Below are positions 1-64,000 of a stretch of 64,000 nucleotides of DNA, in pieces. This DNA is from Marsupella aquatica (taxonomy: Eukaryota > Plantae > Marchantiophyta). Position 1 is the stretch's first letter; every line of letters starts with the position of its first letter. The notes under the pieces are model-generated. The model did not search any database, was not told the DNA's origin, and saw only the letters and a list, made by a program, of their open reading frames with translations. The stretch spans positions 6,021,139-6,085,138 of the forward strand of contig OZ316893.1 in assembly GCA_973895155.1 (NCBI GenBank), written 5' to 3'. Made by a program: the position numbers and the translations under genes.

Positions 1-278
1 CAATGTACTGAAAAATATTGATAATTATATCAATCATAATCCACCCAAAGGTTCCTTTCTTTCACCCTTTTCTTTATTTATTGAAAAGTTACTTTTCAGT
101 TTTCCATTGTTGTACATTGAGAATGTCTAATTTGTTTGTTTTTTACTTGTGTCAAACATGCGTAGTCTTCTTTGGTACTTTTTGTATGGCAAACCGTTCT
201 TGTTTGTGACCAATAGTGCTGATGTGGCAGCACGTGCTTCCAGGGATTTTGGAAAGAGCTTCCCATGGGGGTCTGTAA
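1..278 (-). mobile_element. End of a putative DNA transposon of the TTAC(A/G)GACCCC family
   Basis: Reverse complement ttacagacccccatgggaagctctttccaaaatccctggaagcacgtgctgccacatcagc resembles the sequences starting near 28647 and 61873. Confidence 0.5.
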
Positions 279-390
279 CCAAAGAAGTGATATTGGAAAA
301 ACTATATTCACGTCCAAAGAACGGGTAGCTGCAGCTAGTTAGTTATCTTATAAGTAAACCAAAGAAGTGATATTGGAAAAACTATATTCA
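277..390. repeat. 34-bp direct duplication
   Basis: aaccaaagaagtgatattggaaaaactatattca at 277-310 and 357-390. Confidence 0.85.
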
Positions 391-1541
391 GGAGTAAGGA
401 CCTGATACTCACCAGAGAAAATTTTAAATCAAGGAATCTGCGGCCCAACCTTGCAAGGGGTTATGAACCATAGCTTTCAATGAAAATACAAAATAATGCA
501 GATTCTCAACGACATTTACAAGGGGCTATAGACACAGCGTTAAATTTACGTACAACCAGAGTATAAACTAAGATGTACATTCAACCAAGCATTCAACCAG
601 AACATATTAAACCAAAATACTTCTCAAATGTTCAAATGATTTGGTTTGTGGACAATAAATATAACATAGTATATTAGTTTATGTTTATACTTATGTGACC
701 ACTTAGATTTAGCACGCAATGCTTACTATGCACGGGTGATAAAAATACGAGGGTTGAGCCCAGACTATGACTTTGGGCTTTTTAGTTCATATGCTTCAAT
801 GAAAATAGGAAAGAAGATTCACAAGGAAAGTTTACGCTTTGCCGAGGACCTACTTTTTTCGCATCTTAGTGCAATTTCATTCCAATTCTGACTTACGATG
901 TGGCACGTGTAGTATTCTTTCCCTTCGATTTCGATCACTGCTCGATCGGCTCATTCCTTGGGTGGGGAAGTTTCTGATTTTTCACCAACTCTCTCTGTAG
1001 ACGCCTATGGCGGACTCGCTTCGCTCCGAACAAAGTTTAGCTCCAAATCTAGTCTATTCGAAGCACGCTATCTATATCTAATGTAGTCACAACACATTGG
1101 TGGTGGAAAAGTGGGGGAAGCTCCAAATTCTAGTCTATGTATCCTGAAGCAATCTGATCCAAAAGCGAGTTCAGGATAACATTTAGAGGGAAAACAAAGC
1201 ACAAGCTTTCCCAGTGCAACAGGCTGCGGTACAATATGCAATATGCAGGTAGATCCGTCGTCTCTCGCGATGAGACTAAGCAGCAAGATATCAAGGACCT
1301 CAAATGTCCCGTCAACTGAAGAGACGGCTAGTTTGAATATATCGGTAAATTAGAATTGCCCGTGCGAACCCTCTCTCGTTGAGAAATGAGCATCCGGTTG
1401 AAAATCCATCATCTGTGGACGACCTCGTTCTACTTAGCACAAGAATCATGTTGATTGAATAGGTCTTATAGGTCGGCAGCTTCAGAATCACCTATGAGCA
1501 GCCTTAATAAATTCCATGACCAGGACTATCACTGCCCAAGT

Positions 1542-3811
1542 CTAGACTTTCTTAGAATGATATGGGACACGGGCACATATATCACGTGCTAAGTCATCAA
1601 CCGCCCTTGACGTCGAGCCATCCTCGGCTACTGCTTCTGCGCACTTCCTTTTGAGCTCCTCTACCCGTCTCCTCATTTCCTTGCCTTCTGGTTCCACCAT
1701 CAACACCATCACGGCCCTCTCAACCTCCTTCCGAACCAAAATGTTGTCAGGTCCTGTCCGAATTTCATCAGCTATCTTCAAGTTATCCACCAGGTACCTG
1801 CGGCAACATGTTTTCCCATTGCAAGTTATAAGCATATATCCCACCATAGCTCTGTCTGTCATGACTGACCCCAGTAGGAAACTATTATTTGAGTTAATCT
1901 AAGAGTTGGTGCATCAGTGGCGACAGGAGGAGCCTACGAAACGAAAGTTCCTTACCTGCAATTAAGATGCTGCTCCGCCCCTTGTGGCCATGCAATCATT
2001 GGCACACCATTCGTGATACCCTCCAAACATGAGTTCCATCCAGCATGTGTCAGGAAAGCCCCGGTGGCTGGATGAGCCAGAATCTCTCGCTGAGGAGCCC
2101 AGCCAGTAACAATGTGACCATGGTCACCTAGTACTCGGGCTTGAAAACCTTGGGGAAGCAGATCCGTGATTGAAGAGATCTTCTCTTCCGGGCTGAATTT
2201 TCGTTGTGGAAGCACCCACAAGAAACGCTGTTTACAGCCCTCCAGCCCCAATGCAAGCTCAGATACCTTCTCTGCAGAGAGTTTGGCCATGGTCCCGAAA
2301 GCGACATAGAGCACTGAAGAGGGAGGCTGGCTGTTCAGCCAAGAAATGGATTCGTCTGCAGAGTCTGCTAATTCCTTCACAACTGCAATGCTACGGAGCT
2401 TGGGTGATGCTGTAAACAAAGGACCCACGGGAAAAACCTTGAACACCTGCAGCGAAATCACTAATAAAAATCAAACTTCATTCAGAATTCTCTCGAAATA
2501 TATGCATACATAGGAACTAAAAAATATAGCAAGTACAGGAGGCTCTAGATTTGAAGACCTTATTTCAAGAATCAACAAGAAGTAAGTGGCAAAATCACAG
2601 CATAGCATTGAGTCAGTAGTGAAAGCCGCACCCTTCAAGATTACTGGGCTTTGATGCAAGTTACCCACACAAGCATCCAGTTCAGCTGAAGTGTAAAGTT
2701 TCACTTCTTTGGGAAGGAAGCACCGTACCTTATTCTCTTCAAATCCAAGAGTACTTGGCTTAACTGTGGAGTCAATAACCTTTCCATCCAGCTCGTAAAA
2801 GGTATTTATTACAATCCCGGCTGCTTGGCGCAGAACTTGAGATCTTTCCAGGGAAAAGTCAAGATACTTTCGGGCTGACAGGGTGACCTCGTGGTAACGC
2901 AGAGCAGGAAGACCATCGATGCAAACGGCTCCCTCGTATTTGGAAAGCGTGCCATCCGGGTCTAGTCTAAAAACATTTTGCGCAATGAGCCGATTGAATT
3001 CTTGCGTCAATTTCGCTAGAATTGCTCCAGAAGGAAAATAAACGTAAAACGGAATCTCCAATTTCTCCGACACCTCCTGTTGCACCGAGAATTCTTCAGT
3101 TAATATTCAAGGCAAAATGCCGACTTGATCCGCTATTTTTGAAACTTGACAAATTAAATGCTCCATCAGAACGTGAATTTCATAGTCAGATGCAATTCTT
3201 CTACGTAGTGAGAATGGTAAACCCGTGAATGTACATCTTTCGAGCTTTCAAGGACAAAACGAAGAAGCTATCGAACGGAAAGCAGCTACTCTTACCGTTA
3301 CAACAGATCTCATAGCAGCTACTCTTACCGTTGTAACGTACAACAACAGATACCGGCAGCTACTCTTACCGTTACAACAGATCTCATAGCGTCAGCAACC
3401 CCAATTAACACATGTTAAGGAGAGCGTGAGTACCTCAGCCCAGGTTAAAAACATGTCTGTTAAGAGACAAGTGGGGCCTGCAATGCCAGAGCGCCTATCA
3501 TGGAGCAGCTTCTCCAACACTGGCTTGAAAGACACTTCTACTTTCCTTGCATCTATACTAGGTATATCATTGGTTGGTCCCCAGGGATTGTGCAGTCCAA
3601 TGAATTGAACGTTGAGACTTTGAAGTTCTGAAAGTAAACCGTTGGAAGAAAGCCCAGCTAGTAAGTCATCATAGACTGCACAGGTGATAGTGATACCCTT
3701 CCGAGCAAGCTCAGTCACGAGCCTGAACCCTGGGAGCAGATGCCCATGATGGGGGATCGGTATGAACAGTAAGTGAGCTTTCTTCCTTCCATCTTCTTCT
3801 AACGAACCCAT
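1542..3811 (-). CDS. UGT: Family-1 UDP-glycosyltransferase (PSPG type), 4 exons: 3811-3434, 3076-2729, 2446-1956, 1797-1542; ~490 aa
   Basis: N-terminal HLLFIPIPHHGHL with catalytic His, TDMF Asp and PSPG box WAPQREILAHPATGAFLTHAGWNSCLEGITNGVPMIAWPQGAEQ. GT-AG junctions join the exons in frame (378+348+491+256=1473 nt). Confidence 0.93.
3280..3390. repeat. Short tandem triplication in UGT intron 1
   Basis: Three copies of gcagctactcttaccgtt, with caacagat(ctcatagc) spacers. Confidence 0.85.
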
Positions 3812-4679
3812 CGCTGGAATTGCAACACATCAAAGCAACAGCGCAAGGATCAACGTAAGACTCAAACATTCCAAGCGGAGTGAATCTCAACAAACAGTAG
3901 ACCGCCACAATATTCAAGCAAAAGCAAAAGCAGAAGTAGAAGCGAAAGCACAGGACACCAGCTCTGGCCAATTGACCATGCTTTGCTGAAGATACACAAA
4001 CAACATGGAGAGCTTCCAATCAATTACTTTCGTCCGGCAGCAACTTTGGATGAACAATTTGATATTAACATCCGAACAGATATTCAGCCAATAAAATTGC
4101 CACCGCATGCAACCGCTTGTTGCGTTTATAGCTACCTAAAAGGTAGTTTTGATTCAATCGCATCTACCTTCAACAATTGCACTACTCTGCAGCTTGAAAT
4201 CCAATGCAATCAACTCAAAAAAAATCCACGTCACACTTGGGCTAACACCGGATATGGAGACGGAATGTATAATCATCAATCAAGCAAGTTACAAACTCAG
4301 CAACGAAACCTTGAGAATGAGAACGTACAGTCCTGTGTGGGAGCTTTGCGGCCCGGATGGCAACTGGCTTGTGGATCTTCTGAATGAGCTCGAGCAGAAG
4401 CGCTCAACTGCGACCCAGCTGGTCATATTTTATATCTGGTCAGCTAGACCACCGAGGCCAACAGCACTTATTGCATTGCAGGATGCTCAACTTGTTGTCC
4501 CCTCGCGCACTGGAATCTACTAAGCGCTATACAGAACAATAATGGCTTCCGAAGCCCAACAACGGCTTTCAAAAGTACTCCATTGCCGGCTTGAAGACAA
4601 ACGAGTTGGCTTCAAGGTGAACCTCAGTCTCCTCGCCTTTCACCTCCACGAGTGTTTATGCCCATTCTTTGAGAGTTAG

Positions 4680-4860
4680 TAAAAATGATTACACAAAGTA
4701 TCCCAATGCACATTCTTTGAATATTAATAAAAATGATTACAAAACAATCATGCATGATTATCATTCTCACATGATCGATAAGATTCAATATTCCTTTGTA
4801 TATTAATAAAAATGATTACAAACAATCATGTATGATCATCATTCTCACATAAATAATATT
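4680..4860. repeat. AT-rich direct repeats (~80-bp unit)
   Basis: Recurring aataaaaatgattacaaa...atcattctcacat, 2-3 copies. Confidence 0.7.
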
Positions 4861-5002
4861 CAACATTTCTTTCCAATCCACATGGATTTTGGTGGGCCCT
4901 ATAGTCATGGTATACAGGTTTCACTCTATAAGCCTAGACCCCAACTCTAGTTTCTCTTTGAGATTAATTATATATAATATACTAGCCCAATGCCCGTGCA
5001 CA

Positions 5003-5720
5003 AAAGATGTCAGGGTGAGAAAAAGATGTCATGGTGAGAAAAATATGTTGAGGAGAAAAAAATGTGGATGAGAGAAAAATATGTTGAAGTGAGGAAAAGA
5101 AGTTGATGTGAGAAAAGATGTTGAGGAGAGAAAAGGATGTTGAGGTGTTGAAAAGAAGTTGAATTGAGAAAAGCTGTCAAGGAAAGAAAAGATGGCAAGA
5201 TGAAAAAACGATGTATAGGTGAGAAAAAGAAAAGGTGTCAAGGGGAGGAAAGATCTCAAGGATGAGACAAAGATATATGTGAAAGTGGAAAAAAGATGGC
5301 AAGATGAGAAATAGATAACATGTCGAGGTGAGAAAGAAGTCAAGGTGAGAAAAGATATTGAGGAGAGAAAAGATGTCAAGGTGAGAAAAAGATGTCACGG
5401 TAAGAAAAAGATGTCAATGAAAGAAAAATGTAGAGACCTAGAAAATATGATAAGGCAAAGAAAAGATGTTGAGAAGAAAAATATATGTAAAGATTAGTAA
5501 AACATGTCAAGGCAAGAAAAGATATCACGATGACGCAAGAAATATATGTTTTGCAATGTAGTTGTTGAGACATTTTATCAATGTGTGATCCCGACCATAC
5601 AGTTGTTGTGGTCATGTTCAATACGTGTGCATTGCACATAATATGTTGCGTGAAAGATGTCATTGCATAAAAGATGTCCATGTCAAAAAGATGTTGCAAA
5701 ATTGATGAGAGATCAAGAGT
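5003..5720. repeat. Degenerate purine-rich minisatellite (~19-20-bp unit, gaaaaagatgtcaaggtga)
   Basis: Dozens of variants of AAAAGATGT followed by AAGGTGAG-like spacers. Confidence 0.9.
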
Positions 5721-6103
5721 GCAAGATATATAGGTTATGGCAATGGAGGCAAGCGCATTCAAGCAACGCTAGGTGGAGGGTGACATGCCCTCTGCCCCTT
5801 GTGGCCTCCTCTTTGTTTCTCTTGGGCTGCCTCACCCCAAGAGGTGGTGCCTACTATTATGTGGTGTTTATTATCACATTCCTTTGCTCCACTTTGTCTC
5901 ATCCCCCATCTCTCATCCCCTTCCCCTACATACTTATGGGAGGAGTCTATGGATCTATGCGTGCATCCTTAACTTCTGGGTATGGACCCATTTGTGCATA
6001 ATTAATTTCTCCTCCCTACTTTGAATTTTAGGGCTCCTTAGCCCGGTTTGACCCTGCCCGTCAAACTGGGCACTGTAGGCCGTCACAACGTCATTCTGTC
6101 ATC

Positions 6104-6458
6104 CCGGTCTCCCGGGTTCGGGTCCGGGTCCGAGTGGGCAGGAGAGGGCCAGGAGAGGGCCGGGTGTTAAAAGGGTCCTGCAAGGGTCCAGGTGGAGGTC
6201 CAGGGGGGTTCGGGGGAGTCCAGGCAGGGTCCCGGGGGGTGGTCCGGGCAGGGTCTGGGGGGGTTCAGGGAGTCCAGGCAGGGTCCGAGAGGTGTTGGGG
6301 GGGATCCAGGGAGTCCGTGTGGAGTCTGGGGGAGTTCAGGCCGGGTTCAGTTGGACCAGGGTTGGGTCCGGGGAAGTCTGGGCCGGGTTTGGGTGGGCCG
6401 GGCTGGGGTTTGGGCTGGGTCGAGCCGGAGTCTGGGGGAGTTCGGGGGAGTCCGGGGG
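6104..6458. repeat. G-rich degenerate tandem repeat (GGGTCC/GGGAGTCC units)
   Basis: Dense GGG runs on the + strand; the Gly/Pro-rich ORFs here are by-products of the repeat. Confidence 0.85.
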
Positions 6459-6855
6459 AATAACTTGGAATATGCATCAGATTGCACGTTTTTTTACCAT
6501 CATTTGACGATTTATGTGCCCGGCAAGCCGTCAACTTGCCCATCAGGTTAAACATGGCTCCTTAGTCCCTGTTCCCTCACAAATGTGTCTCAACTGTACT
6601 CCTAATGTCAACACATGGCACTCACATACCTCATATCTCATATGCAATCATGCTCCCTCATAAGTGTGTCTCAAGTGGACTCATCCCAATATCAACACAT
6701 GGCACTCACATACTAATCATGCTCCTCCTAGAGAATCTTTGTGATATACCAAAATACCTTGTCTTGTGATTCATTTTTAGAAGTAAAGTGGACTCCAGTG
6801 ATTCTTGACCGGTAACTTGTAGAGCAAGCTCCCCTCTGGAATCAAAATAAGTTCT

Positions 6856-7199
6856 TGTTAGATATTGCTCTAGTCTTGTGACTCATGAGCTAACCACAGT
6901 TAGTCTAATTCGGGTTAGGACTTAGCTAATGTTAGCGGTAGTGTTGTTGTGCATATAGCCAGGGCTGATGCCAGACCCTGGAGGAACTTAGGCTCATTGT
7001 TACGGAGCTAGTTGAGAGATAGGGAGAGCTTGTGCTGTGGATGCTTGGTATGGTCGGTCGGCCTAGAGTGTAATAAAACTCTTATGTGTTCCCGTGGATG
7101 TAGCCTCATGTCGAGGTGAACCATGTATCTCTCTGTGCCGACTATTGTGCGTTGGATGGTTCATGGGCTTGCCATTACTAATGTCGTCTATGCTCAACA
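6856..7199 (+). repeat. Copia 5' LTR
   Basis: Direct repeat of 25839-26182 with about 13 mismatches by manual count; TG...CA ends. Confidence 0.97.
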
Positions 7200-7201
7200 A
7201 G

Positions 7202-7213
7202 TGGTATCAGAGC
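7202..7213 (+). promoter_or_regulatory. Copia primer-binding site (initiator tRNA-Met)
   Basis: TGGTATCAGAGC lies 2 nt after the 5' LTR. Confidence 0.95.
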
Positions 7214-7343
7214 ATGTGTAAACGATAAAAATTACACCGGCGATATTATAGTTTTTTTTTAGGTTTAGAAGTGTCAACTAGAGGTCAACCAAGAGTATTT
7301 AGGAAGTAGTAAGCAAGGACCAGCGGTTATTCATTTTGTGGAG

Positions 7344-7949
7344 ATGACAGAAAGGCTGGAAGTAGGGGAGGCAACGATCATCTCGATTAACGGTCGTGTA
7401 GGAGTCGAGTCCTGCTATGAAGGCTGCGATGGCCTACTAGCAGATGGCAGAGTATGTGCCTTAGGCACAAGAGCTCGACAAAGAAGGCAAGGGGGGGTGA
7501 ATATAGAAACCCCCGTTAGCAGGAATCGGTTAGCTCATGAGTGTAAGTCGCTAGGAGAAGGAGTGCCTATGTTCATGTTCACTATTCGGATCAAAGAAGG
7601 AAGCTGTCGTGTATGGGATGCGGCGGGGCAACAATTGTTCGGAATGAAGGGCGAAGAGTTCCGCCAACGATTCACCACCGGCGAGGCCATTGAAGAACTC
7701 TGTAGAAAGGTCATGCGGAAGAAATGGAATCTGCTGCTAAGACGGGATAACAGCCACGATCAGCGGATTACATGGCGATTAATCACCGCCGAACAAGTAA
7801 TCGTGGCCGGCGAACCGAGCAACCCCAAGGAAGATGACAGAAGTCAGGAGGTCGAGGCACATATGGCAAGATTAACAATCGGGAGTCCGGAAGCTTCCGG
7901 ATCAGGCGCAACCGAAGGGAATCGAGGAGGCCATTGCACAGTTCAGTAA
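7344..7949 (+). CDS. LTR-encoded protein resembling the RPA70 C-terminal OB-fold/Zn-ribbon domain (~200 aa)
   Basis: Motif order ATIISI...SCYEGC...C...HEC...PMFMFTIRI...RVWDAAGQQLFGMKGEEF...IEELCRKVMRKKWNLLLR...RITWRLITAEQV parallels RPA1 DBD-C. By-eye alignment only. Confidence 0.65.
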   Translation: MTERLEVGEATIISINGRVGVESCYEGCDGLLADGRVCALGTRARQRRQGGVNIETPVSRNRLAHECKSLGEGVPMFMFTIRIKEGSCRVWDAAGQQLFGMKGEEFRQRFTTGEAIEELCRKVMRKKWNLLLRRDNSHDQRITWRLITAEQVIVAGEPSNPKEDDRSQEVEAHMARLTIGSPEASGSGATEGNRGGHCTVQ

Positions 7950-8694
7950 CCAGGAAGACAGAACTTCTTGACATAGTAATCAGCAGTTCTTGGCTTCCAC
8001 TCATCGTTCTGGTAGGCATTAGTTAGCGTTCTTGATGAATGAGCGAGGAGATCAAAGAGGAGGCGCGAGTCGTCCAACTGTAATCGGCGCACCCCAAGAA
8101 GTAGTAGAGGCCTCGGGCAAAGACGGACACGAGGCATAGGTATTTAGAGGCTGTGGAGCGCTAGGCGCTCTGTCACTTTTTGCTAGAAGTCTGGGGCAAG
8201 GTAGGGCTCCGCTCACCTTAGGAATGCCAACAATTTTGTAATAGTGTCCCTACTCAGTTGAGTAGTCTTTGAGTATAAAGAGAGAGTTTGGAATGAATGC
8301 AACAGAGTGAAGTACGCACTTGAGCAGTGAATGAGACCGTCAAATCAGAGAGAGAGAGAGAGAGAAGGAATTTGCCTTATGCAGCAAGTCGTTACTCGTT
8401 AATTGCAACAATGAATGAATATTGTCTCATTGCGAACCAGAACCTTACGGGCCAACGCCTCAAGATATAGGTTGAACAGACAGCTAGTGAGAAGCGGTGT
8501 CTGGTTGGAGATAGTGTGTTTTGAAGGCGATACACTGGTCGTCATACACCTCCATCATACAAGGGTAAACGTGATACTGGGGTACTTGCTTAGGGTAACC
8601 CTGTCATAGTCACCCACACAATCCGGAAATCAATTGCCAAGCAGGCTGATTCAAAGGACAGTCGGACTTAATCAGGTCACGGCTACTAAAAACC

Positions 8695-9015
8695 ATGAAC
8701 GTAGACAGCAGTGACGACAAGTCTTGCTCCTTGATTACCTTAAGATCACTAGAACTGTGGATCTGTTCTATCGGCACCCATCTTATTTCCCGTCAGTTAC
8801 TATACGAGAACATTCCGATTTGCTTGATCACTTACCGCGAGTGGTGTGGGTTCATTGAGATTGTGTATAGAGAGGGGTTAGTGTTGGCCGAGGCTGAAGT
8901 GCCTAAGAAGTGGAAGACGGAACTCGACATTCAAGAGCACTTGGTCAGATTCACTTACGGGGACTGTGTCGAGATAGACGGAGTGCCGCCTCTCGAAGGT
9001 TGGTTAATCATTTAA
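8695..9015 (+). CDS. LTR-encoded 106-aa ORF of unknown function
   Basis: ATG-initiated, globular composition, open in both LTRs (second copy 20207-20527). Confidence 0.35.
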   Translation: MNVDSSDDKSCSLITLRSLELWICSIGTHLISRQLLYENIPICLITYREWCGFIEIVYREGLVLAEAEVPKKWKTELDIQEHLVRFTYGDCVEIDGVPPLEGWLII

Positions 9016-9085
9016 ACGAGATTACTGAGGAGAAGGTAGTTAAACGGCCATTAATCGCAAGGTCGAAGTAGGCGTTTAACATTTT

Positions 9086-9103
9086 TGGCAACCATACTGG
9101 GGA
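9086..9103 (+). promoter_or_regulatory. Gypsy primer-binding site (probably tRNA-Arg type)
   Basis: TGGCAACCATACTGGGGA 4 nt after the 5' LTR; resembles the TGGCGAC...CTGGGGA PBS of Tat/Ogre-type elements. Confidence 0.6.
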
Positions 9104-10003
9104 ACGCCTCGTTGAGGGTTCCGAAAGAGGAGCAACTACTACGACCAGCAGTCCGAACCAAGAGAGAAACGCGCAAATCCAGAAAGGCGAACGGGTGACA
9201 TAAACTCGCCGAAGGAGTTCTGGACGATGTTCTATTTTGAGAAGGATGCCGAAGCAGCAATCATAGCAACACTGAACGAGAAAGAGCACTCGATACTAGC
9301 CAGCGGGAGAAGTAGGGCACGAGAAGGCGATGTTATGATAATTGCTTACACCACGCCCACACACACAGAGTTGGTACTTCAAGAAGCGCATGGAGGAACC
9401 TGGAACGTGAGGAGGCGAGCAATTCATTTGCAATCCTCTGTTCGGAGCAGCGTTTACAGCAGCGACCATGCCACCAAGTGATCGATTACCTCAAGGCTAC
9501 ACGCAGTACCGCCTACCCAAGAGAAAGAAGGACCTTAGAAAACTCTTAGAATGGTGTCATTGGAATCGAAATGAGTACCCGGTTGCGATAGCATTCCAGA
9601 TAGGCAGAATCGCTAGGAAATTAAGTTCTAAACTAGAGGAAACCGCAAGAGCTTGCCCAAGATGTATGATGTGGAGTCAACATGACAGTTTTGAGTTTTC
9701 TATGTTAAACTAGTTATTAACGATGTGCTTTAACGAGGAACTCATGGCTCCAGAAGCCTGCACTCCTAGTTTAAGCGAATAGGAGTCATTTCACAGAGGG
9801 CATAGCCGCAGTTGAGCAAAGGAGAGAGAGGAACTGATTAACAGAAGTTATAGCATTAGACAAGTAAAGGAGACAGTAGAAGGTCTCCGTTTTGTGAAAA
9901 GTAACGAGTAATAAGATCTTGACATCACCCTTGTAAAGAAAGACCTGATCGTTGAGTATATTGCTTGAAGGCAGAGAAAAGGCTTTGCTAACCCAGAAGA
10001 TAA

Positions 10004-13000
10004 ATGGGCAAGACGCCCATCAATCCCAACGAAGGGGAAATGGCAGAGGAGTTCAAACCTTTCCAAGAAAGCAGACTCAGACTTGAGGTCGAAGAACGAA
10101 TCGAGACTTCAAGGGCTCAAGATAAGGTCAAAGAACCCTTGGAAGAAGCCATGGAACGACTTAAAACCCACCAAGGAGCTGGCATTAGTTCGAGATCGGC
10201 TCCTACCAGAAGGGTTAAAATACCCATGTTCAAGGGAGCACCTGATGAAGATGCCGATACCCACTTAGCATGTTTCGAAGAAATGCTCAGAGCTAACCAC
10301 GAACAGAACGACACAGCCCGATTAGAGCTGTTTCCCAGCTCACTGGACAAGGAGGCTTTTGTATGGTACACTCAATACCCAGCTGACCATTTCAAAACTT
10401 GGCCTGAGTTTTCAAAAGAATTCTTAGATCATTACAGAAGGGCTAAGGAAGAATCTGATTTGTATAGCATTCTGCAAAACATGACTCAGAAGAAAGGAGA
10501 ACCAGTACAGAACTATATTGGACGGTTAAAGGTAACAATGAGGCGATTAACTAACAAACCGTCCGACGGGCAACGAATTAGCTGGATGAGAAAGGCTGTG
10601 AAGGGAAGTCTAGTCACAGTGGTAGAACAAAATCCCACTTCTAATGCTGACGAATACGAGAAAAGATTAATACGGCTAGAAGGCATTACTCAAATGCTTA
10701 ACCAGGAAAAGAACGAGAGCAGTAAGGATGAAGAGAGGGTTAACCGGAAAACAGAACCTTCTAAGGTAGAAGTCAAGGAAAACCGAGAGCGAGGCGAGCT
10801 TAGTACTCGTAAATTCTGTGAAATACATATGAGGCCTGGACATACTACTCAGGAATGCAACCAGAATCCTTTTAAAAAGAAACCTAGCCTAGGTGTAAAT
10901 CAGGTAGGAACAAGCAAACAAGATGGGGATAGGATGGAGAGTAGTCAGGGATATTACAATCCGGATCGTAATGCAAACCGAAGGCCCTATAAGGATGGTG
11001 GTACTAAATACCCACCGATTTGCTATTACTGTCGACTAACTGGCCACATCAGGGGGCCCGATTGTGAATTATGGATGAAGCACATGAAAGAAAAAGAAGA
11101 AATAGCGGGGAAAGCCCCAGCACCTGTGAATACTGTGCAGGTGTCAACATACGTGGTGACAAGATCTCAAGGGCAGCCAGAGAACTCAACCCAAACCAAT
11201 TCCCCGGAGACGGAGGGGGGATTCGATTGGAGCCAAATGGATGCAACCACCCGAGAAATGGCGGATGAAATTCGCCACAAACAGCGGAACGAGACTTTGC
11301 CACGACCTAAACGATTAATGCGTTCAGAACCTTACGCAGAGACAGATACGGAAATTCTAGAGGAGGGAGTGACGATGGGGGGATTCGATCAAGAAACGGG
11401 ACAACTTCCACGAGACGAAGAACCACCAAATAACCCTGCCGAAGCAAACCAGCGAATAGTGGATAAGCTAGTACAACTCATCGCGAAGACCCGAGTCGAC
11501 ATCACTATCGAAGAACTGTTCCAGTTAGCACCACAGTGTAAGGAAGTAGTAATGAGACGGTTGGGGGGCAGAATTAGTCCTACCACATTACCCGGAGTAC
11601 CACTGTACCAAGCTGGGAAGATTCCCCTAATCGACAAAGGAGCCGTAGTACAGATCAGCGTAAGGGGCATCAAACTAAAGAACGTATTGCTGGATGGAGG
11701 GTCAGCTGTAAACCTCATGAGTGAGCAGACCTACAGACTGCTAGGCAGAGTCAAACTCTTACTAGCCCCTTTTAATTTAATAATGGCCGATCAAAGCAGC
11801 TGTCACCCACTGGGTTACGTGCCAGACTTACCAATGCTGATTTCAGGCATCAAGTACAATTTAGGAGTGGTAGTTTTGAGAGAAGCACATTCCACCCGAG
11901 GACAACCCATGTTGTTAGGACGACCTTGGCTAAGACAGGCCAAAGTAAAACAGCACTGGGGGGAAGAAAAAGATTATATAAAAATAGAACACGGAGGAGA
12001 GACTTTCAAGATCAGAACCAAGGCTATCGAGGACGGTGTACCACCTATGGCCAGAGTTTGTACCTTGAACTGGGCAGAGGGGTTGAATGAGGATGAAGAA
12101 GAGACCTATTTAAAATGCCGTCTAGACTTAGTCCCAATTTCAGATATGGAAATAGTCAAGCTCGACGAGATGCAAGGAATGACCAAAGAAAAAATGGATC
12201 ATGATCTATGAAACGATCTGTTTAAACACATAGACCCGCAAGGCATTCAGGAGTGCTCATTAAAGGAGGAAGAAGCACAGACCACCTTACAGGATCTAGC
12301 AGAAAAGGTGGTGGGATGGAGTGCCACCGAGGAAGAGCACATTCAGAAGGTTGATTTGAGTGACACTGAACGACCACGAGAAGTAAAGATAGGGAAACAC
12401 CTTTCCCCCGAGCTCAAAGAGGAACTTGTTACCCTACTCGCCGAATTCCAAGATGTTTTTGCCTGGGATTACACGGAGTTAAAGGGAGTTCCAGAGTCAA
12501 TTGGTGTACATCAAATCCGACTCGTACCAGGATCAGTACCGGTGCAGACACAACGATATAGGATGAACCCCAACTATGCAGAAAAGGTAAAAGAAGAAAT
12601 CCAAAGGCTCCTTGATGCCAAATTCATTGAACCTGTTAAGCGCTATACGTGGCTATCCCCGATAGTCGTAGTACCTAAGAAAAATGGGAAGTTAAGAGTC
12701 TGCATTGATTTCAGAAAATTAAACACAGCGACCATAAAAGACCCTTTTCCGGTACCCTTTCTAGAAGCAGTTCTGGATGTGGTAGCAGGAAAGTCAGCTT
12801 ATTCATTTTTAGATGGGTACAACGAGTACAGTCAGGTCCGGTTAGCCACAGAAGCAAGGGAGCTGACCACTTTCATTACGGAATGGGGCGCTTTCTAGTG
12901 TCTCGTATTACCCTTTGGATTATGCAATGGGCCTAGTACATTCCAGCGATTAATGATGATGTTATTTCATGAGTATTTGAATCAGTTTATGCAAATCTTC

Positions 13001-16000
13001 CTAGATGACTTCACCATATACGGAGAGGAAGAGAAACATATAGGTCATCTCAGATTATGCCTCTTAAGATGTAGGGAAGGGGGAGTCAGCCTGAACCCTG
13101 ATAAGTGCACCTTCTTTGTACCGTCGGGAAAGATATTAGGACACATAGTTTGTAAACAGGGCTTGTTAGTAGACCCAGATAAGATAAAAATCATTAAAGA
13201 GATGCCAGTCCCCAATAGTGCAACTCAAGTCAGAAGGTTCCTGGGAAGTGGAGGTTTCTATCGTCGTTACATCAAGAGTTACTCCCAAATCAGTGCCCCA
13301 TTGGCACGATTAACGGGTAACCATCAAACGTTCACTTGAGACGACGACTGTCAGAAAGCGTTTGAAGAAATCAAGGACCGGTTGTGCCATGCACCCATAC
13401 TCAAGGAGCCAGATTGGAAGAGGGAGTTCCATCTACATACAGATGCTTCTTTGGTGGCGGTGGGAGCAGTGTTAGCACAGAAGGGAGAACAAGGTATCGA
13501 TTTACCAGTATACTATGCCAGTAGACTGTTAAACGTGCATGAAAGGAACTACACCACGACTGAGAGGGAAGCATTAGCCATGATATTTGCAGTAAAGAAA
13601 TTTAGGCATTATTTACTTGGGAATCGATTCATATTCTATGTAGATCATAACGCCTTGGTCAACTTAGTAAACAAACCACAGCTGTCGGGCCGAATTGCAA
13701 GATGGATTTTGTTATTAGCTGAGTTTGATTACACCATCATTTATAAACCCGGGAAAACCCATGTCATACCCGATTATTTGAGTAGACTCGAATCAGGAGA
13801 GACAGGCAAGGAAGAAGACGATCAATTACCGGATATGGAGCTATTTCAAGACGCCAAGGAAAGGCATCCTGTAAATCTAGTGACCTTGGATGACGAACCA
13901 GCATTAGAAAGGTATTTACGCACAACGATATTCCCCGAGGGGTTGTCCAGTAAGGAAAGGAAGGTCTACACCTATAAGGCAAGACCCTACACCTTGATCA
14001 ACCATGTGCTTTATTACCAGGGGCCCGATGACATACTACGTAGAGTAGTTCCGGAGGAAGAACGGACAGAAGCCTTAATCGCGGCACATGAAGGACTAGG
14101 AGGGGGACATTTCGGCACCGAGATCACCCTGAGGAAGATTCTTCAGCAAGGACATTGGTGGGCAACTGTCCATAAAGACACTCGGGAGTTTGTAAAAATG
14201 TGCAACCTGTGTCAGCGTACAGGACCTATAAAGGAAAACATGGAGTTCAGGCCTATAATCGCCCCTTATATTTTTCAGAAATGGGGACTAGATTTCATAG
14301 GACCCATCACTCCATTTTCCAGATATAGTCAGAACCAGTATATTTTAGCAGCAACAGAGTATACCACAAAATGGGTGGAAGCAGTCGCAACTCGGGAGAA
14401 CACTGCCCGAGTAACAGCCAAGTTCTTGTACCAGAACATCATCACGAGATACGGATTACCAGGTGAGCTAGTGAGCGATCAAGGTTCACATTTTCTGAAC
14501 AAGGTTATCCAGGAACTGACGGATAATTACCATATAAGCCATCGGTTTTCGACTCCCTATTACCCTCAGTGTAACGGGCAAGCGGAGTCAACAAACAAAG
14601 TCTTACTCAACGTTTTACGGAAAGTGGTTAACGAACAGCAAAACGATTGGGATGTTCAGCTGCCGGCGGCAGTATGGGCATTCCGCATGGCATATAAGGT
14701 AACCACGGGCCACACCCCTTTTCAATTAATGTTTGGAGTTGAGGCCCGTATGCCAACAGACTACGAATTACCTAGTTTGCAAATCGCAGCAAGATACAAC
14801 ATAAATCAGAACCCGTGTTTAACTAGACGGTTAAAAGCACTATTGGAGGTTACCAAAACCCGGAGAAGGGCCGAAGAACGATTAGAGTATGTACAAGGAC
14901 AACGCAAGCGACGAATAGACGATCAACGGGAGGTAACCACGTTCACGGAGGGGGAATTAGTACTGTGGTGCCGAAAGCGGGCACGAATAAAAAAAGGAAA
15001 GTTGAGACTTAAATGGGAAGGACCCTTTACTGTCCTCAAGGCATGGGGAAACGGAACCTTCAAAATTACCAGCCAGGATGGGAGCGAGCAACAGCGGGTG
15101 AACGGGAATAAGATGAAGTCGTACCACGTAAGGAACGACGTGTACTTACAAGAAGTAGAGGATACGGTTAACGACTACCCAGGGGAAAGCGAAGTCGGCA
15201 ACGACTCTGATACGGTACCGGCGCTCAACGAGGACGACGACAGCTATCAACTGCCGACAGCACCACCTAACGAGAATCAAGCGGATGGAGAAGGGTACGA
15301 GCTACCCATTAAAATGGTAGCTTGTATCGGCGTGACCCCCGATCAAGCATCTACGGAAGCCACCGGAGGGGCACTCACCGCCAAGAACAAGGAACGACCC
15401 TTAGCACACGCAAAGAAGCTAGTCGCGACCACCACACGTGACACACTACGACGAGAAGAAAGCACCAATGAACAAGGACGAGAACTAACGGTCAAGGGGT
15501 ACCCGTTAGAGGATTACGTGAACGGAACCATTCCATCAAACGAACCAACGGAATCAGGTCAAATCAAGTCAGTGGTTCTAGCGGAGGAGGACCTATCTGA
15601 AATCTTTCAGATCCACGATTGGAAGCACAAATTACCCAAAGGCCAGGAAGAGAGGAGGAGAAGGTTTCCTTATAGAGTAGTAATCGTAGGATGTACACAC
15701 GGACCCTTTTCCACATGGATTTCAGATTGGATTTTGATAGGACCCAACTCGATACCCTGTATTGAGGACTACTCCACGGGAAAATTACATGTTATACTAG
15801 AAGTTCAGGATACACTAGAATCCAAAGGGCGAACACCATCATCCGCAAAAGAACTGTTAAACCAAAAACCCTATTTCCGACTGGCAAGGAGATTACGAGA
15901 GAACCCCGAGTGGAGTGGCTATCAGAGCGAGGTGAAATTCGAATGGTCGAGGGTCGGTAATAGGCATTACACATTACCGGTGGGCATGAAGACTTTGAAG

Positions 16001-18652
16001 CTGAAACGATCAAACGAGTTTGAGGACGATAAACCGAGGAAGCGCGTTACTATCAGCAAACTACTCGAAACCCCAGCGATGGAGGAGACACCAGCCCCCA
16101 CGCACACAGAGGGAGAAGGGCCGACAACAACAGAGGGCATGGAGCTGGAAGTTTCCGAGTCAGCGGAAAGGGAAAGGAGCAACCCCGAAGATGATCAAGA
16201 GATCGTGAGTCAGGGACCTTCAGCGGCTGACCATCTCTCGGAAACTACAGCCAAAAGGGAAGGGCAGGGGCCCGCCGAGGAGCCAACCCTAGAGACACAA
16301 ACCAAATCAGTAATCGAGGCACCAACGGAGCAAGCGGCCGAGCAGACAGAAGAACAACAGGGAAACCAGCTGAACGAACTTCAACGAGAAGGGAGACGGA
16401 AGCTGACCATGGCAGAATTGTTAGCCAACCCGGATCCCACGGAAGCGATCACGGCGGTCACCACAGCGATAATTGAGGAAACGACACCTTCTAGGACCAA
16501 GAGGAACCGCAAGGGGACAGCCAAAACGATTAAACTTGAGCCGCCAACGATGAGGGAGGTGCAATCCGTAAGGGGAAAGAGCAAAATAGTCGAATACGAG
16601 GAGGAAGAACTGGAAGAATCCGACAGTGAGGAAGAAGAAGAACCAGCAGAAGAAGCAAAAAGTAGGACCGGGAAGGCGACGCGCGCCGCAAAGGCGAGTC
16701 TAGGGGAAACAAGTCATGTTTTGAAATTTGAGAGAATGGGGCCACAGATATTGCAAACTATGCGCGGACAAGCACACAGGAAATTTCTACAGACACAAGG
16801 ATTGGAGAAATTCGTGAAACTAAAGTGGAATCAAACCACGAAGCTACAAGCAGAGGACTACAGCGAGTTCATCACCACGTGGAAACCCACCGAAAATCAG
16901 GGAATATGTAGGGGCCAAGTCATTAAGACGAATCCTCGGAAGCTTCAGGAGCTTTTCAAACTGCCAAAGCAAGGAGCGGAGATCAAGAAATGGATGGGGA
17001 AAACTTGGCAACCTGCCACATTTCCACAACACAAGGACATAGACGACAACAGGGGCTATCCGACCAAGCATTGCATGAATGAGAAAATCAAGGAAAGGCT
17101 CGAATTCGTAACCCATGCATTACATTGGAAGAGGCCCAGATCAGAATATCCTCGATTTATGATTAAAATTGTAGAGGAGGGAGACGGGAAGCAAAAGGAT
17201 TGGTTGGCCTTTTTCCACGAAGGGTTTCATGCAGCCATCAAGCGAGCTAAACGATTAATCAACAGTAAAAGCAACCTGCCAGTAGAGATCGAGTCGCATC
17301 TCCAAGTGCTAATCGAGAGTCAGCTTACAGGGGAAGACAGGGAAAAAATGGAATCAGCAGCTACCATTTACCAACCAACGAGGAGTGAGGGAGCCAAGAA
17401 GCAGGAGGGCACCCTGCCAGAAGAGGAAGCAGCCAACAAAGAGCAAGAGGGGGACGCATCACCAGTGCGCACCACCAGGAGGAAAGAAACCAATCCAACA
17501 CCGACCAAGAAGGAGTCAGAATCAGAGGGTCAGGAACCAGCGGAGGAAGACAAAATGCGAGCAGAAACCAAGGCTTATAGGACAGCGCCCATTGATGACG
17601 ACGACCTCAAGTACGCCCTCTCAACCGTAAAAGAAGGTGATGAACAACAATTACGGGAGAAGCTGGGGATCGAAGTATTGAAAGAGAAGATCAGCACAGT
17701 GCAAAAAGATAGCATCTTTATAGTCATGATCGGACAAATCGCTAGTCAATTAGCCATTTATCAGGGAATAACGAGTTCGCTAGTACACTTGGAGTGGAAC
17801 AAGCAAGAAGAAGAAATCGCCGAGGACTTAGCCGGGAAGGAGGAGGCAGATAAATGGGCAATGGAGGCCGAGGAGACCATCAAGGAGTTACTAAATCGTA
17901 ACAAAGAGCTAATAGCAGATAAGGATCGACTGACAACCATAGGAAGAGGCTGGAGGCATGAGGAGGCGGCCACGCAGGAATTGGCTGATTACCTAGGGAT
18001 AGAAGGGTAACGTCCAGGGGGACTAACGACAAATTACCAGGAGGTTGTCACGGCCATCGGAGCAGCCATAGCCACAGTCAAAGCAGATAGCCAAAAGATC
18101 AATTCACAGCTAAGGGAGGATAACGAGAAACTCAAAGAAATAGAAGAATTGCAATCGCAACTCAAGGATGAAGCACCAAAGCAACGCAGAACAACCGGGG
18201 AATGGGCAGTGGAACGCTAGAGGGTGGAGGAATTGAAGAAAAAGCTCCAGGGTCTGGAAACCCAACTCCAGCAAACCACCGCAGTCAAAGGGGACCCCAC
18301 GGAGGATCTGAACAAACAAGCCCTACTGGAGGAGCAACTGGGGAAGCTCAGACGAAAACACTATGAAGTATCGGAGAGTTGGAGAATCACAGAAGATGAC
18401 TATAAGCGGAAAATTGCTGAGTTAGAAGCCACTGTGAAGCTACAGGGCACTGGAGAGGAGAGTATCACTGAACAGACCAAGGAACTCGAGCAGTTGAGGA
18501 CAGAGAACGATCAGCTTTCGCAAGAACTGGAAGATAAGGAACGATCAATTTTGGATTTAAAATCCGAAGTGAGGAAGCTGAAGGCACAGAGTAGAGTTCC
18601 GATAACTCCAACCAGGACGACCAATGTTAGCGAGGGTAGGGGAGTGAAGTAG
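10004..18652 (+). pseudogene. gag-pol: Gypsy gag-PR-RT-RNaseH-INT polyprotein plus long C-terminal extension; one frame broken by five in-frame stops
   Basis: ORFs starting at 10004, 12308, 12953, 13382 and 18224 share one frame. Motifs: Zn knuckles CEIHMRPGHTTQEC and CYYCRLTGHIRGPDC, PR LLDGGS, RT IFLDDF, RNase H TDAS/EREALA/VDH/DYLSR, INT HHCC plus WGLDF/SDQG/QAES, then WEGPF. Confidence 0.93.
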
Positions 18653-18710
18653 ACCAGTGACGACTTGTCCCCAACGTATACCAAGCATAACGGATATCGA
18701 GGATGAATCC

Positions 18711-18729
18711 GTAGGTAAGCAAAGGAGAA
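18711..18729 (+). promoter_or_regulatory. Gypsy polypurine tract
   Basis: Purine-rich gtaggtaagcaaaggagaa immediately 5' of the 3' LTR. Confidence 0.65.
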
Positions 18730-20593
18730 TGTAAACGATAAAAATTACACCGGCGATATTATAGTTTTTTTTTAGGTTTAGAAGTGTCAACTAGAGGTCA
18801 ACCAAGAGTATTTAGGAAGTAGTAAGCAAGGACTAGCGGTTATTCATTTTGTGGAGATGATAGAAAGGCTGGAAGTAGGGGAGGCGACGATCATCTCGAT
18901 TAACGGTCATGTAGGAATCAAGTTCTGCTATGAAGGCTGCGATGGCCTACTAGCAGATGGCAGAGTATGTGCCTTAGGCACAAGAGCTCGACAGAGAAGG
19001 CAAGGGGGGGCGAATATAGGAACCCCCGTTAGCAGGAATCGATTAGCTCATGAGTGTAAGTCGCTAGGAGAAGGAGTGCCTATGTTCATGTTCACTATTC
19101 GGATCAAAGAAGGAAGCTGTCGTGTATGGGATGCGGCGGGGCAACAATTGTTCGGAATGAAGGGCGAAGAGTTCCGCCAACGATTCACCACTGGCGAGGC
19201 CATCGAAGAACTCTGTAGAAAAGTCATGCGGAAGAAATGGAATCTGTTGCTAAGACAGGATAACAGCCACGATCAGCGGATTACGTGGTGATTAATCACC
19301 GCCAAACAAGTAATCATGGCCGGCGAACTGAGCAACCCCAAGGAAGATGACAGAAGTCAGGAGGTCGAGGCACATATGGCAAGATTAACAATCGGGAGTC
19401 CGAAAGCTTCCGGATCAGGCGCAACCGAAGGGAATCGAGGAGGCCGTTGCACAGTTCAGTAACCAGGAAGACAGAACTTCTTGACATAGTAATCAGCAGT
19501 TCTTGGCTTCCACTCATCGTTCTGGTAGGCATTAGTTAGCGTTCTTGATGAATGAGCGAAGGAGATCAAAGAGGAGGTGCGAGTCGTCCAACTGTAATCG
19601 GCGCACCCCAAGAAGTAGTAGAGGCCTCGGGCAAAGACGGACGCGAGGCATAGGTATTTAGAGGCTGTGGAGCGCTAGGCGCTCTGTCACTTTTTGCTAG
19701 AAGTCTGGGGCAAGGTAGGGCTCCGCTCACCTTAGGAATGCCAACAATTTTGTAATAGTGTCCCTACTCAGTTGAGTAGTCTTTGAGTATAAAGAGAGAG
19801 TTTGGAATGAATGCAACAGAGTGAAGTACACACTTGAGCAGTGAATGAGACTGTCAAATCAGAGAGAGAGAGAGAGAAGGAATTTGCCTTATGCAGCAAG
19901 TCGTTACTCGTTAATCGCAACGATGAATGAATATCGTCTCATTGCGAACCAGAACCTTACAGGCCAACGCCTCAAGGTATAGGTTGAACAGACAGCTAGT
20001 GAGAAGTGGTGTCTGGTTGGAGATAGTGTGTTTTGAAGGCGATACACTGGTCGTCATACACCTCCATCATACAAGGGTAAACATGATACTGGGGTACTTG
20101 CTTAGGGTAACCCTGTCATAGTCACCCACACAATCCGGAAATCAATTGCCAGGCAGGCTGATTCAAAGGACAGTCGGACTTAATCAGGTCACAGCTACTA
20201 AAAACCATGAACGCAGACAGCAGTGACGACAAGTCTTGCTCCTTGATTACCTTAAGATCACTGGAACTGTGGATCTGTTCTATCGGCACCCATCTTATTT
20301 CCCGTCAGTTACTATACGAGAACATTCCGATTTGCTTGATCACTTACCGCGAGTGGTGTGGGTTCATTGAGATTGTGTATAGAGAGGGGTTAGTGTTGGC
20401 CGAGGCTGAAGTGCCTAAGAAGTGGAAGACGGAACTCGACATTCAAGAGCACTTGGTCAGATTCACTTATGGGGACTGTGTCGAGATAGATGGAGTGCCG
20501 CCTCTCGAAGGTCGGTTAATCGTTTAAACGAGATTACTGAGGAGAAGGTAGTTAAACGGCCATTAATCGCAAGGTCGAAGTAGGCGTTTAACA
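18730..20593 (+). repeat. Gypsy 3' LTR (1864 bp)
   Basis: Direct repeat of 7217-9081 with about 42 substitutions plus two small indels by manual count. Confidence 0.97.
18857..19462 (+). pseudogene. 3' LTR copy of the RPA-C-like ORF, truncated by CGA>TGA at 19289
   Basis: Matches 7344-7949; TGG CGA in the 5' copy is TGG TGA here. Confidence 0.65.
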
Positions 20594-21349
20594 GCATGTC
20601 TGGGAGGTGACGAGGTTTTTTGTGACAGGTTTTTCCAGCGTTCATTGTCGATGGTACATTCATAGTTTTATCGCATGAAACTCGAATGTGTGTGGCTGAG
20701 CGGGTAGGTTAGTGAGAGGGCTTTCTAACGGTGGTTAGAACTCGCTGATCGGTATCCTTGGTGCGGAGGAATCAAAGCTTGTGTTGTTCAGGTTTTATTC
20801 GTGTTCGACGGGTTTTCGAGGAAGAGACCAGAGTTCACATTTTTCAATGGTGTGAGCTGTGTGGTGCGAGAGGGATCGCACATTATAACTCAAGTTGAAC
20901 GTTGAAGCGAGCTGGTCGTTTCGGTAGCTGGATTGTTGTCGAGTTGTTATCAAGTGCGTCATGACGAGTGAAGGAGGCGTTCAGGTCTTTTCACAAGCTA
21001 TGGAGCTTGTTCACATCTGAACCGGGTTTCCCTTCGTGACTTATGACTTAGTGGAAGAAACGCAAAGTGCTATGGCTCAACAGATTGATCACCGCGAGGC
21101 GATCATTTTGAGCCCGGGATTGGCACTTTACGCAGAGTGAAGACGCTGCGGAAATTATTTACTCTGCTGGAGCTACAGACTGTGCCGGTAAAATTCGGAA
21201 ACTTTTTCCGTCGGCGGCGTTCACTTTCTTCATTAGAAACAACGGCTGATTAGTATTGGACTCCTAGCTTCATGGGCTACGCGGCGGTGTTGAGTTTTGA
21301 GTTTTATGAGAAGTTTCGAAAAAAAAACGTTTTTTCGTGATTGTTTCAT

Positions 21350-24300
21350 ATGAGTGACTCGGGGGATATTGGAAGAATTGGCGTCGGTGGAGCTTCAGGA
21401 TCGCGATGGTCAGACGGTGAGTCTGAGGAGGAGCTACTACCATTTGAGGAGGAACTTGTAACACCGGTACGATCACCGGTGCGGGGTGCAGTGGAGGAAG
21501 TTGTACTACTACCAGAGCTGTCGATAGTAGGGAAGAAGAGGGAGATGGCTAGATTCGGAGGAGTGAAGTTTGAGGTGGAGAAGTACGATGGTTGTACTGA
21601 TTACTTGCTCTGGGAGAAGCAAGTGAAGGGTGTTCTACGGACCATGGGCTTAGCTCATCTGCTCTCTTCGCGAGAGCAGTATGATGGAGAGGAGGAGATT
21701 TTTGTGAGACAGTGGAGACAGGAGCAGGTGATTGCTGTCAACGCAGTGATGCTATATCTCAAGCCGCACATCATCAAGCAGCTGGATGATTATGCGGATT
21801 GTGCGTCACTGTTCAAGGCTCTAAGAGAGAAGTACTACCGGGAAGATGCGTCAGACCGGCTGTACAAGAAGTCTCTCTTGATGAGCCTCAGGCTCAAGGA
21901 AGGGAGCAAAATGCAGGATCACCTGGATGAGTTTGATAGTCTAGCAGTGGATCTATCAAACCTGGGGAAAGGAGTTGAAGATGAGGATAAGGCCTTGCTT
22001 CTGCTAAGCTCCTTACCGCCATCATATCAGGGCTTGAAACAGGTGCTCTTGTATAGAGATCTGAAGTCCATTTCATATAATGAGGTGGTGAACTCTTTAC
22101 TGTCTGATGATGCTCAGAAGAAGCTGGGTCAATCACAGACAGCATCTTCTTCTGGTATTGCGCTCAATGTGAACAGGGGAAGAGCAGCGCAGCGCACGAA
22201 TGGGCAGAACAGGTTTAGATCTACATCACGAGGGAGATCTAAATCCAGAGGGAAATTGCAAGCTAGAGAGGAAGCCTCTTGCATGTTGGAACTGTGGCAA
22301 GCCTAGCCACATGAAAAGGGATTGTCGAGTAAAGGTCCCTACTGCCTCTACTAACGCGGCATTGAGCTCGCATGAGGTAGATTTACTCGATGATGATGAC
22401 ATATTGTGATGTCAAGGTTATGCTCTCAATGTAGTGTCAAATCCAGGTAGTGATGACTGGATTCTAGATAGTGCATGTACTTTTCATATTTGCTCTAGGA
22501 GAGATTTTTTCAGTTCTTACACGGTTTCCAACGGGTCAGTGTTGATGGGAAATGGAATCCCATGTCAAGTTGTTGGACTTGGATCTGTAAGATTTCAGAT
22601 GTTTGATGGTGTTGTGAGAACGGTGAGGAATGTGAGACATATTCCCAGCATGATGAAATATTTCATTTCACTTAGAATTTTAGAAGCAAATGGCCATCAG
22701 TGGAGTTCTGCTAATGGTGTCCTTCAGGTTTCAACTGGTACTAAAGTTGTATTGAAGGGAAAGAGACATTGCAATCTATACGTTTTGGAGGGTAGTGTAG
22801 TCTGTGATGAAGCCAATGTAACCTTATCTCATGAGGAGACGGCCCAACTGTGGCACTTCCGTTTGGGTCACATGAGTGAAAAAGGTTTGGTTATTCTTCA
22901 GAAGAAAGGATTACTTTCTAATTTGCAATCTTGTAAGTTGGAATTTTGTGAGCACTGTGTGCTAGGGAAGCAGCACAGGAAACCCTTTGCAGTTGGAACT
23001 CACACCAGCAAGGAGGTACTTGAGTATAAACATAGTGATGTGTGGGGTCCAGCCCCTACTCCCTCACATTCTGGACGGTTATACTATGTCACGTTCATAG
23101 ACAATTACTCAAGGTATGTGTGGATATACTTTCTACACAATAAGTCTGATGTTTTGCCACTTTTAAGGAGTGGAAAGCCCAAGTTGAGAATCAGACTGGT
23201 AACAAGGTGAGATATCTTTGATCGGATAACGGCGGTGAATACAGTTTCAAGGAATTTGGAACGTATGGTAAGGAGCAGGGGATTACCCGCCATCTCACAA
23301 CAAGTTATACTCCTCAGCAGAATGGTGTCTCTGAGAGACTCAACCAAACACTATTGGACCGCTCGAGGAGTATGTTGAGTCAATCATGCTTACCACATGA
23401 GTTTTGGGCTGAAGGTGTCAACACTGCAGCTTATTTGGTAAATTTTTCTCCATCTAGTTCTATTGGATTCAAGACGCCATTTGAAATGAGATACGGGCGT
23501 CCAGCAGATTACTCACATCTGAGAATTTTTGGATGTGATGCTTATGTGCTTACACCTTCCCAACTTCAATCCAAGCTGGAGTCCAAGTCGAAGAAGTGCA
23601 TTTTCCTTGGCTATCAGAAAGGTGTGAAGGGTTATAGGTTATGGGATCCAGTAACCTGTAAACTAATTGTCAGTAGAGATGTGTCCTTTAATGAATCCAG
23701 ATCATCAAAGGAGGGGGAGAGTTCTCAAGACTCCCATACTGACAACTGAAGGGGAAATCTCCCATCCCGAACCGGGTTGAGGGGGAGATTAGTCATGATG
23801 TTGTTCATGACAGGAGAGATGGAGAAGCTTTGGGCTTGGAGCTGGTTCCTGTGATGGAACAAGAGGAGCAGATTGTTGCTGGGTACCTCAAATTCAACCA
23901 GCAGCAGCAACAGATCAGCTTGAGTCATCTACTAGAAGAACTTCCAGTCGTTCTACTAGAGCTCCTACCAGGTATGGTCAATGGGAAAACTCATCTAAGC
24001 TAGATGATATTGACATTGCACCTGATGAAGATGATATGGCTTTGATCTTGGAAGAAGGAGAGTCTTCTTCGTACAGTGAGGCTTGTGCTTCAGAGCAGAA
24101 GCATGAGTGGAATGCAGCAATGCAGAGAGAGTTGCAATCTTTGAGTGACAACAAGACATGGGAGCTGGTGGAGCTTCCAAGAGGTCAGCAAGTGGTGGAC
24201 AGCAAGTGGATTTACAAGTTGAAGGACAATCTTTCAGAGGGTGGAGACAAGATCTACAAGGCAAGGCTTGTTGCCAAGGAATTCACTCAGGAGAAAGGAG

Positions 24301-25631
24301 TGGATTACAATGAGGTCTTTTCACCGGTGGCTAAGTATTCCACAATTTGGATCTTGTGTCAGCTTGTTGTGTTTTTTGGTCTGGTGATGGATCAGATGGA
24401 TGTTGTTACTGCCTTTCTCTATGGCAACTTGGAAGAGTTGATCTTCATGAGATAGCCACTAGGCTTTATGAAGAAGGGCCAAGAGAACTTAGTTTGCAGA
24501 TTGCTCAAGTCCTTGTATGGATTGAAGCAGTCTCCCAGATAGTGGAACAAGCGGTTTGATGATTTCATGCTTGCTCAAGGTTTTACAAGGATGGTGTATG
24601 ATCCTTGTGTGTATATGAAATCAGTCAAGAATGATGTGTTTGGTTTCATCATTCTGGTTATTTATGTGGATGACATGCTGATTGTGGCTAAAGATCAATC
24701 TGAGGTTGATAGTCTCAAGGCAAAATTGAGTGTTGAATTCAGGATGAAGGATCTTGGTAAGGCCAAGAAGATCTTAGGCATGGAAATTTTTAGGAACTCT
24801 GAGACTGGACAGTTGTGCTTGAGTCAAGGCCAATATGCGAGGAAAGTACTTGCACGATTCAACATGGAGAACTGTAAGCCAGTGAGTATTCCTTTAGCTT
24901 CACATTTCAAGTTATCATCGGCTTTCTCTCCTACGGATGCTGTGGAGAAAGGTCTAATGGCTAAGATTCCTTATGAGAAGGCAGTAGGCAGTCTGATGTA
25001 CTTGATGACTTGTACTAGGCCTGACTTGGCCCTAGCGATGGGCAAGGTTAGCAGATTCATGTCAAATCCAGGGAAGGTACATTGGGAAGTTGTGAAATGG
25101 ATTCTCAGGTATCTCAAAAGTACACAGGACTATGGATTACTATTTGATAACAGATCAGATAGAACGTTAGTTGGCTATGTGGATTCTGACTATGGAGGCT
25201 GTCTGGATACAAGGAGGTCTACAACTGGGTTTGTATACACTCTTGGAGGAGGATGTATCAATTGGAAATTTACCTTGCAGAAGTGCATTTCTCAGTCTAC
25301 TACAGAAGCAGAGTATGTTGCAGCAACAGAAGCAACAAAGGAAGCAATTTGGTTGGATAAGTTGATTGCGGAGATGGGTTTAGAGCATGGCAAAATGACT
25401 CTAAACTGTGATAGTCAGAGTGCTCTTCACTTGGCTGCTAACCAGGTGATGGATAGCAGGGTGAAGCACATTGATATCAGGTACCATTTTATCAGGCAAG
25501 CAGTGTCTGATAAAACTTTTGAGCTAGTCAAGATTGATGGAAAGCTCAATCCCGCTGATGCCTTTACCAAAGTGATTCCTTTGGAGAGTTTCTCAAGACA
25601 CCGTGCTACTTTGCAAGTTTTGCAGTTGTAG
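21350..25631 (+). pseudogene. gag-pol: Copia gag-pol, disrupted by frameshifts and stops
   Basis: gag VEKYDG..YLLWEKQV and DKALLLLSSLPPSY, Zn knuckle CWNCGKPSHMKRDC, PR WILDSAC, INT LWHFRLGH/CEHC/HSDVWG, RT YKARLVAK/QMDVVTAFL/IYVDDM, RNase H YVDSD/EAEY/CDSQSA/NPADAFTK. Confidence 0.95.
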
Positions 25632-25838
25632 TACAAGTAGAGTTATTTAGCAATGTGTGACTATTTGTATATGGATTACTCATTCTTGTTTGGCTACGGC
25701 TTAGTTCTAGTTAACCCTTAGTTAACCCTTGTGGTTTTTAGGGGGAGACCTGGTTTGGTGATTGTCTAGAACTTCCCACTGAGGATTTCATATGGTAGCA
25801 TTTAGTCCAGTCCCCAAGACAAGAGTCAAGGGGGAGTT

Positions 25839-26182
25839 TGTTAGATATTGCTCTAGTCTTGTGACTCATGAGCTAACCACAATTAGTCTAATTCGAGTTA
25901 GGACTTAGCTAATGTTAGCGGTAGTGTTGTTGTGCATATAGCTAGGGCTGATGCCAGACCCTGGAGGAACTTAGGCTCATTGTTACGGAGCTAGTTGAGA
26001 GATAGGGAGAGCTTGTGCTGTGGATGTTTGGTATGGCCGGTCGGCCTAGAGTGCAATAAAGCTTTTATGTGTTCCCGTGGACGTAGCCTCATGTGGAGGT
26101 GAACCACGTATCTCTCTGTGCCGACTATTGTGCGTTGGATGGTTCATGGGCTTGCCGTTACGAATGTCGTCTATGCTCAACA
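25839..26182 (+). repeat. Copia 3' LTR
   Basis: Preceded by the PPT and followed by TSD GTTCT. Confidence 0.97.
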
Positions 26183-29100
26183 GTTCTGAGTGTCACTAGA
26201 GGTGCCTTAACACCACTTTTTGGGGGTTATGTGTGTAAACTATGTGTTCCCATAGTCTGTGGAATCCAAAAAAAATTATGTGTGTAACCAGAGGCCTCTC
26301 AACCCCACTTTTTTGGGGGGGGATGTGTGTTAAAAGGCTCGAATGAGTTTTGAACCCGGCACCTGAGGTGCCCCACTCTCGCCTCCTACCAGTAGTCCAC
26401 AGGCTGCAGAATGTTCAGATGCACCTTTTGTAGGTATTTATTTTTGTTCTGCAGGTATCGAACCTGCAACTACCAGCTATCGGCAGCCACCAACTAAAGG
26501 AGCAAGCGCAACGTGACAGTATTTAATGTGAATCCCGTGATTTATAGAAGGAAATGTCTTGTGTGCTCTGAGATTGTTTTTTGGCTAATTAAAGGATATG
26601 ATAAAACACAATATAAGTCCAATGATCATAAAACATTCCCTCCAAAAGTGTGCAAAAGTGAGTTTGTAAATGGACGCCCGCCATTTTTGGTGGGATTGAT
26701 TATTATAGTAGTAGATAATACTTTTCACTTTGTAAATTTGTTTTGTTTTGGTCTGGTTTGGGGCAAGAATGTATTTGTGGGCCATAAACTCTATGCCATC
26801 TTCTCACCTCAACACTCAAGCAAGAGCCATATTGGACTCAACCAGCCCCTCTCTATGGGCCGTAGTGTGTTGTTATCGGCCCAAGAATATTCCAATTATT
26901 AGGGCGTAAAACAATAATAAAAATCATAAGTTTTAGGGTATATTTGACCTAAGAAAGTTGCACGTGACATGGGGGTCTCCAAATAGTGAGACACCTGAGT
27001 TTTTGTATATTAGAATAAAGTAACACAAACCCCTTGCATTCTTGCAATACGTGAATCTGTGAAAAGGTACAAACTTTTCGTTTTTTTTTAATTTTTTAAC
27101 ATTACATTTACAGGCTGGCCTGTTGAGGAGCTCTTGTTTGTTGACTTCTTAACTGGTGGTAGTATGGTGGTAGTATGGTGGTAGTATAGTGGAAAGTGAA
27201 GAAAATAAATGTACGGTACACGTGGTGGCAATGCAGAGGTGCGGTCTCTGCACTCCTTTTTCGTTTGTCCCCTCCTTTTGCTTTTATGTAAGCCTTTTCT
27301 GTAAATTGGTACTTTAAGTTCCAGAGAACAAGGATGGAACAGAAAAGAAAAGACAAAGAGTAAAGTGAGTTTGGATTGGGGGAAACCAGTATGTGTGTCC
27401 AGCTTGTTCACCACATGTTTAGTGGATTTCATATGATATACATGCCCACGTCACGGGTTCCTGACATTGGTACCCACTGATCTTGGGTAGTTGAAATAGT
27501 GTTGGCTTGGTGGTTATGCAATATAATTATGGGTTAAATTTGAAGTTTAATTATTGTAATTAAGTTTGTAAGTGTGTCAAGGTTATTACAGAAAAACTGT
27601 AATTATAGTCATCATTGTCTCTAGAATATTGTAGTGATCTCTAGAAAAACCTAAATCTAGTCTGGCCTAATTAACCCAAAATTGGTCAATTGATTGAAAA
27701 ACTCTACTAAATTGTTTTGCAATTGTGAAATCATTCCATTGTTGTGCATGATCAAAGATGACAACTACTGGCTCATATTTTAAACTAAACCCCGGCTAAA
27801 GAATGTGCAGATTTGGGTCAGTACATAGTAGAGTTCCTCACCCATAATGCAAGCATTATGAGTTTAGCACCACTCTACTCTAGTACTTGAGGATACAGCT
27901 GTAAGTAAAGATGTTCAGTAGAATATGTGATCAAGAAGTCTACTTGCTATGTGCCCAGAACAAAATAATTTTCATCTAACTGGATAGCATTGCTTAAATA
28001 AGCACTCCTTCATATTTTAGTACACCAAATGTGAAACTCCTCAAGTAAAATAGAAATATTCTTTTAGCTATCCACCATGCAGAGATTAGTATCATTGTTT
28101 CTTTCACATGCATTTTGATGAGCTTTTGCATTGTTGTGAAGTGTCTCCAAGCAACACTGCAGGTTTAGGGTTCAGGGTTTAGCTACTATATCATAGTAGC
28201 TAAACTATCATATTACCACATTCGAATTTAAGATACCTAGGAGTTGGTCCAGAAGCAGGTTTTGTTTAATATGTGGAGTATCACACTTCTACCTCACAAG
28301 AAAAGCTCTTAAGAGTGTTGCCGACAAAGTGATTGGACAGGCTATTACTTCAAGCCAGCTGCCACAAAATTGAGACTCTTTTCATACCCAGATGCAGGCC
28401 TCGACAACTAATACTATAGTACAACCTGCTTTGAAGGTTCTTGTGTGCTTTAGTTGTGTTTACCGTACATAGTCATGTATAACCTTGCCATCCTGGCAAA
28501 TTATATGCCCTTGCCTGATTTTTGCAAATTTCAATAGCACAAGATGCAATTCCAAATCACCCACCTACCCCCTGACCTTACCACTTAGTTGTAGTTTTTC
28601 TTTTTGCCTCAAAAGATTGAATGTTTACAGAAGTACTTACTAGTAGTTACAGACCCCCACGACAAGTCTCTTGCAAAATCCTAGCACATCGCTGGCCACC
28701 CTAGCTTTTTCACTTTGGATCAGTGGAATGATATGCAATGGTTATATGCAATGTGGAGTTCCACAAACAAGCCACCCTTCTCTCACAGGAGGTTATCATG
28801 AAAAAACAAGTCATATCTGACTTATCTAAAGTAGCGCCCCATCTTGGCATTTCCAAGTCCCCATCAATTCAGAAACTATATACTATAATTGAAGCTCCAG
28901 ATGTGTTATATGTACACTAAGCTATTTTACAATCAGAATGGGGATAGTCCTCAACCTCAAAGATTTCTGAGGACTCTGGGTCTGTCTTATGACCCACTGC
29001 TTCCATCTCTCCACTGCGTTTAATCTTTTTCATTGGGCTCCAATCAAGGCTCCAAATATTTCAAATTGAAACTGAACTATCATCCAACCATCTTAGTTAG

Positions 29101-31530
29101 TGCAATAATAAATCAATTTTAAGTTTGGGCCAAACTAGAAAATGATTACGGGGACTTTGTGAAACCTCAAAAAAGTTTTGTGAAATCAAAGGCAGGAAGG
29201 ACCACCATGTTGGACAGAGTGCTCCCATGGACCACCTAATGTCCATGTCAATTTGGGGGCCATACCTTGATAATTAAGAGTCCTAAATAATGTTTTCATT
29301 TGCACGTGCAAGGCAACTAGAGAAGGAGACATGGCACAAGCCCAATATTTCATGTTCATACATTAATCTAATCAAATTTTCTTCTCCTCATTTTAAGATG
29401 AAGAACTCAACCAACATGCCCAAAATTTCACTGTGACTTTGATGGAAGTGTAGCTTACCTACTCCTCTAGCAGATCCCTAAAATTACAAAAAATTAAATT
29501 TATAAATATCAAATTAATACAATTAAACTTGAATTTTGAAAAATGTGTTCCAGGTGGGTTTCCAAGACAAACCTTGTCGTCCATGGGGCCTTCAAATTTA
29601 AGTTTTGTCATATAGGGATTATGAATATTATAAGCATGCCAAACACTCATAGGGTATCTCGTTTGTTTAAGTGCAAAATTGCAACAGAAGAAAATCTGAG
29701 CAAATAGGTGACTGTGCATGCCAAACTGTGTCTACGCATGTATGGGATGGGGCAGCAAGCAAAAGTATGTATGGCACTTCCAATGAAACAAGTTTAATCA
29801 TGCCTTGGCATGGCATGAGTACATGGAATGAATGCATGGGAATATTACTTTACGGATTGATTAGGCCTTGACACATCATGGATCCATACACATATACTTT
29901 TTATTTACAACACTTTATCCCCTATAGGCAATGGATACCTGACAGTGAGTAGTAAATACACATTGTGTGTATTTATACAACATCCACGCATGCATGCAAT
30001 CACACACGAGTGTTCACTTTTGTCCCACACACACACCTTCACACGTGCTCACACACGAAAATGATCTGGATGCTCCATTTAGGAAAATCTAATGGTTGAG
30101 GAATTATAGGATGATGTGGATTATTCACGGAATTTATAGATTTACCAAGGTCTCTACTGGACCCGTAAAAAAAGGTGGGTTGGGAACAACAAATTCAGCC
30201 ATGCAAGTTTGAGATTTACCCACTAATTAATTTTAATGTTTATTGAGCTTTATAGTCACTAATTAGTAAATTTGCTTGGTATGCTCATTGAAATAATGAG
30301 TTAAGGTCTAGCAGTGGGATGGTGTGGTAGGACATTTTGGCAGGAGTAGAATGCAATTATCACCTTTGACGGAGATGGGTTGTCACAAGATTCCGGAGTT
30401 GAGTTAGTCCTATCTCTTGGTTACCAACTGCAAATAATGCACAAACTCATTGGTGACAGGATACTAGGATACCTTCCAATCTCAGATCCGTAAAAGTCTA
30501 GTAGGATGTATGAACTTTCAATCGTCAATTGGGGCAGCCTCCGTTAGGGCCCAACATTGAGAATCTCAGTTCTCTTCGGTCTTCTCAGCACCCAGTTGTG
30601 TACGTGCCCTCCTTCCTCTGCTTTGTTGATCGGCGCACACTTCCTTGTGCTTGTAACTTTTCAGTTTCTCTCTTGCGTTCTGCGTCTCTTTCTCTATGGA
30701 GAGTAGTTTCTAAATGGACCTCAGTTATGTGTGATCTTTCTTGATGGCTCAGGCTTCTCACAGTTCTTCCCTGACCCTAGTGGTTACGAGAGGTCCTCTT
30801 GCATGAAGATGGTTGTTGAGTGAGTTTGGGTGCGATTCTGGATGTCCGTCGCTGCGGCTAGCGAGCACGTAGTACACCGTTGAATGTGAGTAAATCTATA
30901 AGTTCACGAAAGTTCTCCAAGATGGAAATTAATCTTATATGATATACCGTATGTAATGTAATGTAAGTCTCCAACAGTACATGGAAAGATAGACTCGGAT
31001 ACACGTAATGGACTTCTCGTGACATGTTGGACCTATCCATGAGTGGTGTTGCATGAGTGGCGATGCCTAAAACGATAATACAACTTTACGAACACATAGC
31101 ACCTACTCATGGCAACATGTGAACAGATAAAAATTTTGAAGCTGCTATATGGTGAATCCAACTCTCATGTTTTGTCTTATTCATATTTGTGTATCATGAA
31201 TTTTTATTTGAATGTACCTTAACAAGGGGCATCCTTTGTATCACATAGACTTTTAATTCATTTTTGGACCCCCTTTAAATTTTTAGTATTCTATAGTGTT
31301 TTGAATTTATTTTGGCAGCCCCCTTAATTTATATAGTTTGTAAACTTTGTTAAGTCCTAGAGAGAAACTAATGGCTTCATTTTCTACCGCTTTTAAGTAT
31401 ACTCATGAGTGAGAGGAATGATTCTAAGAAATGTCAGCACATCCTGTGTTAAGCTCCCCTTGTGGCTTTCTTTCCTAAGTTTATGGTTTTTATTAAATAA
31501 GAGTCATTAATAAAACACACTGAAATACGT

Positions 31531-31915
31531 GCACAACTTGAATAATCTTTGTGTATAAAATTATACTTTCCATTGGTCACTATGTGCTTTTATTGCATGT
31601 GCTTTGTTTATATTATTTGATTTCATTGTGCACAACTCGTAGCAACTTTGTGTAATAAAATTGTACTTTCTATTAGTCACTGTGCTTTTATTGCATGTAC
31701 TTTATTTATATTATTTGATTTCATTCACATTTAATAGTCTTACTCTTTAATTTTGTCCACTTAATATCACTACAAGACAAAAAGTAAAGCATGTTCCAGA
31801 CAAAAAGTAAAGCATGTTCCAGGATGAGCATGCTATATATATATAGCATGCTATATAGCAAATCATATGTGATGAGCATGCATATATAGCATGCTATATA
31901 GCAAATCATATGTGA
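31531..31915. repeat. Cluster of local tandem duplications (~100-bp, ~23-bp and ~48-bp units)
   Basis: gcacaact...ttatttgatttcatt x2; agacaaaaagtaaagcatgttcc x2; gatgagcatgc...tatagcaaatcatatgtga x2. Confidence 0.8.
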
Positions 31916-32855
31916 GCATTCATTGGCCGTTAAATGGCTCGAAACTTGTTTTTATCTTCTGTGCGAATCTTGAACACATAAGGTAACTCAGTACCCTACC
32001 AGACTCCTCAATCCTTTTCAGTTGCACTTCCTGGTCTCTCAGGTGGGGTTCCCTCTCCACTTTTCCCTTACATTTTAATAAGCACTCAGTTTTTATTAAT
32101 TGGTGACATCGGACTCGGATTCACCGTCATTCGACGTTGCGGTGTCAATATGTGATTCAAAACGTTTGCCTATCCACCCACAGAACTTACCAAGAATGTC
32201 AGTGAGGGTTATTCCATCCGTGAGTAAACATGACTTCATCTTCTGTTACCTCGGTTGCTCTGGTCGAGGCTTGCATGTGGAGGCAAGTTCTCAGTTGAAG
32301 ACTATTTTGCACACAGAAAAACAGATTGCCTTAGTCAAGTTGTCCAAATATCCATTCTGGTTGTTTGTTCCTGACAAGTACAACGAGTTCATTCAGTGGA
32401 GATGTACACAAGCGAAAGGATGGGCACAGCTGGTGCGCAAAGGTTTCCCAAGGCCTTCGACCATTTGGAATTTAGCGATTATGTCTTTCCTCGAATATCT
32501 AATTATTACACTCGGGTTTCAGATTACTCGTAACCCAATTATATGGAACATGGCGGCCTTTTGCGTGCTAATTATATACAGACACTCTCTTCCACAATCT
32601 GTCGATGCCAACTAATTTGGCGACCCGGTGAAGAAAGGGGAAAATGTCCAACAAATCGACTAAATCAGGCAGCACTTTCCTCCAAAATGCGGAAACCGCA
32701 GAGTCTGAAGCCGACATTTCCAATTGAAGGGCCACAGCTCTTTGATTTTGCCCGACCCCTTCGCTGCTGGTGTTTTCTGTCTGCCAGAAGTCCCCACCTG
32801 TGTCATTGGTTAGAAAGTCACATTTAGAATGTAAAAGGATCTTAACCATTATCCT

Positions 32856-35800
32856 GTCACTTGTGGACACTATCTCCTGCCTACAGGTTGGCATGTCATT
32901 AGTATAATTAGTTGAATGTACGGACAATAAACTGTGCACTCATTCACATCATTGCTGCTTACCAAAACCAAAGGTGAAAGATCTTGACCTAGCTAACAGC
33001 TCTAACCAATTTCAGCAGCAGTTGCAACACTATTTGTCCCTTGTAATAGAAGAAACACCAAACCTAGAACCATAACCATCTTGATGGACAGAAACTATAC
33101 CTTCATAAAGTCCGGCATCACTTGCTTTAAATTCAGTGCACTGTACTTTCATCCTCACTGCTCTAATCACTCCGAGCAAAATCCGATTGACCTGTCATTC
33201 CCACCAGCTACTACTTAAATGAACGGTCCCAAAGTATTAGGTTGAGGAATATGGTTATTCAAGATGACCCAATTTTGACAGGACAGAAATAGAGGTGTAC
33301 CTAAGAGTTAGTCATATGCCTTCAATCAGTATATGTTATCCACATTCCCCACCCTGAGAGGGAGCTGGCTGGACTTATAAAGGTGCCAGTGAAACAAATA
33401 GAACATCTTCTATATCCACTCACAGGCAAAGAAATAACCAACTCCCCAAAACGTAGGATACACCTCTCCCTTGCCACTCAGTAACATGGCACGAAGGACC
33501 ACTCGACTCTTAAGACTCATTTTCTTGTCCTTACAAGGAACGAAATATCTTATGTATGGCAGAGATCTATTTCACATAAAATAATGGAAACGATACACAA
33601 ACCTCATCGGTATTCTGATGCATTACAAGGTGGCCGCCATGCAATTCAATCATACGTGAAACTGGGTCCAGCTTCTTGGCAAGACTGCGCGCATGCTCGA
33701 CTTGGGCAATGACATCCCCCCTATTTCGAAGCAGATCCAACGTCAGCGAGAATCAGCGGGCGACTACAGCTAATACAGGTGATTAACAAGATTGAGACAT
33801 CCAAACAAAGACCTTACTCACACCGTAGAAAACAGGGAACAACAATCAAGGTATGTAGACAAGAGATTACAAATAGAGAGTATCAAATAAGAAACTGGTG
33901 GATGCAAACTAATAATAGGTACTTACTACCAACGTTTGGGTCTACGCGTGAAGTCTATCTGATGTATCCTTGAAGCCTACCGCACATCAAATTCAGCACA
34001 AAGAAACGCCCAGCGAGGTGGAATAATAAATAATACCTGCCGTGTACCACAGCGACTATAATACCAGCAGATCGAATTGTAGCAAGCTCGTCTGAGCTTA
34101 AACTGTGATTCCAACACGCTGAGGCTTGCCCTTCTAGCCCATATCTTGGTTGCATCCCTCCATGCAAAATGTTCCTCACGTACTCCTGGGTACAACCAAA
34201 TTTCCTAAAGTAAGGCAACAAAGTCCACAATCACAGAACCCCGACTATCAAATTAGCAATCCTAATGGTGTCCTCATCAAAGGCCATCTCCCCCGCCACC
34301 TCCCTAGTTACTGGGATGTAACCTACGAACATTGGCGACAAGCGCCAAGGTGGTGACCAGCAGAGTTACCACCAAGTGTCCGCCTTTGTGAATCGAGGCT
34401 CCAGAACCAGTCTTAGAGACGCACTAAGTTTTGCACCTACTCCTTCAACTTGTCACCTGCCTTGACCTTGTACTGTACACCAGATGCGGAAAATGACAAA
34501 GCACACCCTACACCGTCAGTTAAATGAAATGCAAACAATCAAAAAAAGGACAACAGACTGTGGCAGCTTACCTTGAACAGCAGTGCCCTTCTGTTTGTCT
34601 CACCCACAGCTGCTTCCAAATAGTCCTGTCCAATGAAGAAAGAAACTCTACATGTCAACAACACAAGATAGAACTGTCCTCTCAGAGCACTGCGTTAATC
34701 TCAGAATTTGATGCTCCATGAAAGGAATAGAAGACATCGCAGTGTCCCTTACTATAAGCTAGCAGGCAGTTAACTTCCCCCTGACCAACAAATAAATTCA
34801 AATTTCATAGCGAAAACCTTAAGAGTAGCATGACAACACGAAAGTTTCAATCTACAGCTGCTCTATTCTGAGTACTCACATCAGTGTAATGAGTCTCCAA
34901 GTCAACAGCAGACCTTTCCTCCGGGGTCTTTGCACGATAAATTCTGTAAAGGATTGAAATTGATCGTCGATTGAGCTGCACATACACCAACCAAAAGGCT
35001 TTCAACAGCGTCCTTCAGCATTTCAACCATGCCTAGCCTGCCAGACACTGATCATTAAGGGCCTTGGCTAGTCAAAAACAGGATTTTTCAGCCATGCACA
35101 TTGACCTTCTGAGTACCGACCTGCACTTAATTTACATTTCCCTCCCACGCTTCAAAGATTCTGCACTGTTATTTTCTGGTGAAGTTTTTAGGAAGAAATT
35201 CATGTGACATTGTTTCAACTGTTCATAAGGACCTTGTCCGACAAATTAATAATCCCCAAACAAACTACACTCCATCCAAGCCAACAGATCTTCCCAGAGG
35301 AAGTACCAAACAAGCATGCGCCTTCCTGATCAGACGTTAACGTAAGCTTAGTTCTTTCGAACTTAGTGCTTGAGTGCGTCAACACAAAGAGTCGCTACCT
35401 TTGGTAAACATTGGTAGCCTCCTCCAGTGACACCTATCAGTGTCAGAGAAGACAAACGGCGGGGTGCCACAGCCGCGAGCTTACATGCGATCATACCACC
35501 TGCGAATTCGTGACAATCCGAAGGCAAACTACTCAGTCTTTGTCTCAGTCAGGTTAGCCACGGCTACTGGAAGTGCCAAGTATAGGTCGGAAAGCACGAT
35601 CAGACCACCCAATCACGCATGAAAGGACAATAGCACATACCCATGGAATGCCCACAAACGTGAGCTTTCTCCCAGCCTAGGTGATCCAGCAGTGCCAGAG
35701 CATCCAGCGCCATCGTTTTGGTCCTGAATCGAGAAGGAACAACCAGCAATCAGCTACAACAGGATGCCCCCTTTCAAAAACTTTGCAACAATGGGAAAGC

Positions 35801-37796
35801 TACCGATCCATCGTTGGGGTTAACACAAAATCATAGATGAGTAGCAAATGAAAGGTCAATTAAAGCAATCGCTTACGTGTAGTGAGACCTGTGTTCCGGA
35901 ATAAAACTCTTCCCAACGCCTCGATTATCGAAAGTGCAGACTTCGATTCCATTTCCGATATCTTCTCTTATGTTCCCCCTCTCGCTGCCGCTACTGTCCC
36001 CCATGCAGGACGAGAGAAGCCCATCCTCCTCCGAAAACAACGTTTCGTGACTCTCTGAGCAGTTATCGTCCGCTCCCCTGTTTCCGATCTCTACGTCCTC
36101 CTCTTCCTCTTCGTGAGGTATGTCCGTGCCACAAAGACCCTTCACTTGTGGGCCCCAAGATTGATGGTTCCCTGCCAAACCTGGTCATTACAACGGCATC
36201 CAACACCGCCTTGTCAGTGAGAACTTCAAATTCACACTTTAGCATATTCGAGGTCCAGACCTTTATTATTGACTGCGTTCATCTCTTTTTGGTTATCCTC
36301 GGATTGCAAGCAGACTTGTGAGCTCGTGCAGGCAAAAGAATTTATTTAGTGTTGCAACCGACTCACTAAGAAGGGTATTCGTACTATACCATCCGGGTTC
36401 CTCTTCAGAGATCTCTTATGTTGACTTGAAGAAGAGGAATGTCAACCGATCACGCAGGGCAGAGTATACTCTAGATGGTGCGAGTTTGAGGCCCACGAAT
36501 GAGAATATCCATGGCTTTACCCTCCGGATTTTGCTGCCTGCTGTTCCAGCTCTGCTTCGTATTATTGCCGTCGATTTCATGAGTGGATAGAAAAGGAGAG
36601 GCAGGCAGCCGATGGGTGGCCTCCTCTGGTCCTACAAACGTGGGAATTGACATTTACTTGATTGACCACAAACTCGGACTTGTGTTGTGCTGGTCTAAAG
36701 TTGACATGTGAGCGGGCTCTAATTGATTGACCATCCGGTACACCCTCGCAAAAGTTCGCATTAGTTCCTATTCATGGAATTCAACAACATTTTCGCCGTC
36801 GATGGACAATTGTATGAAATCGGTACGAGAACAGGTTCTTGGACTAAAAGGAATTTCATTAAGCTTATGCATACTTGTTCTCTTAGAATGCAGAGTTCTG
36901 CCGTCCATCTCTCGTGTCCTCACTCCAGAGAAGGACCCTCGTAGCCATTCCCTGGACTCTGACGTTGACTTACACAGAGACGCTCTCCATGTGTCTCTGT
37001 CATCGCGTGGGTGACCATCGCCATTCAAATGACATCCTGCCAGAAATGGGTTTGCTGATGTAATCTTCACTCACTAGTCATCCAATTAGCTCTGGATTTG
37101 TATTCAAAGGCAAAGGATAGCATCCTCTGTATTGTTAACAGTAACCTGATAATCTGCTCTAGATCTTCTCTGACCGCACATGTCTTCCAGATCATCATTT
37201 TGACATCCGGTGCCCACAAAGGAACAAAATACCTGCAAATGAGCGGGTGCACAGGGATGGCACATCGCACCCATAATCGATCATGTACAAGAGGTCCTTC
37301 GTGCAGAAAGTACTGCATGCTTATCTAGCTTTCACTTGACATTTGGAACCTACAACAGAAATGCACTGAAATACTCCAAGCCCAAGGCTGGATAATCTCA
37401 CCTGTAATCCAAAAGACTTCTGAGGAATTCAACTCACTGACCATGCCAAACAACAGAAGAATTGGGATTAAGTCAACACAACCTGCCCTCAGATTGGCCA
37501 CTGGTCATCCTACCCTCTTCTACAACATCGCTCGGATTGCGCTCACTGACACATACATTCAGTTGGTACTTCAGATCTTACTTCAGAAAATCATCAAATT
37601 ACCTACAGAATTCTTCTCAGAAAGATGGATCGAGGATGTCACCTATAATCATCAAAACTTTGGTAGGTCCGTGGCCGTATCGCTGATAAAAAATGCTGAA
37701 ACTTTCTTCATCCTTAGACCACTCAGTCACCCCCTTGGATCCATCTGTACTCACGATTGTTTCCGCTTTGGATGTTCCAATCTTACAGTATGGCAT
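32856..37796 (-). CDS. Alpha/beta-hydrolase fold protein, about 10 coding exons (approx. 37796-37643, 36180-35877, 35723-35641, 35499-35399, 34975-34880, 34625-34572, 34186-34038, 33721-33603, 33192-33101, last exon near 32880-32856)
   Basis: MPYCKIG start, GHGPTKVLMIIG|LAG, FDNRGVG, nucleophile elbow GHSMG|GMIA, acid HGRGDVIA and His motif LHGGHLV. GT-AG phases are consistent. The last acceptor is ambiguous. Confidence 0.88.
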
Positions 37797-40700
37797 TCTC
37801 ACCCTTTTCTTCACGAAATTGACCTGCTCTTCCTCTTGCAGCGGTAAAATTGCACACAGGAAATTGCTTCCTCTCCTCCTGCCCTTTCTGCTCCTCCTCT
37901 TAGTTTCTGTTACATAGACTTGTTGCCGTCCTTGTGATTTCTTCTACCATCACACTTCTGATTTCTTCTCCTCCAGCCTCTCCAGGACAAAATTGCTCTA
38001 TGTTTACATCCAATGCGGTCTCTGCCGCCTGCAATTCCAGTGTCACTGGCGCTCCCGAGAAGCTCGTTCTAGTGACGATGCTCTTAGATTCTGTGAGTGC
38101 TTGAAGATCGTTAAAGTTCTGGTCAGTCGCCTTTAGCACAGCCTGAAGGTACTGCGAGAGGAGCTCATATGTTGGAGCTGGATGGAGAATCTGAAAAAAG
38201 CTCCACTGTGGAATCACGACAGACATAAGACCGCGGCTGGGCATCAAAACTTAATAATATGCGACCTTTCGTCCTTACTTTCGTCGGTCATGCTCGGCCG
38301 GAGGTACTTATGCAGCTAAAGGTACTGCGTCCTTTCTCCAATCGCCAAGTCCCTCTGAATCTCCTCTCCCTCCCCCTCAGGCTCTCACCCTCTCCCCTGA
38401 ATTATGTGAGAGACCAAGAGTTGTCCCAGAGGCTAGGCCCTGTTTGGTTGGAAGCTGCTGTAGCTGCTAGACAACAGAAACCGCCGTGGATTGCTAGCAC
38501 GACCTCCTCATATGCAGACAGATCTGCACAATTGCAAACCAATTTTCATCCATTCTATCCTCATGACGTGGAGAGCGGGTTCTGCGGCTCGTCGACGACG
38601 ACGGAGGGCGAGATGACGCGCAGCGAATAAAAAAGAGGCAGCAGAGCAGGTCCAAAGACCCGAGGTCAGGATTCAAAGTCGGATTCTGGACACTTTTGAG
38701 ATAACTGCTGAATCTCCGAGTGCGCGCACTGAAGTTCAACGCTGCTCTAATGCGCCTGGTGGGGCTCTTCGGGATCTAGACCTCCGTCCACTTTCCCGCT
38801 GAATCACGCTGAATAGGATTCATGGGAATCAGCTGGCGAGGAGGAGAAAAAGGTGGGAGAACACGAGAATGGAGGTCCTGGGCGTGGGGTCATCCTCAGC
38901 TGGGACCGGAATTGGGTCAATCAATCAAAAGAATAAAAATAGAAATCTCTATGGCGAATGAATGAGCAGAATGCATGTTTCACAAGGAGAAAAGGATCAA
39001 TGGACTTCTTCGTCTCTGCAGCAGCTCTCAGCTCCATTCACAGTCTTCGTGCGGCAGTCAACTCGATGGATGCGGCTGATTCAAACGCGTATGACCTAAC
39101 CCGGGTTGTCGGAACCTTAGTCAGAATAACTGCGGTTACAGTGAACTCTAGTTTCTCGATTGCGGCTTGTGTCAGTTCTGACCACTGCCTGTCTGCCGCG
39201 TGTGGGTCTGGTGCAGGACCGCCAATTCCAGACTGTGTCAAGTCCCCAGCCCCGAGTTCGAACTCTACTGGACAGTTTGATAATCAAACTCGTGGCACAG
39301 GAGAATGCCCCTTATTTGAAAGCCGCCCTGCACGAGAGGACCCTTAATTAATAAAATGCCACCTTTTCCACTTTAGTTTTTATTATTTTTAGTTTTTTTA
39401 CTGAAGCACTTCATTGGAAAAGGTCTCCCGTATGCCAAAACGCCCCCACGGACCTCTGGCAAGTGTCACATTTGACTCGGATTACAGTTTTGATTTGAAG
39501 TGTGACCTGTAAAACGAGTGATAACGTTACCTGATTTGAAATGTGACCTGTAAAACAAGCGATACCCATTAGCTCTAAAACGAGTGATACCCATTGCACC
39601 CGTTGCAGGCAGTTTTCTGGCTACCATAATTAACTCTGTAAGTTGAACCCAAAACTATCCAAATTGATTAAGGTACCCTAGAACGAAATTAATCACTTAA
39701 GTTGCCCTCATCCATTAATGTTAGCTGCACATTCCAACTACTTGAGCCAAAATAAGTCCCTGCGCCTCCCTCCCCCCCCCCAAGGTTCACGGTGGCCTCC
39801 TCACAGACTCCCATTGCTGATTATAACAAGTTAAGGGATAGGTAAGCTGTTGCACTCTGCCACTCTCCCACCCAAAGTGACTGTAAGGACTGCACACTCC
39901 ATCAGAATGGAAAGGTCCTTGTGCATCCGAGCTTCCTTTCCAAGTCTAGACAGAAGGAAATAAAGCATTAGCAGTGGAAAATCATGAAATATATATGGAG
40001 CTTAACTAGGAAAAGGAAAGACTTAAAGCTATCCTCTTGTAGTGGGGGGAAATATCACTAGTCTTTTCAATGAGTTATGGGTCATGGCATATGACCAATC
40101 TTAGTAGCAAACAGTTAAGGGTTATGAATCAATTCATAACTTTTCTATGAGTAACTTGCTAATTTAAAGTCAATCACGTTTTAAGGTTCGAGGACCCCTA
40201 GCATCGAAAGAGTCTAACATAAGTTAGTGCGCAAGGATTTGACTCATGGAATACTCAATCATTACGCACCCACAACTAATTCTGCCTGGCAGAGTGGCAG
40301 AACAACATTGTGGACTATAATTGAACACTGCCATAGTGACATTATTAGCCCCCAAGTCCTTGATCTTGTCGCTAGCAGTGGCGCTGGAGCACATGGCAAT
40401 AGAAGACTGGTAAGTCAAAGTCACTCACAGTTGGTGAGCCTTCGGCTAGACAGCATTCCCGCCGCCCAAATGGTTCGAGCCAATTGTGATGATTGAATGA
40501 CAAAATAAGAGGGCTCACGATTGTGGGTATAAATCCGACCTTGGAACCCTTGTCAAAGTAGCTACGGCACATGGCAACGTCGCTCAGTGGAACCCTTTCC
40601 ACCTTTTTGGCAGTGTCGCCAACCTGCCTTCACCTCTAACATCAAAAGCCTACAGTAGGTTCCCGGCTACAGTCCGTCGTCCCCAAGGACCCCAAGGACC

Positions 40701-42299
40701 CCAAGTGCCCCACAGGCACACATTATCGTCCTTGTCTGCAGTGACCCGACTCTACTGCACATATGTATGGTGATCATAACTTGATTCAGGCAAATAGTAA
40801 ATTCGTTTATGTACCTTTGCTTATGTATAATTTAGTGCCTGTAAGTCTAACAATATATGTCCTTTTTAATTAATATTTCATGTAAATATAATGCAGAAAT
40901 TACGAAGTGAGTGTTTACATCAATATGTTAAGACATTGTTAAATGTACATTTCAAATTATTTATCCAATTAGGTCCAAGTTTTCAAAAATTATGTAATTA
41001 CTACACAAACCAGGATTTGCACTATGGTAGAAACTGTTGTTGAGACTGATTTTTTAACTAGCAAACTGTTACAAGCAAAATCAGAAGAAGATGTATTAAA
41101 GAAAAGCAGCCAAAATCAACCTTGAGCTCTGGTGATAATGGCATGGCTGGTCAAGTTGTGTGGTATTGTATTCTGGATTTCTTATGCATTTTGGCATGTT
41201 AATGTTTGATTTTCCCAAGTTTTACTGCTCAAGTGTGTTACCCATTTTTTTTGCTGAGGGGCGGCATCAATTTTTCCTGCTCAGGGGTCTAACCAAGTCT
41301 TTACCTCCAGCGGTTGTGTTTGTTTGTTGCTGCAAACATTGTTGTTCATGTTTGTGGGAGGTGATGCAACTCCCTGTCAGAAATTTTGCAAAGAATTTGA
41401 CATCCAACAATCACTAGAATGACCAACGCTGTAGGCTGAACCATATAGTTTGCAACAATATTTTGACAATATAGTAAATTATATTGTGCACAATTTGGTT
41501 TGCGGGTCCATTCCAAGAACACAAAAAAATCAGGGCCAACAGCCAAATTATACCTCCTTAACAGTTGCTAGTAACAGTTTCATGAGATGGGCGGAAATTC
41601 AATTCCATCCATGATACCCTGAAAGACTTACATGAGACAGAATGAAATGGTGTCTCTGTAGAAGATTTCTACAAAGATACGTTTTGACTAGATGTACGCA
41701 AAGTCCATGAAAATGTGTAAGCAAGTAGAAATAACTTGCCCCGCCTGGGTATGGCATACCAAGATGCCACTAAGGTACCATAGACCCCAGTTCTGGAAGA
41801 TTCGTAATTCACGCCCTGGGTTTCCATGTCTGACGGCTCAGATCCTATCCTTAGATACCCGAATTTAACAAGGGTTATTTAACTGATTGATTGGCACTGT
41901 TCCGTTGGATGCGGACGTCGTCATTCCCTTTGTCTGCCAATCTTTCCCTTTCCCTGAAGGCCTGAACGAACGGCCCAGGCGTGCCCGGCCGGTCTTCGGC
42001 CCTTGTCCCGACGAATAACGGAAGAGAGCTGTTAGTACCTGAAAGAAAGGCAGGACGAAGCTTACGTAGTTCGACCGTATCTTACGCAGTTGGCCCTATC
42101 TGCATGTCATGCCGTTTCAGTCCTTTTCATTTGGCTTCTCACCACACACATCAGGGCACGTACTCGGCACGCGTTCGAATCTCCGCAGCGGCCGTGCCTA
42201 CGGATTCTACGCGACTACGCCACTATAATTCTGAATCTCCATATTACCGAATACCGAGCGTCCGAGCGTAATGTTTAGGGTTTTTGGCTGGGTGGATAA

Positions 42300-42437
42300 A
42301 TTCTTGACTGTCAAACCTCCCTAGATTTGGGTATGCGTCTGGATAGGCGGGAACCTGGCTATATTGGGCATCAGTGGCAAATACTTTTTTAAGAGAGGTG
42401 GAATCTAGCCAATGTTTGCCACTAAAAAGAATGCGGT
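42300..42437 (+). mobile_element. Partial copy related to the hAT MITE at 54391-54666
   Basis: Shares tgtca..ctccctagattt, agtggcaa, gtggaatctagc and a ctaaaaa-type end; left end not found. Confidence 0.45.
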
Positions 42438-45241
42438 GGGAACTTGGTAGGAGATTCTCAATGGCCGTCTAATTTGGGCCAATTTCAACAACAGCTAACA
42501 TCATTTTCATTGCATTTAGCCTCACAACTATAAATTTTTGAATTGAATTTCCTCCCACTTACCCAAACTGCCCCTCACATTCCAGCTCAATATTTTAGGA
42601 ATGTCACATGCTTAGTTGGGCACCAAAAAAATTCATCTTAATTATTTCTAGCGTAATCCTAATCACCACTACTTGTTAGAAATTGACTCCAGCTCTCAAC
42701 TTTAGTTAGTTTGGCTTTACTAGGGTTAGTTTACCCTGAATTACATAGGATAACATCCACTTAGTTTAGGCCCACACATATCGGCCCCCCTGGGGCTATA
42801 GATTGGGAGAACATTCTCTCCCTTATCTTCACGTGTACTTTCTCATGAGCTATGCCTGGAGCTATGAATTCTTCAGTCATTTTTCTATTGTGATGTTTTT
42901 TTGGTGTGGTGTGAGATTGAGTGCTCTCTGCATTTGCTATTTAGTCTGAGCTGACAATTTTTTGCTATACTAGGGTAACTATGCTTTCACCCAAATCTAT
43001 TTTGCAAAACCCAGGGCCCTGCATCGTGAAGATCCATTTCCCCATGAGAGGATTATTGTGATGAGGATTAAGACTGAGTCGCCCAAATGCAGGCTGAGGA
43101 GACCCCAAGTCTCCACAAAGTCATGTAGACTCTCAGTCCATTTCCTCTTTACACTACAAATTATACACATGAATGACTGTATATTTGTCCCATTTGTTTT
43201 GTTTTTGTTTGCCCCACATAACTACTAATATGTGATAAACAATACTCTCTAGAGCTTATCGTCTAGAGTTCAGAGTCACAAAGCCATTAGGTTGTAACTC
43301 TAGGTGCCGCATGTTTGAAGGTTAGGCAACAGGCGGGGAAAGCAACCACAAGCCTCACCAAAGCTTGGATAGTCAGGCTCATTACTAATCCCCCCTATTA
43401 TGCCATTTGCAACTTGTTATTTGGGTATAGCAACACAAGTGGCATGTCACTATCCCTCTTGACATGCTATTGAAACCAGTGCAACCACCACACCAATTTC
43501 ATGAGCAGTTGAGTCATCCACAGATTGCCCAATTGTTGAATCTTTTCCATCGGTCCAGCTTGGCAGAATCTGCATACTCAACGCTAGCACATGCTCAAAC
43601 TCACCAGATCTAGCACACAAGATTGGATTCTTGGGGGGCTTGGTGGAAGGGGTTTCAATGTTAGTAAAGTCCAGTGGGGACCAAAATTATGGGTGACCAG
43701 TCAATGCCAGTAAAGTAATCTCCAGCCGGTCATTTGAGGTGATGCTCTCACTTTGACTCCCAATTTGGAGAAGTGTTTGTCGAAAGGATTGGGTTGTATG
43801 GCCCATGTTGAGGTGACATGGTCTTGAAACTTGTGTCGGTGGTTATGTGCAGATCATGTTTGAATCCAGTGGTGGACCTCCCACCACGTGCCCGTCCAAA
43901 GTCATTTTTCAGTCTTGAAACAAGTCAAACCTTGCACTAACACGGAACGTTGGGGAAAGTTTTTGTCGACTATACTCCTTGTCATTAGCAACCACTCCCA
44001 TACGAAGTCACATTTACCCTTGTCAGCACAATTGTCGCTCAACGGTCTTTATTATCTGCACAAGCAACCAATTAACCAACTGGTAAGTAACCCGTCTTGA
44101 TCTTGAAACTCCCAGGACCATTGTCTTGCATCAAGATCAACAATTGTTAGTAAGTAAGTTAGCGGATAGAGCCTCCCAGGCCCGCATGGCCTTGCCATAA
44201 GCAGAAGCTAAGGTCGACATCATTGTTTGTCTAGAACAGTCTATCTATTGGATGTTGCCCAAGATTCCCCACTTTCTACCCGTCAATGGCTGACCATCCT
44301 GTCTCCAGGACATGCCCATGGCCCAAACTTGGTTTGTCACAGGCTAGTAGTTACACGCTGGGACCATTCGATTCCTAGTTTTTGGCCACCTCCCGGCCGA
44401 ACCAGGTTTCGCTCAAGCTCTCACCATGGATCGGGACCAGATCTCAACGACAGCCTCTAGAGTCTACTTGGTTCTACCTCCCCAACATCAAGCCCCCATG
44501 AGAACCAAATGCGGCTTGGTCATTGTCCGACTTTGGATCGGCAAGAGAAATTCCCCCCATTGCAAGCCTCAAAACTAAAACCATCAAATACACAATTAGA
44601 GAGCACCATGAGATAGTTTTCTTTATTATCTTACCAATGAGCCCAAGTACTCCCCCAACAGAGATTCAATCGTCGAGTTATGCATGTTTCCGTTCCAAAA
44701 CTCAAAATGATGTATCTCTGTTGATCATGATCAGTTGGAGCTGAGAATCACTCCCCTTGTACATGCTTATGGGAACCTGCCACCCCAGACCAATTGTGGT
44801 CCCCTTGGGGGTCTCACTACATGGGGACCTCCCCATCACCTGCGACGTTTTTAGGCCTTGGACCCCCTAAAATGTAAGAAAAAATAATTATTTTTTAACC
44901 CCTATAAAGTTGGAATATTCTTGGAATATTCCAAAAATTGGATTAAAAAGGCCCTAATGTTCTTATAAGTCTCAAAATTGAATTTAAAAGACCCTATTGT
45001 TCTTCTACAAAAATTCTTAAGTCTTCCCTTACAACCAATAAAATGACCCTATCCTTCGTCGCACATGATATGCCATTTTTGTGGAAGTGAAACCCCCGAG
45101 GTGGTCCCCTATCTTTGGCCCCCTACCAGAGGGTTCGTGGACCTTTAGGGTTCTTAAGTTTTGTCCTTGCTCTTACTAGCCTCCTCTTTGTTAGTTGCGT
45201 CCCTCATGACTATGTTGGTAGCAAATCTGAGAGGGGCTCAA

Positions 45242-46806
45242 TGCTGGAGTTAGGCAACGCCGGAGCGATTACGAGTAGGTGAAAGCCGTATTCACGACAG
45301 TCGCAGAACTCGACTACCTTAACACTTAGCTCCGGCGTCGCTGACTCTGACGCCGAGCTCCCTTATGGTCCAGGCCCGGATAGGCCATCCGGGGAGGACT
45401 TAGCATTGGGAGACTGGTGGGCAATGAGACGTGGCGCTAGCAAAGGCAAGGAGCCAAGCAGGTGACACACACTAAGGACTTAGACTAGCTGAGAGCTGGT
45501 TGGGTCAAGGGGAAATGGGCCAGGCTCAAGGACGATAGTCCGGACCTGTGGATGGACTTTGAGTTCTAAGGGCTTGAGTGTGAGCTCTTCTTGGGCCCAT
45601 GGCCCATGGAGTTGACGCCATGGGCAATGGACGCTTGGGGCGCAAGTTATAGCCCGATCCGGGTGGGGCCAATCGGGGGCCCCAAGCGGCAATGAGACTT
45701 GAGGACCTAGGCATGAGCACTGGGTCGGCCCGATCACAACGGGCTAAGGCACTCCGCTTGCGGATGCCTAACGAAAGAGTTATGGGCATAGCCAGTTGGT
45801 GGCGCGCCCGTTATGCGCGATAGGATCCGGGTTGGAAGCCAAATGTTTAGGAACCAAAGCTGGTCCGGGGGTGGCAGGTCTCCAGAAGCATGTATGAGGA
45901 GTGGCATCTCCCTGGGGGCTAAGGGCGAGCCGAAGTCGTGAGCCGTGGCGGTCGCGACACTAAGGAAAACCGTCAAACGGAAACGATAATATCTTCCCAA
46001 TGGGAAGTCCATTGGAAGACTTCTTGGGTGCGTTGGAAAGCTCTCAAGAAGGGCTATGCCCTCCTGAGCTCAGCTGGGTCTGGGGGCACCATGGGTTCTC
46101 GAGGTTTGCGGATGTTAACTCGCCCGCTTGCCAAATCATGTCGAACAGCAGCCAAGCCGCGTTCAGTCTCCCAAGGGAGCTTGCGTTGGGGAGGCAAGGC
46201 CAATTAGGTGTGGAGGTTGAGTTCCAAGAGTGTTTGGTCCCTAGACCCTTAGTGAGACGAATCGGGAGTTGGTTGCTAGAGTCGAGGCCATTATGGTCCC
46301 GACGTGTTGGGACAAGCTTTAGGACAAGCTACGCTATTTGGGCCATGAGCATGTCCTGGGGTCAGGGCAATCAGTTGGTGATGGATAAGTACGAGGGGGA
46401 ACCCAGGCCGCGCCCAAGGAAGGAGCTGTTCTGGACGAACAGTAGGCGTGGGTTCTGGTTCCGGCTTATGGCATAGGAGGACCTATCGCTAACCTATTTA
46501 CCAATGTCTTTTGTGCTTGAGTTAGGATGCTAGACTTGGCGAGTTCTAGATCCTGAAGGGTTACTTATCGAGGTGCTTGGTCGCTTGTGCAGACAGTGAG
46601 GACCGTTGAGTAGCGGTCGTGTTGGAGAGCAAGTGCAGCTCTTGGTGCGGCTTCATATGGGAAGGGCCGCTGGCAGTGCAAGGAGCACTAGGGTGCTTGC
46701 TCGAGGTATTCCGTGGAGGCGTTCGGGCACCAGGGGCACTTAGGCGTGAGTGCTGGGATTGGTGAGGGCGCTGGGTGGCTAGGTCCACCACTATGACTAA
46801 TCCACA
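45242..46806 (-). mobile_element. Probable solo LTR (~1.56 kb), degenerate
   Basis: TG...CA ends with imperfect inverted termini (TGCTGGAGTTAG / CTAATCCACA). Flanks CTCAA and CTAAA match 4/5. GC-rich interior contrasts with the flanks. Confidence 0.4.
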
Positions 46807-46833
46807 CTAAAAAAATGGGACAACAAGGGAGCA

Positions 46834-49129
46834 TGTTGGATTTTCTAAATGGATCAGATGACTTTAGCTTTGATGGGAATTTTCTTAAATAAAGAGTATG
46901 GAGTAAGGTACTTTATTTAAAAGCTTCAGCTGGATCGATAGTTTTCTTTGATCTAGTAGATAGGAGATTTGGTGAAGTGGTATACTTGTTTGTAAAGTTG
47001 ACACTTGTCCTTGATTCAGTTGTGCCTTCTTATTGTGGCTATGTGGCCTTCCCTTACGTACCTTAAATCTTCCCTTATGCAAGGGGTTCTGGCAGTTGGG
47101 CAAATCTACCTAGATTGTTTTTTAGAAACAATTGGACTTGACTATACTCACGTATTTTAATATAGGGTAGATGAAAAGATGGGAATAAGTAGGTCTATGT
47201 AGATTGTATTTAGGAACAATTGTATTTGAATAGACTTGGCAATCTTACTCATTTAACCTAGGGTAGATGAAAAGGTGGGAAAACTATCAATCTACCACCC
47301 CGACTACCACTCGCCCTATATAAAGGGAAGTGTCCAAGACTTCCACTTTTTGTCAAATTAGAGTCAGTCCCTCCTCTATCACAGTTGTAATAGGTTCATG
47401 GAGTCTGGATTTTAATTTCTTCCCAATTTCATGAGACTTTTTTTTTCCACAAAACGAGGCAAAAACCCCAACCCGCCCAACCCGACAACAAGGCCTCCCG
47501 GGCGCGGGCGGACCGTGGCCAATGGCACACAAAGCCACACACAACCGACTAATCAGGCCAAGGGGCAATAAACGTCCTCCCTTGCAAGCTATGGTTCATG
47601 TCAGTCCACGACACGTTCTCTCTATTGAAGCTATTACTCCTAAAATCCCTATCTCTCCCCTTCCGCTCATACCACCTGAACTGCCCACCAAGGTTGGAAA
47701 GAGACATCCTAGTGTTCTGTTTTTGAGGGCCCTGATGAATCGGGGCAAAACAAGGGCCATGGACCCCATGCGCCCAATTCTTATTCGTCATCATTGTCAT
47801 TCACATTTGGGCATAATGAAACCGGACTGTCAGTCTGTTCCCAAGGTTGGAGAACAGTCTATAGTAAGATTGATCAATGGCAATTCTAAGCTGTTTGCTT
47901 TTCCTTTTGAAGGTGTAGTTGTCCTGCATAAACTTCAAGTGTTGTTTTCTGTGTCGGAGAATCACCCATCCAGGGAGTCTACCCAGATATTGGGAGTAAG
48001 TAGTGGCATTGCGTTCCTTCCAAATGTTGTTGCAAAATTCCATGATAAGAACCAGCCGGCCCGGTTGGCACTTGTGGGTGTGGATGGCATCGCTGATGAC
48101 TTCAAACAAGGAAGTGATGGGAAACCTGAGTGCTGGGGACTGTTGGACGAGATTATGTACCTCCTGCCACCTGGTGGCCACCTTGTTGCAACTGAAAAAC
48201 AAATGTTCGGTGTGCTCAAAGCTCAGGTTGCATCGAGAGCAGATGCCATTACAAACTTTCCAGCAACTGCCTCTACCATTGGTGAAGAAGCCATGATTGA
48301 GTAATCTCCAGATAAAAAATCTTACCTTGGGGATAGACCATTCCTTTCCAGAGTTTCTTCCACTTCTCATGCCAGCTTCTTTGCGTGCCCAGTTGTCCCC
48401 ATCTCCTATTCAGTTTGGTAATGTCCTGTGTCGTGGGGCTTGTGCTCACCCAGATTCTGTTTGGGAAATTAGTGGGTATCGCCCTAAGCACATGCTTCAG
48501 AACAATAGCCCTACCAGCCATAGTCAGAATCCGGTTGGACCAATGGAACAACCTTTTCCTAACTTTCCCTAGCAGGAAATCCGTTTCTTGAGAAGGCCGA
48601 ATCTTGTATCCAATTGGGCATCCCAGGTACTCGATTGTTTCCCCGGGCTGCGCAATATTACAACTAGTATCAGCTAACCAGTCCGGATAGATATCCCCCA
48701 CAAGGAATAAAGGAATGATCCTGGATTTATGAATGTTCAGCAACGCCCCCGAAATCTGTTCATACAGTAAAATAGTGTCCCGAGCCGTACTGAACTCCTC
48801 CTTAGTAGCAGTAAGAAACAGACCGGTGTCGTCTGCGAATAATTGATGGCAAAGCTGGCTCCCATCCGCCAGTGGCATACCTTTGAGTTGCCCGTCTTCC
48901 AATTTCTTCTTAAGCAGCTCCATCAAGGGTTGGGTGGTCAAAGTGAACAGGATAGCAGACAGCGGGCATCCTTGTCGCACATCTTTGCCGAGCATAATAG
49001 GCCTAGTGAACCGTCCGTTGATGTGGACCTTGGATTGGGTGTCAATCACCAAACCTTGAGTCAGAGTAATGACCTTCTCGTCGAAACACCAATTTCATGA
49101 GACTGTCAGTATTTTTTCTTGGGCCAACA
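46834..49129 (+). mobile_element. LTR-like segment (~630 bp of own sequence) interrupted by the LINE
   Basis: TGTTGG...CCAACA termini, upstream purine tract aagggagca and internal CTATATAAAGG. No matching TSD and no partner LTR seen. Confidence 0.45.
47439..49088 (-). mobile_element. 5'-truncated L1-type LINE (end of RT plus zf-RVT region, 3' UTR, poly(A))
   Basis: RT motifs VRQGCPLS, QLFADDT and YLGCP; zf-RVT CSRC...EHTEHLFFSC. T-run at 47438-47446 is the poly(A). Perfect 16-bp TSD ccaatttcatgagact at 47423-47438 and 49089-49104. Confidence 0.92.
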
Positions 49130-50967
49130 AGTAAAACATGTCAGAAATTGAAATGTCAAAAATGGGCACTGGGGAATGGAGTTATTTAACGAATTGTTTT
49201 ATGCACAGTTTAAGAGTACAGTAATATGCCAGTCTTCTTCACACATTCAGGAAACCTTACTATTATTGGTGAAACCTGTTGGATCCAGATTGGAATGATG
49301 GACATTGGCACTTCAAAGGGCAGATAATAAAAACAACTGAAGGCACCGGGCAGCAATAACCAGCCATCAGTAGTTTATTTCCTTGAAGGAGTGGTTTTTT
49401 TTAATAGAGAAATTCAAGGGGAGAACAAAGGACACTATGCAAAGAGGGAGGAAGACCTGGGGTCGGCCTTCCTGCTGAAGCTTTAACAAGGACAGCAACA
49501 ACGACAGAGTCTAGTGAGTCAAGTTGGCAACCTCCACATGTTTCACCTTTTGAGTTTTTGCTATTGGTTCAGATACAATTTTGGTTATTTGGGCAACCCC
49601 TGCCATAAATCCTGAAATTGCACCACTTTTCTTTTTCTTTTTGATCATGCTAAATGTTGTTTACAGAAACTAAATGGAAAATGCAGTGTGCACATCCCCA
49701 GTGTGAGCAGAACTTTGTGGAGAGATATTAACAGACGACAACCCGTCCCCTCCATGAACGGAAACAAAAAGTAAGATACAACTTTGTCGTAACCTAGACT
49801 CTCGGCCATTGGATTGAATAAAACGAGCTTTAGACTGTTTCCTTAGTCCAAGAATGAAAATCTAAGTTTTCAGTGCTCACCAGAAAACTGAGCCTTTCTC
49901 TATAAGTCTTCAGTGTGTACACTATTTTTTCTTTGACTAGTGCACATGGTTGAGAACGGAAAAATACAAACACAACTGCAAAACCACCTTTTTAGGGTTG
50001 TTAAGTACCAGAGTGAGCGAAAAATAGTCCTTCAGTGGAATTGCTCCAATGTGCCTCCAAGTTGATCTCCCATCATATTTCTATTCATGTGGATTCCACA
50101 GGGTCTTTTCCCCAAATTCTATGTGACCATTTTGTTACCCGAGATATGCTTGATATGGCAACGCTAGCCTGGGTCTTATTAAACGATATCCCTGGAGTGG
50201 GTTAACCCATAATGATATTGACATTAATCATGTTCAAATACGAGCACTGACACAATTTTATGCTGTTAAACTTATTTCTTCGAGTGACAGATAAGAAGCT
50301 GAATCACCGACCACTAGTAAGGGTTAAGATAGCTATGCGTTGTGCGTTTTTGGATCTGGTCGTGCAATACTCCTTCACAAGTGTCCACAATGCCCAAGAG
50401 CCAAAGTTTTAATCCATAAATCTGCTGCATGGGCATGGGTGATGGAATTGAAAGAGCATATTGAAGGACAAATATTGTAAAATGATAAATAAAAAATCAG
50501 TCAGGGACAAAGCATAGACACAAAACAAATTCTCGAGGAATTTGAAGAGAAACAACTGTGAGGATGGACAATCACATATGACATTGAAGGAAGATATCTT
50601 GAAAAATCTCAGTTCAGAAGTCCATGAGAAAGGCAGCTCAAGTTGACAATCCGAGCTGAGCTCCCCTGGTAACTAAACTCTTGCAATCAGGAAAATATTG
50701 TTTCTTTGGTTAGGTGTAGCACTCGAAGGAGTAGAGTCATAACCCGCTAATGAGTTTAATCTGACAGAAAGCTAGGCTTTGACCCATGTGCAGCTACCCA
50801 GCCTTGTAGCAGATATAGAATGTGCAAAGATGGTCTGGGTTCACAGAAAGGTCAACATGGGAACGTTTGTTGTTAATACAGGATCCAGAAAGTGCGCACC
50901 TTGTAACTTTCCGATGTGTTGTCTGACTCCCTTCGAGTGTTTCTAGGTAAGGATATTTTTTCCTCAT

Positions 50968-53221
50968 CTACTGGCTCGTCCTTAATCTCCACTCTTTTAA
51001 TCTCTCGAGCAAAAATAAACTATGCTGCTGTGTTTCCAAATCAGATGACGATGTTGAAAGGGTGTCTACAAAAGGCTGAACACCGGCTTTATGCAATGCC
51101 TCCACTGCAGCATCTGCCAAATGGATGCAAAAAAAGTCAAGTATGAATTTCAATGAGCACAATATTCATGTAATCGACATTGCGGACGTCGTCTTTTGCT
51201 TGTAAGGCCGGTGAAGTGAGATATAACGTGGTGATCAGTCCGCTACACGGAAACGATCCATGCTCTCAGCGAGAACTTCTTCTTGGCTCCAAGTTTTTAG
51301 CATTGTTAAGGCCTCAACCAACCAGCTCAGTGCCTCATTAACAAACTAGAGAGACGAGTGTTGTTCCCTCACCACATGCTGATAGACTTGCCAAAGCCTT
51401 TGCTGCTTCTCTGCGGGTATCATCATCCGAAGCTACTTCAAGCATATTTACCAATGCTCCCACTCCTCCGGCATCCACTATCTTCAGTCTTCGTTGATCT
51501 GCAAACCCAAAATGCAAAGCACTTCTTATCGCTGCTCTATGTTTTCCAGTAGAATTTAACACTCAAAACACATAAACCAGGTTCGTCTGCGTGGTCCTTG
51601 AAGGGTCCTGCAGAGCTTGGTCAGTGAACTCTCTGCCTCAAGATTTTCAAACCGCTTATTTTAACAAGTTTTGGTAGCCCCTCTGTTCTCGACGTTACAC
51701 CAACAATTGCATCTCATCCTCTCAGATATCGAGTGCACATCGTGCGACTTCATATCGTAAGGAAGCATTGCTGGAGTACACAAACAACTCATAAATTTCC
51801 ACCAAAGATTCATCAAGTGTAATTATGCTACAAGATTCGGAAGCACCACAAGCTTCAGTAGACTGAGGGGTTTTGCTCTCCACACAGACACACACGGCTT
51901 GGGAAAAAGCTGTGTTCCATTCAACATGAAAAATCGGTTGCACCAGTGCCTATTCCTCTCAGAAGTTTTCCAAACAATAAACGGAAGAATCTATCAAATT
52001 GGAAATTGTAAATACTTTCCTCACCAACTAATAATTGAGCTATCTGAATAATGTACACAAAACTCATTGGAAGACCTTTGCTGCACAATGAAGTAAGAAC
52101 TTAGGTTTTTCACCGATAGATACAACAAAAGCAAAGCAGAAAGAGAGCCTGTACTAACCATCTGTAGCAATCAAGGTCAATCTCGATGCCCCGCTACGCT
52201 TGAACATTGGATCCTTCGCACGCAAGAGTGCCACGGAATGCTTCACCAAGCTATCTCCTGCGCACCATGCCGGCCACATTTTAGGAAACGCTTCACAGTT
52301 TCTGGACAACGAGATCAAAGTACTGCCGGATTTGAACATTACCCATAAGAGGGTACACGTTGAGCCCCACGTAGGTGAACGTTAATGCGGCAAGTGCCTT
52401 AAGCATCCATCCTGCCTTCTTCTCGGTCTCTTGGTCTGAAGATTCAACATCTGCACTCAGAGCACAGAGACATTGAACAGCGCCAACAAGAGGGAAGTAT
52501 CTCTAAGTAGACGAACAGCTTTCCATGACTAGGGTTAAAGCAACTATAGTCCGAGAAAGACTTGGAAGGCTAAGGAAACCTTAGAGCACACGGGAATGCG
52601 AGTCATCGTTCCAGATCTTCTAAAGTCAATGCAAACAACAAGGTAACCAAAGGCAGGAATTGTAAATGTACAATGTCGAAGACATATGAATTTAAAACCA
52701 TACCTGCAGTTTCTACTGCCCTCGAGAAGGTCCGCAATCGTCCTGCGTAGACGCCATTGTTCAGCTGCCACAAAATGTTGGGTCATTTTCAAATTTAGGC
52801 AAAAAGCGCAAAACACTGTTTCGATTGAGACATGATTAGTTGCTCATGACGTCCCCAATTTTAAACCTAAAATTAACTTCCAACATGGACTCTGCAGTTC
52901 AGGTGACACAAAATGTTGGATCCTTCACACCATTAGGAAAATAGAGGGAAGGACTTTTCGAACACGAGCTCAGTTCAACCGACATTGAGACATAATTGAT
53001 TGCCCTAGATGTGCGCCAATACTTGAATTTGATGTTGAGTATTCTGGTGCCCCATTCCGAAACCACAGCATAAAAGACATATTACCGGTACAGAGAAAGG
53101 CAGAGCTGCTCAACACGGAAGCAAGTGGAAGAGAGCTTACCAGATTGGCATTGGGGGAACGTTGCTGTGCGCCTAATGACCGTACCAAGGCACGAGCGAG
53201 GAGTCTATGGCTGCTCCCCAT
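50968..53221 (-). CDS. ARM-repeat-like protein with predicted mitochondrial presequence and one hydrophobic segment; 6 exons (approx. 53221-53141, 52764-52704, 52450-52343, 52257-52159, 51498-51373, 51113-50968)
   Basis: Spliced frame: MGSSHRLLARALVRSL...GRLRTFSRAVETADVESS...AGWMLKALAALTFTYVGLNVYPLMGDSLVKHSVALLRAKDPMFKRSGASRL...RRLKIVDAGGVGALVNML...EAAKALASL...AVEALHKAG. GT-AG junctions are in phase. Confidence 0.82.
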
Positions 53222-53681
53222 CCTTGCTCTGTCCTGGGGCCGGTCCTTCACTCGTCTCCTCGGTTTCTGTCACTAGAATCGGACCTCATATTCATGTCAC
53301 AAGTTCACAATTCGCACGAGATCTTTGAAGATGAGAATCCCATTCAACCGCGTCAAAAACTCCTCCAAGCCAGAATCGCGGCAGTAGCACACAGATCGCA
53401 TAATTTTCATTGCCGGGAGACCTCGTTGGCCCACTCCCGAAAGCCCAGGAATTTCGCATTGACGATTTCTTTGTAACTAAAATGGAAATTTCACTGCAGG
53501 GTAAACCTAAAACCATTCAAACAAATATGCCAACAAATTTGTGCCCCAAGTGACAGGGATGCTCTGGGAAAGCTCAAAAGCAATTGGACAAGTCATTCGT
53601 TCGGCTGTTAGCAACATTACATCGTTGGAGACCCTCAACTTTACAAGATTGGCAACTGAAGAGGGTGACATTAGGGCAGGG

Positions 53682-53702
53682 TTTAGGGTTTAGGGTTTAG
53701 GG
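53682..53702 (+). repeat. Interstitial plant telomere repeat (TTTAGGG)3 / telo-box
   Basis: Three perfect TTTAGGG units ~460 bp upstream of the ARM-gene ATG. Confidence 0.85.
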
Positions 53703-54390
53703 TTTTTTTAATTATTATTATTTTTTAAATTTATTTTTTAATGCATCCAGTCTGTAGTCCAGCAGTTGATCAACCCAAGGAATGTGTCTGTCAGTAGTAG
53801 ACTAGGTCAGCTTTAGCCCAAGTTTTGAGGGACTATTGTGATTGTCCCCCTCATTCATTTATGTAACCCAACCAAGAGCAACGAGCCAAAGAACCCCAAA
53901 CTCACATAAGACTCGTCCACAACAGCAAACTAAGATCTAAAACCCAACTGAGGGGTAAACTGATTGTTTGCTTGCTGCAACGGAAGAGAATGACGTTGTG
54001 AGCTAGAGCAGCCTTTTGTGCTTACAAGTCACGTCTCAAACTGATCGTCCTCTTCATTGGCATACTTGAGGGGAGGCACTCTTGTTCCATCTACAGACCT
54101 TCAAACTCTTGATGACACCAGTGTTGACCTAACCTGAGACTTTTGTGTTCAGTATTGTCACTCTTTAGTAGCTGTAAATTGAATCCTGTCTCTGACTAGT
54201 CCAATAGATTTGCAGAAACCGGGAGAAAAAAAAATTCCTATCATCCCTTCTGTCAGTCCACACCCTCTCGTTCATGAATTGCAGAAAAATGACCAGAGTG
54301 TAAGCATCCAATTTAAATCAAACAACATGCCCTGGCATATATATAGGAAGGCGACTTGGATGGCAAAAAGCAGAAATTGACATTGGACAG

Positions 54391-54666
54391 CAGCGTATTT
54401 TTTAAGGATTTCACTTTTTAGCCAGAGTGGCGAATGTAAAGTGTGTGAGGGAGAAGATGCTCCAAAGATTCCCTATTCAATTATTTTCCTGATTGTCAGA
54501 TCTCCCTAGATTTAAGGCTGACCGTTAGATTCTGGCTAATGGGGCCTGGGATTAGGTGAAACACTGGCTAATGAGCCAGCAAAATAGTAGCAAATTTTTG
54601 CCAAAAGTGGCAATAGATTTTTGGGGAAGTGGAATCTAGCAAATTTTCCCCTCTAAAAAAACACTG
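54391..54666. mobile_element. hAT-type MITE (276 bp)
   Basis: Imperfect TIRs CAGCGTATTTTTTA / TAAAAAAACACTG; perfect 8-bp TSD TTGGACAG (54383-54390, 54667-54674). Confidence 0.8.
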
Positions 54667-55588
54667 TTGGACAGTCCAAATGTGTTAAAAAATTGAAAAC
54701 AAAATACCTGACATCATCAATCCACCCACAGTCCCATGATGTGTTCTATGATTTGTTGGACTAGTTCTTGGAAAGTGACACAGGTGGGGGAACCACTTAT
54801 AATGTTCAAATTGGATGACAAAAACTGAGAATTTCCTCTGTAAAATTCAACTGCATTGCATCAATGGAAATCAGTTTGTAAACCTCCTCCCCTTTCTCCC
54901 TTTAGCAGTTCTTAAACTCAATTAGAGAGGTAGTCCCTTGAAATGTCCTTAGTGTTCTATCAGAGTTGTGTCCATCAGCATTTAATATGATCATGTGCAC
55001 AATCAGGTCTCTGGTCGTGACCCACATCTCCTCCCCACCCACAATCAGGCCCACTTCGTGCCTTCTCTGTAACTATCCTTAGTGCATGTAGATTTTTCAC
55101 TTGGACCATCTTTTGTATCAACAACAACACTTTTGTAACAACGTGCAATTTTTTCTTGACCATCTTCTGCATCAACAATACAGGTAACGGGACAGGTAAG
55201 TAATGTTTTTTACTCTTGCTCCCTCACCCAACACTCCCTTGCATCTCACTTTGGTGCTTCTCTCACCCTCATTGTCTTGCAGTCAGCTCCCCCTCTCTCC
55301 AGGCTAACCCCTGCCATTGCACAAATAACAGTTTTGCAATGACCTTGTTTCACACAAGTGGAACATTTTACAATGCTCCTTGTTTGATCATCTTTCACAT
55401 TGACAACATTGTGTGCACATTCTTTTTCGACTTCCTTTTCCACCGCCAATGAAAACACAACAACGCTTTTGCAAGGATAGCATGACCACAACAATAACAT
55501 GATTGCAATAAAATTGCATGGGCATTTGGCTACTCATTATTACCATGGTAGTGCAACTTTGGGTGGATAGTTGGAGGCCTCCCGGTAA

Positions 55589-55835
55589 TCAACAACTATA
55601 ATAAGGGATCTTGTGTTTTTTCATCCTTCATCCCAATACAAAAAAGTTCTTGGGCAGGAAAGATCCACAACCCTAAACCCTTTGACCCTTTGATTGTTTT
55701 CCCTGACCATTGATGGAAGAAATGGGCACCCCTGGTGCAGATGTATTTCCCCGCGCTTCCCCATAAATGCCCCTGCCGGACTCCCTATGGACCTGTCCTC
55801 CTTTACACGGTGAGTTTGCACAGGCATAGGGCTCG
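55589..55835 (+). mobile_element. Possible miniature Helitron remnant
   Basis: Start A|TCAACAACTATAATAA and end TGCACAGGCATAGGGCTCG|T resemble both ends of the 4982-26715 element; the terminal CTAG is altered to CTCG. Confidence 0.4.
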
Positions 55836-55981
55836 TTACACATAAAAAAACCAACAACCACACATCTACTTAGAATAACACTCAACTATTTTAAAACAAT
55901 AATTGGGATTTTCATGCTATGGAAAATTACTCCACTCTCTACAGTCACATTTTGATCTGCAATTGCCTCTCCATCCATATT

Positions 55982-56110
55982 GAGAATCACGTACTCTCGT
56001 CTCTTTTCGTGCCTCGCGATCCATGTTCAGCTTGCATCACGTACTCTCGTGTCGTTTCGCGCCTCTCGATCCATCTTCAGCTCGAATCACGTACTCTGGT
56101 CTCGTTTCGT
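55982..56110. repeat. Tandem triplication (~50-bp unit)
   Basis: atcacgtactct(c/g)gt(c/g)tc x3 with cgatccat..tcagct spacers. Confidence 0.8.
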
Positions 56111-56794
56111 GATCATTAGTGCCGTAGTGGAGGACAAAGACGGTCCACTCCTCTTCTTTACTCCCTCCGTCTATCGTCTCCTTACTCGCCCGTGCAGCAG
56201 CATGACCAGCGTCGCAAACGGAGATGCCTGATGAAGTGATGAATGAATATTTTCTCGCCATCAATACTGCGCAGAAGTGAAGTATATAATAATAAGCTGT
56301 CCTGACTGGACTAGCTGCGCTACTCATTACCCTTCCGTCAATTTCGGGTAGTCGTGCTTTTGCGTTACAATTGCATTGCAGCGATGCAATGCAATGGGTC
56401 CGGCAATGATCGACCTGGGCCTGAAGGTGCAGTGGCATCACATCACGTATAAAGCTTGATGTGCATTTACTAGAAACGCTGGATTGCTAGCCCCAAGGCA
56501 CTTCCATTAACCGCTACAACACTTTCTGGTAAATGCACATCCAAAAGCAGCACTTTGGTACCTTCCCACGAATCCCACAGCACTGAAACCCTTTTTGTAA
56601 ACCATAAAAAAGCAGCACTGTGGTACGTACGTTCCCACATGTTGGAAAGATTTTCCATACGACCATGAACTCAATTGCTCTTTCTACGCTGGCTGATGCT
56701 TTTTGATGTGCAGTGACGGTGACGCGCGATCCAGTAGAGAGATGTGCTAGCTGATGAGACGAGTGGATTCGGGAGGGTACGAGAGGAGATCTGC

Positions 56795-56944
56795 TCGCTG
56801 CTGGCAGTGGGTTGTTCTACGGTCTCTATCGTCATCATAAGGTCAGGACACTGATCCGTTTGACTGCGTTCACTGGCTAGCTGGCGATGGGTGCTCTACG
56901 GTCTCTACCGTCATCATAAGGTCAGGAAGATGATCCGTTTGACC
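56795..56944. repeat. Tandem duplication (~80-bp unit)
   Basis: ctacggtctcta(t/c)cgtcatcataaggtcagga...tgatccgtttgac x2. Confidence 0.8.
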
Positions 56945-59343
56945 TTCGTCAACGAGGTCGCTTATTTTCTACGCACACAGTAGCACACTCTGCTGTAGGC
57001 TGCTGGAACATGCATAAATGCTACCTGCATGTTCCCTAAATCGGGTCTGTCGAGAGTGGAGTGGAAGGGGCTGGAAGGGACTGGAAGGAGTGAAGTGAGA
57101 GAGTTCTAGAAATAGGTTTACCACTATCACACGAATTGACATCCCAATCTTCGGTTGCTTCCGATCATTCTATTTTCATTCTGCTGCCGCCCGCCTCCAC
57201 CGGAGCAAGCTAGCAAGCGAGCAGCGAGGTACAGATGAGCAGCCAGGGGTAGTTCGCGTAGCGGATGGATGGTTGACTAGTAATAAGGGTGTCGCTTGTC
57301 ATCTGGCTATGTTGGGTCCGGATTGCGTTGCGGGAGTACCACGGTCAGGTGTTACTTGTTACTAGTACGACTGGCGGCGTGCAGAGGGGTGTGGAACAGC
57401 ACGGTGCTTCGTGGTGTGCACTTTGCAGCAGCAGATCTCGCTTCGTCTCACTGTCAAAAGTGACGCGCATTGTTGTCATGTGATCAGCTGGACAACGAAA
57501 GCTGTTTGGAAACGAACGGGCTCGTCTCACCCACCACGAGAAGCACGTCAGCTGCAGTGCTTGTTTCTCTCAATCGATAGCCCCAGCTGCAGTGTCTTCG
57601 TCTTGCCTGGCTGCGTTGCCTTTGCAACAGAGTGCGGTCTTCTCATATCATATCATTCAGCATGGTTGATTATTAGCTAAGCTGTACAGGGATCCTGTCC
57701 TCATCCTGCCGCCCTGAGTGGGAGGGACGAGTTTGGTTTGAACTGCACAGTGGCCAGCCTCCCACAGTTGTGAGCGAGTGATTCTATCTGTCAAAACGAT
57801 CTGTTGTGGGACCTTCTCTAGACATCATTGACTGGACTCGAAGGTACCAGATTTGCTCTCTTCTCTTTTTGTGTCTGCTGATCAAGAGTGAGCTGGCAAG
57901 CAAGCGTCTCGATCTGTATGCAAGTTTATTTGTTTACCCCCCTCTCTCTTCACGTGGAACTAGCAGAATGAATGAGGAGGTGATCCGGTGCCTTCCTGCG
58001 TTCTGGCACCGAGTTTCTTTTCGGTGATCAGTCAGGCTGGAGCCAAGAAATCTGTAGTATTCAAGAAACGACCACACCCATTGCTACATGAATGGTAGAC
58101 TAACTCATCACAAGCGATAGAGAGGCATTGCGAGAGGTCTTTAGTGACCAGGGGATGTATTCGGGGCGTTGCTTTATTGTACATGAGAGTGACCATGGAG
58201 AGCAAGTTCAAGTCGACGCGTAGAAACAAGATTCTTTGTCCGAAATTTACAGTCAGGTTTGGGGATCATCAAATTGAGAATTTATGCCAGTAAGTACGTA
58301 TAGCGGAGGTTGAAAGATTGAAGCATTTATCGAGTTCGGGTGAAATGTCAAAGCAAAGGGAATTTCCGCATCAAAGTGCCGAGGGGCGCTGATCGCAAAC
58401 TGCTGTATTCCATTTACATTTTTCTCCGAGTCTACGACAATTCAGACGCCTCCAAGATTACCAAAAGAAAATTGAATAGTATACACTCCACTCTTAACTT
58501 ACTTTTATTTGAAATGAGTAGCAACTGGGGATCATTAATATCCATCCGAGGGAATCTCTGTCCCGCAGAATCGGTCCTAGTTTGTTGATGTAGCTGCTAT
58601 ACCCATTGAGTCGTTCCTCAAACCTTCCCTTCTTATTGTTTGAGATATGTTGTTGCATGTCTTCGCATGCCTTTCCAGTTCAATCCTACGAAACTGTCTT
58701 TGGCAGAGCTGTTGGTACGGTCTGGTTCTACACTCGAGCCTTCGCTGGTTCTTGACGACTTTGAATGATGTCTGACGTTGTTTGCGAGGACGTCCAGAAT
58801 AGCTGGGGAAAATAGCGGGGAAGGAATGCTTTTCCATGAGAATCTCATCGCGTTGTGAGTTGGTCGGCAACTAGTACTCTCATTCAATGTCTTCACGACT
58901 AACGGCAGGGAATTTGATTTCGTAAAATAATTTACCAATCAGTTGGAAATCATGAGACAACACCATGTAGCCCATCTAAGTGAAATCATAACTCTCTGGT
59001 TTACATTCATTTTCCTTAAATTGTGGAGGAGGCTGGCATGGTAGAGGAGGGCATTGACTGAAAAGCTAAGGGAGAGATTTTTAGACTTCTCCGTTGTATA
59101 GTGCCAGTGGTAAGGAACGAAAGTCCTCTCGGCTACACGTAGTGCCCAGCGACAACCTTTTCTTGTCATGTTTGTGCTTTTGGCCTTGTAATGGAATATG
59201 GAGCTTTGTTGAATCACGACAGAGAAGGGCAATACTTTTACAAATGTGTGAATGAATGACTGGCAGGTGGCTACAACTCTGGACACTTGCTAATAAACTC
59301 GTCTTATTTCGAATGAAATGGCAGAGTTTCCGTGCGGGGCAGT

Positions 59344-59649
59344 ATGGACTGGCAAGGGCAAACCCAGTCGGAGCATGTCATGCAATTTATGTTACTGGGG
59401 TCGGCGCTGGTTGCGTTCTGCACTGGATACGTCATGTCTTCCTATCGAATAATGGTGACGATTTACTTCATTGGGGCCGGGATCACTTTGCTTGCTACGG
59501 TGACAGACTGGGCCTACTTCAATCGACATCCGTTGGAATGGTGGGAACCTCGTTACGATGACATTCCCAGCACTAGAGAGTTGCGGTTGAAGCAGAAGCA
59601 ACAGCCACACCAACCATTTAAATTAGTCAATCCTTACGCCAGAAGTTGA
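59344..59649 (+). CDS. SPCS1: Signal peptidase complex subunit 1 (SPC12), 101 aa, single coding exon
   Basis: MDWQGQ start, two hydrophobic helices and the DW.YFNRHPLEW motif typical of SPC12. An AG acceptor lies just before the ATG, suggesting a 5' UTR intron. Confidence 0.93.
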   Translation: MDWQGQTQSEHVMQFMLLGSALVAFCTGYVMSSYRIMVTIYFIGAGITLLATVTDWAYFNRHPLEWWEPRYDDIPSTRELRLKQKQQPHQPFKLVNPYARS

Positions 59650-61249
59650 TGCATGGCTCCTCTGCATGCTCCTTGGACGCCAATTGGAACGGTCTCCCAA
59701 TGGCATCGTTGAATCGACAATCTGAAGTTATATCCTCAAGCAAGGCAACGTACTTGAATTGGCGGCAGGGGATATACAAATCACACTGCCACAGGACAAA
59801 AACGTCAAACCTGGAGACATGATCTTCCCCACCGTGGCGTTTCTCCAGGCCCTAGAGTGGAAGTATTCGTTTATAAAGATCTGTATTCTTTGGAATTCCT
59901 CAGGAATGTAATGTACCGGTGGAGAGAACGATCTCAACTGTCTGTTGAGAAGAGCACAGTTCGCGTTGAATTTACCTTGGCAATGCTGAAGAAGAGATTT
60001 AGTCCGACAGATATCGATGCATTACATTTGTGTTTAGCGTGCTTCCTTATTCTTGCTCGTGAATCTGCTGCCAGAGATCTGGCCTAGATCAGAGTATGGC
60101 AATTATAGAATAATCGTGGATAGCAATCTTCACGTTCCAGTTTCCCGATTACATGTTCCGTTTAGCTTCGTGCAGGAGGTTGCTTCCCACCAAACCTATT
60201 GTACTTAATCAGTACAGGAGCTTTCCACAGTACTGAAAAGCATCAGAATAGGAACTGGAGAGGTTGAAATCTGATAATAACGTGGATGTGCTTCCAGGGC
60301 ATTGCCAATGTAAATCAGTGGAGAAATATAATGCTGCTTTCTCTCTAAGTGCACACTCCCGAGAAGGAGCATGAGCTTCTTCTGTAGGCTCAACCAGGGT
60401 TTGCACTATGTGAAAAGGGCAAACCTTAACTCTCTATAAGAAGCATCAGCGTCTTGTGTAGGCCCAAAAAGGGGGTTTGCGCTTGTGATATCGGCAAAGT
60501 TGTAGAATTGTGCACTTATCTACAAGAGCGCATCCTCTATCAGTGAGCAACCGAATTGTGCACTTGTGCCCCTTAAATTTGGTGTCAAACTCCAGAAGGT
60601 TTTTACTCTACTTAAAGGCATGCACTTATCAGAAGGTGCAACTTGATGGGGTTGTGGATAAGTGGACATTTACACTTGTAAAGATATCTTATAGTGAAAA
60701 TATTTCAGGCCTATTTGCACTTACAGAAGATGCAAAAAAAGTGCTAACTTGGTGAAAAGGATAGAAGAGGGGTACCTGGCAGTTAGTCAAGTTTTGCACT
60801 TAGGTGTTTGCTATGTGGTACATCTCATTCACACTTTCAAGCCCAATTTTTTGGGTTATTGTTCAGGTTTTGATTTTGGGTTATGCGGTTTATCTTCTTT
60901 GTTTTTCTTTCCAGTTTTGAAATTACTAGACCCCTAACTCCCTTATGTTTTTTCATTTCTTTCTCTAGGGACCCTTCGATAATCCTTTCTGCTTTTTTAC
61001 TATGTATCTACTTTCTAATATTTTCCTTTTCATGCCGTTGAATCTTTAGGGCAGGGCTAAAAGTCCCAACAACCACCAATATGCTACAGAATAGTGCTGC
61101 CTGTAATGTTCTTGATATAATATCAACTTTAGAAATCTTTATGACTCTATATCTGTAAGACCCTCCAATCCTTCTCTGATGCACACAATTCGAGACTGGG
61201 CATCGATTCTACCATTGTTCACGACTTGAAACTTTGCAATAAATTGATA

Positions 61250-61831
61250 CAGCTTTTTATCAACCTGTCCCCCTAACTTGTTGAAATTATTCCTAAGCTA
61301 TCCCCCAAATGATTTTATTTACTTCCCTGCCTCCAATTCTGTATTTCGAATAATATTTTCTCATCTTTGGGGTTCTGGATGCCAGGTGGCAAGGCATCAT
61401 TGGCCCGGATGTTTCTGGCCAAGTACTGCTTCTCCCTGCCCGACTGCTGCTTGCCCCCTCCCCGCCGCGGCCCGTTTTGATGGAACGGGCTTTGCTTCAG
61501 ACCCGGGAGGAGGCCAACCCCCCCCCCCACACACACAAACCTCCGCTCCCCCTAAGCCCTTGTGAACCCCGGACCTCCGCTCCCCCTAAAACCTCCCGAA
61601 GCCCTGACCTCCCATCGCAGCCCGAGTACACAGGAGAACGCAGCATTGAGCCCCGTTTTTACAAAGGAAAAAAAGTGCAGGCCAATGATGCCTTGCCACC
61701 TGGCATCCAGAACCCCAAAATGAGAGAATGCTATTCCATATATGGAATGGGGGGCAGGGAAGTAAATAAAATGGTTTGTGGGACAGCTTACAAATTTCAA
61801 CAAGTTAGGGGGACAGGTTGATAAAAAGCTG
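61250..61831. mobile_element. Mutator-like MITE (582 bp) with ~155-bp TIRs
   Basis: cagctttttatcaacctgtccccctaacttgttgaaatt...ggcatcattggcc is inverted at 61680-61831; 10-bp TSD TAAATTGATA (61240-61249, 61832-61841). Confidence 0.88.
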
Positions 61832-61872
61832 TAAATTGATAATCAAATTTATTGTTTTCTATGTCATTCTTA

Positions 61873-64000
61873 TTACGGACCCCACTAGAGGTTCCTTCCA
61901 AAATTCCTGGCACCACAGCGTGCCACGTCAGCAACAACCGCAACAAACAAGAATGGTCATGTTTGCGCAACGAATAAACTCCTCTCCATCTTGTTTACGT
62001 CGCTTTTTGTGTAATTTTATGGACGTCGTGCCGTCAAAACATAATGTAAAAGTAATTAAAAGTAGTTCATCCAAATCTATTGATACAAAGGGCGAGATTA
62101 AAAACATTCACCCATATTTTCTTTACTTAAATTTATAAATGTTTTTTTATAAAAGTAAATAGTGTTCAACGTAAACAGTAACCGTATTCTTGTGTAACTG
62201 CCGCAATAAAACCGTCAGAACAAAAGAAGCACATCAACATTTTGAAAGGGAAGAAGGCTTTTGATGAAAGTAATGAAAAGAGGAAAGCTCGAAAGGAGTT
62301 TCGCCTCTCAAAGTGCAAAGTAAAGAGGAATGCTGGAGAAACAAAATCAAAAAAGATCAGAAGCCGAATGAAGAAAGCAAAAATGAGAACTGATCGAGGA
62401 CAGAAAAGAGGCGCAACACATCTTAATCAGAAACAAATAGATCGAGCAGAAAGAAGGAGAAGCAAAGGGAATCGATAAGGACATTGACAAGATTGATAAG
62501 GACTGATCGACCTCAACTACTCTAGCAGATCACTGAAGCTCAACGTAGTAGTCCACTACAATCCATCCCGCCCCCAATCCACACTGCAAGGAGCGCACCT
62601 CCGCGCCACAACCTCTGTACGCGCTCTCATTGTTGATTTTGATTGTTGATTTTGATCGAAGCTGCCCCATCAAAGATTGTTAACAAACAAACGATCAAAT
62701 CAGGAAGAGAACGACTGCGATTTGAACCAAAAGAGGCCATGGCGAAGTGAAAGCGATACAAAAGGGCGAGATACAAAAGGAAGAGATACAAAAGGGCGAG
62801 AGAGACTAACACAACGCCCCGATGATCCAGAGAACAACAGAAAATTGAAAGAGTAAATTCCGTCTGCATACGACAATGCTTGCTAGTTGCTACCCAGGCT
62901 GGATCATGATTGATTGATTGCTGCCCCAGTTGCTACGTGACTAGCAACGAATGCAGGACAGAACTCTAATCTAGCCATACACGACAGGAGAGGACAGTAG
63001 CCATGCACGACAGGGGAGGTAATTGCTTACGCAGGGCATGGCCTGGTGACGCATTTTAGCAGTAGATTCACCTTTGTGAAGCTTTTTGTGTAAGTTGGAG
63101 TTCCCTCTCGGCAGCGTGTTGGTGGCTCTTAACTTTACTGCGCCTTGAGATTTCCCACCATGTTTTTCCAGATAGATTTTTTTGTTCGAGTGGGCCATAC
63201 ACGATCGGGGCAGAGAAGAGCTGTAAGGCAGCGACCTGAGCAGAAGAAAAAGGCAAAAGCAGATCGATCGAACAAGGTCACTTTCTTATGAGCACCTCCT
63301 TGTCAAACACACTGAGTAATTAATTGTCATTCTCGGGCGAGAACTGTAAACATGTGGAGTCGAGTTAGGAACGGATTTGTCCTCAGCATGGAGTCAGTGC
63401 TCAATAATAGACTCTTCGCCCTTGGGGACTGTAATATCATGTGCTTTCAGGAATTGAAGTCAGCAACATACACTTTCGCAGTCATTTATAGCCAAACTTG
63501 CTGACGACGTCCACTTGGCAATTGCAATGTTGTCCCTAAACTGGCACCTCAAAATTCATGTTCAGTGTCAAGTAGTTTGGCCAAGACTTGCACCAAAGCG
63601 CCTATGATTAGGGCATTCACCATTTTTTCCTTCACGAGCAAGGAAACTAACTTATACTATACATCAAATAGCTACAGTTGAAATGCCTCCATGTATTGAG
63701 ATTCTATAGCCTCGAACTTAGCGACTTCCCACAAGCCGATCTTGAAAGGATAGCAAATGAACAATCATCTTGATTAAGCTGGCCCAAAAAAGTCAGTTGT
63801 TTCCATGATGTAGTACAAGTTTCATTTTTCAGAACAATGTGGTGTATCATGCAAAAACAAATGACAAGTCCCAATAAAAATACTTATTGTCGGAAACATA
63901 TTTATCTATATCAATAATTATCTACTTTTTAACACATTTTTAATTTGTATCAATAACTATCCACTTTTCAATCTCAATCGAATAAAAACAGGTGGGGGTC
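61873..64000 (+). mobile_element. Putative non-autonomous DNA transposon (TTAC(A/G)GACCCC family); right end at the window edge
   Basis: Starts ttacggaccccac. The window ends gtgggggtc, nearly the reverse complement of that terminus. The left subterminal region resembles 1-278 (reverse complement). No transposase seen. Confidence 0.45.

What the first reader, a model, noticed from the sequence alone, without database searches (positions are those of the whole stretch)
15130..18652. Integrase fused in frame to a ~1150-aa tail with a plant-mobile-domain-like segment and coiled coil
Seen: the frame stays open after the integrase C-terminus (WEGPF...RVNGNKMKSY). It continues through a globular-looking block (~15590-15985), an acidic/basic low-complexity linker, a helical block (~16715-17325) and a long E/K/L/Q heptad-rich region. 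The only breaks are TAA (18008) and TAG (18218), each one transition from CAA/CAG. Inference: EFITTWKPTENQGICRGQVIKTNPRKLQELFKLPKQG...KDWLAFF resembles the PMD / plant transposon extra-ORF pattern (W.P.T.....G...T...V..LLGLP..G). Such domains normally occur as separate 3' ORFs in gypsy elements and relate to MAIN/MAIL1. The ancestral product would be a single ~2880-aa polyprotein.
Basis: partly seen in the sequence, partly recalled or inferred. Interest (0 to 1): 0.72.

Follow-up and report, generated by a model that had tools for sequence, protein, structure and literature searches.

The report
Retrotransposon integrase fused to VANC-like domain
A plant jumping gene reads straight on from its integrase into about 1,170 extra codons whose core is predicted to fold like the DNA-binding anti-silencing protein VANC21, and the element is enriched for one short DNA word, so it likely carries its own defence against host silencing inside its main protein.

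Summary
Observation confirmed. A complete Ty3/gypsy LTR retrotransposon (7217-20593) has one frame of 2,882 codons, and about 1,170 of them follow the integrase. Contigs from two other runs bridge the junction with no stop or indel, and the two tail stops are absent in other copies, so the fusion is a family trait. Three more stops in pol were not checked in other copies.

The helical block (16715-17326) matches no Pfam family but has 25 relatives (7 named, all liverwort). It folds confidently (pLDDT 92.5), and its best match among 48,161 solved chains is VANC21 bound to DNA (Z 7.9, next 2.4).

New here: CGATTA is the most enriched hexamer of the element, and a motif found at two other domain junctions recurs just after the integrase. 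Best reading: a protease-released, VANC-like self-protection protein made inside Gag-Pol; binding, cleavage and anti-silencing are untested. Block 15590-15985 stays unexplained.

The parts
7217..9081 (+). 5' LTR (TG...CA), 1,865 bp
   Evidence: 42 transitions, 0 transversions against the 3' LTR, K2P 0.023
7212..7216 (+). 5-bp target site duplication, left copy (right copy 20594-20598); insertion lies in the PBS region of a Ty1/copia element
9086..9103 (+). putative primer binding site (TGG-starting); tRNA not identified
   Evidence: position read from sequence
10004..15127 (+). gag (two zinc knuckles), protease, RT, RNase H with all four catalytic acids, integrase (HHCC, D,D-35-E, SH3 end); stops at 12209, 12896, 13337 in this copy
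15305..15319 (+). P-[VI]-[NK]-x-[VI] motif, found elsewhere only at 11123 (after the gag knuckles) and 13868 (RNase H/integrase junction): candidate protease site; overlaps an in-frame ATG (15314) in strong context
   Evidence: pattern defined after seeing the sites
15590..15985 (+). block A: 132 codons, globular by composition, no relative or fold found
15986..16714 (+). acidic/basic low-complexity linker with basic clusters (16004, 16499) and an in-frame ATG at 16409 in strong context
   Evidence: the start of relative P0022 aligns with 16409
16715..17326 (+). block B: basic (37 K+R, 23 D+E of 204), predicted VANC21/DUF1985/PMD-type fold
17831..18649 (+). predicted coiled coil; broken by stops at 18008 and 18218 in this copy only
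18730..20593 (+). 3' LTR, starting 77 bp after the terminal stop
7217..20593 (.). 27 dispersed CGATTA/TAATCG sites (21 counting one LTR); 8 LTR columns carry it in at least one LTR

Best explanation
This Ty3/gypsy family encodes, in the same frame as its integrase, an accessory protein whose core is predicted to have the VANC21 fold and which likely binds the element's own dispersed CGATTA sites to hold off host silencing. Shown: the open frame in this and other copies, a conserved domain family, motif enrichment. Predicted: the fold and the coiled coil. Inferred: the polyprotein is cut by the element's protease near 15305, freeing an integrase of ordinary length and a roughly 1,110-aa protein; being made in Gag-Pol, it would be packaged and reach the nucleus with the new cDNA, oligomerise through the coiled coil, and oppose DNA methylation or Polycomb marks on new and old copies.
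For: Fusion in other copies: 40 differences over 14960-18240 in 2 runs of 2 studies, none of the 39 classified gives a stop, the 40th lies in the 18008 stop, no indels. Fold: AlphaFold pLDDT 92.5, pTM 0.87 with 25 rows; best of 48,161 chains is 9lnk_A, VANC21 with target DNA, Z 7.9, rmsd 4.2, 197 of 213 residues, next Z 2.4. ESM Atlas lists Transposase_32, DUF1985 and PMD clusters at 0.81-0.82. VANC-PMD structural kinship and a VANC21 coiled coil are reported (PMC13547354; bioRxiv 2024.09.27.615353). Motif: CGATTA ranks 1 of 2,080 hexamers, 15 vs 6.0 expected in the ORF and 6 vs 1.1 in LTR plus 5'UTR, 0 of 400 shuffles reach its z; 27 sites in 13.4 kb against 7 in the other 50.6 kb. CpG o/e is 0.70-0.89 in the element against 0.49 in the host copia and 0.58-0.59 in the flanks. 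The junction motif occurs 3 times, all at domain borders, 0.2 expected.
Against: Z 7.9 is within the range the tool calls middling, identity is 11%, and Foldseek found nothing at E<=0.001. No Pfam or PDB sequence hit; Atlas scores under 0.9 are leads only. No link between protein and motif was tested. In the ORF alone the motif ranks third (z 4.4, null maximum 4.0) and in the tail alone it is not enriched (z 1.9). VANC targets are tandem repeats in non-coding DNA (PMC5735166); here no motif tops the shuffles in non-coding DNA alone and the sites are dispersed. 28 of 42 LTR differences are at CpG and 9 at CHG, and 4 of the 8 LTR motif columns have lost the CpG in one LTR, so this copy was likely methylated after insertion. 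The looser pattern P[VI]..[VI] is not significant (86 of 1,000 shuffles). 0 of 25 relatives carry an integrase domain as predicted.
Confidence: 0.42

Rival explanations
1. The accessory protein is in practice a separate ORF, translated from an internal ATG (15314 or 16409) on a spliced or subgenomic RNA. The join to pol is a tolerated loss of the pol stop and has no function of its own.
For: The 62-codon spacer before ATG 15314 is stop-free in 581 of 10,000 shuffles. Both ATGs have strong context. Relatives are predicted as stand-alone proteins, many starting 64-117 residues before the block; P0022 starts at the place of ATG 16409; several relatives have a different N-terminal domain. Extra ORFs of plant gypsy elements are usually separate (PMC6317226).
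Against: Other copies in two studies keep the frame open, so any full-length RNA must make the fusion. A junction-type motif sits at the border. Starts of relatives are gene predictions, and their contigs could not be fetched.
Confidence: 0.25
2. The tail stays on the integrase and steers integration, as chromodomains do in chromoviruses: block B would tether the intasome to CGATTA-rich DNA or to particular chromatin.
For: Position directly after the integrase SH3 end; basic surface and DNA-binding-type fold; this copy sits inside another retrotransposon.
Against: The target copia has 0 CGATTA sites in 5.6 kb and the left flank 0 in 6.9 kb. A candidate cut site follows the integrase. A 1,170-aa extension is far longer than a chromodomain tail (recalled).
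Confidence: 0.15
3. Block B has the PMD/VANC fold but acts on host genes or partners, or on the element's RNA; CGATTA is enriched for another reason, such as a host transcription factor site or mutational bias.
For: PMD proteins act at gene promoters in Arabidopsis and direct DNA binding by them is not shown. The motif resembles homeodomain and GARP cores (recalled, untested). Control pieces of the window reach top z 4.8-5.4 with other hexamers.
Against: The gypsy top z is 8.8 in the same test, and the motif is enriched in coding and non-coding parts separately.
Confidence: 0.15
4. The tail is an env-like or structural protein.
For: 3' position and coiled coil as in env-like ORFs (PMC7264820).
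Against: No transmembrane stretch (best 19-residue hydropathy 1.57); no viral fold match.
Confidence: 0.03

Closest known systems
VANC21 anti-silencing protein of Arabidopsis VANDAL (Mutator-like) DNA transposons; PDB 9lnk; DUF1985
   Same: Predicted fold of block B; a coiled coil in the same protein (predicted here; reported for VANC21 in PMC13547354 passages); a short motif enriched in the element that encodes it (PMC5735166 passages).
   Different: LTR retrotransposon, not a DNA transposon; relatives named from a liverwort, while VANC is described as dicot-specific; in frame with Pol, not a separate gene; motif dispersed and partly in coding DNA, not in tandem repeats; 11% identity; activity untested.
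PMD-A plant mobile domain in extra ORFs of Ogre/Tat gypsy elements; host PMD-C proteins MAIN, MAIL1, MAIL2 (PF10536)
   Same: Accessory domain of a gypsy element with a related predicted fold.
   Different: No Pfam match; about 200 aa; described from angiosperms and as separate extra ORFs. Neumann et al. note that some extra ORFs are part of the polyprotein in some elements and removed those from their analysis.
Athila-type 3' extra ORFs (Transposase_32 PF20167, Athila ORF-1 PF03078)
   Same: Sense 3' position, helical domain plus coiled coil; Atlas lead 0.82 for Transposase_32.
   Different: No Pfam hit; fused to Pol; no transmembrane segment.
Tat Z1/Z2 elements of liverworts (no additional RNase H)
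   Same: No chromodomain or additional RNase H by Pfam, native RNase H acids intact, as described for Z1/Z2 (PMC10508981; PMC13468544).
   Different: No RT tree could be built, so placement is untested; those texts, as far as read, describe no post-integrase tail for them.

Membership tests
Ty3/gypsy LTR retrotransposon | LTRs with TG...CA, 5-bp TSD, order gag-PR-RT-RH-INT | tested here: met
Non-chromovirus OTA / Tat Z | RT-RH-INT phylogeny | not testable with these tools
   no reference sequences held
Tat with additional RNase H after integrase (TatIII type) | archaeal-type RNase H domain and degraded native RNase H | tested here: not met
   no RNase H match in the tail; native catalytic acids intact. 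A dead RNase H-like fold for block A is not excluded (model unusable)
PMD (PF10536) | Pfam profile match | tested here: not met
   E<=10; 0 of 25 relatives at E<=0.05
Transposase_32 / DUF1985 / Athila ORF-1 | Pfam profile match | tested here: not met
PMD / DUF1985 / Transposase_32 | profile-profile (HHpred) similarity | not testable with these tools
   no family profiles or member sequences held; Atlas features 0.81-0.82 only
VANC/PMD fold | structural match over the whole domain | tested here: met
   Z 7.9, rmsd 4.2, 197 of 213 aligned, next Z 2.4; predicted model, not confirmed by Foldseek
VANC-type anti-silencing system | short motif enriched in the encoding element | tested here: met
   weaker in sub-regions
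VANC-type anti-silencing system | [quoted passage not shown] | tested here: not met
   sites dispersed, no tandem array in 7217-20593
VANC-type anti-silencing system | sequence-specific binding and loss of DNA methylation | not testable with these tools
   needs EMSA/DAP-seq and methylomes
VANC-type anti-silencing system | encoded by a Mutator-like DNA transposon | tested here: not met
   LTR retrotransposon
env-like ORF | transmembrane segment | tested here: not met

The most novel reading that the evidence does not exclude
An LTR retrotransposon of a seed-free plant carries a complete VANC-type, sequence-specific anti-silencing system: a VANC-fold protein built into the Gag-Pol polyprotein, delivered with the integrase so that each new copy is shielded from the moment it inserts, and a cognate CG-containing motif written through LTRs and coding sequence. 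The fold would then be an ancient gypsy accessory domain, older than the eudicot VANC and angiosperm MAIN proteins.
Probability: 0.3. Interest if true: 0.88.

Novelty: new variant of a known kind. Interest (0 to 1): 0.7.

Why it matters
What the extra ORFs of plant gypsy elements do is an open question (PMC6317226, PMC7264820), as is whether the plant mobile domain began in transposons or in hosts (PMC5418596). This element offers a testable pair, a well-folding 200-aa domain and one candidate target word, in a lineage far from Arabidopsis. If the domain binds the word and lifts silencing, sequence-specific anti-silencing extends from eudicot DNA transposons to retrotransposons and seed-free plants, and the fusion shows a way to deliver it with the integration complex.

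Tried and rejected
No genome held for the window, so no copies could be compared directly. Word-index protein searches found no fused full-length relative: 0 hits among 7,983 candidates of 855-2,723 aa, 0 among 2,360 of 1,303-3,720 aa, 4 among 3,843 short ones; these blanks are weak. DNA around relatives was not found, so fusion in other families is untested. Block A: single-sequence model pLDDT 34 (not searched further), no Pfam, NCBIfam, PDB or Atlas hit, 0 of 25 library hits cover it, unrelated to the N-terminal domain of four relatives (the forced alignment is no evidence). The idea that it is an extra RNase H found no support. Foldseek PDB and viral: no match at E<=0.001; VIA on Foldseek's list: 0 of 62 at Z>=2. 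No RNA holder listed. The differences between this copy and other copies are 13 synonymous of 39, the neutral expectation (0.32), so they say nothing on selection. No tandem motif array. Motif spacing is only slightly more even than random (183 of 5,000). A pairwise check of P0022 against the linker printed nothing; that alignment rests alone. The complex predictor was not used. Tanaka 2026 (VANC21 structure) and Sasaki 2022 are not held, so VANC21's DNA contacts could not be mapped onto block B. No supplements were read; those of PMC6317226 and PMC10508981 may list such fused elements.
Full report
Element. The finding lies in a complete LTR retrotransposon at 7217-20593, with 1,865-bp LTRs (TG...CA), a 5-bp target duplication, and LTR divergence K2P 0.023 (42 transitions, 0 transversions). 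It is nested in the primer-binding region of an older Ty1/copia element (LTRs 6855-7200 and 25838-26182, K2P 0.039). Domain order gag, protease, RT, RNase H, integrase makes it Ty3/gypsy. One frame runs from ATG 10004 to a stop at 18650, 2,882 codons, with stops at 12209, 12896, 13337, 18008 and 18218. No chromodomain or second RNase H was found by Pfam, and the native RNase H keeps its four acids. That fits the description of liverwort Tat Z elements (PMC10508981, parts 1-2 of 3 read; PMC13468544 passages), but no tree was possible. The host is not identified.

Observation. After the integrase SH3 end (about 15127) the frame has 2 stops in 1,175 codons, against 38-73 in the other five frames. 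Each stretch is open beyond shuffles: integrase end to block A 10 of 5,000, block A 1, the next linker 22 and 76, block B 0. The last 270 residues score as coiled coil by a crude heptad score and weak Pfam hits. No transmembrane stretch was found.

Is the fusion a family trait? Four runs from two studies hold 57-66% of the sampled words and their contigs cover all 30 bins of 9000-18800. Over 14960-18240, runs X1 and X2 show 40 differences from this copy and no indels; single contigs bridge the junction (X1 15063-16595, X2 14879-15328). Of 39 differences classified, 26 are non-synonymous, 13 synonymous and 0 give a stop; the 40th lies in the 18008 stop. The 18218 stop is absent in 4 of 4 runs. 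So both tail stops are decay of this copy, and other copies are open from integrase to at least 18240. The table showed 40 of 288 rows, so the three RT-region stops could not be checked. The 1.2% private divergence agrees with half the LTR divergence.

Block B. A search of 1.84 billion representatives with 15560-17339 gave 25 hits, all on block B or the linker just before it, none on block A. All 25 were looked up; 7 carry an organism name, each the liverwort Calypogeia fissa. Twenty positions are conserved in at least 70% of the 15 near-complete rows. Neither the block nor the relatives match PMD, Transposase_32, DUF1985 or Athila ORF-1 in Pfam. The ESM Atlas gave unnamed streptophyte clusters at 0.85-0.86 and Transposase_32, DUF1985 and PMD clusters at 0.81-0.82, leads only. 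With the 25-row alignment AlphaFold2 gave pLDDT 92.5. Foldseek found nothing at E<=0.001 in PDB or BFVD. VIA-align against 48,161 chains put VANC21 in complex with its target DNA first (9lnk_A, Z 7.9, rmsd 4.2, 197 of 213 residues, 11% identity); only 7 chains reached Z 2 and the second scored 2.4. The tool warns that Z under 8 can be a common arrangement. VANC and MAIN/PMD are reported as structural homologs (PMC13547354 passages; bioRxiv 2024.09.27.615353 passages).

A candidate target word. VANC proteins bind short motifs enriched in their own transposon (PMC5735166 passages), so I looked for one. In non-coding DNA alone nothing tops the shuffles. Over ORF plus LTR and 5'UTR, with synonymous and dinucleotide shuffles, CGATTA ranks first of 2,080 hexamers (15 vs 6.0 and 6 vs 1.1; 0 of 400 shuffles reach its z with any hexamer). 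By dinucleotide shuffle it has z 8.8, against top values of 4.8-5.4 in three control pieces of the window. There are 27 sites in the element, 0 in the copia interior and 7 in the remaining window. Eight LTR columns carry it in at least one LTR. Against: in the ORF alone it is third (z 4.4), in the tail alone z 1.9, sites are dispersed and not tandem, and LTR differences are mostly at CpG and CHG, which suggests this copy was methylated. The element is less CpG-depleted than its neighbours, which youth could also explain. I found the motif before reading the scan's notes on motif-rich fungal elements; those notes are unchecked and are no support.

Processing. P-[VI]-[NK]-x-[VI] occurs three times in 2,882 residues: after the gag knuckles, between RNase H and integrase, and 60 residues after the integrase end (0.2 expected). 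That such motifs mark protease sites is recalled and inferred, and the pattern was set after seeing the sites. In-frame ATGs in strong context at 15314 and 16409 keep an internal start open, and relatives are predicted as separate proteins without integrase.

Mechanism. Shown: frame, family-wide junction, conserved domain, motif enrichment. Predicted: VANC-type fold, coiled coil. Inferred: cleavage after integrase, packaging and nuclear delivery with the cDNA, binding to CGATTA, opposition to silencing. I put the fold at about 0.85, the family-wide integrase-tail fusion at about 0.9 and the full chain at about 0.4.

Known and new. PMD-A domains in separate extra ORFs of angiosperm gypsy elements are known (PMC5418596 passages; PMC6317226 passages; PMC9289625 passages; PMC7264820 part 1 of 3), and Neumann et al. 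mention extra ORFs joined to the polyprotein in some elements. I found no report of a VANC/PMD-fold domain fused to integrase, of one in a liverwort element, or of a cognate motif in a plant retrotransposon, in the listings of eight searches and further passages (PMC12859917; PMC13317346). Steinbauerova 2011 was not read, and Sasaki 2022 and Tanaka 2026 are not held. Verdict: real, a new variant of a known kind, interest 0.7.

Noticed in passing
window 7269-7949 (+) and 18782-19462 (+): A 226-codon open frame lies inside the U3 part of the LTR (ATG at codon 26; one stop in the 3' LTR copy); 0 of 1,000 shuffles of the LTR give a frame this long. It recalls the RPA70 C-terminal OB fold (from memory), but Pfam, NCBIfam and PDB sequence searches gave no such hit. 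It may be a second accessory gene.
   Followed up: partly
window 6855-26182: Ty1/copia element split at its primer-binding region by the gypsy insertion; LTR K2P 0.039; several stops and frameshifts.
   Followed up: partly
proteins P0011/P0027, P0023, P0035, P0044: Relatives of block B share a different unnamed N-terminal domain of about 110-130 aa and mostly end in a coiled coil; some recur on several 2.6-4.8 kb Logan contigs and could be host genes or transcripts.
   Followed up: partly
window 1952-3106 (-): UDP-glycosyltransferase fragment (Pfam UDPGT E 1e-23) with an in-frame stop between two open stretches.
   Followed up: no
window 47801-49094 (-): RT and zf-RVT pieces of a probable LINE.
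   Followed up: no
window 4983-5527: Degenerate 17-19 bp tandem repeat.
   Followed up: no
window 61289-61795: 83-nt inverted repeat arms, 80% complementary, 341 nt apart; possibly a MITE.
   Followed up: no
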